A stretch of 63,462 nt of DNA, filler included, from Nemertoderma westbladi (lineage: Eukaryota > Animalia > Xenacoelomorpha): NCBI GenBank assembly GCA_032718475.1. It is 4 parts of 4 records of this genome, joined end to end, with 100 filler letters (N's around TTAATTAATTAA, not from the genome) between each part and the next. Parts side by side here need not be neighbours in the genome. Positions count along the whole stretch, not along the records: positions 1 to 28,448 come from JAUCBJ010005293.1; 3 more parts are not named here. One strand, given 5' to 3'. A program made the position numbers and the translations under genes. Every line of letters begins with the position of its first letter. The stretch's first letter is position 1. Below the pieces are notes generated by a model. That model was not told where the DNA came from, ran no database searches, and saw nothing but the letters and a program-made list of their open reading frames with translations. Shown here in pieces: positions 1 to 63,462 of the stretch.

Positions 1-112
1 AAACAGTATTCAAAATCAGGATAAAAATAAGAAAGTGTATTAAACTCTGTTAAAATTTTATTATATTAATTATATATATTATATATATTAATGTTAAATA
101 TTATATTTTCAT

Positions 113-815
113 TTACAAACCTTCCGAACTTCCAACCCGCACTTCATTCTGTAAGCTTTCTTCATAAATCGCCTCCAACTGAATATCTGATACATAACAG
201 CTGTAATACCGAACATGGGCTATGTATCCTTCAAACAATTTATTCTCACTTGGTTTTTTCCCTATCGTTAGGGTTCTGGAATCTCCAGAAAGTCGACCTG
301 TTGATGGAGTATCTAGCTCCAATCGCTGATGATCTTGATTTCCCACTTTTCGGCTGTAGAATATCACTTTCTTCTCTAGAGCATTGACTCCAAAAGCCAC
401 CATATACCACAGGTTTATTTCTATCGCATTATCCATTCTAAACTGTGTTGGAGACACACCATTCACACTGTCGTACCAAAGAGTGGTTGGACTCTTGTTA
501 ATCCACATACGGGAACCTAATCTATTAGGATCCCCAAATTCAAAAATAGGACCAACAGTTTCGGATTTAATAAATGCTACCATTGTAAATGTTTCTGAGA
601 GCAACTCGACTCCATGGTGGATTGTGATATAGCCCTTATGACAATTTATTGCCTGGTTGTTAACTCCTGCTGGTCCTGGTCCAAATGATGGTCCACCTTT
701 AACATTTCCATTTAGATTCCCAACTTTCTCATTGGCTCCATACTGGATACTCAATGGCCAATTGGATTCAGGACTACAATCATCTACAATGTAACGAATT
801 AGCAAAATATATTGT
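113..815 (-). CDS. 3' exon of a concanavalin A-like/laminin G (LamG3/pentraxin-like) domain protein
   Basis: 230-aa ORF with LamG3-like pattern (FTMVAFIK...GPIFEF...WYMVAF...LTIGK...FEGYIAHVRYY). It has no in-frame ATG after the upstream stop. Acceptor TTTTTTACAG (minus strand) ends at 816, with branch-like CTAAT ~30 nt upstream. 5' exons not located. Confidence 0.6.
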
Positions 816-1255
816 CTGTAAAAAATAATACTTACGCGATGATATATTAGATTATATCAGATATGTCAATATATCATTGTTAATTATTAATATATTATTA
901 ACATGTAATAATATATAAATTAACGTCTAAAGTTGCCAATGGCGAAACGAATAATTGTAAATATCCAGTATCTTTGTCCACGATGATATTTGCCAAATTC
1001 CATAATACCTCTTATTGAAAACATTGGCTATGAAAAATAAGTCTCAAATCAATAATAAATATACAACATACAATAAACACATATAAAAAAATAAAAATAT
1101 TTTTAATTAATAAATTCATGTGTTATACCATGAGACGAATAATGGTAAAAGATGCCTTTCAGCTAGGGTAGATTGAAAGGAAGACAACATCCTCATCCAG
1201 GGAAGTCCCCAATACTCCCGGGTAAATCAATGCAACAAATTAGTGTGAATAAATG

Positions 1256-2441
1256 CGTAAAAGCTTTTGCATATATAACAAGCCATTTTTCTCCGCAATA
1301 TACCGTGTAGGTGTTTTAGCGGACATAACAAGCCATTTTTACTCGCTATGTCTGCATGTGTGCTTTAGCGGACATAACAAGCCATTTTTTCCGCAATGCG
1401 CATAATACTCTAAAGACTGGAACTCAGATGACGACATCTGTCAGCTGATTTACTGCCGACATGGAACCTTTTCTTTGTTCTTTGCTCAGCCAATCAGAGC
1501 GATTTTCATTTTATGTGTGCTTTAGCCCTACGTAAACCGTGCTAGGCATGTCAGTGTTAGTGTTGTATCTTTTCTAAGCCCAGAACACCGGCTTAGGATT
1601 CTTCTGTGCTTCTGTAGAAGTTTCAGACTTTGGCCAGAACATTAGATGGCTTGGATTATCGAAACGTAAAACTATTACCAACGCAAACCAACGCAACAAA
1701 CAACTTACTAATTACTGAATCACTGACGAAACACATCAACACTGCAACACTGCACTACTGCATTCACCGCATTATTTTACTGTCTGTTATTAATTGTTAT
1801 ATATGTTGATGGATATATTGTTATATTTGGAGAATACCAATAAAGAATCATAAAACCCCAATCTTCTTGATTACTGAAGGTGAGAGGACAGGTTACCGGT
1901 AGCAATTGCGACTTACATTATAGTGGTTTTTGTGTGAATTAAATGCTATTTCATAATCCCTACATGTGTCAGTTGCCATCCTCCTTATATATGATCAAAT
2001 TCAGTGACTGTCGGCAGATCAGTGTGAAGTAGTGTGAAGTCGTGTGAGGTAGTGTGATTGGTAATAAAGCATCTCCTAAAGAATGTGCCTTTTACGAAAC
2101 TCAGTAGCCATCTAGTTGTGATTAGTATAAGTCATAACTCTGTTTTTATACTTAAAGCGCCACGTCCTAAAGGAACTGTTAATATTTCCCCGAAAGTAAA
2201 TATATTGTCAGAGATTATAGTAACGATCAATCGAAAACTACAGTAGGTCTACAATGCAATAAAAAATCAAAGAATCCGAATCCAGTCTCCCTTAACAGTG
2301 GGTGAATGGTCGCGCATAGACTGGCTTCGGCTAATGTTATTTCAGTGTAATCAATAATTGTTATTGGCTAAAGTCGATTTATAAATTAGAAGACAACTAA
2401 AATTGGCAGGTTAAACTGCTAAAGGTCTAAAAGCGCGAACA
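1256..2441 (+). repeat. 5' LTR (1186 bp)
   Basis: CGTAAAAGC...GCGCGAACA; the first base is C where the 3' LTR has T. About 26 substitutions and 1 indel versus the 3' LTR by hand count (~98% identical). Three ~50-bp subrepeats at the start; CCAAT box near 1490. Confidence 0.95.
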
Positions 2442-2453
2442 GTAATAGTTTTA
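2442..2453 (+). promoter_or_regulatory. Non-tRNA primer-binding position, complementary to LTR 1667-1678
   Basis: GTAATAGTTTTA directly follows the LTR end and is the exact reverse complement of TAAAACTATTAC (1667-1678). No TGG at this position. Confidence 0.65.
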
Positions 2454-4397
2454 TTTCTTTATTGCACCGTAGGCAATAAAGTCGAGGTACTGGTCGAACG
2501 GTAAGCTGTAGGCCTAACTGCCCAACTGCCCGAACCGGTACTTACAAGTACAACAGTATTATTCGATTTTGATAATTATATACCGGTAGGTCTTGATATT
2601 TAATCAGGGACGGCCGCCCTGGTTTTTTATTGGGATTTTACTTATTTCTGTCAGTTTTATTTATCTGTAAGTGTAATATTGAGCAGAAGGCGTGTAAGCC
2701 TGCTCAGATTGTATAAATAATTTGTAGGCTGGATTGTTGTCTAGCTGTTGTTAAGTTTGAAGCGATTGCAGTGTGTGTAGAGTGTAGGTCCGATTAAGTA
2801 CTAGTTAGGAAAGTGGGGGCATCCAGTGTTGTAAGGTGAATCCCACCCAAAAGAATAAGTCGTACTACTCGGTTAGAAAGCATACTAACTAACCATTTCG
2901 GAGTCTGCATATACTGTAGTTTATTTAGGCTTGACAGTAGTCTGCCAGCATTTGGTCTGTATTTTGTTTGTATAGTCTGCACGGGTAGCGTAATATTTAT
3001 TATTCAGAGTTTATGCGAGTATTCGCAACCTACATACCCCCAAGTTTATTCCTACAGTAATTGTGCTTGTTATACATACCGTTATAGTTAAATTAACACC
3101 GGTACTACATCAGGGCTGCTTGGCGTAGGTAAAGACTGGTGATTTTATGCTCTAGTCACTCCAGCAGATACCGTGGTTCTTTTAGCTGTTCAAGTATATT
3201 TAACCGCTGGTTATTTGTTGTATAAGTATTTGTACCTAATCTAGGGTTTAGAGTACAGTACTTTTTGAAGGTAATTTAGTTTGTAGGCAGTATATTTGTG
3301 TTGTAAAGTGGTTAATAGGCACGTTAGCTCTGGTTGGCTGCGGTAATTAACTTCTAGGTAAGGACACTCCGGGTACATAACGTAGTATGTATAGTGCTGT
3401 AGAGCAAAAAGACTATAAGTCGTCAGACGGTGGTATTTTCTTATCTGGACAACACAGTATATTTGCTACTGCTTAATTATTTTCAAATACCGTAGTATCC
3501 TGTCCGTTTGTAATAACCAGAAATTCTAACTCCCTGTTAGACTGGTTTGTAGAATTCCTGTAAAATTACCCTAAAATTTGTACGTGTAATTTGTTATTGT
3601 TTATTTAGAGATTGTAATCTCACCCTGTATGTAAGTAATTAGTAGTAATAAGTAACTTAGTAAAGTAGAATTATTTGTTTTAGTGTCCAACAGGTAGCAC
3701 TCCACTGAGAGCGTTTAGCTTCTGTGTAGTGACCCCCTTAACCAGAAATAATAACATTTGTTTCAAATATTGACAAAACCCTTGTACGGGTACATATATA
3801 TTATAAATCAACTCAAACCGATTTATAAAATAGTAGGCCTGTTAAACATCAATTAGGTCTTAATATCAGTTGGGCTACTGCTTGATAACAGTAATAAAGT
3901 AAAGGAAAGTAACCTTTAAATTCAGAAATTCAGTTATTATAAAATAATTGACATTACTGATATTTAAGGTAGGCTTATTATATATATTTATATAAATTTA
4001 GGCTGAAATTATATACCGGTATTCTGTGACTAAACCTAGTTTGTAACAATACTTATATATACTATAAGTGTATACCGGTATTTTAATATATTATATTATA
4101 TTATTATTAGAATTTACCACAACTTTAACAAATTAATGTTCTAGTTATATCACAAACGAATAATAGCGAATAATTTCAGCGTAATAGCATAATAGCAGCA
4201 GCGGGGTAAATGATACATATTTCTAGCGGTACCTAATATATTACACTTCATATTAGAACAAATTATATCTACTGTATATTTCAATTTACTAATTGCAGTT
4301 AGGGAAGCCCATTAATAGTATAGGTAGTCCAAATCCAATTCACGTTTTATACGGTTAAATTTGTATTTATTAAATGTTAATTTTTCTCACTTATACC

Positions 4398-7300
4398 TTA
4401 TACCAACCCCAGCTGCCCAAAGCTTCCCAATCGAGCCTCCCGAGTTCTGGATGCCATAATGATGTACATTCCGAGTTTGATGGACCAGGTTGCATTGCTG
4501 CTGCGAGTCCTGCGGAATAAGTCCTGGAATTTAAAAAGAGATGGATGAAGAGCGAAATAATGACCAAGGTATTTCTCACGGATTTCTGAATACGCCGTAC
4601 AGACTAGAAGAAAATGATATTCCGACTCAACCATGTCACGATTTCCACATAAACGGCATACTCTGTCATTCCTTGGAATCTCGTACCATCTCCCAGACTC
4701 AATGGCAAGATGGTGCGATGAACAACGTAGTTGCGAAATTGATCTTCGCAATAAGACATGACCCTTCAGACAGTCCAAATAGGGCTCACAGGCAAAGGAG
4801 TCTTTACAATAAAGAGTACCTTTTGGGGATGTCTCAACATCTGTCCACCATTCTTGTATGAAAATATCCTGCAACCTCGACCTGAACTTGTTGACGAAGG
4901 AGGTTTCAGATTCCACTAACTGGGCATTCCACACTCCAGAAAATCCTGTTGCTTTCAACAGGTCCCTCACTCTAGAAACCCAATTTGTTGCTCTCCTTAC
5001 TAGGACATCGTCCAGAAGAAATAAATAGGATGCCTTGGTTAGACAATATCGTGGAAGTTTCAAAATTTTCAGCCAATATTTGATTATCCTAATCTTGCGT
5101 TCAATGTCTTGAGGAAAAATGCCAGTTTCACCATATACTGCGAAATTAGGAGATGATCTTTTGACACCTAGAAAATATTTAATGAATCGTAGACTTACTC
5201 GTTCAATATCCATGGCTTGGTGAAAACCCCACACCTCACACCCATACATCATTATGGGTTTTACAAGAGTGTTAAAAAGATTTCTTGCCATTCCGAAACT
5301 TATGTTAGGGAAAAAAAATGCAATATAATGCATCAGCATGAATAGCGCTTTCCTCGCACGATCACCCAATGCAGACTGCGCTAATGCGAATTTGCCAGTA
5401 GAAGACAACTCAATTCCCAGATATGTATAGTGATTTACAACCTCAAGCTCCTCCCCTTTGTATAACCACCTGTCTTGACTGGAGACCATACCACCCTTCC
5501 TAAAAACGATTACCTTCGACTTAGAAAGATTTACTCTGAGGGAACAATAATCACAATAATGTTCTAGACATGTCAAAGCGCCCTGCAGATCCTGAGGTGT
5601 GTTGGCCAACAGAACAATGTCATCGGCATATAAAAGTAAATAGAGTTTCACGTATCCCATGACAACACCCGCCACCTGACCACTCTCTAATTCACTCTCG
5701 ACATCATTGAGAAAAAGTGAAAACAGTAAAGGCGACAGGCATTCACCTTGAATCACGCCCAGCAAGCATGTAAACTCATTTGATATCCCATCCTTCCGAA
5801 CACAACACTTCACATTTGAGTATATGCTTTTAATTAACTGGAACAAGCGACCACCAAATCCCAGCGAGATCAATTTAATCCACAGGGCATTTCTGTCCAC
5901 CGAATCAAATGCTTTTTTAAAGTCTATGAAACTACAATAAAGCCGAGATTTCTTCCCATCATTCAAAACGTAGTGTTCGATAAGCGAATTTAATATAAAG
6001 ATCTGATCTATTGTGGAATAACCTGGGCGGTATCCTGCCTGGGACTCTATAATAGTCCTGAAACACCCAGCCCACCAAGTGAGTCGGCTGTTTATTAGCG
6101 AAGTTAGCAACTTCCCAAGAATACTTAACAATGTTATACCTCTGAAAATTCCCGGATCCAATCTGCAACCTTTATTCTTGTACAGTGGAACAATAAGCCC
6201 GAGTGCCCATCCTTCTGGGAAATATCCTGTGTATAGAATAGCATTAAACAAGCATGTTATTATCGATAACAACTGTGTAGAGCCAAGTATAAGATACTCA
6301 CTTAATATATTGTCTACTCCGGGCGACTTACCCCTCTTCAAGTTCGCCCACACTCTAGAGACCTCCTCTTCTTCGAAGGGGTCCCCTAATAAAAGCTCAA
6401 ATGTCACCCTACTTTCAATTAAATCAATATTTGTCCGAGGACACACCCCCATATCCTCAAAACCTGATACCTTGCCTGACAATTCTCGGAAGTGCGTTTC
6501 AAACTCGGAAAGCGAAGGTTCTTGCTCACCCACATGCCTGCTTGTCCTACATACACTCTTTAACTTCTTCCAGAACTTCTTTATATTACCCTTATAAAAT
6601 GAAGTTAAACATTCAGACTGATTGCTTAGATTCTCATACCTAGCCTTCCTCAAGACTCTCTTATAAGCCGTACGCCTGGATTGTAAAACTAACAAGTTCT
6701 CATTGCTATGCACACTTTGCCAATCTCTAAGTGCCCTGGAAAATACAGTCTTTTCCTCTTTACACGCATCATTGAACCACACTGCCCCACCATTACCTGG
6801 ATGGACAGTCTTCGTTCGTCTACCGCAAGTACCTGATAAATCACTGGATATTGTTGAAAAGAATGAGTTCAATCTGTTTACTGCCTCGTCTATGTTACTG
6901 GCACTCAAATCATCCCCAGTAATACAATCTATTATGGCATTTAACTCATTAGTTGCAAAATCTGAATTTAGCTGTGCCATATATTTATTTGTATAGTATT
7001 CTTTCCATTTAGAAACACAGGGTGTCGATGACCCAGGAGTTTGTGCTTCTTGGTCCGATCTCCCACCAACTGGGATGTTTTAATCAGGCTCATTATTTTT
7101 TTTAATATTAAATGAGACTGAGGTAGTAACGTGATGGGAAAAAATATTTGGTTTTCCTATACTAAATTTCCCACAAGAGGCTAGCATTTGCACCGACCCT
7201 ATAACATAATCAATAGTTGACTTCCCAACTGTATTATTCCCTGCATTACAAAAATACGTATAATCTCCAATATGCTTGTCTTCGCCAACCCTTCCGATGA

Positions 7301-8051
7301 AAATACGCAGTCCGGTGGTCTTACACAGTTCTATAAGCCTCCGGCCATGCGGGTTAACTGCACCTGCCTTAGAAAGTCTATGTACCTGAATATTAAACGT
7401 ATTAAATTCATCAATATCAAATACGTAATCATCAGGCAAAAGCTCATTTAAACCATTATTGGCACGTTCATCTGAAACTATGTAATCCGGTAAAGTAGCA
7501 GTTTTTGCATTAAAGTCACCCGCCAGAAGCACCTGCACATTACTAAACTGGGCTATGTCATTCACTAAATTGTCAAACATGCCAATAGTATTATTATCAT
7601 GGGCCGTTGAACCCGCTGGTGGAATGTATACACAGCCTAACATTACATCAATATTTGTTCTAAAAATATCTCTAGAAATTTTTAACCATAAAATATCATC
7701 GACCACCACATTATTATCAACTTTAAAAATACCATAACTCAATTCATTACGAAAATAAACAGTGACCCCGCCGCTGTAACGTTTTGCCCTATTGTGTTTA
7801 TATTTCCTAAATGTACTGAACTGACTGTATCCAAACGCACCCAAATCAATATCAACTGTACTTAAGGGTCCCAACCAAGTTTCGAGACAAATAAAAATAT
7901 CGTAATTACAAACTAATTGTATAAAGTCTGGATTTACAATGGCAGATGCTATACCTTCAACGTTCAAACACCCAATGTTAAATTGTTTATTGGTTAGTTT
8001 TGTCTGTGTACTTTCCGGTGGAACCGACGTACTTACACTATTGTCTGGCAA
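4398..8051 (-). pseudogene. LINE ORF2: APE endonuclease, reverse transcriptase and C-terminal Cys/His motif; one in-frame stop at 7080-7082
   Basis: APE motifs (NVEG, CLETW, GDFNA, TIDY). RT motifs (IDFKKAFD, QGECLSP, YADD, YLG). C-terminal CRLC...ESEYHFLLVC. The 99 nt between the two ORFs are open and in frame. Confidence 0.9.
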
Positions 8052-8242
8052 ACCTCCCCTTAAATTTATCCCGCCCCATTGCCTATTTCCTGTCGAGGGA
8101 CTCCCGGGTTGGACTGCGTCGTAACATTCTCGTTACTAACTGTAGTATCCTTTGTCCAACCAGCATGTCCGTCACCAGCGGCTCCTAACATATTACCTCC
8201 ATAAAGGTCCGTCATTGTTTCGGTACCTGCCACGCCTCTTCT

Positions 8243-10121
8243 TCATGGCAAACTAAGGCTACGTCCCCGACGAGTGACTCTGTCACTATCAGGGATACCA
8301 GACTTTTTCGCTTTCCTTGGGTAACTTTTCCTCTTTGCATTAACATGAGCGAAGGCAGCAACTTCGACTACATTGTTACTAGTGTCAGCGACACCATCAC
8401 CCGCCCATTTTTCCATGTTAGCTGCATGTCCTAATGAGACACCCTTGCTCTCTTCGTCGGGGGCTTCCAGACTCTCACCCGCAACCTCTGGGTGATTTAC
8501 AGCCCCTGTAGAATTCGCACCTGGTTCACCCCGCGGTTGGAAGGAGGTTCTGACCGGACCGGAAGTGACATTACGGGCTGGTGCAGATGGGTACGCACCT
8601 AGTTCACCCAGCGGTTGGAAGGAGGTTCTGACTGGACCGGAAGTGACATTACGAACTGGTGCAGAGGTATACACACCTGGTTCACCCCGCGGTTGGAATG
8701 AGGTTCTGACCGGACCGGAAGTGACATCATGGGCTGGTGCAGACGGGTACGCACCTGGTTCACCCCGCGGTTGGAAGGAGGTTCTGACCGAACCGGAAGT
8801 GACATTACGGGCTGGTGCAGACGGGTACGCACCTGGTTCACCCCGCGGTTGGAAGGAGGTTCTGACCGGACCGGAAGTGACATTACGGGCTGGTGCAGAC
8901 GGGTACGCACCTGGTTCACCCAGCTGTTGGAAGGAGGTTCTGACCGGACCGGAAGTGACATTACGGGCTGGTGCAGACGGGTACGCACTTGGTTCACCCC
9001 GCGGTTGGAAGGAGGTTCTGACCAGACCGGAAGTGACATTATGGGCTGGTGCAGACGGGTACGCACCTGGTTCACCCCGCGGTTGGAAGGGAAATCTAAC
9101 CGGACCAGAAATGACATTTTGTCTGTTCCAGTTATTGCCACCCGCTACCGGTAAGGAATCGTATTTCTCCTGCAGAATAGCATCTAAGGAAATATCGGGT
9201 CTATTGTGCACTTCCCACCCATTTATATATACATTATTTATTCGCAAGCTGCTCCTGTTCATTCTGGTAATCATACCTCGTTGCTGGGCCTCCCTGGACA
9301 AGCGAAATAAAGTTCCCCGGTGCTGGTGCATTTTTTGTGGAAAGTCGTCGAGCAGGCGATGCTCAGAACCAGCTAGCCTGCCTTTCTGATCAAGAACCCG
9401 GAATTTATCCTTCATGCTCAAAAATTCAATTTTAAGAGGGCGAGTCTTACCTGGTACTAAGCGTCCTTGCCTAGAGACTCTCTCCATTGCAAAGTAACTA
9501 TCAATACCGAGTTTAGTAGCAATAAACTCGCGCGCTACTTCTTCCGTGTCTTCTTTCTGTCGTTCGCATAGATTTATGATGATAAGGTTACTCTGGTTAC
9601 TCTGATAAGGTTACTCTGGTTACTCTCTTATCTGGCTCTTCACCTCACCGATACAATTTCTTATTTCCGGTATCAGTAAAATGCTGTCAAGGTGTTGCCT
9701 GGTTAGAACGACCTCATCAACCCCAGAATGCTCACCGGTACCCGAACGTCCACTACTACTGATCCGTGGGCGTTTGTCCCGGCGGTGTTGCACGGTTTCG
9801 AACCCGGAAGCGGAAAGGTTGTTGGAACTTCCGTTAGCAGAATTAAACGCGCTGTAAGACTGAGCCATAGCTTCGTCGGAAACATCGCATTCCGTATAGG
9901 ATGGATCCGCAGCCGATTCCGATACCGGTACTTCTACAATGCCTGCTGACTTCCCCCAGGCCTACTGAGGGAAGCCTGCTCCCGGAATCCTCGTGTGATG
10001 TGCCGGTAACACTGGTGGCTACCAACATTGCGTCGGCCACCTCCACCTCAATATCGTTCATCAACGCTGGTGTACCATTTCCATAGTCACTATAAGTTAA
10101 CGAGTTATCTACATTCGCCAT
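8243..10121 (-). pseudogene. LINE ORF1 (frameshifted) with RRM/CTD-like core and a repetitive Pro/Gly-rich tail
   Basis: ORF pieces 10121-9843, 9868-9620 and 9487-8243; typical ORF1 motifs NLIIINL...RPLKIEF...DDFP; 23-bp tandem duplication at about 9581-9627. Confidence 0.7.
8516..9117. repeat. 78-bp coding tandem repeat, about 7.7 copies (SFQPRGEPGAYPSAPARNVTSGPVRT)
   Basis: Directly visible 78-nt period; explains the overlapping spurious ORFs here. Confidence 0.95.
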
Positions 10122-10429
10122 ATAAACAGAGGGCGGAACAGTCCCAACTTATCGGTATATATGATATATATATATATGATATTGACTACCGAACCGGTAC
10201 TTACAGCAGTACAAGTACAGCAGTATTAAGCTTTTAACAGCTTTTTTAACAACTTTTTTTACAGCAATTTAATATATTATATATATCATGCTACACTGAG
10301 TAACGGTATCGGTAATTAATTACTAGGCTTACAGTGGATACTGAATTACTAGACTTACAGTGGATACTGAATTACTAGACTTGCTTTAACTGTCGTTATA
10401 GTAGTAGGCATTCAACCATACAATCAAAC

Positions 10430-13400
10430 ATGGCAGATACATCTTAGAACATGTGTAGAACATCTTAGACCGAAGTCCAAGTCCCCTCCTACTGTAAGAA
10501 AGGTCATCTCTTCAGTAGTGGTATCAGATCCTAGGCTAGTCAAGCACCATAGGTCTATTATAGGCACGCGGGCTCAAGTCAAGCGGGACCAAGAGGCAGC
10601 TGTTAAACAACAGCACCAGCAACACCCGAGCTGAGAACTTATTTCTCAGCGGTCAGATAGCTCCAGTAGTACAGATACTGTAGAGTTGACACCAGAGATC
10701 GGAGCAAAGATGGCAGAAGCAGTTTATTCTGATCCGCTTCTCATTCTTCCTGAGGCTATACTCACGAGAGTATTGATCGCTGTGGAAGAACATCAAATCG
10801 ATTGGGCGAGAAGTAAGCGATCGACCAAAGATAGTTATGCTGGATACCCGATGGAAGAACTGAGGTCTATTGTCGAGGCGCAATGGAACTTCCCCGGACC
10901 CAGACTCCCATTTAACTTATCGGAAGCTACCTGGGAGGACTTATACCGGATGGGAGTAGTCAAGGATACTAGAGATCCCGCTGTGTGGAAGAGGTCGGCA
11001 GCAGGATATGTCCAGGGATTCTTCAGCTCTTTGGAGCGATTAGAGGAACACCTGTTTTAACAACCTCACGGACCTCAAGAGCAGGGAGAGCTGCTTTATC
11101 AAGTTCGCGAACGAATTCTACGGATCAGACTAATCCTTTCAGCCTTTGAGGAAGCCTCGAAGAGAAGCCAAGACACGTCGTTGCAAGTCACCGTAAAGAA
11201 TTGGTTCCAACGAGTGAGTCTTAAAGTCCAAGGAACGACACAATGGAAAATTCAGCTAGCTGAGCGCTCGACCCAAGGAGAATCAACAGATGCTGCCTTT
11301 TCTCAAGTGGAAAGCGAAGTTACGTCAGAAAAACCTCAGAAGAAGGACACTATTGACATCTATCTGTCAGACTATCAACGATTTATAGGTACAAAGAGTT
11401 AAGGAGACGGCTAGCTGGACTTCACCCTAAGAGTGAGGGAGCCAAATTTGTGTTGGACTCGTTGGTTGCGGAAATATTAGCCGTTGAGCAGGCTAAATTT
11501 GATGAAAGCATCCGTATCGCTAGGGAACAGGAAGAACAGTTAAAGAAAAAACGTATAGAAGACAGAAAGGCAGCAGCAGCGGCAGCTGCAGAAGTTGAAA
11601 GAAAGGCGGCAGCGGCAGCGGCAGCGGCAGCGGCAGTGGCAGAGGCTGAAAGAAAAGCGACAGCTGCAGCAGTAGAAGCGGAAAGAAAAGTGGCAGCGGC
11701 AATGGCAGCAGCAGAGGCAGAAGCGGAAAGAAAAGTAGCAGCGGCAGAAGCGGTAAGAAAAGCGGCAGAGGCAGTGGCAGAAGCAGAACGGAGGGCATCT
11801 GAAGAGACAACCCAACAAGAGTTGGAAAATCTTCAAGAGAAGCAAGACAACTTCAATAAACAGAGAACAGCTACTCATATGCAGCTGCTAAAGTCGATCT
11901 ACTCCCAAGAGACAGGGATTTACATCCTCTGACGAGGGCGATACAACAGATCCTGAAGGCGGAGGAAATCGATCTCGTTCCAGCGGACGTAGAAGAGCGC
12001 CACACCATCAGAAATTGCCTAATCTGCCCCCAGCTGTGAGAAGGCAACTGGCTAGTGTAGATTTAAGTAATCCTGAGCCTACAGACCAAATTATTAGAAT
12101 AGAAAGACTCCCTACTATAGTGGATGAGCCTGAAATAATTAGGCCTGTTCTCGAAGCCACCCCCTCTGTCATAGAGACCCCTGTACTTACAGAACCTAAC
12201 TCTAAATTCCCTTTGCACAGTACTAAACTACCTGTGCCCAGTAGGACAGTTCCTGAGTCAATGCCAGTCCTGGACGCCAAGCGAGACATTAACGATCTAT
12301 TGCCCGTCGTCCCTCGTCTACCCGCTACTATGTTGGCGGCTCCCGCTTCGGCGGTAGAGTGGGTGGATGAGGGACGGCGGGAGATGGGTCTTTTGCTCGG
12401 GCAGCTGAGAGAACACTGTGTGTGTTCCTCCCAGCAGGTCCGGGAGTTGGACGGGACTGTTCAGCAGTTAAAGGGAACAGTAAGAGAGGGGAGGTTAGAA
12501 TTGCAAGAAGTGCAGCAGAGTATCGCGTTAGAACGCGATAAGGTAGTAAATATACAAAAGGGTATACAATAACCCCCTGTAACAATGTGTCAACCTGTTA
12601 GGTCTGAAGTATTTCAAGCGCAAAGTGTGGAGCCTACACGCATCTATACTGCTAGTGAAGTAGAGACTCCTATAGTAAACCCTATTAAGGATAATTATAA
12701 ACCTGTTGATAATGATATTCCATATAGACCTGATCATAATCCGAGAAATTTATATACCGATAATTCGATATTAAATAATACGATGGCCCAATAAAGTTTT
12801 ACGCGTCAAATGGCCAGAACAGAAGCCCGTCAAGCGGTAAAGACAAGAGATCGTCAAGTTCAAACGAGATGAGAGGAAATGGTTACCTTTTAATGAATAT
12901 TACAAAGATAACATACAGAACTCTGTACTATCCAACGGAGAGAAACTTAGATTCCTCATTGAGAGCTTGGAAGGACCTCCCAAGTTAATGGCGTTAAAGT
13001 TTATTGGACATCCAGATGGATTAAGACAAGTTTGGGATACACTAAACATCAGGTATGGTAATAGGACTAACATAGCTAGGTATTTGTATGTGAAATTAGT
13101 AGCGCCCTGAAAGTTTCTTAGCAGCGGGATTATAGAATTTTCCGATGAGATCCAGAGATCTGTAGACAGTTAGATTGGCTAGGTAAGTCTCATGAATATC
13201 AGAGTTCTATGGTTGTTGGAGCCATAGCATCTACTTTACCGAAGGGTGGAGTAGGTACGCGTTGGGATAAGAGAGTTCTCTATATGATGGACCAGCAACA
13301 AAGAGACCCTACCATGACTGATCTCATGTCATTTTTAAATGGAGAGGTAAGATTACAGCTCCTAAAGCAGTCCTGAGAGAAGACACTGGAAAATAAAGTA

Positions 13401-13900
13401 AGTGAAAAACCCGTTTCTAGGAGAAAGGTAACACTAGTATGTTATACAGACGACGGCGAAAGCCAAACCTCCCAAGAGGAGAACAGCGGGAAAGACACCA
13501 AAAGATCTTACTATGTCAACAAAACAATTAAAGACGTAAGTAAATTTAAGTCTCGAACCTGTGACAGGAGAGAACAGGTAACAAAAACTCCTCCTACGTC
13601 TCCTAAGAGAATTCATGGAAGAAAGCCCGAGGAAAGAACAAGTGTGCAAAACACTACCCAAGTTAAAGTAAGTATCATCAAACCCAAATGTGTATTGTGC
13701 GACGGGCCCCATCGTCTAAGTGGATGTGATGAATTCTTAAAGAAATCCCTAAAGGATAGACGTGATGTCATGTGGGATAAGCGGTTGTGTTATAATTGTC
13801 TCAGACAAGGACACCAACAGCGAACCTGTTACTCCGACGCGAGGTGTGCTAAGTGCGGCGCAAAACATCATATCTTGCTGCATGCGGAATTCGAAAAAAC
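10430..13900 (+). pseudogene. gag: BEL/Pao gag region with long N-terminal extension (multiple stops and frameshifts)
   Basis: DUF1759-like segment at ~12860-13100 (KWLPFNEYY...LSNGEKLRFLIESLEG...LNIRYGN). Triple zinc knuckle CVLCDGPHRLSGC / CYNCLRQGHQQRTC / CAKCGAKHHILLH. Upstream Ala/Glu/Lys coiled-coil repeat at 11450-11932. The 5' boundary is approximate. Confidence 0.8.
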
Positions 13901-16900
13901 CAGCAAGAGTCAGGTAAGTGAGCCCGAACTACATGTCCAATTCAGTGATGTGAACGACACTGACAACAGCTCTGAGATGGAAGGATTTTACACAGACGAA
14001 TTCTCCGATGAAAACGAATCCTGTTATATGATAAACACCGCGGTGTATCGAGCGCTTATGTATGAAACTGACACCGATAATGAAGTGCAGTGGACTATTC
14101 CGGACAGACAACCATCTTGGAAAGTGCCAACTTCCAAAGTCGGAATCCGGGAATTCCCGGTAGTTCAGCTGAAAGTCCATGGGCCAGCCAAGAGTTTTAT
14201 AGTAAACGCCCTCCTAGACTCCGGCAGTACAGGAACATTCATCGACAAAGAACTAGCCGAAGACATCTTTGCTGGACAACCCAAGTTCCGAACTAAGTTG
14301 AACCTTTCAGGAATTATGCAGGTTTGGAAATCTACAGTAGCTACAGACTACTATGTAGGAGCGTTGTCCACTCCCCAGGACAAACTAGGAGAACACAGCA
14401 TAAGGTCAGTAAAAATGGTGGCGATAAAGAACTTTGCTACCAGCCAAGTAGAACCTTACAACTGGGATGAAGACGATTTTACCCAGCAACATAATATCCC
14501 TAGATTCAACACTGACTACCCAGGGGTACAAATATTGATCGGCCAAAATGCGCATGAGGCGCTGGAGACATTAGAAAAACGGCCTGCTTGACCGCAACCA
14601 TTGCAAACATATGCGGGAAGAACAAGAGTAGGTTGGTACTTCACTGGACCTTCCCGTAGAACACTCATGGAAAGATTACCCACCGACCATATACATCAGG
14701 TGAGTGAATGGGAAGAAGAAATCAGTGAGGGAGAGACCACACCTGAGGGAACACCATACTCCTCAGATAACGATGATATTTCCCAATTATTTGACGAGGA
14801 AAATACAAACGACCTCCTCAACGAGAGTGAAGTTTGGAGAAACCAAATGCAACTGTGCCATCTTGTCAACCATGGCGGACAATTCAACTATAACGACGAG
14901 CTAAATGCGGTGATAGATCGATACAACGATAAAATTCGCGATGAACATGCCGTACGATTCTTTACTCAAGAAGCTGTAGAGCCTAATTCCTACGATAAGG
15001 CTCTATCTGTCAAAGAGGAAAGAGCCAAGCAGATCCAGAAAACGACTACACGTTTTCTTAAGGACCAAGGTAGGTATGAGTTTGGTCTTCCGTTCCGACG
15101 GCGAGAACCTAATTTCATTAATAACAGACCCTTGGCGGAGAAGAGAATCGCGCAACTACATCGGCGTCTTACGGCTAATGCTTCAGCTAAAGAGATGTAT
15201 AAGACCCAGCTGAAGAAATTCATAGATAAGGGATACACGGAGCGAGTACCGGAAGAAACACCCGTAACTGAGAGAACGTATTATCTAACACATCATTACG
15301 TTTCCAAACCCGGTAAACCCAATGAAGTCTGGGTAGTATTCGACGGCTCCGCCCTTTACATGGGCCAATCCCTTAATTCCGAGTTGTTGCCGGGACCCAA
15401 CTTACTCCAATCCTTGTTGGGAATACTCTTAAGATTACGGCAATATTCTATCGCTTTCGACTCGGATATAGAAGGTATGTTCTTACAAGTTAAGGCGCTG
15501 GATAGGGATCGAGACAGCCTACGATTTCTGTGGTGGCCTGAAGGAGACCTCGACCAAAAACCAGTGGAGTACTGGATGACCATCCAGGCTTTCGGGATCA
15601 TCTCAAGCCCCTCGAACGCTTGCTCAGTAGTGCGTACTACTGCGGATGACAACCGGGACGCCTTCTCAAAAGCGGTTATCGACAACATCAAATGGGATAT
15701 CTACATGGACGACAATTTAAAGTCCCTCCCATCGGTGGAAGAAGCCATTGATGTTGCCAAGGGAACGGTAGAGTGCTTGAAACGCGGTGGATTTCATCTA
15801 ACCAAATTCACAAGTAACTCCCGTGAGTTTCTGGAATCGATCCCGGTGGAAGATCGAGGAGTTAAAAATCTGGACCTTATCAAGGACGATCTTCCGGAAA
15901 CCAAGACGCTTGGTTTGAAATGGGACACGGAGAGAGATATCCTGTTTTTTCAGCTAAAACCTCGAGATAATCCAGTTCGAACCAACCGGATTTGTCTAAG
16001 TATCCTGAGCACTTATTTCGATCCATTGGGATTTATTAGCCCAGTTATATTAGTTGCTCGGAGCTTAGTGCAACAAATGTGGCTTGAAAAGCACTCATGG
16101 GACGATCCACTTAAGGAAGAACTACTAAAGAATTGGATGAAATGGGAAGATTATCTACCTTCCATCGAGAACTTTATTATTTCCCGTTCATATTTTGGTC
16201 ACGTTCTCCCCACATATTCCTATCAACTCCATGTGTTTGGAGACGCCAGCGATATGGGAATAGGTATAGTAGCCTACCTGAGGGTTGAAACTCCGGATGG
16301 AATCAAAGTTGCCTTGGTTACCTCTAAGGCCTTGATAAACAACAAACTACGAGTTCCTCGAGCGGAGTTAAAGGCGGCTCTATACGCTACAGCCATCGGC
16401 CGGAATGTAACAGAACAGATCGACTATCCACTGGAGTAAACTGTCTATTGGACTGATGCTTTACTCATTTTGGAGTATATAACCAATGAAGTCTGTCAGT
16501 TCAGCATCTTTGTTACCAACAGAGTAGCCATTATACTTAGTCGCACTAATGTAGATCAATGGAGACATTGCCCTGGGACGATTAATAGCCTCCAGAGGAG
16601 CAACTCCTCAAGAACTGATAGATACTCCGGACTGGTTAGGTGGACCCGACTTCCTAAGTAAAGAAGGAAATGAATGGCCTCCTCATCTCACCACAGCTGA
16701 GATTAGACAAGCCAAGGGAGCGGAGAAAGTCAAACCTAAAACCCGGACGAGTAAATCAAAGTTATTCAAACCAGTGATAGATCTATCTGTACTACACACT
16801 TCTGGAGACGACGCTGTGGATCTAAACTCACCCGCCACAAATAAATCTGTTGTGGAAATCAGAGAGAGAGACTGGAAATCTGGAACACCAGACGTCTCGC

Positions 16901-18568
16901 AGGGACTCTCACCTCTCCTGCAGAGAGCGATAAATCACTAAGGCTCCTGGAATCGGCTCTGTAAGGCCGTTGTGTATTTGAAGCGATGCATCCACCATCA
17001 TTACTCCAGGACGAAGATCGCTAGTGATACCGCTCCACTGACATCTGCGCAGGTCCATGTTATTAAAGATCTTCCCAAATATAAAGTACCAGATAGGTTT
17101 CTGAAGGAGAAGATCAGTTACCAGGAGCATGAAGAAACCAATAAGCAGATACTGAGACTCCTGCATTGCTATGAAGATTCCGATAAGTATTTCCTGTTGT
17201 TGAGAAATCCACAAGGGCTTAAGGGATCGTTTCTCTAGCACAATGATAGATGGGTTAATACTTGTTGGAGGGAGACTAACTAATGCTCCATTGTCCTTTG
17301 ACACTAAATTCCCCATACTCATTAGAAATCTTGAAATGCAAATCAAGATGATTGTAGATGTTCACAGTAGGCTTTACCATGCTGGTAGAGAACGAGTTCT
17401 TAGCGAAATTCGAACTTGCTATTATTTTCATAAACCCCGTAGAGCTCTGAACAGGGTTCTTAGGAACTGTATACCCTGTGGGAAAGTATTTAGTAGGCCT
17501 TTAACACAGCGAGAGGCACAATTACCTAGGGAACGAGTAAGCTTCTATGAACCACCCTTTACTAATACCGGTGTGGATTTATTTGGCCCTATTGAAGTAT
17601 ATCGTGCTAGGACTATAATCAAGCGATGGTGTGTCATCTTTGTCTGTATGACTTGTAGAGCGATCCATCTAGATATGGTGAACGATGTATCTACCAACAG
17701 CTTCATACTGAGTTTACGCCGACAGATCGCTCGCTTTGGAACTAGCAATACGATGAGATCTGATAAGGGAACGAACTTCATTGGTGCCAATAATGAGATC
17801 AAAGCTTACGTTAGAGATTGGAACCAAAGACAGGTGGACGATCAGCTAAGGGTAACAGCATCTAGCTGGACCTTCAACGCCGCCGACGCCCCTTGGTGGG
17901 GAGGAAGTTGGGAGAGATTGATAAGGAGCGTAAAGACCGCATTTCACTTTATAGTGCCTTGCCGCACGTATCTCACCGACGAACTTTTACGGACGTTAAT
18001 GGAGGAAATCGCCGCCTATCTTAACGAGAGACCGCTTATGCCAGTCTCATCGAGTCCCGACTCCCTAGAAGCGCTAACACCCGCGCATTTCCTACTGAAG
18101 AAACCTGTAGCCATGCTCCCACGATCGGAAGTTACGGACGGAGACAAATACTGCTGACAAACTTGGCAGCTTATGCAGTTATTATCCCGTTGTTTCGCTG
18201 ACCATTTCGAAAAATATTATCTGCCTACGCTACAACTTCGAACCAAATGGTTTGCGCAGCAGGAAAACTTCAGCGCCGGAGACATGGTACTTATTGTGGA
18301 CTCAGATCTTCCACGTAAGCGATGGCAGACAGGTCGTATCATCGAGACTCATATATCCGATGATGGTTTAGTGCGATCGGTAGAACTCGTCGTCATGCGA
18401 CGTAACTTTAAGAAACCTGCATTCGAAACGCAACAACTCAATCGCCCAGTTGGTCGTTTATGTTTACTGGAAAGAGACAGAGAACTATCCGGAAACTATG
18501 GAAGGCAAGATACTCTTCCCACGACCACCTCCCTAATCCAACAAACATCTAGGGACTCCCCAACGTAA
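13901..18568 (+). pseudogene. pol: BEL/Pao pol: aspartic protease, RT, RNase H, integrase and C-terminal DUF5641-like region
   Basis: ALLDSGS; VVFDGS, DIEGMFLQV, YMDD, LGLKWD; LHVFGDAS, PRAELKAA; HHCC, GVDLFGP, SDKGTNF, WWGGSWERL; broken by several stops and frameshifts. Confidence 0.95.
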
Positions 18569-20305
18569 CAGCGTCTGGAGTGGGTGTGTGACTATATTAT
18601 TTTCCATTTTTTTTATTATTTTTTATATTTATGTATGTATTATTATGTAATTTTATTATAATCGTTTTCTTTAATTTTATTTAGTAGAATGTTATTTTAG
18701 CGATTATTTAGTAGATTAGTGCAATATATATATTCGTGTTTATTTCTTAATTACTTATATTATATATTTAGTGCAACGGCGAGAAATAATTCTTTTTTCT
18801 CTTTCCTTACTGTCCGTATCATATTATAAATACGTGACTACAGTAAGAAGAAATGTCCGTACTTATTAAAGTACAATAAAGCTCCTACTATATTCAAGTA
18901 TTATTGGTAAGTAGAGTATTAGGAATGCAAAGTTCAGATCCTCGTGTCTCGGCTAAACCAAGCTCTGGGTAGACCTTGGAAACGACTTGCCTCTTCTAAC
19001 TGACATTGTTTCTTGCGATATTGCTCTCATACCGTATATTAAATAATACATATAGTAGCATGATGTCCCTTTAACAGTAGCGTAAAACGCAAAATAAATC
19101 TGTTAAACCCTTTGACCATCTGTAATTCTAGTCGATTAAGATATCGCGGCACCCACCGATATACTTGAGAGACAAAATTATAGAATCAGTGGTTAACGTC
19201 CCCAGACAAGTTCTGGAATAAATTGGTGCCCATCTTAATTTTTAGTTAATATTTATAAAAATATATTAAAACAAATGTTATAATAGAGTAAATGCATATT
19301 AATAAACTCTAAGGAGTTTGCAAACCCAGGAAATCTATAAATCAAATTCTGTTAAAATTTAGATCCTTTGAAATTCTAGTCGATTAAGATATCGTAGCAC
19401 TTACCGATACTCTTAAAGGACAAATTTCCTAGAATTAGGGATCCTAGTCCCCAGACATGCTCTGTAATGTAATTCTGTCTATTTTAGTGATAAATAATAA
19501 AATTTACGGGAATAAATTTAAATTCATATCATCTCATGAATTTGGTAAATTGTCATTTTATACAATTTATAACATTCCCAAAATTCCATTAATTAATAGA
19601 TCATGGGAGCGGAGATTCACCCTATTAAGTATATTAGTGTGAGAAAATCTCCAATATATAGTCAATAGCCGATAAAATTCATAAAATCATGTATAAAGGG
19701 GAATATTGACAATTAAAGAATTACTATAAAATAGCATCCCAGATCTGTATGCATGAGAATTACTCTAATTCTACTGCTAACTTTCCATAATGTCACCATA
19801 GCAACAACCACGCCAGAATTAGAAGCGAGTTAAAAGAACAATAGAAAGCTTGCCCCATTGAATAGCATACGGAATAAATAGCACACTGCTAGTATCCAGG
19901 GATACATAATAATAACGTGACATTCTGGAAGGCACTTGACTAACGGACAAATGACCCGAATGTGTGACAGAATGTGTACAATTTGTCACAGTTGTGTGGA
20001 ATTTGTGCGTTTATAGGTGAATGTTACTACTAAAGTGTGTTTACAGTAGCGAGTTGCAGTTGTGAAAGTAGCCCTACCTCTGTAGCAAGAACCTGAAGTA
20101 AATCTAAGCCCTTGGGACGGACAGTGGAGTGACTCGCGCTGGTTGTTGTTGTCGTTGTGTAGCTACTACGTTGGCGATAGACACGGCGGCGACAGTACAT
20201 CAGCGCTGAGGATCTTGCGCTGTCCGGGGGCCTTGAGGGGTAGGCAGCGAAGACCGCTAGCCTAAATATAATTGATTATAATATTGATAAACTCATACAG
20301 CAACT

Positions 20306-21859
20306 ATGACTGAGTTGATAGAAGATGATCTTGGTATCAGGGAACGATATACCCTACCATTGCAAGCGTTTGTTGATAGCTTAATAAGCAGCGACGCTAG
20401 TCAACCCACTATGGAGGACGATGGTCGTTATATCGAAACGCCAATGTCCAAGGAACAACTCACGTGTTAATTGGACTATAGAAAATTCACCGCTCGCTAT
20501 ACGCATCGTAATGGTACGTATATGGACTTCTTAACTACTGGTCATCCTATCGATTTACACGATACGGATGATATAGACACCGAAAGGGAAATGGTTCTAT
20601 TTAAATATCATACCCAGCAGAGTCGGAACGATAAACCAAGGATCGAACACGATAATTCTATCCAAAACCGACTCGAAAGAGAAGACGTTGAAGAGCCGGG
20701 TAAACGCAGTGACTTCAACGAATATCTGGAATTCTTGAGAGAAACATATCTCAATATTGCAGGTCAACAAAATCTAGAAACTCGATATCCTCAAGGTATA
20801 CATCATGACCCTATGATAGAACTCAAACGGCTCTATTTTACTATGATGTATCTTACCGCCGATCGACCGCTACCTGTTGTCCCGGATAGCTTCGAACAGA
20901 TGGAGGAATATTGTAAAACTGGAGAATGATCACCAGCGTTTCCCCTACAGGACGTGCGTCTTTGGTATTATTGCGATGAATGTCCTAGACCCAACCAGCA
21001 AACGGAAAGACATAAACATCCGCGGAGACGTTGCGCTAAACACAGTTTTTCTCGCTATACTTATGGGAGTTTTGAGAGAAACTTGTTCGACGTATCACCT
21101 ACACTCGCTCGACTCAAACGATCCTTAAATAAACCGATAATCAGAGTTCCGGAATACTCGATCAGACCTCCTCATTCCCTAATGAGACCTCAGACTCTTG
21201 ATCCTAATAGTATGATGGATCCTCCCGAACTGTACTCACTGTTTAAAGATCTAGTGTTACCCGAACAATTAGTCGGTGGCACTCTGGTTGGGGGCTCCCT
21301 AGATATTCGCCCATCTTACCAAGCCGGATTGGGACGCGGACATCTAATATCGCCGTTTAACCCGTATAACCGTCCCGGTTTAACCCTGATACAACCTGTC
21401 ATCAAGGTGGAGGAGAGCGTTGTACGAAACGCGTTAGACGCTATTCGGCAAAAGATCGGAAAATGAACTTACGATTGTTTAGAGAAACGTAAATTGCAGC
21501 AGCAAGTTCAAGCAGTAAAAGAATTGGCTTTACCTCAGTTCGATCGGGAAATCCAGAATCGCGAAGAAGATATCGAACTTAGACGACCCTATTCTCTGCG
21601 AGAGTTTGCGGAGGAAAATCAGCTCGAGGAGAAGCATATCGAAATGGACGAGACACCGACCGTAACCCTAAACCTTCCGATGCAATTGTATTGCACCCTT
21701 CACCCAGGAGTTGTGGCCCTCCTAGTAAAGTGGCTCGCCCCAAAGAGAAAAGGACTCTTGCTAGCCTCAAAAAACTTCGTAAACGCCATTCATGTAAGAA
21801 GGACTAGTAGTTTAGAGTATTCTTATATTTTAGAAACTGTGATTTTGTATATTTTATAG
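20306..21859 (+). pseudogene. Extra orphan ORF of the BEL element (~517 codons, 3 in-frame stops)
   Basis: ATG at 20306. ORFs 20471-20929, 20954-21466 and 21494-21859 are all in the same frame, separated by single stops. The frame ends 26 nt before the 3' LTR. Confidence 0.7.
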
Positions 21860-21885
21860 ACTCAAATCCCATTTAATGGGAGCAG

Positions 21886-23070
21886 TGTAAAAGCTTTTGC
21901 GGATATAACAAGCCATTTTTCTCCGCAATATACCGTGTAGGTGTTTTAGCGGACATAACAAGCCATTTTTACCCGCTATGTCTGCATGTGTGCTTTAGTG
22001 GACATAACAAGCCATTTTTGCCGCAATGCGCATAATACTCTAAAGACTGGGACTCAGATGACGACATCTATCAGCTGATTTACTGCCGACGTGGAACCTT
22101 TTCTTTGTTCTTTGCTCAGCCAATCAGAGCGATTTTCATTTTATGTGTGCTTTAGCCCTACGTAAACCGTGCTAGGCATGTCAGTGTTAGTGTTGTATCT
22201 TTTCTAAGCCCAGAACACCGGCTTAGGATTCTTCTGTGCTTCTGTAGAAGTTTCAGACTTTGGCCAGAACATTAGATGGCTTGGATTATCGAAACGTAAA
22301 ACTATTACCAACGCAAACCAATGCAACAAACAACTGACCAATTACTGAATCACTGACGCAACATATCAACACTGCAACACTGCACTACTGCAATCACCGC
22401 ATTATTTTACTGTCTGTTATTAATTGTTATATATGTAGATGGATATATTGTTATATTTGGAGAATACCGATAAAGAATCATAAAACCCCAATCTTCTTGA
22501 TTACTGAAGGTGAGAGGACAGGTTACTGGTAGCAATTGCGACTTACATTATAGTGGTTTTTGTGTGAATTAAATGCTATTTCATAATCCCTACATGTGTC
22601 AGTTGCTATCCTCCTTATATATGATCAAATTCAGTGACTGTCGGCAGATCAGTGTGAAGTAGTGTGAAGTCGTGTGAGGTAGTGTGATTGGTAATAAAGC
22701 ATCTCCTAAAGAATGCGCCTTTTACGAAACTCAGTAGCCATCTAGTTGTGATTAGTATAAGTCATAACTCTGTTTTTATACTTAAAGCGCCACGTCGTAA
22801 AGGAACTGTTAATATTTCCCCGAAAGTAAATATATTGTCAGAGATTATAGTAACGATCAATCGAATACTACAGTAGGTCTACAACGCAATAAAAAATCAA
22901 AGCATCCGAATCCAGTCTCCCTTAACAGTGGGTGAATGGTCGCGCAAGACTGGCTTCGGCTAATGTTATTTCAGTGTAATCAATAAATGTTATTGGCTAA
23001 AGTCGATTTATAAATTAGAAGACAACTAAAATTGGCAGGTTATACTGCTAAAGGTCTAAAAGCGCGAACA
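21886..23070 (+). repeat. 3' LTR (1185 bp)
   Basis: TG...CA termini; preceded by a short purine tract GGGAGCAG; followed by TSD AAATG. Confidence 0.95.
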
Positions 23071-23114
23071 AAATGTAACACTTGCACAACACTTGTCTCC
23101 ACCACCCCTTCAAG

Positions 23115-24197
23115 AAAAAATAAAAAAAATTCAACCTGTACCATCTATATAGATCTCAAAAAGGCATTCGATACCATTAATCATAAAATTTTATTAAACA
23201 AGTTAGAATGTTACGGATCTCCTTTGGATCTTATATCAAGTTTTCTGACTTCTAGATTTCAATTTGTCTCCATATCTGGCCACTCATCACCACTACTGCC
23301 CTTAACTTGCGGCGTACCTCAGGGAGGTGTTCTATCACCGTTACTGTTCCTTTTGTACATTAATGACTTGCGTAACGCTACTTCTCTTTTAACAACTCTC
23401 TTTGCCGACGACACTACTCTCCTTCACTCAGCTAAACATATTAATACTCTAATACATGACACTAATAACGAATTAAATAAACTGACTGAATGGTTAGTAG
23501 ACAATCGCCTTTCATTAAACTTATCTAAAACGGAATTTACTTTATTCTCAAATACGGTGCAAAATACAACAAATATACCTCCACTGCAAATTAATTCGAA
23601 AAATGTTAATAAATCCATATGCACAAAATTTTTAGGAATTCATGTAGACAACAAACTATCTTGGAAGTCACACGTACAATTTATTACTAAAAAAATTTCT
23701 AGAACAATTGGCATCTTTTATAAACTTATGCACTCTTTTCCACTGATTATACTCAGACAACTTTATTTTTCACTTATACATCCATATATAAACTATGGTA
23801 TAATCATATGGGGAAGCACCTATCCCACTATACTTAAACCTCTACGTACCAAAATAAATAAATTCGTCCCCTCGTAACTTTTTCACACTCTCAATCCTCC
23901 TCACTACCTCTATATAAATCTCTATCTATTTTGCCCCTTGAATTATTATATAAACATCAAGCAGCCCTATTCATGCACGATATCAATTATAGTAATATTA
24001 TATCTAATACTAGCCATATAGGCAAATTATTCATAAAAACTGCTTCCACCCACAGATATTTCACGCGTTCTGTAGCCCATGGAAACTATCATGTGCCATC
24101 AGTCCGGCTAGACTCCTCGAAACGGTCCCTGAGATATCAAGGTCCCTTGATTTGGAACGACATTCCGAATGTGAGGGGTCTGTGTGGGGATTTTTAA
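23115..24197 (+). mobile_element. 5'-truncated CR1-group (L2/Crack-like) LINE RT fragment
   Basis: IDLKKAFDTINH, GVPQGGVLSPLL, LFADDT, KFLG, YGIIIWG, GPLIWNDIP; frameshift near 23870. Confidence 0.85.
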
Positions 24198-24257
24198 CCT
24201 ATTACAATTGAAGTTTCAGTCACGACGCACATTATTTATTGAAGCAACTTGAATATC

Positions 24258-24843
24258 GATGCCGGGCAGGTCCTGACGGTGAAAACAATTTCCTCTAAAT
24301 CGGAGGTGGCTTTGTTCTAGTGTCAAGCTTGGGGGAACCAATGAGACACCTCCAATGTTATAGTGTGTCTGGGTGGAGATGTGTGCATTGTACAGTACTT
24401 GACACAGTGAACCCGGCGTGAGGATACCAAATCTCTGGATGGCACATTCACAAGAATGCTACGCCGGGTTCATTGTGTCAAGTACAATGCACACATCTCC
24501 AACCAGACACTATATAACATTGGAGGTGTCTCATTGGTCCCCCCAACCTTGACACTAGAACAAAATCGCCTCCGCTTTTGCTTTCGCCGTGAGGACCAGC
24601 CAGTGCATAATCTTGTACTTTGGCAGCCTCATGGAGTGAATAAGCATGGTGGACAGCCCACGACTTTCTTGAGACGCATCTTAAAGGACACTGGCCTTGA
24701 AGAATGCGGATGATCTAGCAAATGTCATGGGTGATGGGGAGTTGTATCTGGCGCAAATTTGTCGACAAGCCGGCATAGCGTTCTTAAAAATGCAGCTGCA
24801 ATGCAGCATGCCGATCCTAGTAGTAGTAGCAGTAGTAGTAGCA
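24258..24843 (+). mobile_element. RTE LINE 3' fragment preceded by an inverted, more diverged copy of itself
   Basis: 24420-24843 matches the end of the 25195-26136 copy and ends in (TAG)n; ~24258-24419 is the reverse complement of ~24461-24607. Confidence 0.8.
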
Positions 24844-25194
24844 CTAATATTGAGTTAAGTGATTTAGAAAATGTTGGCATTTGGGTGTGACTCTACTACT
24901 ACTACTATCGGCATGCTGTATTGCAGCTGTATTATATATATATATATCATATATATAATTTGTATGTGTAAATAATTTATTATGCAGGTTAGATATAGAT
25001 ATAGTAGTACACTATTTGGTCATTATTCTCACTTGGGTTCATTCTTATTTTGGTTGCATGTATTTTATTTATTCTTTAGTGGTATCAGTTTTTGGGTTTC
25101 ATCTATTTACTACCAGTCTGATTTGTTTTATTTCTTTATTTCAATATTTGGTTTCATTTCCTGTATTATATTGGTCAATTGGTACTGTGCTGTA

Positions 25195-26136
25195 GGTTGA
25201 CTATGTTCTACGCATGTCCTTAGATCATCATAATGATGATGGGGTGATGATAACTCCACCTACTGGCTCCAGAAGTAGAGGAAATCCTGCCAAGTACCTA
25301 ACTGATCTAGACTTTGCTGATGACTTAGGAGTACTCTCAGAATCATTAGAGGGAGCCCAACGGCTCCTCAGCTCATTAGAACATGCTGCTTCTAGTGTTG
25401 GTCTTTTTATTAACTCCAGAAAGACCAAAATTCTGACAGTAACCTTTGAAAGTCCTCAGCAAGTCTCTGATCGGATGAGCATAAGCTCAATGGATGGTAT
25501 GCTTGAGCATGTGGACGACTTCTGTTACCTGGGATCATGGATCCGGAAGTCAGGTGAGGACCTTCGAATACGTAAGGGAAAGGCATGGGCAGCCTTGAAT
25601 AGGCTTTCCAGGATTTGGAAGTCACCGAGAATTAATCGAAAACTTAAGGTCCGATTATTTAGAGCAGCAGTAGTTCCAGTACTCCTCTACGGGAGTCCAT
25701 GCTGGGCTCTAACTGCTGAGGACACCAAATCTCTGGATGGCACATTCACAAGAATGCTACGCCGGGTTCATTGTGTCAAGTACAATGCACACATCTCCAA
25801 CCAGGCACTATATAACATTGGAGGTGTCTCATTGGTTCCCCCAAGCTTGACACTAGAACAAAATCGCCTCCGCTTTGCAGGACATTGCTTTCGCCGTGAG
25901 GACCAGCCAGTTCATAATCTTGTACTTTGGCAGCCTCATGGAGTGAATAAGCATGGTGGACAGCCCATGACTTTCTTGAGACGCATCTTAAAGGACACTG
26001 GCCTTAAAGATGCGGATGATCTAGCAAATGTCATGGGTGATAGGGAGTTGTGGCGGTGCAATTCTGTTGACAAGCCGGCACAGCATTCTTAAAAATGCAG
26101 CTGCAATGCAGCATGCCGATCCTAGTAGTAGTAGTA
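25195..26136 (+). mobile_element. 5'-truncated RTE-clade LINE
   Basis: LDFADD, FCYLGS, VPVLLYGS, RLRFAGH; (TAG)n tail; 13-bp TSD GTACTGTGCTGTA (25182-25194, 26137-26149). Confidence 0.92.
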
Positions 26137-26336
26137 GTACTGTGCTGTATTTAGATAGGGTTAGGGACTCACAGTACACTGCTGACGATTGAGCTGTGTT
26201 TCTCTGGGTAGAGTGTTTAAATCCTGAAACCCTTTATTTTTATTAAATTTTGTATGTAGAATTACCCCTTTTGGCGGACTAAAAGTCCTGTATTTTCTAA
26301 TATTATACAGTAGGATAGTTATTCATGCAGTTATTA

Positions 26337-26431
26337 GTGTGGGGCGAGCCACGAAGTTGGCGGAGCCTTAGCGAATTGACACTGTTAGGGGGTGGGTCAA
26401 TTTATGCAAATAGTTGTCGTCGTCGTTGTCG

Positions 26432-26463
<32 letters not shown>

Positions 26464-26868
26464 GTCGTCGTCGTCGTTACGATTTTGACATGCTAATAAC
26501 TTTGTCGGATTTAAAGCTGCCAAGTTGAAAATTTGTAGGTATCAATATGAGCAAAAGTTGAGATTTTTGAGAGACTTTCAGACACCATCAGTGCAATGGT
26601 CTCCCGCTAGAGGGCCACATGTCTAAACATTAAATGCCCTCCCATTTCTTTGCTTTTAATCCGTTTAAGCTGAAACTTGGCAGATATGTATTAGACCATT
26701 AGCTGTGACTTTCAAAGGAGGCGAATCCATCTGCAGTTCTCCAGTCTGCCGCTAGAGGGCCAACGTGACAACGACGACAACTATTTGCATAAATTGACCC
26801 ACCCCCTAACAGTGTCAATTCGCTAAGGCTTCGCCAACTTCGTGCTGCGCGAAGTCCCCACTTCGTGT
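26337..26868 (+). mobile_element. Non-autonomous Helentron-associated (HINE/DINE-like) or foldback element
   Basis: Absent from the duplicate copy at ~28215. Has ~85-bp inverted arms, a (GTC)n microsatellite, two CCGCTAGAGGGCCA cores and a 3' hairpin CGAAGT-cccc-ACTTCG. Confidence 0.65.
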
Positions 26869-26919
26869 TTATTTGTAGGTGGGGTTCATTTTTGATAGGA
26901 GGCTGGTTTCTATATTATT

Positions 26920-27480
26920 AGCAAGGTCGTTAGACTTGATTACTGTAAGAAAAAAAAAGCTACTGACTACTGGCAACTGACCTAGAGCAAAAACGGCTCT
27001 AACGATTTTGATGAAATTTTAGCAAGTCATTAGACTTGATTACTGTAAGAAAAAAAGCTACTGACTACTGGCTAATGCCTACTGTCTACTGCCTACTGGC
27101 TACTGCCTACTGGCTACTATGGCTACTGGCTAATGGCTACTGCCTACTGGCTACTGGCTACTGGCCAATGGCTATTGGCAACTGACTACTGGCTACTGGC
27201 TAATGGCTACTGGCGACTGACTACTGGCTACTGGCTACTGACCTAGAGACAAAAACGGCTCTAACGATTTTAATGAAATTTTAGCAAGTCGTTAGACTTG
27301 ATTACTGTAAGAAAAAAAAGCTACTGACTACTGGCTAATGCGTACTGGCTACTGCCTACTGACTACTGGCTACTGGCTACGGGCTACTGACTACTGACTA
27401 CTGGCTACTGACTACTGGCTAGTGGCTACTGACCTAGAGCAAAAACGGCTCTAACGATTTTGATGAAATTTTGCATGGAC
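26920..27480. repeat. Composite tandem repeat with (CTACTGG)n-type minisatellite, Helitron-like non-autonomous element
   Basis: Three units AGCAAGTCGTTAGACTTG...AAAACGGCTCTAACGATTTTGATGAAATTT with a variable-length heptamer array inside. Confidence 0.6.
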
Positions 27481-27824
27481 CATGAAAATAGATTTCTATG
27501 GGTACTTGTGAAATCGCGGTTTAAATTGAAACATCTCAACTTGTTTTATTTCGAAAAAATAGCTCCAAAACACGAAAATTTCCATAGGCGCAATGATAAA
27601 AACCCAGCTGGCACTCATGAAAAATGTATAGAGATGGCCTGGTAATGCATTCAATAGGAAGGACCAACTAACAAAGAAGTACTTTCTGTGCCACTAGTAT
27701 TATCACTCTACTCTACAACCCAGACAGTAAGCAAACATTAACTGGTTTAGCTGGCGATTACGGTCTCAGCTGAATAACTCTTCCCAATGCATCCTTGCTA
27801 TATTCAGGTGGGGGGGGGGGGGGG

Positions 27825-28448
27825 GATATAGATATAGTAGTACACTATTTGGTCATTATTCTCACTTGGGTTCATTCTTATTTTGGTTGCATGTATTTTA
27901 TTTATTCTTTAGTGGTATCAGTTTTTGGGTTTCATCTATTTACTACCAGTCTGATTTGTTTTATTTCTTTATTTTAATATTTGGTTTCATTTCCTGTATT
28001 ATATTGGTCAATTGGTACTGTGCTGTATTTAGATAGGGTTAGGGACTCACAGTACACTGCTGACGATTGAGCTGTGTTTCTCTGGGTAGAATGTTTAAAT
28101 CCTGAAACCCTTTATTTTTATTAAATTTTGTATGTAGAATTACCCCTTTCGGTGGACTAAAAGTCCTGTATTTTCTAATATTATACAGTAGGATAGTTAT
28201 TCATGCAGTTATTAGTGTTTATTTGTAGGTGGGGTTCATTTTTGATAGGAGGCTGGTTTCTATATTATTAGCAAGGTCGTTAGACTTGATTACTGTAAGA
28301 AAAAAAAAGCTACTGACTACTGGCAACTGACCTAGAGCAAAAACGGCTCTAACGATTTTGATGAAATTTTAGCAAGTCGTTAGACTTGATTACTGTAAGA
28401 AAAAAAGCTACTGACTACTGGCTAATGCCTACTGTCTACTGCCTAATG
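27825..28448 (+). repeat. Second copy of the local duplication starting at 24992
   Basis: Near-identical to 24992-27090 once the RTE and HINE-like insertions are removed; ends at an assembly gap. Confidence 0.9.
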
Positions 28449-28548
28449 NNNNNNNNNNNNNNNNNNNNNNNNNNNNNNNNNNNNNNNNNNNNTTAATTAA
28501 TTAANNNNNNNNNNNNNNNNNNNNNNNNNNNNNNNNNNNNNNNNNNNN
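28449..28548. other. Assembly gap with TTAATTAATTAA linker
   Basis: N-run / TTAATTAATTAA / N-run, identical at all three gaps. Confidence 0.98.
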
Positions 28549-30662
28549 GGACAGTCAGCTAGTAGGCCTATGATAGCTGGATAGTACAGTACAGTAGTAC
28601 GGTGTCAGTCAGTTATTATCACATTTTATATTAAATATTAAATATGACTGTATGAAGATGCAGTGCTGGAGTGTCATTGTGATATGAGGCGGGAGAGGGT
28701 GGTTTACAACACAATGACATTAATACTGTAATATAATACTGCAGTACCGGTCAGCCGGTACTGTAAATTCTATTATATCAGTATATTGAATATTGAATAT
28801 TGTTCGGTGTGTGGAGACAACAGAAGAGTCCAGCTGTCATTCGTACCCTCTATAACCTGACAGCCTGATGCTGTGCTGCTGTGGTAGCAGCAAATTACTG
28901 ACAGACTGAATTAATAAATAACACATACACCTGTACACTGATACAAGTACCGGTACATAAGTACTAGGCCTACTGTCTGTCTGTATAAACAGACAACAGT
29001 ACTGAGTACATAAATTACTACTGCTGTACTGTATTATTACTGTATTACCGGTACTACAGTACCTACTGACCTACTACAGTACTAGGCCAGGCCTATTTAC
29101 TTCAGTGCTCTTGCAGTGGTCAGGTGGTAGGCCTATTGTCTGATTGTACCGGTACCGGTAGTATTAATTGGTATGTAATACAAATGTATTGATATGGTTA
29201 TGGTGATCAGTTTTACCCAGCCTGCCAGCCAACACTGCAACACACCTCGAACCTGCTACCTGCATGGGCCATGGACGGTACATCTGAATTATAAATTACG
29301 TTGCAGTATTGCGAACCTATTAACTGCCATTGCATCACAGGAGGCTTAACGGTACGGAAGGATTACTATATTGTCAGATTGTAGGTATGGTACCGGTACC
29401 GGTAGAAAGTTTGTCAAACTCTCTGCTTTCAGTTCTATATGCCGCCGTCAAAAAAGTGACAACCTTTAAATAATTGCCATTCAGCTTTTCAGTTCAATAA
29501 ACCAATTTCTTTTAATAGATTACCAGTCCACAGTTTGTCTAAATTTATGACTTTTTGGTAGGTTTGACTTTATGATAGTTGGGTAGACTTGAATAGTCAT
29601 CACCACTGAATACGAAGTTGTTCTTTATATTATTAGAACTGATTATCCTCTAGGTTGAGTAGCTGAACGGGACCTGGAAAATTAGACCGGCTCACATTAC
29701 GGAATCTCCTACAGTACCGGTACTGCAGTACTATTAATTTGGTAAGTTTAGTTAGTAAACAAACTTATAATGACACATCCAGGGCGCAGGGGTCTATAGA
29801 TGTTTCTTGTTAACTGTCACTGTGAGCTCTGTGCTTGGTCTAGGTCTACTTGTCTGTGATTGGGGACGGAAGATCCAGTATTTGCAATTTATTTGAAAAT
29901 AACATTAATTTGAAAAGAGGAGAAGATCACCAAGGCCTCGCAATCCAGTACTAAACCGTGGGCAGTTCCGCGCCATAGGTATAGAACGATTTTCTGACCT
30001 AAACTAATACATAGATTAGTTTGAGGTTTGTTAAGTTAATGTTTGTTATTTGATACCTAATTAATTTTTTATTGGAAATATTTTTCGCCAATAAATTTAA
30101 ATCATTATCTACCACCTTTCCCCGATCAACGCCTTACTCGGGGGGGGGGGGGGGGGGCTTTCCAAACTCTTTTTACTTCTCGAGATATGACTGTCTTGTC
30201 TTGTCCCCTTTTCTTATATTTTTACGGACAGACTGTCGGACAGTCAGATAGACCGACTGACACAGACAGTCACACAATAAACTAGAAATCATTCTAAGTG
30301 GAAACTGACCTCAGAAATGAAATCAGCGACCAGGAAAACCCCCATCGCAAAAATCTGAGCATGGTGTTGTGTTTTCTTGTTGCTAGATATATATTGACAG
30401 ACATTCTTATATATTGCAGTATTGTGATGAATCCTGTTGAGGATTCTCCGTGATATTGAAAAGTAACATAGAATTTATAACAATTTAAATTAACTATTCA
30501 ATTTTTAAAAGTTCGTTTTAGTACCAATCAATTACAAACCAACAATGTACCGGTACCGTATAATGAATGTGTATGTATATTACACGATGAGATTATACGT
30601 CTTGGGGCGAAGCTTATGTTTAGTTAATAACATAATAATGACGCGGTGACATACTGGATATA

Positions 30663-32822
30663 CTTCTACTACTACTAGGATCGGCATGCTGCATTGCAGC
30701 TGCATTTTTAAGAATGCTGTGCCGGCTTGTCGACAAAATTGCACCGCCACAACTCCCTATCACCCATGACATTTGCTAGATCATCCGCATCTTCAAGGCC
30801 AGTGTCCTTTAAGATGCGTCTCAAGAAAGTCATGGGCTGTCCACCGTGCTTATTCACTCCATGAGGCTGCCAAAGTACAAGATTATGCACTGGCTGGTCC
30901 TCACGGCGAAAGCAATGTCCTGCAAAGCGGAGGCGATTTTGTTCTAGTGTCAAGCTTGGGGGAACCAATGAGACACCTCCAATGTTATATAGTGTCTGGT
31001 TGGAGATGTGTGCATTGCACTTGACACAATGAACCCGGCGTAGCATTCTTGTGAATGTGCCATCCAGAGATTTGGTGTCCTCAGCAGTTAGAGCCCAGCA
31101 TGGACTCCCGTAGAGGAGTACTGGAACTACTGCTGCTCTAAATAATCGGACCTTAAGTTTCCGATTAATTCTCGGTGACTTCCAAATCCTGGAAAGCCTA
31201 TTCAAGGCTGCCCATGCCTTTCCCTTACGTATTCGAAGGTCCTCACCTGACTTCCGGATCCATGATCCCAGGTAACAGAAGTCGTCCACATGCTCAAGCA
31301 TACCATCCTTTGATCTTATGCTCATCCGATCAGAGACTTGCTGAGGACTTTCAAAGTTAACTGTCAAAATTTTGGTCTTTTTGGAGTTAATAAAAAGACC
31401 AACACTAGAAGCAGCATGTTCTAATGAGCTGAGGAGCCGTTGGGCTCCCTCTAGTGATTCTGAGAGTACTCCTAAGTCATCAGCAAAGTCTAGATCAGTT
31501 AGGGACTTGGCAGGTTCCAGTACTATTTAACACAAAAAACCAGGGACTGTACCGGCACTGAACTAAGATCAAAAGCTAAAATTCCAATTCTAACAGCATA
31601 TCGGGAATATTTTGGGCTAATATATTATTACAAATACCTATTTCACCTGTCAGAACCATACAAAATCCTTGAATTACCATTTATATCAAATACACATATC
31701 CATCTAAATAAACGCACTATTCAACTAAGACTGCCGAAAACAACCAATATCTATGGCCACAACAGTATGATAGTACAACTAACAAAAATGTGGAATATGT
31801 TACCTTTACCTATCAAAAAATGTTATAACAAACCGACAGAATTCAAAAACAAATTAAAATCCCATTTTCTATCTCGCTACCACCGGGAGGAAGTCACCTA
31901 AAATATTTATTTAAGTTTTTGTTGTGGGGGGGGGGGGGGGGGGGGGGGGCAATGATTGGATTGTGGGTATCTAAATAAATTGTGTATCTAAATTTAAATT
32001 AAGTTGTTACAATACTGTATGTACCTCTACTGTACAGCTCATGCATTATATGCATGTGGTCTTTTAACGCTTATTCAATTATCAGTTGTCGCCTGAGACA
32101 AACTGCCTCGATTGGTGCTTATAACTATCGAGAATGAATAAAAGAATTATTATTATTATTATTATTATTAGGATTTCCTCGAATTCTGGAGCCAGTAGGT
32201 GGAGTTATCATCACCCCATCATCATTATGATGATCTAAGGACATGCGTAGAACATAGTCAACAACAATTATGAACTAGAATGGTGCAAGTGTGTCTCCCT
32301 GGAGGACGCCCCATAACACTTCAAATGGTTCTGTGTCACCGTCAACAGTAGACACAAATGTTGTCGAACCATCGTATACTGATCTGATTGCTGCAATAAT
32401 TTCATCAGGAATCCCATATGATGAAAGTATGCTGAACATACGTGAGCGAGAGATTGAATCAAAGGCCTTGAAGAAGTCAACAAAGATAGCAGCCAGATGC
32501 CTGTCTTTCTTTTTTGATAACTCTTCAATTATCCTTCTAAGTGCCAAAATGGGCTCCATGGTCCCACGACCTTTACGGAACCCATTCTGATTTCCACGGA
32601 GCAGTCTCTCGATGGGATCCCTGATGCGATTTAATAGAATTCTATTGTATAGCTTTGCAGCAATCGAGATCAATGAGATTCCCCGAAAAGAACCATAGAG
32701 TGTTAGGTTGCCCTTCTTGGGAACTGGCACCAACTTATTTGTTTTCATTTCTTGTGGGACTCTTGTTGTTCGGTACATGTCTACTATGATGGGATAGATG
32801 AACTTTAAACACTCAGGTATTT
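30663..32822 (-). mobile_element. 5'-truncated RTE LINE of the same family, split by a nested LINE fragment
   Basis: ORFs 32275-32820 (PKKG, RGISL, QNGFR, FVDFFKAFD, GVLQGD) and 30708-31515; (TAG)n tail; 11-bp TSD TACTGGATATA (30652-30662, 32823-32833). Confidence 0.9.
31516..32170 (+). mobile_element. 3' end of a CR1/L2-group LINE nested in the RTE
   Basis: Encodes KMWNMLPLPIKK...FKNKLKSHFL; AATAAA followed by a (TTA)n tail; the RTE sequence is contiguous across it. Confidence 0.7.
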
Positions 32823-32833
32823 TACTGGATATA

Positions 32834-33296
32834 CACCATGTCCTGGAATATAGTGTCGTTATTCTGGTACATGTCCCCACACTCCCCACCCCCCCCCCCC
32901 CCCCTCCCCCCCAAAAAAATTTTTTTTTCTTCTCCCTCCTCCTTAGTGGGTGAGCGAAAATTTTTATTTTTGCTTTCGTTCTTTAGCTACAAACGTTTGA
33001 AAAAAGTGTCTCCAGCGATATTACACCAGTTACACCGCAGTTATTCTTCAATTTTATAGTGATTTGAAGGTACTAGTGGAAAGCTGGACATGCAAGGATT
33101 CCAAATATGTAATAATATTTGAATTTGGTTGGGAAACAGGTGAGATTGAAAGCAAAAATAAAAATTCTGACTCACCCACTAAGGAGGAGAGAGATTAAAC
33201 TAACTCTGTTTCAAGTTTCATGCAATCTCATTAAGATTTGTAGAAATTTTTTTTTTGGTACAGTACGAGAACCACACTATATTCCAGGACATGGTG
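32834..33296. mobile_element. MITE, Tc1/mariner-type
   Basis: 22-bp perfect TIR CACCATGTCCTGGAATATAGTG and TA flanks; a related longer arm lies at ~34225-34555. Confidence 0.85.
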
Positions 33297-35811
33297 TATT
33301 GGAAATACATAGTAAACATATATCTCGAGAGATAGGCTAAACAGATTTTCCTAAGTTTTGGTGATAATGTTGAAAACATTTGTTTCGAGGTGTGGAACCA
33401 AAAAAAATTACCAAAATTATTGAAAAAAACATGACATTTAATCATATTTTTTATTAAAAAATTTATTTAACCATTTATTTACCGCAAAATATGGTTTAAC
33501 TCCAAAACACCCCACGGAAGTTAGGGAGTTTTTAGTTCAGCGTATTCGCCGTAGTCAATAGTTCACTAGAATACCAAATTTTACTAAATTCCATCGAGTA
33601 ATTCCTGAGAAAAGTGTACCAGTCCAGTACCTAATTATTAAAAAAACTGAAAAATTTTATTTTGAGAAAAAGTTTTAACTAAATTTTCAAAAATTTCAAA
33701 GTTTTAACTAAATTTTCAAAAAATTTACGAATGCTCGTCTGTCAAAAACGAATTAATTATTTCACCGGCGTAAAATTTTCGCATTGCGAGTTTTCTTGGA
33801 CGGTGATTTCATTTTCGTTGTCAATTTTTTAAATTTGAAGTAATCCGTACTGTCTCTCTGCCCGTCTGTCTTTCGGTCTGTCTGTCATAAACCGACCAAG
33901 AAACAACCCATAACGAATAATTTAGGCTAGTGGTATAGTGGTATACTTTCATCGTTTTTTTGACATACAACCTGTCAGACAGACACACAGGGACAGTTGT
34001 AGTGCTAGCTAAACACGCCTCTATTGAAATAGCTATAAAACAAGAATGGGTTGAGATCTCGAAAAACCTTTTTCAGATTTGAAATCTCCCTTTAAGTTTG
34101 GTTTAGAATCGACTATAACTCAAGAATCGTTTTTTTTTACCCTCACGGCGGGCTGGTCCCCTTAAATAGAATAAATGACGTGCAGCGAAAGCAAATACAT
34201 GCAACTTTCGAATGCCCATATCTCAGCTATTTCCCAACCAAATTTAAACATTTTAACATATTTGGAATCCTTGCACGGTCAGCCAGCTTTCCATTGCTAC
34301 CAACAAATGACTTGATTGGTGAATGACTGAAGAATAACTGCATTACGATACGACTGGCGCAATATCGCTGGAGACACTTTTTCAAATGCTTGAAGCGAAA
34401 GATTGAAAGCGAAAATAAAAATTCTGGCCCACCCATTAAGGGGGAGGGAAATTAAACTTTCTGTTTCAATTTTCATGCAATCTCATTAATATTTATAGAA
34501 AAATTTGGGGGGTCCATGTCACCGAATTACGACATATCATTCCTGGATATGGTCTAACGAGAAACAATTATTATTTGAACCAACAATGTAATTTGCCCGT
34601 TAACATGGAAACCAGCATAATGACTACCGATTTCATAAATTTACTTCACTTACTATCTTGTGCGCTCAACATAATTATCTCGAGCGCCCAAGTCAAGATA
34701 CTTTTGATTTTATTGGTTGGCCAGATTTGGCGGGAAGTTCAAATGCATAAGTCTGGTAATGGTTTATGGTGGTCGTGTGTGGTTCCGGTAAAAGTTTTAA
34801 AAACTTTTTTGTAGTTCATAATTATTGTATATTTGAGTCAAATTTGTTTGTAAAACCGATATTTCGTGACTTTTCCTAAAATTTAATGGCGAATCCTACA
34901 GAGCAAACGCCATTTATATGGCTATGTTAGTTTTTGTGCTGTGGTCTCTTTCTGACACCCTTTTCCAGTATATAGAGCTATTTTTTGTGCTAAAATTTTG
35001 AAAAGGTTTTAAGGCTCACTAAAATTAATTTATGTGCGCTATAAAGCGGTTTTTTGGATGCTGATCGCGATTATAGAACTCAAATATAACATCGAGTAAA
35101 TTTTTGGTAATTTTGAATGTGCCCGCTCTGGGGCACTAAAAAAAACAAGTGATGGAAATATGATAATGAAACCACTAAATCAAATTGATTTTATGACCAT
35201 ATGGGTTTTTGGGATGCTGTTTGAGTTGAGTATTGAGTGGTGACGGCACCACACCCCATAGTGGTGGGGCCCCTGTTCATGTGCACATTGGGCAATCCCG
35301 AATCCGCCACTGCATTGTATGGTAATTAAAACAATCCCACATAAAAAGTCGGCCGGTATCGGGAATCATGCCCGATAAATGCAATCCTTCCAGAGGGCTG
35401 GACTGTAGCGCAGCGGACTATATAGCGTAGCGGAACGTAATACCGATCGACTTTTTATGTATGATTGTTATTCCTGCTTGAACAGAATAAATTTTATTTT
35501 GCAAAGATTTTCTTTCTTCCGTATATTTCTGAAATAGCAATGCTTATACTAAACTATACTACGTACTGATGTTGAATATTGATGTCCTAGAACACTTTTT
35601 TTTGTTCTAGAGCATTTTTTGTTCTAGAACAATTGTTTAAAAAAACATAACTTTGTTAAACTAGCTAGTTTTTGCTACTTTTTATTGTCCTAGAACATGT
35701 TAGCTATCAATTTAGGTTCTAGAACACTTTATTTGTTCTAGAACATTTTATTTAAATTTTTTAAACTAGCTAGTTTGTGCTACTTTTTAATGTCGTAGAA
35801 CATGTTAGCTA

Positions 35812-36519
35812 CAGTACTGGCCACCGTAAAACGCAGATTTGCACAAATGTGAACAACTGAACACATTTGATCAAATGTGTACCAGTGTAATGTAATGTTG
35901 TTGAACGGGACAATTGAACATATTTGAATTGGCAACAACCAACATTTTTTCGCCAAAGGATACATTTGAATACTTTTGAAACGCTTAGTAATCTGGAAAC
36001 TCTCTGTAGTTTGCCGCGAACTGTCACTCACTGCAGCTGGAAATGCGATAAGGATTTTGTTTACCTTTATAGTGTGCGGTTAATAGTGTCTAGTAGGCAA
36101 GCCTATAGTTAGTGATGTAAAGGCATCTTATGGTGTTTCTCACTGCCCTCTCGGTGTCAGACTAATGGCGCTACATCTCCCTGCACTAAATTAATTATTC
36201 AATGGTCTAGGCTCCTCCATCCATATACCCATCCACTCCATGAATCTCCATGTGGTCTTGTATGTAGTTCTCTATCTACCAATACAGCCCATGTCCGCAA
36301 TGTTACGCCCTGGGGGCTCTCTCATCTCCCTGATATCAGACATAAAGGCGCACCACACACAGCTTTTGTCGGTTCCAGCAAGTCAGCCTCCTGCTGTGTG
36401 ATATAGAACATAACTCGCCATTGAATTAATGTAATGACCTGCCAATCAGATGACTTGAACAAGTGTGTTCACATGTGATCACATTTGATGAAATCTGCTT
36501 TTCCTGGTGACCTGTACTG
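35812..36519. mobile_element. MITE, Tc1/mariner-type
   Basis: Imperfect TIRs CAGTACTGGCCACC / GGTGACCTGTACTG and TA TSD; the empty site is seen in the neighbouring tandem unit at ~35696-35730. Confidence 0.8.
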
Positions 36520-36785
36520 TATTAATTTAGGTTCTAGAACACTTTATTTGTTCTAGATCATTTGTTTCGAAAAAAATTTAAATTATTGATCAATTGATCG
36601 TTATACAAGCCGTATTAAAAAAATACTGAATTTTTGCAGCAATCTATATTTTGTATAAAAAAAAACTAGCTAGGTGGCCTAGTAAATAATTACTTGCTAG
36701 GCTGACTATTTAATAAAAATTACTAGCTACCATGATTCATAAATTATTCGAGACAAATTGAATGTGGATTAAATTATAAAAAGTA

Positions 36786-37595
36786 CCGGGTGTTCCATAA
36801 TAATTGCCCCCCCCCCCCCCCTGGCCAGCTAAAACTGCCAGACATGTACTTTAGTGTAATATATCATTCGAAAGATAATTGAATTATGAGCTTTTTTTTA
36901 GGGCCCAATACGAAAGTATAAAAATTTTATAGGCAATTCTTTAAACCTATCTTACTTTTCAATATTTGTGATTTAATCACAATTAAAAAAATATATATAA
37001 TTTATCCAGCGTTAGTCATCAGATTTGCAACCCTGTTTAAACAGTTATTACTGCCTGACTTTTGCTGTATTGCAATATATTACAGTATTCAGTTACCTGT
37101 ATTAGTGTTTCTTTGGTAATTTTACTGAATTAGGCCTAACAGAAGTAATTAAAATGACAAGTTCCAGTGCACAATCTTCGATGACTCTGAAGAAAAACGT
37201 ATGGTTGGCAGAATCAGAGATGTTACTTTTAGAGAGGGTCGTGATTCTGTGGCATAATCAAACTGAACTCAAACCAAAACGGCCCTTTTAAGGGCCAACA
37301 TCCTTTGCCACTATCGAGGAGATCCCCGTGCTGCAAAGGGGAAGCATGGCTGTAAAGCTGATGCCTAACGCTGGATAAATTATATTTTTTTAATTGTGAT
37401 TAAATCAAAAATAACGAAAAATAAGATAGGTTTAAAGAATAGCCTATAAAATTTTTATACTTTTGTATTGGACCCTAAATTGTTGCATGTAAGCTCAGAA
37501 TTAAATTATCTTTCGAATGATATATTACACTAAGGTACATGTTTGGCAGTTTTGGCTGGCCGGGGGGGGGGGGGCAATCATTATGGAACACCCGG
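36786..37595. mobile_element. Non-autonomous DNA transposon with ~230-bp TIRs
   Basis: TA|CCGGGTGTTCCATAAT...ATTATGGAACACCCGG|TA; arms pair inward to ~37015/37365. Confidence 0.9.
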
Positions 37596-37729
37596 TACTA
37601 GCTAACACAAAATCAAAATTTACTAGCAACGTAATACTAATAAGTACCTTAGCAATTTACCGGGCATGATTGTAATTTAGCGGGGATGTTTGTAAAATCA
37701 TTCCCACAAAATTTATTAATAAGCACTAT

Positions 37730-39699
37730 TAGTCAGGTCGCTTAACCTCAAAAATAAGGTTAATGTGGACGTTCTGGACAAACTTCCCATAATTTGCACA
37801 GGAGTAGATAATTACCATACCTTTCATTTTTTAAGGGGAACCAACTTTGCAACATTATTTATCGGTCCCATATTACCATGATAACAGGAGGTCATTTACA
37901 AAAGTCCACCTTCCAATAAAGCTACAGTCTTTTATTTTAACCTTGACCTACCCCCCATATATCAGCATCAGAGATTCTATTGACGTCATTTGTAAAACTC
38001 GGTTGCCATGGCAACTGTTTCAAAAAACGAGTTTCAAACGCTGATTTTCAGTAAATATCCGAAAAATATAAAACCATTGATTGATAATTGTTCCCCATTT
38101 GGAAAAATCATCTAACATTATAAATATATTATACCTGAGACCCTCTTGATTTCTAGTAGTGGACCAATTTAAATGGACCTGTGGTAGTCCTGTAACCATG
38201 GTCACAAGTCACTAAATATATTCTGCCAAATTTAATATAGTTCCGAACTATCTAAAAAAAATTCAATTTTGGATCTAGTGTCTTACAGTGTCTTTAGACA
38301 ATTACTTTCCGACCATTCAAGTTTGTCTATGTTGCCATGGTTACCGATAACATTTGGAATGTGGACAAAATATTGGAAAAAACATGTTCAGTATACATCA
38401 ACTTTGATCATATGCACATATCTTAGTTCCTCATTACACAGTAGAGGTCTCTGACCACTAAAACAGTCAATATAGTTACCATAGCAACGGGTATGTTTCA
38501 TTATTTATGCACTTCCGCTTTCTTATTTTTTCATATTTTCATATTTAGAAGGAAATATTTTTTTGATTTGAAAAATATATATCTGGGGTCTATCATAGCT
38601 ATTTTTTAAATGTAAATAATTACTCATGACCATAGCAACGGGAGATTTCCCTCTTATACACTAATTGCTGGGTGGAATTTCTTCCAATTTTGTGAAATAT
38701 GAACACTGAAGTATATAGAAACATATTATGGACAAAAATTTCAAAATTAATTTATGATTACTTTTACTTACTATACTTGCATAGCAACATAGATTTTCCG
38801 TAGCAACCATAAAGTTGTTCATGGTATTGTAAGCAAAAACAAGTTTCCTGCAACAGTATAATGCTTTCCTTAGCAACGGCGGGTTTTGCTAGCAACTGAA
38901 AGTTTTACATAGCAACGACGAATTTACCATAGCAACCTGGAACATATCTTAGGAACGGTGCATTTTTGACAGCAATAACAAGTTTTTTCTTAGGAGTGTT
39001 ACATATGAGAGGCAATACATCCTTAGTAACAGCGAGTTTTGCATAGCTACGAGGAATTTTGCTCTGCTATGTCGAATTTGTTAGTGATATTGGGAATTTT
39101 TTCAAAATTTCTTCCAACTAGGCTATTCTGAAGGAGTTTGAAGAGCAAGGTAATTGGTTAGTCCACATGTAAGACACTAGATCCAAAATTGAATTTTTTT
39201 AGATAGTTCGGAACTATATTAAATTTGGCAGCATATATTTAGTGACTTGTGACCATGGTTATAGGACTTCCACAGGTCCATTTAAATTGGTCCACTACTA
39301 GAAGTCAAGAGGGTCTCAGGGATAATATATTTATAATGTTAGATGATTTTTCCAAATGGGAAACAATTATTAATCAATGGTTTTATATTAATCGGATATT
39401 TACTGAAAATCAGCGTTTGAAACTCGTTTTTTGAAACAGTTGCCATGGCAACCGAGTTTTACAAATGACATCAATGGAATCTCTGATGCTGATATATGGG
39501 GGGTGTAGGTCAAGGTTAAAAGACTGTAGCTTTATTGGAAGGTGGACTTTTGTAAATGACCTCTTGTTATCATGGTAATATGGGACCGATAAATAATGTT
39601 GCAAAGTTGGTTCCCATTAAAATATTAAAGGTATGGTAATTATCTACTCCTGTGCCTTTGTCCAGAACGTCCGCATTAACTTGCTAAGCGACCTGACTA
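37730..39699. mobile_element. Foldback-type non-autonomous DNA element with ~550-bp inverted arms
   Basis: TAGTCAGGTCGCTTA...TAAGCGACCTGACTA; arms ~37730-38286 and ~39170-39699; internal CATAGCAAC-like repeats. Confidence 0.85.
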
Positions 39700-40018
39700 T
39701 ATATACTGTATACCGGTCATGTAGGATTAAAGCAATCGCACTTGTATTTATAATATTCCTAATAAAAATATAGGCCTACTCCAAGGGTACACAGATCTCT
39801 ACCGGTAAGCAAACTTTCTGTGCTTTCTATCTGAATGTGTAAATCAGCAATCCTACTGGACAGCCTAGAAGTGGCTTATTTATTGTACCGGTGGTACTGC
39901 TGTACTCTGACAGCAATACGTCAATCTGTCAATTAAGATTGCTTCGTACCAACCGTACCGGATACCGCCTTGCCGTCCTTCAATCTTACACGAAGACCAT
40001 TGTAGATGGTAGAGTCCA

Positions 40019-40837
40019 ATGATCCCAGGAGTAACTTTATCCTACAGGATTTTCCCTGGCAGGAATCCGGGATTGCTTATGTTACACGGCGTTTTCGGTG
40101 CGAAACAAAATTTCGCCGGAGTCGCAAACAAAATAAACCGAAAAACCGGAATGCTGGTAGGTACGTGCGATAGCCGTAACCACGGGGCGTCCCCTTGGAC
40201 ACCGGAGATGGGTGTCGTGGCGATGCGAACAGATACGTTGAAACTAATGGAGGAGTTAAACTTCCATGGGGTGTTACTGGGCCATAGCATGGGGGGAAAA
40301 GTAGCAATGAGTACCGCGTTGTCAAACCCCGAGAGTATTACTAAATTAATCGTAGTAGATGCGGCGCCTTGTGTGATAAATAACTCTGCAAGAGAAGTGA
40401 TCCGGGGATACATGAATAAGATGCAAGAATTCACAGTGGATAACAGTAAATCTCTCTCTAGCAATAGGAATATGGCCGCAGATTTTCTTATAAACACCGT
40501 TACGAATCCAAATATTCGAAACTTTATTTTGACAAATTTGATAAAAAGGGCTGATGGTACGGTGGGGTGGCGGTGTAATTTAGAAGCGGTTTCAAGGAAT
40601 TGGGATCGGTTGACTGACCTAGATGTTTCTACCGACTGCGTACCGCGCCGGGGACCCACTCTCTTTATTTTGGGCGCCGAGTCCGACTCTACCGGTTCCT
40701 CTAAGGAAGTTCGCGACGACATCTATCGTTTATTCCCCTCCGCCACTATTCACATGGTCCCGGGTGCCGGCCATTTCGTTCACGCCGATAATCCATCGGA
40801 GTTTGTAGACATTGTCTCTGATTTTATTACAGATTAA
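40019..40837 (+). CDS. ABHD11: Alpha/beta hydrolase ABHD11-like, single exon as seen
   Basis: MLHGVFG, DSRNHGASP, GHSMGGK nucleophile motif, AGHFVHADNP; continuous 272-aa ORF; true N-terminus uncertain. Confidence 0.85.
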   Translation: MIPGVTLSYRIFPGRNPGLLMLHGVFGAKQNFAGVANKINRKTGMLVGTCDSRNHGASPWTPEMGVVAMRTDTLKLMEELNFHGVLLGHSMGGKVAMSTALSNPESITKLIVVDAAPCVINNSAREVIRGYMNKMQEFTVDNSKSLSSNRNMAADFLINTVTNPNIRNFILTNLIKRADGTVGWRCNLEAVSRNWDRLTDLDVSTDCVPRRGPTLFILGAESDSTGSSKEVRDDIYRLFPSATIHMVPGAGHFVHADNPSEFVDIVSDFITD

Positions 40838-40889
40838 ATTAATCCGGAATGTTTGTTGCATTACCAACAACCTGCAAATACTTTTATAC

Positions 40890-42021
40890 TTAAATTGTTA
40901 CTTGTTCGCTCGAATATACCCTGAATCATGGGGAAAAGGAGTACTTTTATAATTTTTCATTTTCCAGCGAAAAAAAAGTAAAAATAATATGTTTTTCAGT
41001 GGAATTGCTTAATAGTTGAAAGTGCATCACAGTAGGAAAGGTTTACACGTAATTTGAGTAAAATCCATTCACATACTCAAAAGTTATTGCAACTTTAGTG
41101 TCTGCAAGGCGAACTCCAAAACGGAACTCAATATCCAATATTGGTTTATGTTGTTAAGCGGCACTCTACTTATATAAATAAATATTCCAGAACACTAAAT
41201 TATTTAATATTGAGTGAAGCATCATCAGGAGTTGAAGAGTACAGTAATTTGAATCGCAGTAACTATGGAAGCAATATAGTAAAATACTATAGTTCAATTT
41301 ATTTTGTTATATTATATCGCTCTATCTTTTATTAAAGAAAACAAAAAGTACCAATTTAAGAATAATAATTATTTATTACATGGGGAAAAAAGTAGAACTT
41401 TTTTTTCATGGTCGAGAGAATATTGAAAAAAAAAAGTTCTACGTTTTTTCCCCATGTAATACGTAATTTTTTTCTTAAATTGGTACTTTTTTGTTGCTTA
41501 ATTCTGTAATAAAACAGCGATATACTACAGTACAGTTGTGTTACAAAATAAATTTAACTGCAATATTTTACTATATTGCTTCTATAGTTACTGCGATTCA
41601 AATTATTGTACTCTTCAACTCTCGATGTTGCCTTACTCAATGTTAAATAATTTAGTGTTATCGAATATTTATTACGTAACTAGAGAACCGCTTAACAACA
41701 GAAACCAATATTGGATATTGAGTTCCGTTTTGGAGTTCGCCTGTAGACACTAAAGTTGCAATAACAATTCAGTGTGTGCATGGATTTTGCTCAAATTACT
41801 TTCAAACCTTTTCTACGTCGATGCTCTTTCACCACATGTAATAAAATTTAACCTCCAACCTCCTCTAAACTTCCACCAAAAATATTTTACTTTACTTTTT
41901 TCTCCTGGAAAAAAGGTAAAATCAATGCATTCCTATTGATTACTTTTTTCCTTAGGGAAAAAAAGTGAAACTTTTTCTCCCGATTTTGGGGTATATTCGA
42001 GAGAAGAAGTGACAATTTAAA
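40890..42021. mobile_element. ~1.1-kb imperfect palindrome (foldback element)
   Basis: Arms pair from TTAAATTGT...GAATATACCC / GGGTATATTC...ACAATTTAA inward to a centre near 41410-41425; a related arm fragment lies at ~55340-55400. Confidence 0.75.
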
Positions 42022-42161
42022 AATACAATTATATATTGCATCGTTAAAAAACGTAGAACAAGTTCAATATTTTCTTGGCCCTTTTTAACCCCTCAAGTAG
42101 AGTGAAAACAAGTTCTATATTTTACATTACTCTAAAACACAGTGTCGCATTATAAAGAGTA

Positions 42162-42527
42162 AGGCCCGTTTCCGCGCTGCTTTTTTTTGTGAGGTATTCT
42201 GAGCTTTTTTTGAGCTGTTTTTTCTAGCTTTATTTCTAGCTTTTTTTTAAGCTTTTTTTCAAGCTTGTTATGCCTTTTCTAACGTTCAGTTAAAATTAAG
42301 ATGTAATATGAATGTTCTAGAATTAGATAATTATGATATTCGCACAGCTTTTTTCAAGCTTTTTTTGAGCTTTTATTCAAGCTTTTTTTTTTAGGTTTAT
42401 TGTATATTTTAGGTTTGAAAATTTGAAAATTCTCAGCTTCATCTTGAAGCAATTAATTTCTAGAATTTGTTTTAACTAAAAAAAGCTTGAAAAAAAGCTC
42501 AAAACAAAGCTGCGCGGAAACGGGCCT
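42162..42527. mobile_element. MITE, PIF/Harbinger-like
   Basis: 16-bp TIR AGGCCCGTTTCCGCGC; flanks GTA/TTA (imperfect TWA); internal AGCTTTTT repeats. Confidence 0.7.
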
Positions 42528-43199
42528 TTACAAAAGTACTAATACTAATAAATTTGGAATCATTGTATTGAACTGTGTCAAATTGCAATCAGTTTTTGGT
42601 CGGGCATTTTCTCTGATTAAAAGTTGGTTAAGTCCACATTGACCTGGCGAATGATGGTTTGGTAATTACCGAAGGCCTAGTAAACTTGCGAATCCTAGTT
42701 TCATTATGTATTTTACACCGTCTATTCCACCAAAAACAAATACTGGTTGCATTTTTGTAGTGCAGGCCTGTGTTCTATTGTTCTGTACTTAGTAGGCCCA
42801 CTCGTTATAATTTCAATTGTTAGACTTAACTTACTGTAGCTTATTTTCCTTTAATTGTTGTGGCTAAAGCCTAAAGTTTGTAGATAATTTTTACAGTTTT
42901 ATATTATTATATTTATTTAATTTGTTTCTATTGAACCACACTATATTACGCATTAAATTAATACGATTTAATTTATAATGTTTCCTTTATTTCAGAATTA
43001 TAGGGGAAATTGACAGATATATATAAAGTATGCACTCTTTATATCCCTGTGAGGGAGACTTGACTTTAGGGGAGACTTGATTTTTTTGAATAACTCAACA
43101 ACTATTATAAATTATTTGACAATACCACACAATAATTGTGTAAAATACATGTTAGCTACACCCGCGCAACAATGTTTTATTACCTTTTGGTTATATTTT

Positions 43200-45045
43200 G
43201 TGGGGCGAGCCACGAAGTGAGCGAAGCCTTATCATATGTGTGCCATTGGCGAGTTGTCTGTCGTCGTCGTCGTAAATTTTTGATCGCTAATAACTCGGTT
43301 ATTCCTCGATGAAATTAAACGAAACTTGGTATGGATGTAGTCCGTCAAAAGTTTAGAGAGATGTTAATGAAATAAAATATGGCATTGATTAAATAAAATA
43401 TAATACAGTAAATTTAAGGGCCATGTCTATGAAACAATAAATAAATAGTGATAGACAGACCACCATGAAGGGATAAACTTTAAGGGGTAATCAGAATAAA
43501 ATAGGTTCAAGTTGTGCTTGAAAGAGTGCAGTGAGGGCAGGGACGGATTATGAATTTTGGGCCCCCGGCAGACGCAACTTACGGGCCCCAAGCACCCCCC
43601 CCCCCCCCCCCACGAACACCAAATATATTCGATATAAAAACGTAACGGAAAACACTAACTGGACAGAAATAGTTGAATTTCGCTAAATTAAAAATCAGTG
43701 AAAAAAGCGGTGAGTTCCGCTTACTTTTTTTTAACGAATAATAGTCCTTTATTATTATAAATTTTAAATAATAATAATTTTTTCCTAAAATTACACCATC
43801 CAAAAGACATAAATTCTATATTTAGGAACGAATATATTGGTACAGTATATTATTAAATTAGACACAAAATTAATTAAAATTAAATGTTAATTGTAATACA
43901 GTAATAATTTACTATTATTTTAAATCGACCCTTTTGCTAACGTTTTCCTTTAAGCATCATTACATTACACTTTAAATATTTTTTTAAAACACTAAACATT
44001 CTATGGGACCCAGTGCTCTGAATGGCGCTATATATGTGAGATATACTCTACTTATTTATTGAACAGCCAGAAATTGTTTTATCAGTGAGATAATGTTCGG
44101 TAAATTTCTCCGAACTTGCGGGCCCCTTCCAACTTACGGTCCCCCGGCAGCTGCCCCTGTTGCCCCACCCCACCCCTTAATCCGTCCCTGAGTGAGGGAG
44201 ACATATCACTACAGTTTCTGACAGCGCATTCCAGGGGTCAATGACTCTGAAATGGAATGTAGATTGTCTCGAAAGCAAAAGCGCCCGTGGTTTAAGTAGG
44301 TTGGTTCATCGAGTGTCCACGTCGGCTGCTGGTATCTAATGAGAAATAATAGTAGTAATACAGTAATAACGATAGAAAAACAATAGAAGATCCTAGATGA
44401 GACCTGATTCCCATACAATACATAGATCTGTAGATTGCACAGTAATATTCTATATAATTACCTAATTAACTAAAAGTGCTAATTAACTATTAAAGAAATA
44501 CCAAATAATGAAAAAATTGATTTAATTATTGATGTATTGATTAAATTAAAAATATTAATTAGTACATAAAAAAATGCCACAATTCCTAAAAATACGCACT
44601 GTGTAATAATTGCTTAATAAAAATTTTCGTAATTGACTTTTAAGAAAATGTATTAAAATCGATCGATTATTAAAAATTACTTATGGCTATAATAATAAAT
44701 TACACAATGAGCTAAAAAAAACTATTATAAAAAATTGGTTAGGCCTAATTATTAATTACGGTACCGGCATCCATACCGGCATGAATAATACCGGGATGCT
44801 TCGTATAAAATGCCATAATTCCACATGAGTTGGTGGGCGTCAGGTCGATGTATAGAACGGGACTTAGTCCTCGTAGATAATTTCATTCCCATGGAGCAGC
44901 GACCACGACCACACCTAGGATGTGTTTCAGGACAGAGACCGTGTTTTATCCACCGCTGAAATTCCGCTTTAGATGAAGTATCATTCTAGAAAAGACAGTT
45001 TTTTTTTGTTTTTTCACGTGCTGCGCGAAGGGCATATCGTCCTCT
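43200..45045 (+). mobile_element. Longer relative of the 26337 HINE-like element
   Basis: Same start GTGGGGCGAGCCACGAAG, short (GTC)n, GAAACTTGG core and shared 3' motif CGTGCTGCGCGAAG at ~45017. Confidence 0.55.
43538..44190. mobile_element. hAT-type MITE
   Basis: 13-bp TIR CAGGGACGGATTA and perfect 8-bp TSD AGTGAGGG. Confidence 0.9.
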
Positions 45046-45249
45046 TCTGTCGTAAAATTTTATAGTACTGTAGTAAAGTAGGAATACACCCTACTACAAG
45101 GTATACAGCGGCTTAAGCCTGTAAGCAGGAAGGTTGCAGTGCAGTCAGCTGATCAGGTTACAGTACAGCAGTAGGGAATAGACTATAATAATACTAGGGC
45201 AGTGTAGGATGGAGGGGAGGCCCCCAAACAGAAATGAGCTGATAAACCT

Positions 45250-47390
45250 ACCCTCCAGGACCCTGACAATATTTAAGATTTAATTTTTTCCACCGATGAA
45301 CTCTACATTAGTAATGTTAATGTCATTGAACCCTTTTCAAGTAGTGACCATAATAGTCTTACTTTCTTTCAATTTACGCGGCAATAATGAAGCCGATAGC
45401 ACAAAATATTTTGGATACTATGATTTTAAAAATGCCGATTACGTAAGTTTTTCGTCGTACATGCATTAATATGTTTGGCAGGAAAAATTTAGTACTTGTA
45501 GTACAGTGGATGATTATTGGGAAACCGTAAAAAATAAATTATTGTGGCGCCGCCAGCATACTGCCTCTGGCCGCCTTGAGTATAACAGATGTGTAAAGGA
45601 AATTTCCCATGCTATTTATCTGTCTTCCTTTCGACCGATTTATCTGCCCAGACGCTGTTTTTCGTTTTGTAAACAATAAATGTAAAATCAGTTCTGGTAT
45701 TCCCACTCTTAAGTATAATGGTGCGAGCGACTGTCATAGATGATGCTGCCAAGGCCCATATATTTTCAAATGTGCTGTCAGAGAATTATATACAGGATAC
45801 TGGCAAATTGCCCTCTTTCAATAGTAAAGTAAATGCTGGTGTTTCCAAGTCTGAGATAAATTTTCACGTCGAGAAAGTTTTCTCTATTCTTAAAGATTTA
45901 AAACCAACGAGTAGTAATTCACCTTATAGTCTTCCCAGCATACTATTCTATAAACTATCGTACACCTTAGCACTGCCATTATCTATTATATTTCGGTTAT
46001 CTTGTATTACTCATGCCTTACCGTCTATTTGGTTGACTCGCGGTTCCCATTTTTAAGAAGAGTAACGCTTCAGATCCTTACAATTATCGGCCAGGTTCAC
46101 TAACTTGTGTCGCATGTCAAATCATGGAAACTTGTATAAAAAATGGACTACACTAGTTGATTATCTCATACAACACAAACTTATTACTACATAAGGCCCA
46201 ACATATTTTTTTGAAAGCGTCGCTCTACTGGTACGCAACTACTAGAGTGTTTAAATGACTGGCAAAAATTGTCTGATAGAAAACAATCTTTGGATGCCAT
46301 TTATATAGACTTCGTGAAAGCGTTCGACCGTGTAGTACATAGTAAATTGATGTGTAAACTTGCTGGTTACGGAATTGGAGATGACCTTCTACTGTAGCTT
46401 GGTTGGAAGTTTTCCTTACTAATCGTACCCAGCGAGTTGTTGTACATAGGTAATTGTTTTTCTGCAGCCCACGCCGTCCCCTCTGCGCCTCTGGTACTCC
46501 ACAGGGTAGTGTTATTGGTCCTATTCTATTTGTAATTTTCATTAATGACTTACCGGGATTATTTAATGGTGCTACTTGTCAACTTCATGCCGATGACGTA
46601 AAGTTATATGCCCCTTCTTCTTCCCATTCACAGTTAGTGGAGTGTTTAGATATTTGAGAGACATAGGCCTCGAATTGGCAGCTCACTCTAACTATTGATA
46701 ATTTATTGTAAAGTAATGTACATTGATGCATCCAATCCATATCTGCCGTATTGTTTGTTTATATGGTAAAGGAATTAGAACAATTGATAATTTGCAAAGT
46801 TTTGGGAATTATTATGTACCCTCATTTAAAATTTCAAGTATATTGTAGAGAACAATCGGCTAAGACTTTTAAAATTATAAATATGATTTTTCGGTGTTTT
46901 CATACAGCAAATAAATCTGCACTTCTTATTACAGCCTATAGATCTTACGTCCGGCCATTGGTGGAATACAACACGGTCGCCATATCTAAAATAGACCATA
47001 GACATGATAGAGTGGGTGCAAAGATATTTTACACGCAGATTGTCAGATTGTTTGCTACAGTAGATGTAATATACCTTACATAAGTTATTGATAGACAGAT
47101 TACAAAGTCAGGCGCGCATTACGTTCGACCTGAGAATGCTGTATAAAATTGAAAGAAATCTAGTTGATTTATCCTTTTGTAGTTTCTTCAGATATGCACC
47201 TAGACTAGGTCTTCGTGGGCATTCCCATAAGCTGTTTGTGTGCCCATCGCGGCTAAACATTTCCAAACACTCGTTTGCAAATAGAGTAGTACCCATCAGG
47301 AACTCTCTTCCATCAGATGTAGTAGATTTCGTATCTTTACAAGTTTTTACAAGTAAATTACCCAGTGTCGATTTTTTGCAGTGGTAGTGG
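45250..47390 (+). mobile_element. Heavily decayed CR1 LINE ORF2
   Basis: SSDH, NYRPGSLT, IYIDFVKAFD, GTPQGSVIGP, HADD, LRGHSHKL, FANRVV spread across shifted frames. Confidence 0.85.
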
Positions 47391-48280
47391 TGTCATTTTC
47401 ACCGTTTTGATTAGAGAAGGGTTTTATGTTTTTATTTTTTATCTCTCAAATGTAAATAATGGCCCCTATAAGTGCCGTGCGCCTAGGTGGTCTCCCCCTC
47501 TTCTAATTACTTTTGATTTTTAACATGTATTTAACATAGTGCGACTAAATGCGTGACGTTTTGTTATTAACTACAGTATATAATATAGTTATATTCAATA
47601 TCCGTTATACTTAATTTAAATTACCTATACTGTATCAACACTAATGTTGAGTGCCTCATAGTTGTTCACTTATATCTGTATGTTTTTATTTGATATTTGA
47701 TTTTAATTGAATTAAATTCAAAGAGTGTATAAAACTTAACTAAACTGTAATAAGCTGATAACTGGATAATAGAATCTGAGAATTGGCATTCTTTAGGGCC
47801 TACAGCTATACCGGTACCATTACTGCAGTATACCTCTGTACCTGGTTTACTGCTGTACGCTGTACTGCTATACAGCTACAGAGTTCAGGAGTTATACTTC
47901 AGTACCGGTACTTAAACCAGACTACTGCAGGTACTGTCTGACTGTATGTAGGGCCTATAATATCCAATAGGCCTATCCAAACACTGAAAAGGGAAAGGAC
48001 TGATTGTGAAATTCTCGCTGGACTGCTGGCAGCGTGGCAGGCTGGACTAAACAACATACGTAACGGTACCGGTACCGTACAGCCACTCGTAACAGTGTAC
48101 TCGTAACAGCGTAAAGTCTGAAAGTACAGTCGTCGGACCGTACCGAAACCTTCAACGTTTTTCTCCGGCCAGCCGGCACTACCTCGCTTCTGCCGATGTA
48201 CGGTAGCTGTGTAGACCTACTGGCTGACTGGAGTACTGTCTGCTGGTCTGACTGTCGGCCTAGTATAGCGAGTGCCTAAC

Positions 48281-48931
48281 CAGGCTGCAAACCACCACTG
48301 AACCGCGCACAACGCCCGCGCACAATTTTTCAGTCGCGCAATATGCAATATCTGACAATAAACCGCGCATGGACTGAAAAAACGCGCACACCAAGCTGAA
48401 AAACAATTCAATTCACACAAACATACGAATAAATAAATAAAAAAAAAGTATTATTTATTAACGTAAAGAAATAAAAAATTAATTTAAGCAATGCTAAATG
48501 AAAAAAAAACGTGAGCGAAATTGTTCGTTTTAACAATGTAAAATGAAAACGAAACGCTAGCGAAATTTTTAATTTTTATATGTAGCATGTAGGTTAGTAG
48601 GTCTAAAATGAAAAAAACGCGAGCGAAGCGAGCGAAAATTTTTTATTTTAACAATGGAAAAGAAACGCGAGCGAAGCGAGTGAAATTTTTTATGGCTAAT
48701 TATTTTTCTCATTATACAGCATTAAATTGCAGTTTTTCACGCACTTTATAACTTTTTTACACCTCATCAGCGCACTTTTTGACTTTTAATATTTTGCACG
48801 GATTACCGCGCACTTTTGGTGTTTTTCACACAATTCCGTGCACTTTTATTTTAATTCCGCGCACGTAGACCGCGCACTATTTCAAAACCGCGCACAACGC
48901 GTTGCGATTTTTGCACTCCATTTGCAGCCTG
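48281..48931. mobile_element. MITE (hAT-like ends)
   Basis: 11-bp TIR CAGGCTGCAAA; flanks AGTGCCTAAC / ACTGCCTAAT (degenerate duplication); subterminal CCGCGCAC repeats. Confidence 0.7.
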
Positions 48932-49206
48932 ACTGCCTAATGCAGTACCGGTAATGCTGCATGCTGTCCAGCCAGACAGCTGTAATAATGTACTTACCGT
49001 ACCTGGTACCATATTCTGATATTCCTACTCAGCATGGCGTACCGGTAACTAATATTTATGTTTTTGATTTATTTGTTAAGATTGTTTGTTAACTTATTTA
49101 TTGTGGCGATATAAATTGTTTATTCGTTCATGCGATTTTATTTTATGACTCTTTGTCATTGTCAGTCTGTAACTGCGGATTATTGATACGGTACCGGTCC
49201 GGTAGT

Positions 49207-49722
49207 ATGACGAGCAGTTCCACCGGAGCCTCCAACCCTAATCCTGATGGTTCAGAAGCATCTGATTCTCCTTACGAATGTAACATATGCCTCGATCAAG
49301 CAACAGACCCTGTTGTTAGTATGTGCGGCCATCTATTCTGCTGGCCATGCATACATCAATGGCTAGAGACTCGCCCCCACAAACAGGAATGTCCCGTATG
49401 CAAAGCCGGTATCAGCCGCGACAAGGTGGTCCCTATTTACGGGAAAAACAGTAGCCAGCAGGACCCCAGAACGAAAACCCCGCCACGACCAGCTGGTCAG
49501 CGAACTGAGGCTCAAAACAATATGGGGTTCTTTAACTTTGGCGACGGGTTTCATATGAGTTTCGGAATTGGTGCATTTCCTTTCGGATTGTTTTTCAGTG
49601 GGATGAACGACTTTGGGGGTGGGGGGGTCAGGCACGGTGGTGCTGATCAAGGGGAAGCTTTTATGAGTAAAGTGTTTCTTTGGGTTGCGCTTCTATTTCT
49701 GTTTTGGTTATTAATGGCTTAA
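49207..49722 (+). CDS. RNF185: ER-membrane RING E3 ubiquitin ligase of the RNF5/RNF185 family, single exon
   Basis: YECNICLD...[14 protein letters not shown]...CPVCK...[32 protein letters not shown] and C-terminal TM helix; ATG at 49207. Confidence 0.92.
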
Positions 49723-50854
49723 ACCTTGAAAAGGTAATTTTCTATCTATTCTATCTATATCTAAATATATGTAGGTAGATTGACTGTATAAAATTGATTC
49801 CAAATGTTGCCGTGTTCATTTGAGCTGTAATGTGTCGGGGTACAACCTATTTGGAAATGTTATTGCAGTATTGTGTTCAGGTAACAGTACCTGGTTACGA
49901 TTGCTAACTACTCTACAAACCCTATTTAAATATATCCCAACCAAACTCATAATCTATGATTTAACGAATTATATAATATATCTTAGATTATGATTTACGT
50001 TTTTAGAGTCATATGACAGTGTTAATTGAAATAATTATATTTGTTTAAGACCTGACCATTACACCATGCAAATCCTCACAAAATTCTAAATAACATCAAA
50101 TTTTCAAATTTAAAAAAATTTGAATTAACCATGTTTCAAGAAAATAGGTGGTCCATCGATGCGTAGATATGGCAGCTGATTTCTAATATTTCTGGAGTTA
50201 AAATTTACAAATTAGAAATGACTGCTTTGTGACATTTGGTAATATTTCTTGGTATCCTCCAGACATTCACCCAATAAATGTTTGGAGTTATTTATTTTTC
50301 TATTGTCCTTTAATGTTTCCTCATAGTTTATAGCTGTGTCTAACCTTAATTATAAAATGTTGTTATTTAAATACTATTTAAGTGATATCTTTATATATCA
50401 TTATATTTATTTAAGTATTAAGTACTATTTAACTCCCATTATTTCGGGACACGGGGTTGGGGGGGGGGGGGGGGGGGGGGTGGGGGTGTAAAGGAGTGTC
50501 GGTAAATTTCGCAGAACATATATAATATGTTGCAACTGTGAAATATTCCCTTAAACATAAACATTAGGTCAAGATAGTGATCATGAATGTAGTTGGTTGA
50601 AATCGGGATTACGTGACTAGTTTTCAGTAATTGCAATATAGCTCACTCCCATTTGAGCTTTCCAGTTAGCGCATAAAGTGAACTTCTTTCCCGAGCTCGC
50701 TCGACCTAGTAGTATTATTAAATTTATTTTACCCTTTAATGACCCTTTATCCAATTTTTTCCTTTTTATCACTTTACTCAAAATTAATTACCACTGTGAT
50801 GAGAATGTTGTTAAAAACTTATTCCAATACGGGGTTATTTCAACATGAAATTGT

Positions 50855-50954
50855 NNNNNNNNNNNNNNNNNNNNNNNNNNNNNNNNNNNNNNNNNNNNTT
50901 AATTAATTAANNNNNNNNNNNNNNNNNNNNNNNNNNNNNNNNNNNNNNNNNNNN
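50855..50954. other. Assembly gap
   Basis: N-run with TTAATTAATTAA linker. Confidence 0.98.
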
Positions 50955-53900
50955 AATTAATTACCGATACTGCTACTCAGTGTAGCGTGATATATATATA
51001 ATATATTAGAATACCGGTATGCTTATAGTATATATAACTATATAAGTATTATTACAGACTAGGTTTATCACAGAATACCGGTATAATTTTAGCACAAATA
51101 TATATAAATATATAATAGGCCTATCGGGAATACCGGTATACAGCTTACAGTTTTGTAATATATATAATTATAATTCTGGACTAGAATTAATTATAAAGTA
51201 CCGGTATAATTTCAGCCTAAATTTATAGAAATAAAGATAATAGGCCTATCGTAAATACCGGTATATCAATTATTTTAAATAATTGAATTTCTGAATTTTA
51301 GGGTTACTTGGTTACTTTACTTACTTTATTACCGTTTTTTGAGCAGTAATCCAACTGATATTGAGACCTAATGGTTGTATGGTAGGCCTACTATTTCTAA
51401 ATCGTTAGATTTGATTTATAATGTATATATACCCGTTTTAATGGGTTTTGTCAATGTTTGAAATAAATGTTATTATTTCTGGGGAGTAATCACTACACAA
51501 AGCGGTGCGCTTTCAGTGAAGTGTTACTTATAGGACACTAAAACAAATAATTCTAATTTACCTAAGTTACTTAATACTACAAATTACGTACAATTCGGGT
51601 GAGATTACAATCTCTAAATAAACACAAAAATTTACAAAAAACACAAAATACTAATTTTTAGGGTAATTTTACAAGAAGTCTACAAACCAGCCTAACAAAG
51701 GGTTAGAAATCTGGTTATTACAACTGACAGGGTACTGCGGTATTTGAAAATAATGAGTAGTAGTAAATACACCGCGTTGTCCAGATAGGAAAATACCACC
51801 GCCTGACGGCCTATAGCCGTATCGCTATAGGTACTACGTTATGTATCACGGAGTGTCCCTACCTAGAAGTTAATAGAGCTAATCGAACGTGCCTATCAAC
51901 CACTTTACAACACAAATGTAATGCCTACACTAATTACTTTCGGAAAGCACTGTACACTAAACCCTAAATTAGGTACGAGTACTTGTACAACATATAATCA
52001 GTAGTTAAATATACTTGAACAGCTAAAAGAACCACGGCATCTGCTGGAGTGACCGATGCACAAAATCACCAGTCTTTACCTACGCCAAGCAGCCCGTGTA
52101 GTACCGGGGTTAATTTAACTATAGCGGTATGTATAACAAACACAATTACTGTAGGAACAAACTTGGGGAATGAATGTTGCGAATAATCGCATAAACTCTG
52201 AATAATAAATATTACGCTACGCGTACAAACTACTCAAACAAAATGCAGACCGAACACTGACAGACTACTATCAAGCCTAAACAAACTACGGTATATGCAG
52301 ACTCCGAAATAATTAGGTAGTATGCGTTCTAACCCAGTAGTACGACTTATTCTTTAGTTGGGGGTTTACCTTACAGCATTCGCTGCCCCTACTTCCTAAC
52401 TGTTCTTTATCGGACAAGTGATCTACACACGCTGCAATCCGTTCAGACCTAATAACAGCCAGACAACTATCCAGCCTACAAATTATCTAAATAAATATTA
52501 TACGCTACCCGTACAGACTTACACAAACAAAGTACAGACTCAACGATGGCAGACTACTCTCAAGCCTAAATAAACTACAGGACATGCAGACTCCGAAATA
52601 ATTAGGTAGTATGCGTTCTAACCCAGTAGTACGACTTATTCTTTAGTTGGGGGTTTACCTTACAGCATTCGCTGCCCCTACTTCCTAACCGTTCTTTATC
52701 GGACAGGTGATCTACACACACTGCAATCCGTTCAGACTTAACAACAATCAGACAACAGCTCAGCCTACAAATTGTCTGTACAATCTGATCAGGCTTACAC
52801 GCCTTCTGTTCAATACTGGCCTACAAACAAATAAAACTTGACAGAAATAAGTAAAATCTCAATAAAAACCAGGCGTCCCCGATTAATTATTAAGACCTAC
52901 CGGCATATATCAATCAAATCGAATAATACTGCTGTACTTATACGGGAAGTACCGGTTAGGACAGTTAGGCCTACCGACCTACTGAAGTACCGGTTCTGGC
53001 AGTTGGACCTACGGGCCTACGGCAGTACCGGTTCTGGCAGTTGGGCCTACTGACCTACAGATGGACCTTTTCAGGTTTACCGGTTGACCGGTACTTTCAA
53101 CTTTATTGCTTACTGCAATAAAGAAGCTATATCCGTTATTGTTCTTACCAGAACAATATTAAACTGTATTTAATGCCTACACTGCAATACAGACTATATA
53201 TCCGTTATTGTTCGCGCTTTCAGACCTTTGGCAGTTTAACCCGCCAAATTAGGATGTCTTCTAGATAATAAATCACCTTTAGTCTATGACAAGTATTTAA
53301 TTCACTACACTAGTCGAAACCAATCTGTGCGCGATCATTCACCCGCTGGATATACCCGGGAGATTGGGTTCGACGGCTTAATCTTATTGCTATGTAAGCC
53401 TAATGTATTATTCGACTGACAGTATTATATAATCTCTGACAATATTATTCACCTTCGGGAAATATTACCAGTTCCTTTAGGACGTGGCGCTCTATCTATA
53501 TAAAAAGAGTTATGACTTAAACTACTCACAACGATATGGCTTAGTTATAATTCACATATATGGCGCATTCTTTAGGAAATGCTTCGTTATCAGGTTCACT
53601 CATACACAATGCTGCACAATACTGCACACTGATCTGCCGATCTTCACTGATTTTAGTTATATATAAAAGGAACACGGACCGAATCATGTAGGGTCTATCA
53701 AATAACATTAGATTCACTTCAAACCACTTTAACATAAGTCACAATTGTTATATGTAACCCTTCTCTCTTACCTTCGGTATATCAAGAATATTGGGTTTCG
53801 GGGTTATTTATCGTTATTCCAAATATAATAATTCATCAACCATATTATGAAGAACTGACAGCAAATAGCAGTATAACAATATAAAGTATGCACAGGTTGT

Positions 53901-54406
53901 TTGATTAGGTATGGTATGTTATGTTGTGATAAATGCAGTGATCAGACATCAGATAACGGATATATGTCCTTATAATTAAGCCTACTAGTGTAAGACTAAA
54001 AACTGAAAACACGGAGGTGCCAAAAGCCGGTTCTTAGGCTCTGGGCAAAAACATAACACTGAACTACTGAGTTTCTGTATACACCTCCAACACAGAGACA
54101 ACAAACGCTCTGATTGGTCAACCTGAACAACGAGAGAACAAAGAAACAAAGAAACGTCGACGTGGCAATATCAGCTGCTAGCCGTCGTCATGGTAGCGAC
54201 ACTGTTTTCAAAAGTATCCAGCTATTGCGTCACGAGATTGTGGATTATGTCCTCTAAAGTACAAATACAGTACAAATACATAAGAAATGACTTTTATGTC
54301 CTCTAAAACACCAGTACAGCAAGGACACGGCCTTTTTATGCCTGGCAAACCAACTACAGAGTACTTTAAGGGAAAATAACCGGCTAATTACGCAAAAGCT
54401 TTTACA
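50955..54406 (-). mobile_element. 5' LTR and long leader of a diverged relative of the BEL element, cut by the gap
   Basis: LTR 54406-53209 (TGTAAAAGCTTTTGC...GCGCGAACA). Leader is collinear with 2442-4096 plus 10283-10320. ~290-bp internal duplication at 52204-52770. Inserted in an RTE fragment. Confidence 0.9.
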
Positions 54407-55205
54407 ATCCCTTTCAACTTGATCTATATATGTTATGGCCGGTCGTCCACGACTACGCTTTCCATGAGTTGGTTGCCAGAAAAGTAGATCTGGTATGATC
54501 TCGTCTTTACTTCGCCGGCAGTGCCCACTGAATCTTAATCTGCGTTCACAGAGGGTGGTTAATACAGGTGGTATTGTACCATAAAGCTCGGCGTTTGTTA
54601 TGTGTTGTCTCCAGCTGATGTTTAGGGCTGCCCTTAGTAGTCTGGTGTAGCAACCATCTATTCGTTGTTCAAGTGATTTCGTCAGTGTCCAGGTCTCACC
54701 CCCGCACGTATAAAAGTACACTTTCCACTGTGGCTCGAATGAACTTATTCTTCAGGTACCTGGAGAGATCTGATTTCCAGATGGTATCCATTTTTGATAG
54801 ATGTACCCAAGCCTTTGCTTTCCTAACTTCTATGTCCTTTTTGCTACTCTCTATCCATGATCCAAGGTACTGGAAGTCGTCAACCTTCCTTAGTTGATTA
54901 TTATCAATTTTGGTCAAGTTTCCATTAACTTTAAAATTCATGAATTCCGTCTTGGTAGCATTTATATGCAATCCAACCTCCTTACAAGCCCTTTCCACTT
55001 TATTCAGTGTATCTGCTAGAGTATTACTGTAGAGAGCAGGACGATGTCATCCGCAAAGTCGGTGTCTGTGACTGTAGTTGTCGGATATCTACTACTTCTG
55101 CGTTCTTGAAGTGTGAATCCCAGATCTTCACCCTTTGTGGCCGTCCTCATTGCGTAATCCAGTACAATTACGAATAGTAATGGCGCCAATGTGTCACCTT
55201 GCAGT
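54407..55205 (-). mobile_element. Decayed RTE LINE fragment (second subfamily)
   Basis: LQGDTLAP, DFADD, FQYLGSW, VESVLLY, RLRFSGH, RSRGRP; interrupted by the LTR at 54406. Confidence 0.85.
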
Positions 55206-56661
55206 ACGCGAGCCAGGATTGAGAAGAACTCATGTGTTCATAATAGAAATAATTAATAATTATGCTCTTAATTATACTCGTTGCTTTTCTTATTACTTTT
55301 TTCACTGGGAAAATAACTACAATCAATGCAGCCTATATGGGTTACTTTTTTTACTAAGGAAAAAATACGACTTTTTCTCCGGAGTTTTGGGGTATATTCG
55401 GGGTGACTACAAAACAAACACCCAAATTATAAAGACCTTTACAAAACACGTGTTAACTTTTGTTAACTTGTTAACTGGGACGCCTTGCCCCCCCCCCCCC
55501 CCCCCCCCCCCGTCACCTAACGCTGTGTTCCGCCTGTTTGTATAAAATATATTAGTATCGGTGATGATTACCCAACGGATTTGCGATCCATTATTCGTAT
55601 TTGGAGAAGGACAGTATCATCTTTAGTTATTGTTCATGGAAAGCGGATGAGATTACCTACTGTATAACATATTTGTGATTGTCATTGTTGAATGATGACT
55701 ACTTAGCGATACAAAGATTAAAACATTAGCACTTCAAAGGATAGTCGCTTCCTGCTGTTTCGTTTATCCTGCTCCGTTCAGTGAGCTAATATTTCAGGTA
55801 AGTAGAAGATAGTATTTCCTGCTAAAAACAACTTAATGTCCACAAAGACAACATAAAGAATTACCCAAAAACATACCGGTAACGATCTCATTTAATTTCT
55901 AAATGAGGTAATTAAAATAAATAAATAAGTGGGGTATTTTATGACCAAAAGGCACTGCATGTAAATTTAAGTGAGCTTATATAATTTGATCATTTAAGTT
56001 AAGAAGCCGCAAGATTTCAGCTATGGGCATTCCAATCTTGTAATATGATCTATGTGAATATAGTTTTCAGTAAACTGGCATGATGCCAGCATAAGGGTTG
56101 TTGCACTGAACGATACAAATGAATGAATAATTCACCTTCAGAAAGACATTATATTAATATTATAATACTGTATGCTACTATATTTAATATATTAACGTAT
56201 TCATTACTTTTCACAGTAATTATTAGGCTTAATCTCATGAATGCGCATACAATTATTTGCTGCTGAATATAATTAATAAATCAATGTATGAGAAACAAAT
56301 TATAATAAATAAAAATAATACTACAATAATAAACAGATACCCATTACCAAACTCATATATAATTAATATATGTATCACTAAATTACATATTCTGTATTTT
56401 GCATATAGTTAGATGGATATAACATTTTTGATTGCATATAATTAAATAAAGAAATTCACTGAAGTTCACTTTCAAGACAAACTTTCCGTCATTCCATCGT
56501 TGATGCTACACAATTGTTCCAATCTTCAGGAGGAGCGAGATAACACAAATATGTGTCTGCACAAATCTTTCAATCGTCCAACGAATAAAACTAAATTTAT
56601 CAAAGTAATTATTACTCCATCACCCAACAAATATATATTAATACTTTGTATGGTATTTTAA

Positions 56662-57780
56662 TTATTTTGTGCCATAAGCTCCAATCAGCTTACGAACGGT
56701 ATCGATAATCTCGCTCACCAAGATTGTGTCTTTCCAAGGAACTTCTGCGGTTTCTTTCAATCCACCGTTGATGGCACTCCGTATTGCATCAGCTTCGTAA
56801 ATAAAACCGGCTGAATTAATGAAGTTAAAGGCCCCATCGCCTGTCACCTGAGGTACATCGTAAATTTCTTCTTTTCCATTGACAACCAATTTTGTGGGGC
56901 ACCAAAATGTGTCAATCTTGAAATTCCCCAACGTCCCAGACACTACTGCTGTATTCGGCTGCTCAGACACCAAAGATATAGTGAGAACTGCTAATTTACA
57001 ATGATTAAACTTCAACGTGACAACAGTGGTTTCATCTACTTTCGTGACCGGGTTTAAGGCCGCGACTGCGGACACCTTATCCACTTTGTAGCCAATGTTA
57101 TGGTAAACCCACAACGCAAACTGAATCGCGTACACTCCCATGTCGTACATGGCACCTCCCCCAAGATTTGGGTCGTGAAACCTCGTATTGACATCTGGTA
57201 AATTCATGCCGACATTTATGGCAATGGTCCTCACATCTCCTATTTCCCCTTCAACCATTAGCTTCCGTATTCGTTTGTAAATTGGAAAATATCGGGACCA
57301 CAAACCCTCGGCAAGAAACACTTTCTTCTTCTTTGCCAAATCGCATAAAGTTTTTGTATCTTTGGACGACATTGTCAACGGTTTCTCGCACAATACGTGT
57401 TTCCCTGCATTCAAGAAGAGTTTAGCCGCTTCGAAATGATGTGGATTAATAATTCCGATGTATACAATATCGACAGTGTCATCGTCCGCCATCTCTTTAT
57501 AACTCCCGTAAGCTCTGGATATGTTGCGCTCTGTGGCGAATGCCTGGGCTTTCTCCAAGGAACGTGATGCGACGGCCTGCAAACAATGCCTGTCTTTCGC
57601 ATTGTTTTGTGCGCGAGTGAAATCATTTACAATATTGCCTGTCCCACAAATACCCCATCGCAGGATAGGTTGACGTTTTTTGTGCCCTCTCTTCTTTTTA
57701 ACTGGCTTGTCAGATTTTCCAGCTGGTTTTGTAGATTTCTCGGATAGCGGTACATCAGTCTTTCCATGTTTATCGGACAT
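56662..57780 (-). CDS. DHDH: Dihydrodiol dehydrogenase (Gfo/Idh/MocA family), single exon
   Basis: LRWGICGTGNI, AVASRS, AYGSY, GKHVLCEKP, WSRYFP, GGGAMYDMGVY, FNFINSAGFIYEA; first ATG at 57780. Confidence 0.9.
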   Translation of the reverse strand: MSDKHGKTDVPLSEKSTKPAGKSDKPVKKKRGHKKRQPILRWGICGTGNIVNDFTRAQNNAKDRHCLQAVASRSLEKAQAFATERNISRAYGSYKEMADDDTVDIVYIGIINPHHFEAAKLFLNAGKHVLCEKPLTMSSKDTKTLCDLAKKKKVFLAEGLWSRYFPIYKRIRKLMVEGEIGDVRTIAINVGMNLPDVNTRFHDPNLGGGAMYDMGVYAIQFALWVYHNIGYKVDKVSAVAALNPVTKVDETTVVTLKFNHCKLAVLTISLVSEQPNTAVVSGTLGNFKIDTFWCPTKLVVNGKEEIYDVPQVTGDGAFNFINSAGFIYEADAIRSAINGGLKETAEVPWKDTILVSEIIDTVRKLIGAYGTK

Positions 57781-59244
57781 GATGATATTTATAGTTGTTA
57801 CACACAATAATAGTACTGTAATTTGTAATTTCAATGGTTTAAATTAAATAGTGTAATATGTTTCCTACAAAGAGTCAATTTGCTCAGTGTCGGTAAACAA
57901 TAGCACCGCTAGCAGTTAGTAATGTTGGGTACAGTACTATGTAAATGACTCGCCGACAAAGTTTCTAACCAAAAAATAGTAAAATTGAAAAAGATTGATA
58001 AATTATTTTACTGTATTATTTTTATGTTTTTAATATCCATAGATAGTATAAATAACTATGTACTGTAATTAAAAAAAACTACACAAATGCGAATGGAGAG
58101 AAAAAGGCGGAGTGTATAACATAACACCCCGTAAGGCTGTTTACATATCTTGCAAATCATACTTTACAAAATCGAACCGCAACTTGAGTGCGTCGGCGGT
58201 CGGCTTGACTCGGCTTTTAGAAGGTCCTCTGTTTAAATTACATATAATTAATTTTATATTTATTTGAATACAAATTTAATATAACTGTAAATATTATTAT
58301 ATTGTTTATAAATATTATTTATTAGTTTATTAAATAACACTACACAATCTTCCGCAGTATATTAGTGCATCATGACAGTGTAACAAAGCGAATTGCAACT
58401 ATTGATAATTTCCTCAGTTAATGTATATGCGAGGTTGGCTGTGCAGTGCATCGTTATTGTGTTGGGTGTGCAGTGATACTCTGGCTATGGTATACACTGT
58501 ACAGCACATACAGGGGCTGTATAATTTATTGTTAATATACACTGATAGATACAATTCCATCTACACCATTGATACATACAGTACAACAGTGAATCGATTG
58601 TCGGTTAGCTACAGTTACACTCCATCTCTATAATTTATCTTGGACATTGTCATAAAGAAAGTTACCTTATGTTCTTTCCAGCTATCCAGGGTTGGATATA
58701 CTGTAGTATGTAATTAACAATGCTTCTACAGTATATATGTAAAGCACATTGTTAGAGTCTCATCCTCTATTGAAGTTCGAACAATGTTCATCTTCCTAGA
58801 TATCGTATGTGATTATGAGAGCAAAACTATATTTAGATTTCATAATGTGACGTTTGATTAGTAAGATCTGTCACCATACATCTACTGCTTTGTTTCCCAA
58901 ATTATTTAGAACAGGTATAATTAACTTCCTTCCCGTAATTAATATACGCCCACTGTACAACTACTGCAAGCATAAAAGGAGTGGATATGGATCCGCCATC
59001 GAGTTTAGTATATTTCCAGTTCTACAGTTCTACTGGCATGCGGTAGGCCTACTTCGGTAATTGCATGTTTGTACAGATTCAACCCAAACAAAAATTATTA
59101 GTACAACATTTAGTAATGGTTAGCTTTTATCCACGTTAACCATGCCACAGTATTCTATAAGTTTGTGACAAAATTTAAGTGAATGCGCAAAATGACCGCA
59201 AATATCCACTGTTTATTAGCGGGTTAAAACATTTCATTGATTTT

Positions 59245-59277
<33 letters not shown>

Positions 59278-59298
59278 GTATATTAATCCCAATAAATG

Positions 59299-59398
59299 NN
59301 NNNNNNNNNNNNNNNNNNNNNNNNNNNNNNNNNNNNNNNNNNTTAATTAATTAANNNNNNNNNNNNNNNNNNNNNNNNNNNNNNNNNNNNNNNNNNNN
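59299..59398. other. Assembly gap
   Basis: N-run with TTAATTAATTAA linker. Confidence 0.98.
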
Positions 59399-60384
59399 GA
59401 TGCGTGGCCAGTCTGGGGTCCGTGGCCAGTCTGGGGTCCGTGGCCACTCCTAGGTCCGTGGCCCGTCTGGGGTCCGTGGCCAGTCTGGGGTCCGTGGCCA
59501 GTCAGGGGTCCGTGGCCAGTCTGGAGTCCGTGACCCGTCTGGGGTCCGTGGCCAGTCTGGGGTCCGTGGCCAGTCTGGGGTCCGTGGCCCGTCTGGGGTC
59601 CGTGGTCCGTCTGGGACAGATTCGCCCACACCGTGAACGCCCCCATCGCCCCGGCCAACAGATCGCCCTGCCCGCCGCAACGCCTGTTAGTTCCAGGTTC
59701 GACCCCGAGTACCAGCCCGCGGGCGTCGCCTATGACGTCGACCAGCCCCTTCCGCACCACGGTGACCCCAGGCAGTGCGGCGCAAACAGCCGGCATCGTC
59801 TGCTCCGGGCTGTCTGCCGCCACCGTATGCACCCCCAACCCCTGTCCGAGTCGGATGTATTCGATCCCGTTCGGAGTCAAAATAAACTTAGAATAATCCT
59901 CTATAACCTCCTTAATGCTCGCAGCAACTTTAACGGCCTCGGCGTCGGCTACTACCGGTAAGTTTAACTCTCGACCGCGTTTCATAAACTCGCCAGCCCG
60001 CACGTTAAGCAGACTGTCCGCCCCGAGTCCAGGTCCGACCACGAGCGCGTGGCAACGCGGCAACCACCGCTCCAACCCCTCGGTAAACTCTTCCGGCTCA
60101 GCGTCGAGTATCGGATGGACGATCAACTCCGGACTGTAAGACTTTATCACCGGGGCCGCCGCCTTGGCACAGACAACGTGGACCAGATCGGCGCCGGTTT
60201 TTAGCGCGGATATCGCGGCGAAGTAGGGCGCCCCCGTGTAATCCGCGGAGCCCCCCACCACGCAGACCCGGCCCGCTTCGCCTTTACGACGTTCGCCGGA
60301 TAACCTCGGGATTATTCGCCGGCAGTCAGCCAGTAATCTATCGCGTTCTTTTCGCAACGGAGAAGCTTCTACCGCTACCGCCAT
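59399..60384 (-). CDS. NAXD: ATP-dependent NAD(P)HX dehydratase, 3' end lost in the gap
   Basis: KGEAGRVCVVGGSADYTGAPYFAA, IKSYSPELIVHP, VVGPGLG, ILTPN, RRCGGQGDLLAG; likely start MAVAVE at 60384. Confidence 0.92.
59404..59615. repeat. 18-bp in-frame tandem repeat (GPQTGH)n, at least 11 copies
   Basis: GTCTGGGGTCCGTGGCCA units running into the gap. Confidence 0.95.
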
Positions 60385-60975
60385 GTTCGTAGACGTATGT
60401 TTAGGCCTACAGGTACCGGTACAACAATGAACATCGGATCTGTTCAGTAAACGGCTTTGTTTTCGAATTCGACAAACTGCTAAGAAATATAGCATGCCTA
60501 GTGCCTGCCTATGCCTACAACTATACAAGCTGACAAGCTACATTATAAATACCTGTAATACTGTAATATTGCCTTGCTCTGAAAACTCGAGATTATATTC
60601 ATAACCAAATGGTATTCCGTGGTAGGCCTACTTCACCGACCACGTGGTTGCAGTTTGCAGAAAGAAAGGGCGTTCACAGGTAGACAGTAAATACAACCTA
60701 CAAACTATATCAGCTGGTAAAAACAGTCTGATTGTCTACTAATTCTTCTAAACTGAAACTATATCGAGTAGGCCTGCCTACTTGATGTTTAGCACGGCCT
60801 ACTACATACAATATGTGGCAGTAGACCTACTAGAAATGTACTGTTCTATATTTACGGAGGCACATGTGTTAGCGGCTTTGTGTGGAAACAGGTTTTCTTA
60901 AGAAAGCCTAGGCTTTGTTAAGAAAACCGTTCGAAATCAAGAATGCCTAGGCATTCATTAGATTCCACACAAAGC

Positions 60976-61495
60976 CTAGACTTTGTTGTCAGGTAGATTT
61001 AGAAACTTAAGTGACTTTTTGAGAAACGAACATTCTATGGAGTCAAACGCTTTTTTAAAATCCGCCATTACCAGCATCCCTGGCTGTTGGTCTAATTCAA
61101 GCTGATCTGTGGTATTCAACACTCGTCTTATGTTCTCCCCAATAAAACGGCCTTTAACGTAGCCTGTTTGGTCTGTGTTTGTTATAATAGGGAGGACTGA
61201 CTTTAATCTTGCAGCAAGAAATTTGCTCAAAATCTTATAGTCTGTGTTCAATAGGGTTATCGGTCGTCTGTTTTCTATTAATGACGGCGGTTTATCTTTT
61301 TTGGAAATAATGAGATAATACCTTGATTTTGGGACACCGAAAGTTGACCAACGTCTGCGGAGTGAAAAAGCTTTCGTAAAAATATTGTTTGATATCCGGC
61401 CAAAAAACTTGTAAAATTCCGTACTGAAACCATCTCCCCCTGGACGTTTCCCATTCTCCATTTCTTTAAGCGCACAAGTTAACTCATCTAACGAT
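60976..61495 (-). mobile_element. L1/Tx1-clade RT fragment
   Basis: PGGDGFSTEFYKFF, RPITLLNTDYKILSK, DQTGYVKGRFIGENIR, DFKKAFDS. Confidence 0.85.
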
Positions 61496-61499
61496 AACC

Positions 61500-63301
61500 A
61501 CGAACACCTAATTTTACAGACGGTAGTGGCCCGAACACCTAATATTACAGACGGTGGTGACCCGAACACCTAATATTACAGACGGTGGTGACCCGAATAC
61601 CTAATATTACAGACGGCGGTGACCCGAACACCTAATATTACAGACGGTGGTGACCCGAACACCTAATATTACAGGCGGTGGTGACCCGAACACCTAATAT
61701 TACAGACGGTGGTGACCCGAACACCTAATATTACAGACGGTGGTGACCCGAACACCTAATATTACAGACGGTGGTGACTCGAACACCTAATATTACAGAC
61801 GGTGGTGACCCGAACACCTAATATTACAGACGGTGGTGACTCGAACACCTAATATTACAGACGGTGGTGACCCGAACACCTAATATTACAGACGGTGGTG
61901 ACCCGAACACCTAATATTGCAGACAGTGGTGACCCGAACACCTAATATTACAGACGGTGGTGACCCGAACACCCAATATTACAGACGGTGGTGACCCGAA
62001 CACCTAATATTACAGACGGTGGTGACCCGAACACCTAATATTACAGACGGTGGTGACCCGAACACCCAATATTACAGACGGTGGTGACCAGAACACCCAA
62101 TATTACAGACGGTGGTGACCCGAACACCTGATATTACAGATGGTAGTGACCCGAAAACCTAATATTACATACGGTGGTGACCCGAACACCTAATATTACA
62201 GACGGTGGTGACCCGAACACCTAATATTACAGACGGTGGTGACCCGAACACCTAATATTACAGACGGTGGTGACCCGAACACCTAATATTACAGACGGTG
62301 GTGACCCGAACACCTAATATTACAGACGGTGGTGACCCGAACACCTAATATTACAGACGGTGGTGACCCGAACACCTAATATTACAGACGGTGGTGACCC
62401 GAACACCTAATATTACAGACGGTGGTGACCAGAACACCCAATATTACAGACGGTGGTGACCCGAACACCTAATATTACAGATGGTAGTGACCCGAAAACC
62501 TAATATTACATACGGTGGTGACCCGAACACCTAATATTACCAGACGGTGGTGACTCGAACACCTAATATTACAGACGGTGGTGACCCGAACACCTAATAT
62601 TACAGACGGTGGTGACCCGAACACCTAATATTACAGACGGTGGTGACCCGAACACCTAATATTACAGACGGTGGTGACCCGAACACCTAATATTACAGAC
62701 GGTGGTGACCCGAACACCTAATATTACAGACGGTGGTGACCCGAACACCTAATATTACAGACGGTGGTGACCCGAACACCTAATATTACAGACGGTGGTG
62801 ACCCGAACACCTAATATTACAGACGGTGGTGACCCGAACACCTAATATTACAGACGGTGGTGACCCGAACACCTAATATTACAGACGGTGGTGACCCGAA
62901 CACCTAATATTACAGACGGTGGTGACCCGAACACCTAATATTACAGACGGTGGTGACCCGAACACCTAATATTACAGACGGTGGTGACCCGAACACCTAA
63001 TATTACAGACGGTGGTGACCCGAACACCTAATATTACAGACGGTGGTGACCCGAACACCTAATATTACAGACGGTGGTGACCCGAACACCCAATATTACA
63101 GACGGTGGTGACCCGAACACCTAATATTACAGATGGTAGTGACCCGAAAACCTAATATTACATACGGTGGTGACCCAGACACCCACCTAATATTACATGA
63201 CGGTGGGTGACCCGAACACCTAATATTACAGACGGTGGTGAACCTGAACACCTAGTATTACAGACGGTGGTGACCCGAACACCTAATATTACAGGCGGTG
63301 G
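61500..63301. repeat. 31-bp satellite/minisatellite, about 58 copies
   Basis: Unit CCCGAACACCTAATATTACAGACGGTGGTGA, head-to-tail with no spacers. Confidence 0.97.
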
Positions 63302-63462
63302 TTCAGTTAATTAAATTGACTGGGCTACAAACACAGAAATACGATGTACTGTATTTGTAGAGTGCTGTAGGCTGTTTAGCGAAGGAGCAGGTTACAGAAG
63401 CTGGTTAAGGAACAAAAACACCTGTTACACAATTATGCTGGTTAGCAAAGCGGTGTGGGTGG

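Follow-up and report, generated by a model that had tools for sequence, protein, structure and literature searches.

Two BEL/Pao elements lie in the 63,462-nt stretch of Nemertoderma westbladi DNA analysed here (the window), and we propose that they prime minus-strand DNA synthesis with a piece of their own LTR RNA, a reading to which we give a probability of roughly 0.8. Self-priming is favoured because dozens of different PBS sequences do not suit one tRNA, and because no DNA-level artefact can account for a match that appears only when two segments are joined across a splice junction. With somewhat less assurance, we think it likely that a large BEL/Pao branch relies predominantly on self-priming and that the ancestral form there would use the host spliceosome: removal of an LTR intron would join an 11-nt primer and tie replication to splicing, and repeated intron loss would give ready-made primers such as those in the window. 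The new part is this primer joined by splicing, which is predicted in relatives, the window elements appearing to be intron-less members of a larger pattern.

Structure and PBS complementarity of the window elements

The features of the two elements are collected in Table 1. The LTRs of element 1 are 97.8% identical (1256-2441 vs 21886-23070) and of the TG..CA type, with a TSD and a purine tract, base 1 of the 5' LTR being C, not T; the LTR end at 2441 is backed by loose ends of family contigs in 4/4 public runs. The Pol domains are found in the order PF05380, PF17921, PF18701, which agrees with the PR-RT-RH-IN order of BEL/Pao elements (Belpaoviridae), and PF05380 together with PF18701 bears out the class proposed in an earlier, sequence-only reading of the window. 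Stops and frameshifts interrupt gag-pol, in which we take two further motifs to be zinc-knuckle-like and protease-like. Among the matches listed, Pol homologs mostly carry PF05380, and those of 34-44% identity include named proteins of corals, molluscs, echinoderms, hemichordates and fish. No chromodomain family was among the Pfam matches of element 1, its Pol being Pao-type and not that of a Ty3/gypsy chromovirus. The placement of element 1 is uncertain, since its branch on a quick RT tree is long (1.88). A Pfam search with the additional 3' reading frame matched no family. A 78-nt tandem repeat (8438-9196) lies within the ORF1-like frame of the LINE in the leader. Neither this LINE nor the broken pol figured in the sequence-only reading.

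The 3' half of the element 2 LTR is about 74% identical to that of element 1, and its leader follows the element 1 leader until it meets an assembly N gap near 50,950, because of which element 2 has no 3' LTR here; its class assignment is by LTR and leader homology to element 1 only. The LTR block at 2106-2225, which is 84% identical in the two elements, has the highest family depth and is without a match in Rfam.

Table 1. Positions of the features of elements 1 and 2 in the window
Feature	Positions	Strand	Remarks
TSD AAATG, 5' copy	1251-1255	+	partner 23071-23075
Element 1, whole	1256-23070	+	two LTRs, flanking TSD
Element 1 5' LTR	1256-2441	+	1186 bp; starts CG, 3' copy starts TG
CCAAT box	1490-1494	+	kept in element 2 (54117); putative function
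Initiator-like TCAGTG	1551-1556	+	kept in element 2 (54062); putative start near 1553
Second helix, upstream arm	1661-1664	+	partner 2454-2457
Element 1 candidate self-primer	1667-1678	+	12 nt, contiguous; 3' end would pair with 2442
Splice-donor-like AG/GTGAG downstream of primer	1880-1885	+	also in element 2 (53771); putative
Element 1 PBS without TGG	2442-2453	+	directly 3' of LTR
Hairpin immediately behind PBS	2458-2480	+	element 2 has one too
LINE inside element 1 leader	4398-9610	-	ORF1-like frame, endonuclease, RT
Broken gag-pol of element 1	10635-18568	+	PF05380 (Pao RT/RNase H region), PF17921 (integrase zinc finger), PF18701
Additional 3' reading frame	20471-21859	+	about 460 codons, two in-frame stops
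Purine-rich tract ahead of 3' LTR	21878-21885	+	
Element 1 3' LTR	21886-23070	+	primer sequence unchanged here
Second (duplicated) PBS copy in element 2 leader	53128-53139	-	missed by the sequence-only reading
Element 2 PBS without TGG	53196-53208	-	
Element 2 5' LTR	53209-54406	-	LTR end fixed by homology with element 1
Element 2 candidate self-primer	53953-53965	-	13 nt

Neither LTR is followed by TGG, as the sequence-only reading had stated, and the 12-nt and 13-nt pairings that it described are both present: GTAATAGTTTTA at 2442-2453 is the exact reverse complement of 1667-1678, and in element 2 the sequence at 53965-53953 is the exact reverse complement of 53208-53196. The compensatory change that it proposed at an equivalent position is also real. 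The two primer-like sites occupy homologous alignment columns and differ at 5/12 positions, all of which are compensated in the PBS, and when the PBS is swapped between the elements the LTR match is only 6-7 nt each way. Markov-shuffled LTRs, with 7 offsets allowed, reached the observed match length in 13/5000 cases for element 1 and 4/5000 for element 2, and the 12-mer at 2442 is the only one in 2442-4100 with its complement in the LTR. Both window primers are contiguous, that is, not split by a GT-AG intron. The complementarity has the form used to recognise Tf1-type priming, a PBS that matches its own LTR over at least 10 nt at 0-5 nt from the LTR end, and the duplex is placed and oriented to prime minus-strand synthesis.

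ARAGORN reported zero tRNAs across the window, and Rfam gave no match over 1200-4300, so that there is no known ribozyme there. The public runs show a high-copy family with an LTR ending at 2441. Compared with the flanking bins, those of the primer and the PBS have lower depth, which fits free variation of both within the host family; solo and 3' LTRs account for part of the drop after 2441. For the host family, the covariation described here is that between the window's two copies.

Self-complementarity and predicted LTR introns in relatives

Protein-guided scans gave 99 loci, comprising 19 from genome contigs and the best 80 of at least 459 confirmed in a metagenome scan. The first 19 (L001-L019) are BEL/Pao loci inside bacterial genome assemblies from metagenomes and are probably host-animal contamination. 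No relative was found among viral contigs, and an LTR-end pattern search of three sequence collections returned nothing.

In 21 rows, representing 17 families with the window's two included, both LTR ends were set independently, by homology, and for these the sequence 0-6 nt past the LTR was compared with the element's own LTR and the longest match taken, whether uninterrupted or spanning a GT-AG intron. Matches of 10-15 nt are present in 16/21 rows (13/17 families), 5 of them contiguous and 11 only across a predicted GT-AG junction, whereas cross-family swaps gave a match of at least 10 nt in 0/412 cases; the covariation on which the sequence-only reading relied therefore extends to the relatives. 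The five misses are three TGG-type elements, L008, in which 10/11 positions are paired with one mismatch, and L065, whose LTR end is misplaced and for which a 12-nt match turns up in other scans. Statistics are limited to these fixed-end rows because blind long-flank scans gave false positives of 10-16 nt. Left out of the 21 rows were L080 and L082 (internal duplications, no LTR pair), L067 and L097 (members of L072's family), and a nested unclassified LTR pair in L010 with a self-match of only 4 nt.

TGG-type sites occur in five relatives (L039, L081, L082, L091 and L096), and L013 and L014, which have a GT-type site and no LTR match in the sequence examined, are possible true misses. The L039 site (90-115) is of the TGG type though the element, whose LTR is incomplete, groups with contiguous self-primer elements; a return to tRNA priming is possible in this case. 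L044/L045 and L056 are tandem BEL/Pao elements that apparently have one LTR in common.

When any GT and any AG were permitted as intron ends, spliced matches of at least 11 nt were found in 11/21 rows vs 5/412 swaps, and three control dinucleotide pairs gave 0-2/21 in the same test, for which L035 replaced L065 in the row set. Chance was also considered as a source of the complementarity, and is rejected in view of the shuffles, the swaps and these dinucleotide controls. The donors of the predicted introns are mostly GTAAG or GTGAG, and the acceptors are pyrimidine-rich. Between the sisters L003 and L004 the three exon-1 bases have changed together with the PBS positions that pair with them, which is compensation across the junction.

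Contiguous forms recur beside spliced ones on the quick RT tree (96 rows, with L015, L017, L018 and L019 absent), in the pairs L043 and L042 (97) and L011 and L034 (88) and with L093 inside a spliced group (99). Side-by-side comparison of intron-less with intron-bearing forms (L093/L056, L011/L034, L043/L042) shows that the junction sequence corresponds, as expected from precise intron loss. It is likely that intron-less forms, both window elements among them, arose by reverse transcription of spliced RNA.

For the donor-like site at 1880, candidate acceptors are situated near 2213 and near 2472, and joining to the latter would strip the PBS from the mRNA. In a public run guessed to be RNA (the runs being contigs), no joint at 1880 was among those listed.

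Duplex shape and possible sources of the primer

The shape of the duplex was examined in a wider set of 42 rows selected for a match (32 spliced and 10 contiguous), in some of which the LTR ends are inferred. These rows come from 41 loci and the window's two elements; the remainder of the 99 loci are 8 more family duplicates, 5 TGG-type elements and 45 without a call, mostly for too little LTR sequence. In a tally of 41 selected rows positions 1-10 are paired by selection, and pairing continues to position 11 in 36 rows and to position 12 in 11, and includes the position before the PBS in 3. The PBS starts with GT in 35 and AT in 6 of the 41, a start that the blind scan demanded; among the fixed-end matches, 15/16 begin with GT or AT or one base before. 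The duplex core is therefore about 11 bp, and the primer 3' end is nearly always AC or AT. A second, upstream helix of at least 3 bp can be drawn in 35/42 rows vs 35% of swaps, and one of at least 4 bp in 20/42 vs 9%. It is 3-5 bp long, lies most often past a 3-4-nt bulge on the primer strand (3 nt being commonest), and is drawable in both window elements.

We propose that an LTR transcript, probably starting near 1553, would anneal to the PBS, whether that of its own molecule through a fold-back or that of another RNA in the particle. Cleavage immediately 3' of 1678, for which the element's RNase H is the probable agent by analogy with Tf1, would then provide a new 3'-OH for extension into U5. 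If the steps known from Tf1 and from the standard retroelement cycle apply, the PBS would be rewritten in every cycle when the primer is copied into the plus strand, and this would account for pairing that is perfect although the sequences change fast. Most relatives would have no complete primer until the LTR intron had been removed, a split that the sequence-only reading could not show.

Two variants of self-priming differ in where the primer RNA begins and on which molecule it resides. The first, which we regard as possible though short of an even chance, is that a short capped, spliced and polyadenylated LTR transcript, from a 5', 3' or solo LTR, acts in trans as a home-made tRNA substitute while the genomic RNA remains unspliced. 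This would account for intron retention in both LTRs, although cap-dependent splicing of the 5' copy alone should likewise retain the intron. In 24/41 rows an AATAAA or ATTAAA is found no more than 50 nt from the primer end, overlapping the primer in three of them, whereas the window elements lack a conserved poly(A) signal near the primer, the AATAAA at 1839 being GATAAA in nearly all of the family depth. Folding also disfavours a loop in cis: in the fold predicted for the 928-nt region the primer/PBS helix does not form, with pair probabilities of 0.012 and 0.0, so that chaperoning or pairing in trans would be needed. Of the self-priming over a loop of about 770 nt envisaged in the sequence-only reading, the pairing stands, whereas the cis loop is not favoured by folding (probability about 0.01 or less). 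In L032/L077, L034 and L092 the predicted primer and the poly(A) signal share bases.

The second variant, which we consider unlikely, is priming exactly as in Tf1, with transcription starting at or within about 10 nt of 1667 and the primer being the capped RNA 5' end, about 12-20 nt long with the second helix included. The sharp 11-nt edge of the pairing is what a 5' end would give, core, bulge and second helix together amount to about 18 nt, a TATA lies 30 nt ahead of the primer in L035, and five relatives have initiator-like motifs 15-29 nt upstream of it. However, CCAAT and TCAGTG are conserved about 115 nt upstream in both window elements, with no such motif near 1667; TATA-initiator pairs are found about 90 nt upstream of the primer in L003, L004 and L093; and spliced families would require first exons of about 10-15 nt. 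Across 33 relatives TATA and initiator motifs are mostly absent or mixed. The second helix can form only if the RNA extends 7 nt or more upstream of the 11-mer, so the primer probably comprises more than the first 11 nt. The start at 1667 predicted in the sequence-only reading is therefore doubtful, the upstream helix speaking against it and the conserved CCAAT and TCAGTG pointing to about 1553; transcription from there would make the capped fragment about 126 nt long.

Outside self-priming, the duplex might be a regulatory or packaging structure with another primer in use, and long-range helices do occur, as is generally known, in retroelement 5' leaders. This is improbable, as the duplex begins 0-5 nt past the LTR end in an orientation that fits extension into U5, shows AC or AT at its 3' end with hardly an exception (the PBS starts with GT or AT in 41/41 rows, a start required by the blind scan), and is absent from the fixed-end elements with TGG. 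A host tRNA fragment or small RNA might instead serve as primer and the LTR match be accidental or a by-product. This would agree with the tRNA priming given by ICTV (PMC8742986) and with half-tRNA priming known in copia lineages (available text of PMC6317226), but is very improbable given 38 distinct 11-mers among the 41 selected rows, each matched by its own LTR only, and 0/412 swaps; with 16/21 fixed-end rows matching, the comparison strongly supports the tRNA-independent self-priming claimed at the outset.

Relation to known systems, and other features of the window

According to the ICTV profile, the Belpaoviridae PBS is 18 nt and is served by tRNA-Arg or tRNA-Gly (PMC8742986), and the BEL/Pao element Achilles has a tRNA-Tyr PBS in the available text of PMC4580426. 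The window elements share with tRNA-primed Belpaoviridae the domain content and order, the TG..CA LTRs, the TSD and the purine tract, but unlike them lack TGG, as do most readable relatives. Because the protein evidence for BEL/Pao membership is clear, we read the missing 18-nt tRNA PBS as a gap in the family description.

In Tf1 the PBS is paired with 11 nt of the element's own RNA, which must be cut to give the 3'-OH (available text of PMC7175516 and PMC4600332); the primer is the first 11 nt, and two further duplexes use the LTR downstream of it (bioRxiv 10.1101/2022.12.06.519325, in the part available). As far as these sources go, the elements described here resemble Tf1/Tf2/Tj1 and the wider Tf1/sushi group of Ty3/gypsy chromoviruses in having no tRNA PBS and an own-RNA pairing of about 11 nt, but they belong to another superfamily and have an extra helix upstream of the primer, a loop of about 770 nt and, in most relatives, an intron that splits the primer. 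Local duplexes for a Tf1-like three-duplex pretzel can be drawn, inconsistently between the window's two elements and with no control. The window feature would work like Tf1 self-priming but is not a member of the Tf1 group. The available text of PMC6317226 describes self-priming in Tf1/sushi and predicts it in plant Tcn1 (gypsy) and TAR/Houba/Osr-1 (copia) from the same criterion, at least 10 bp beginning 0-5 bp past the LTR; these are plant lineages of other superfamilies, and no splice-built primer is mentioned there.

Self-priming in BEL/Pao elements is not mentioned in the available text of PMC6934838, PMC3601003 and PMC8220671, and a term search of the available text of the BEL/Pao surveys PMC3118150, PMC554778 and PMC6238403 found mention of neither PBS nor tRNA. 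We found no report of BEL/Pao self-priming or of a splice-built primer in searches of the openly accessible literature, so that prior mention is possible. If the proposal is true, the ICTV profile is wrong for much of an animal reverse-transcribing family, and all three LTR superfamilies contain elements with known or predicted self-priming, a point relevant to whether tRNA priming is the ancestral mode. Splicing of the primer would connect RNA processing with the initiation of reverse transcription in a new way, and self-priming would explain empty tRNA-based PBS searches on BEL/Pao elements of this group. Cer7 of C. elegans, a BEL-type element, has reportedly been proposed to encode its own primer RNA, which is said to be a separate small-RNA gene in the 3' region and not part of the LTR.

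Elsewhere in the window there are four host-like genes, each one open frame without introns, at 40013-40837, 49093-49722, 56662-57843 and 59347-60537, which we take to be ABHD11-, RNF5-, DHDH- and NAXD-like, in that order. Several long inverted-repeat elements lie between 24 and 42 kb, and a 31-nt tandem satellite occupies 61362-63462.
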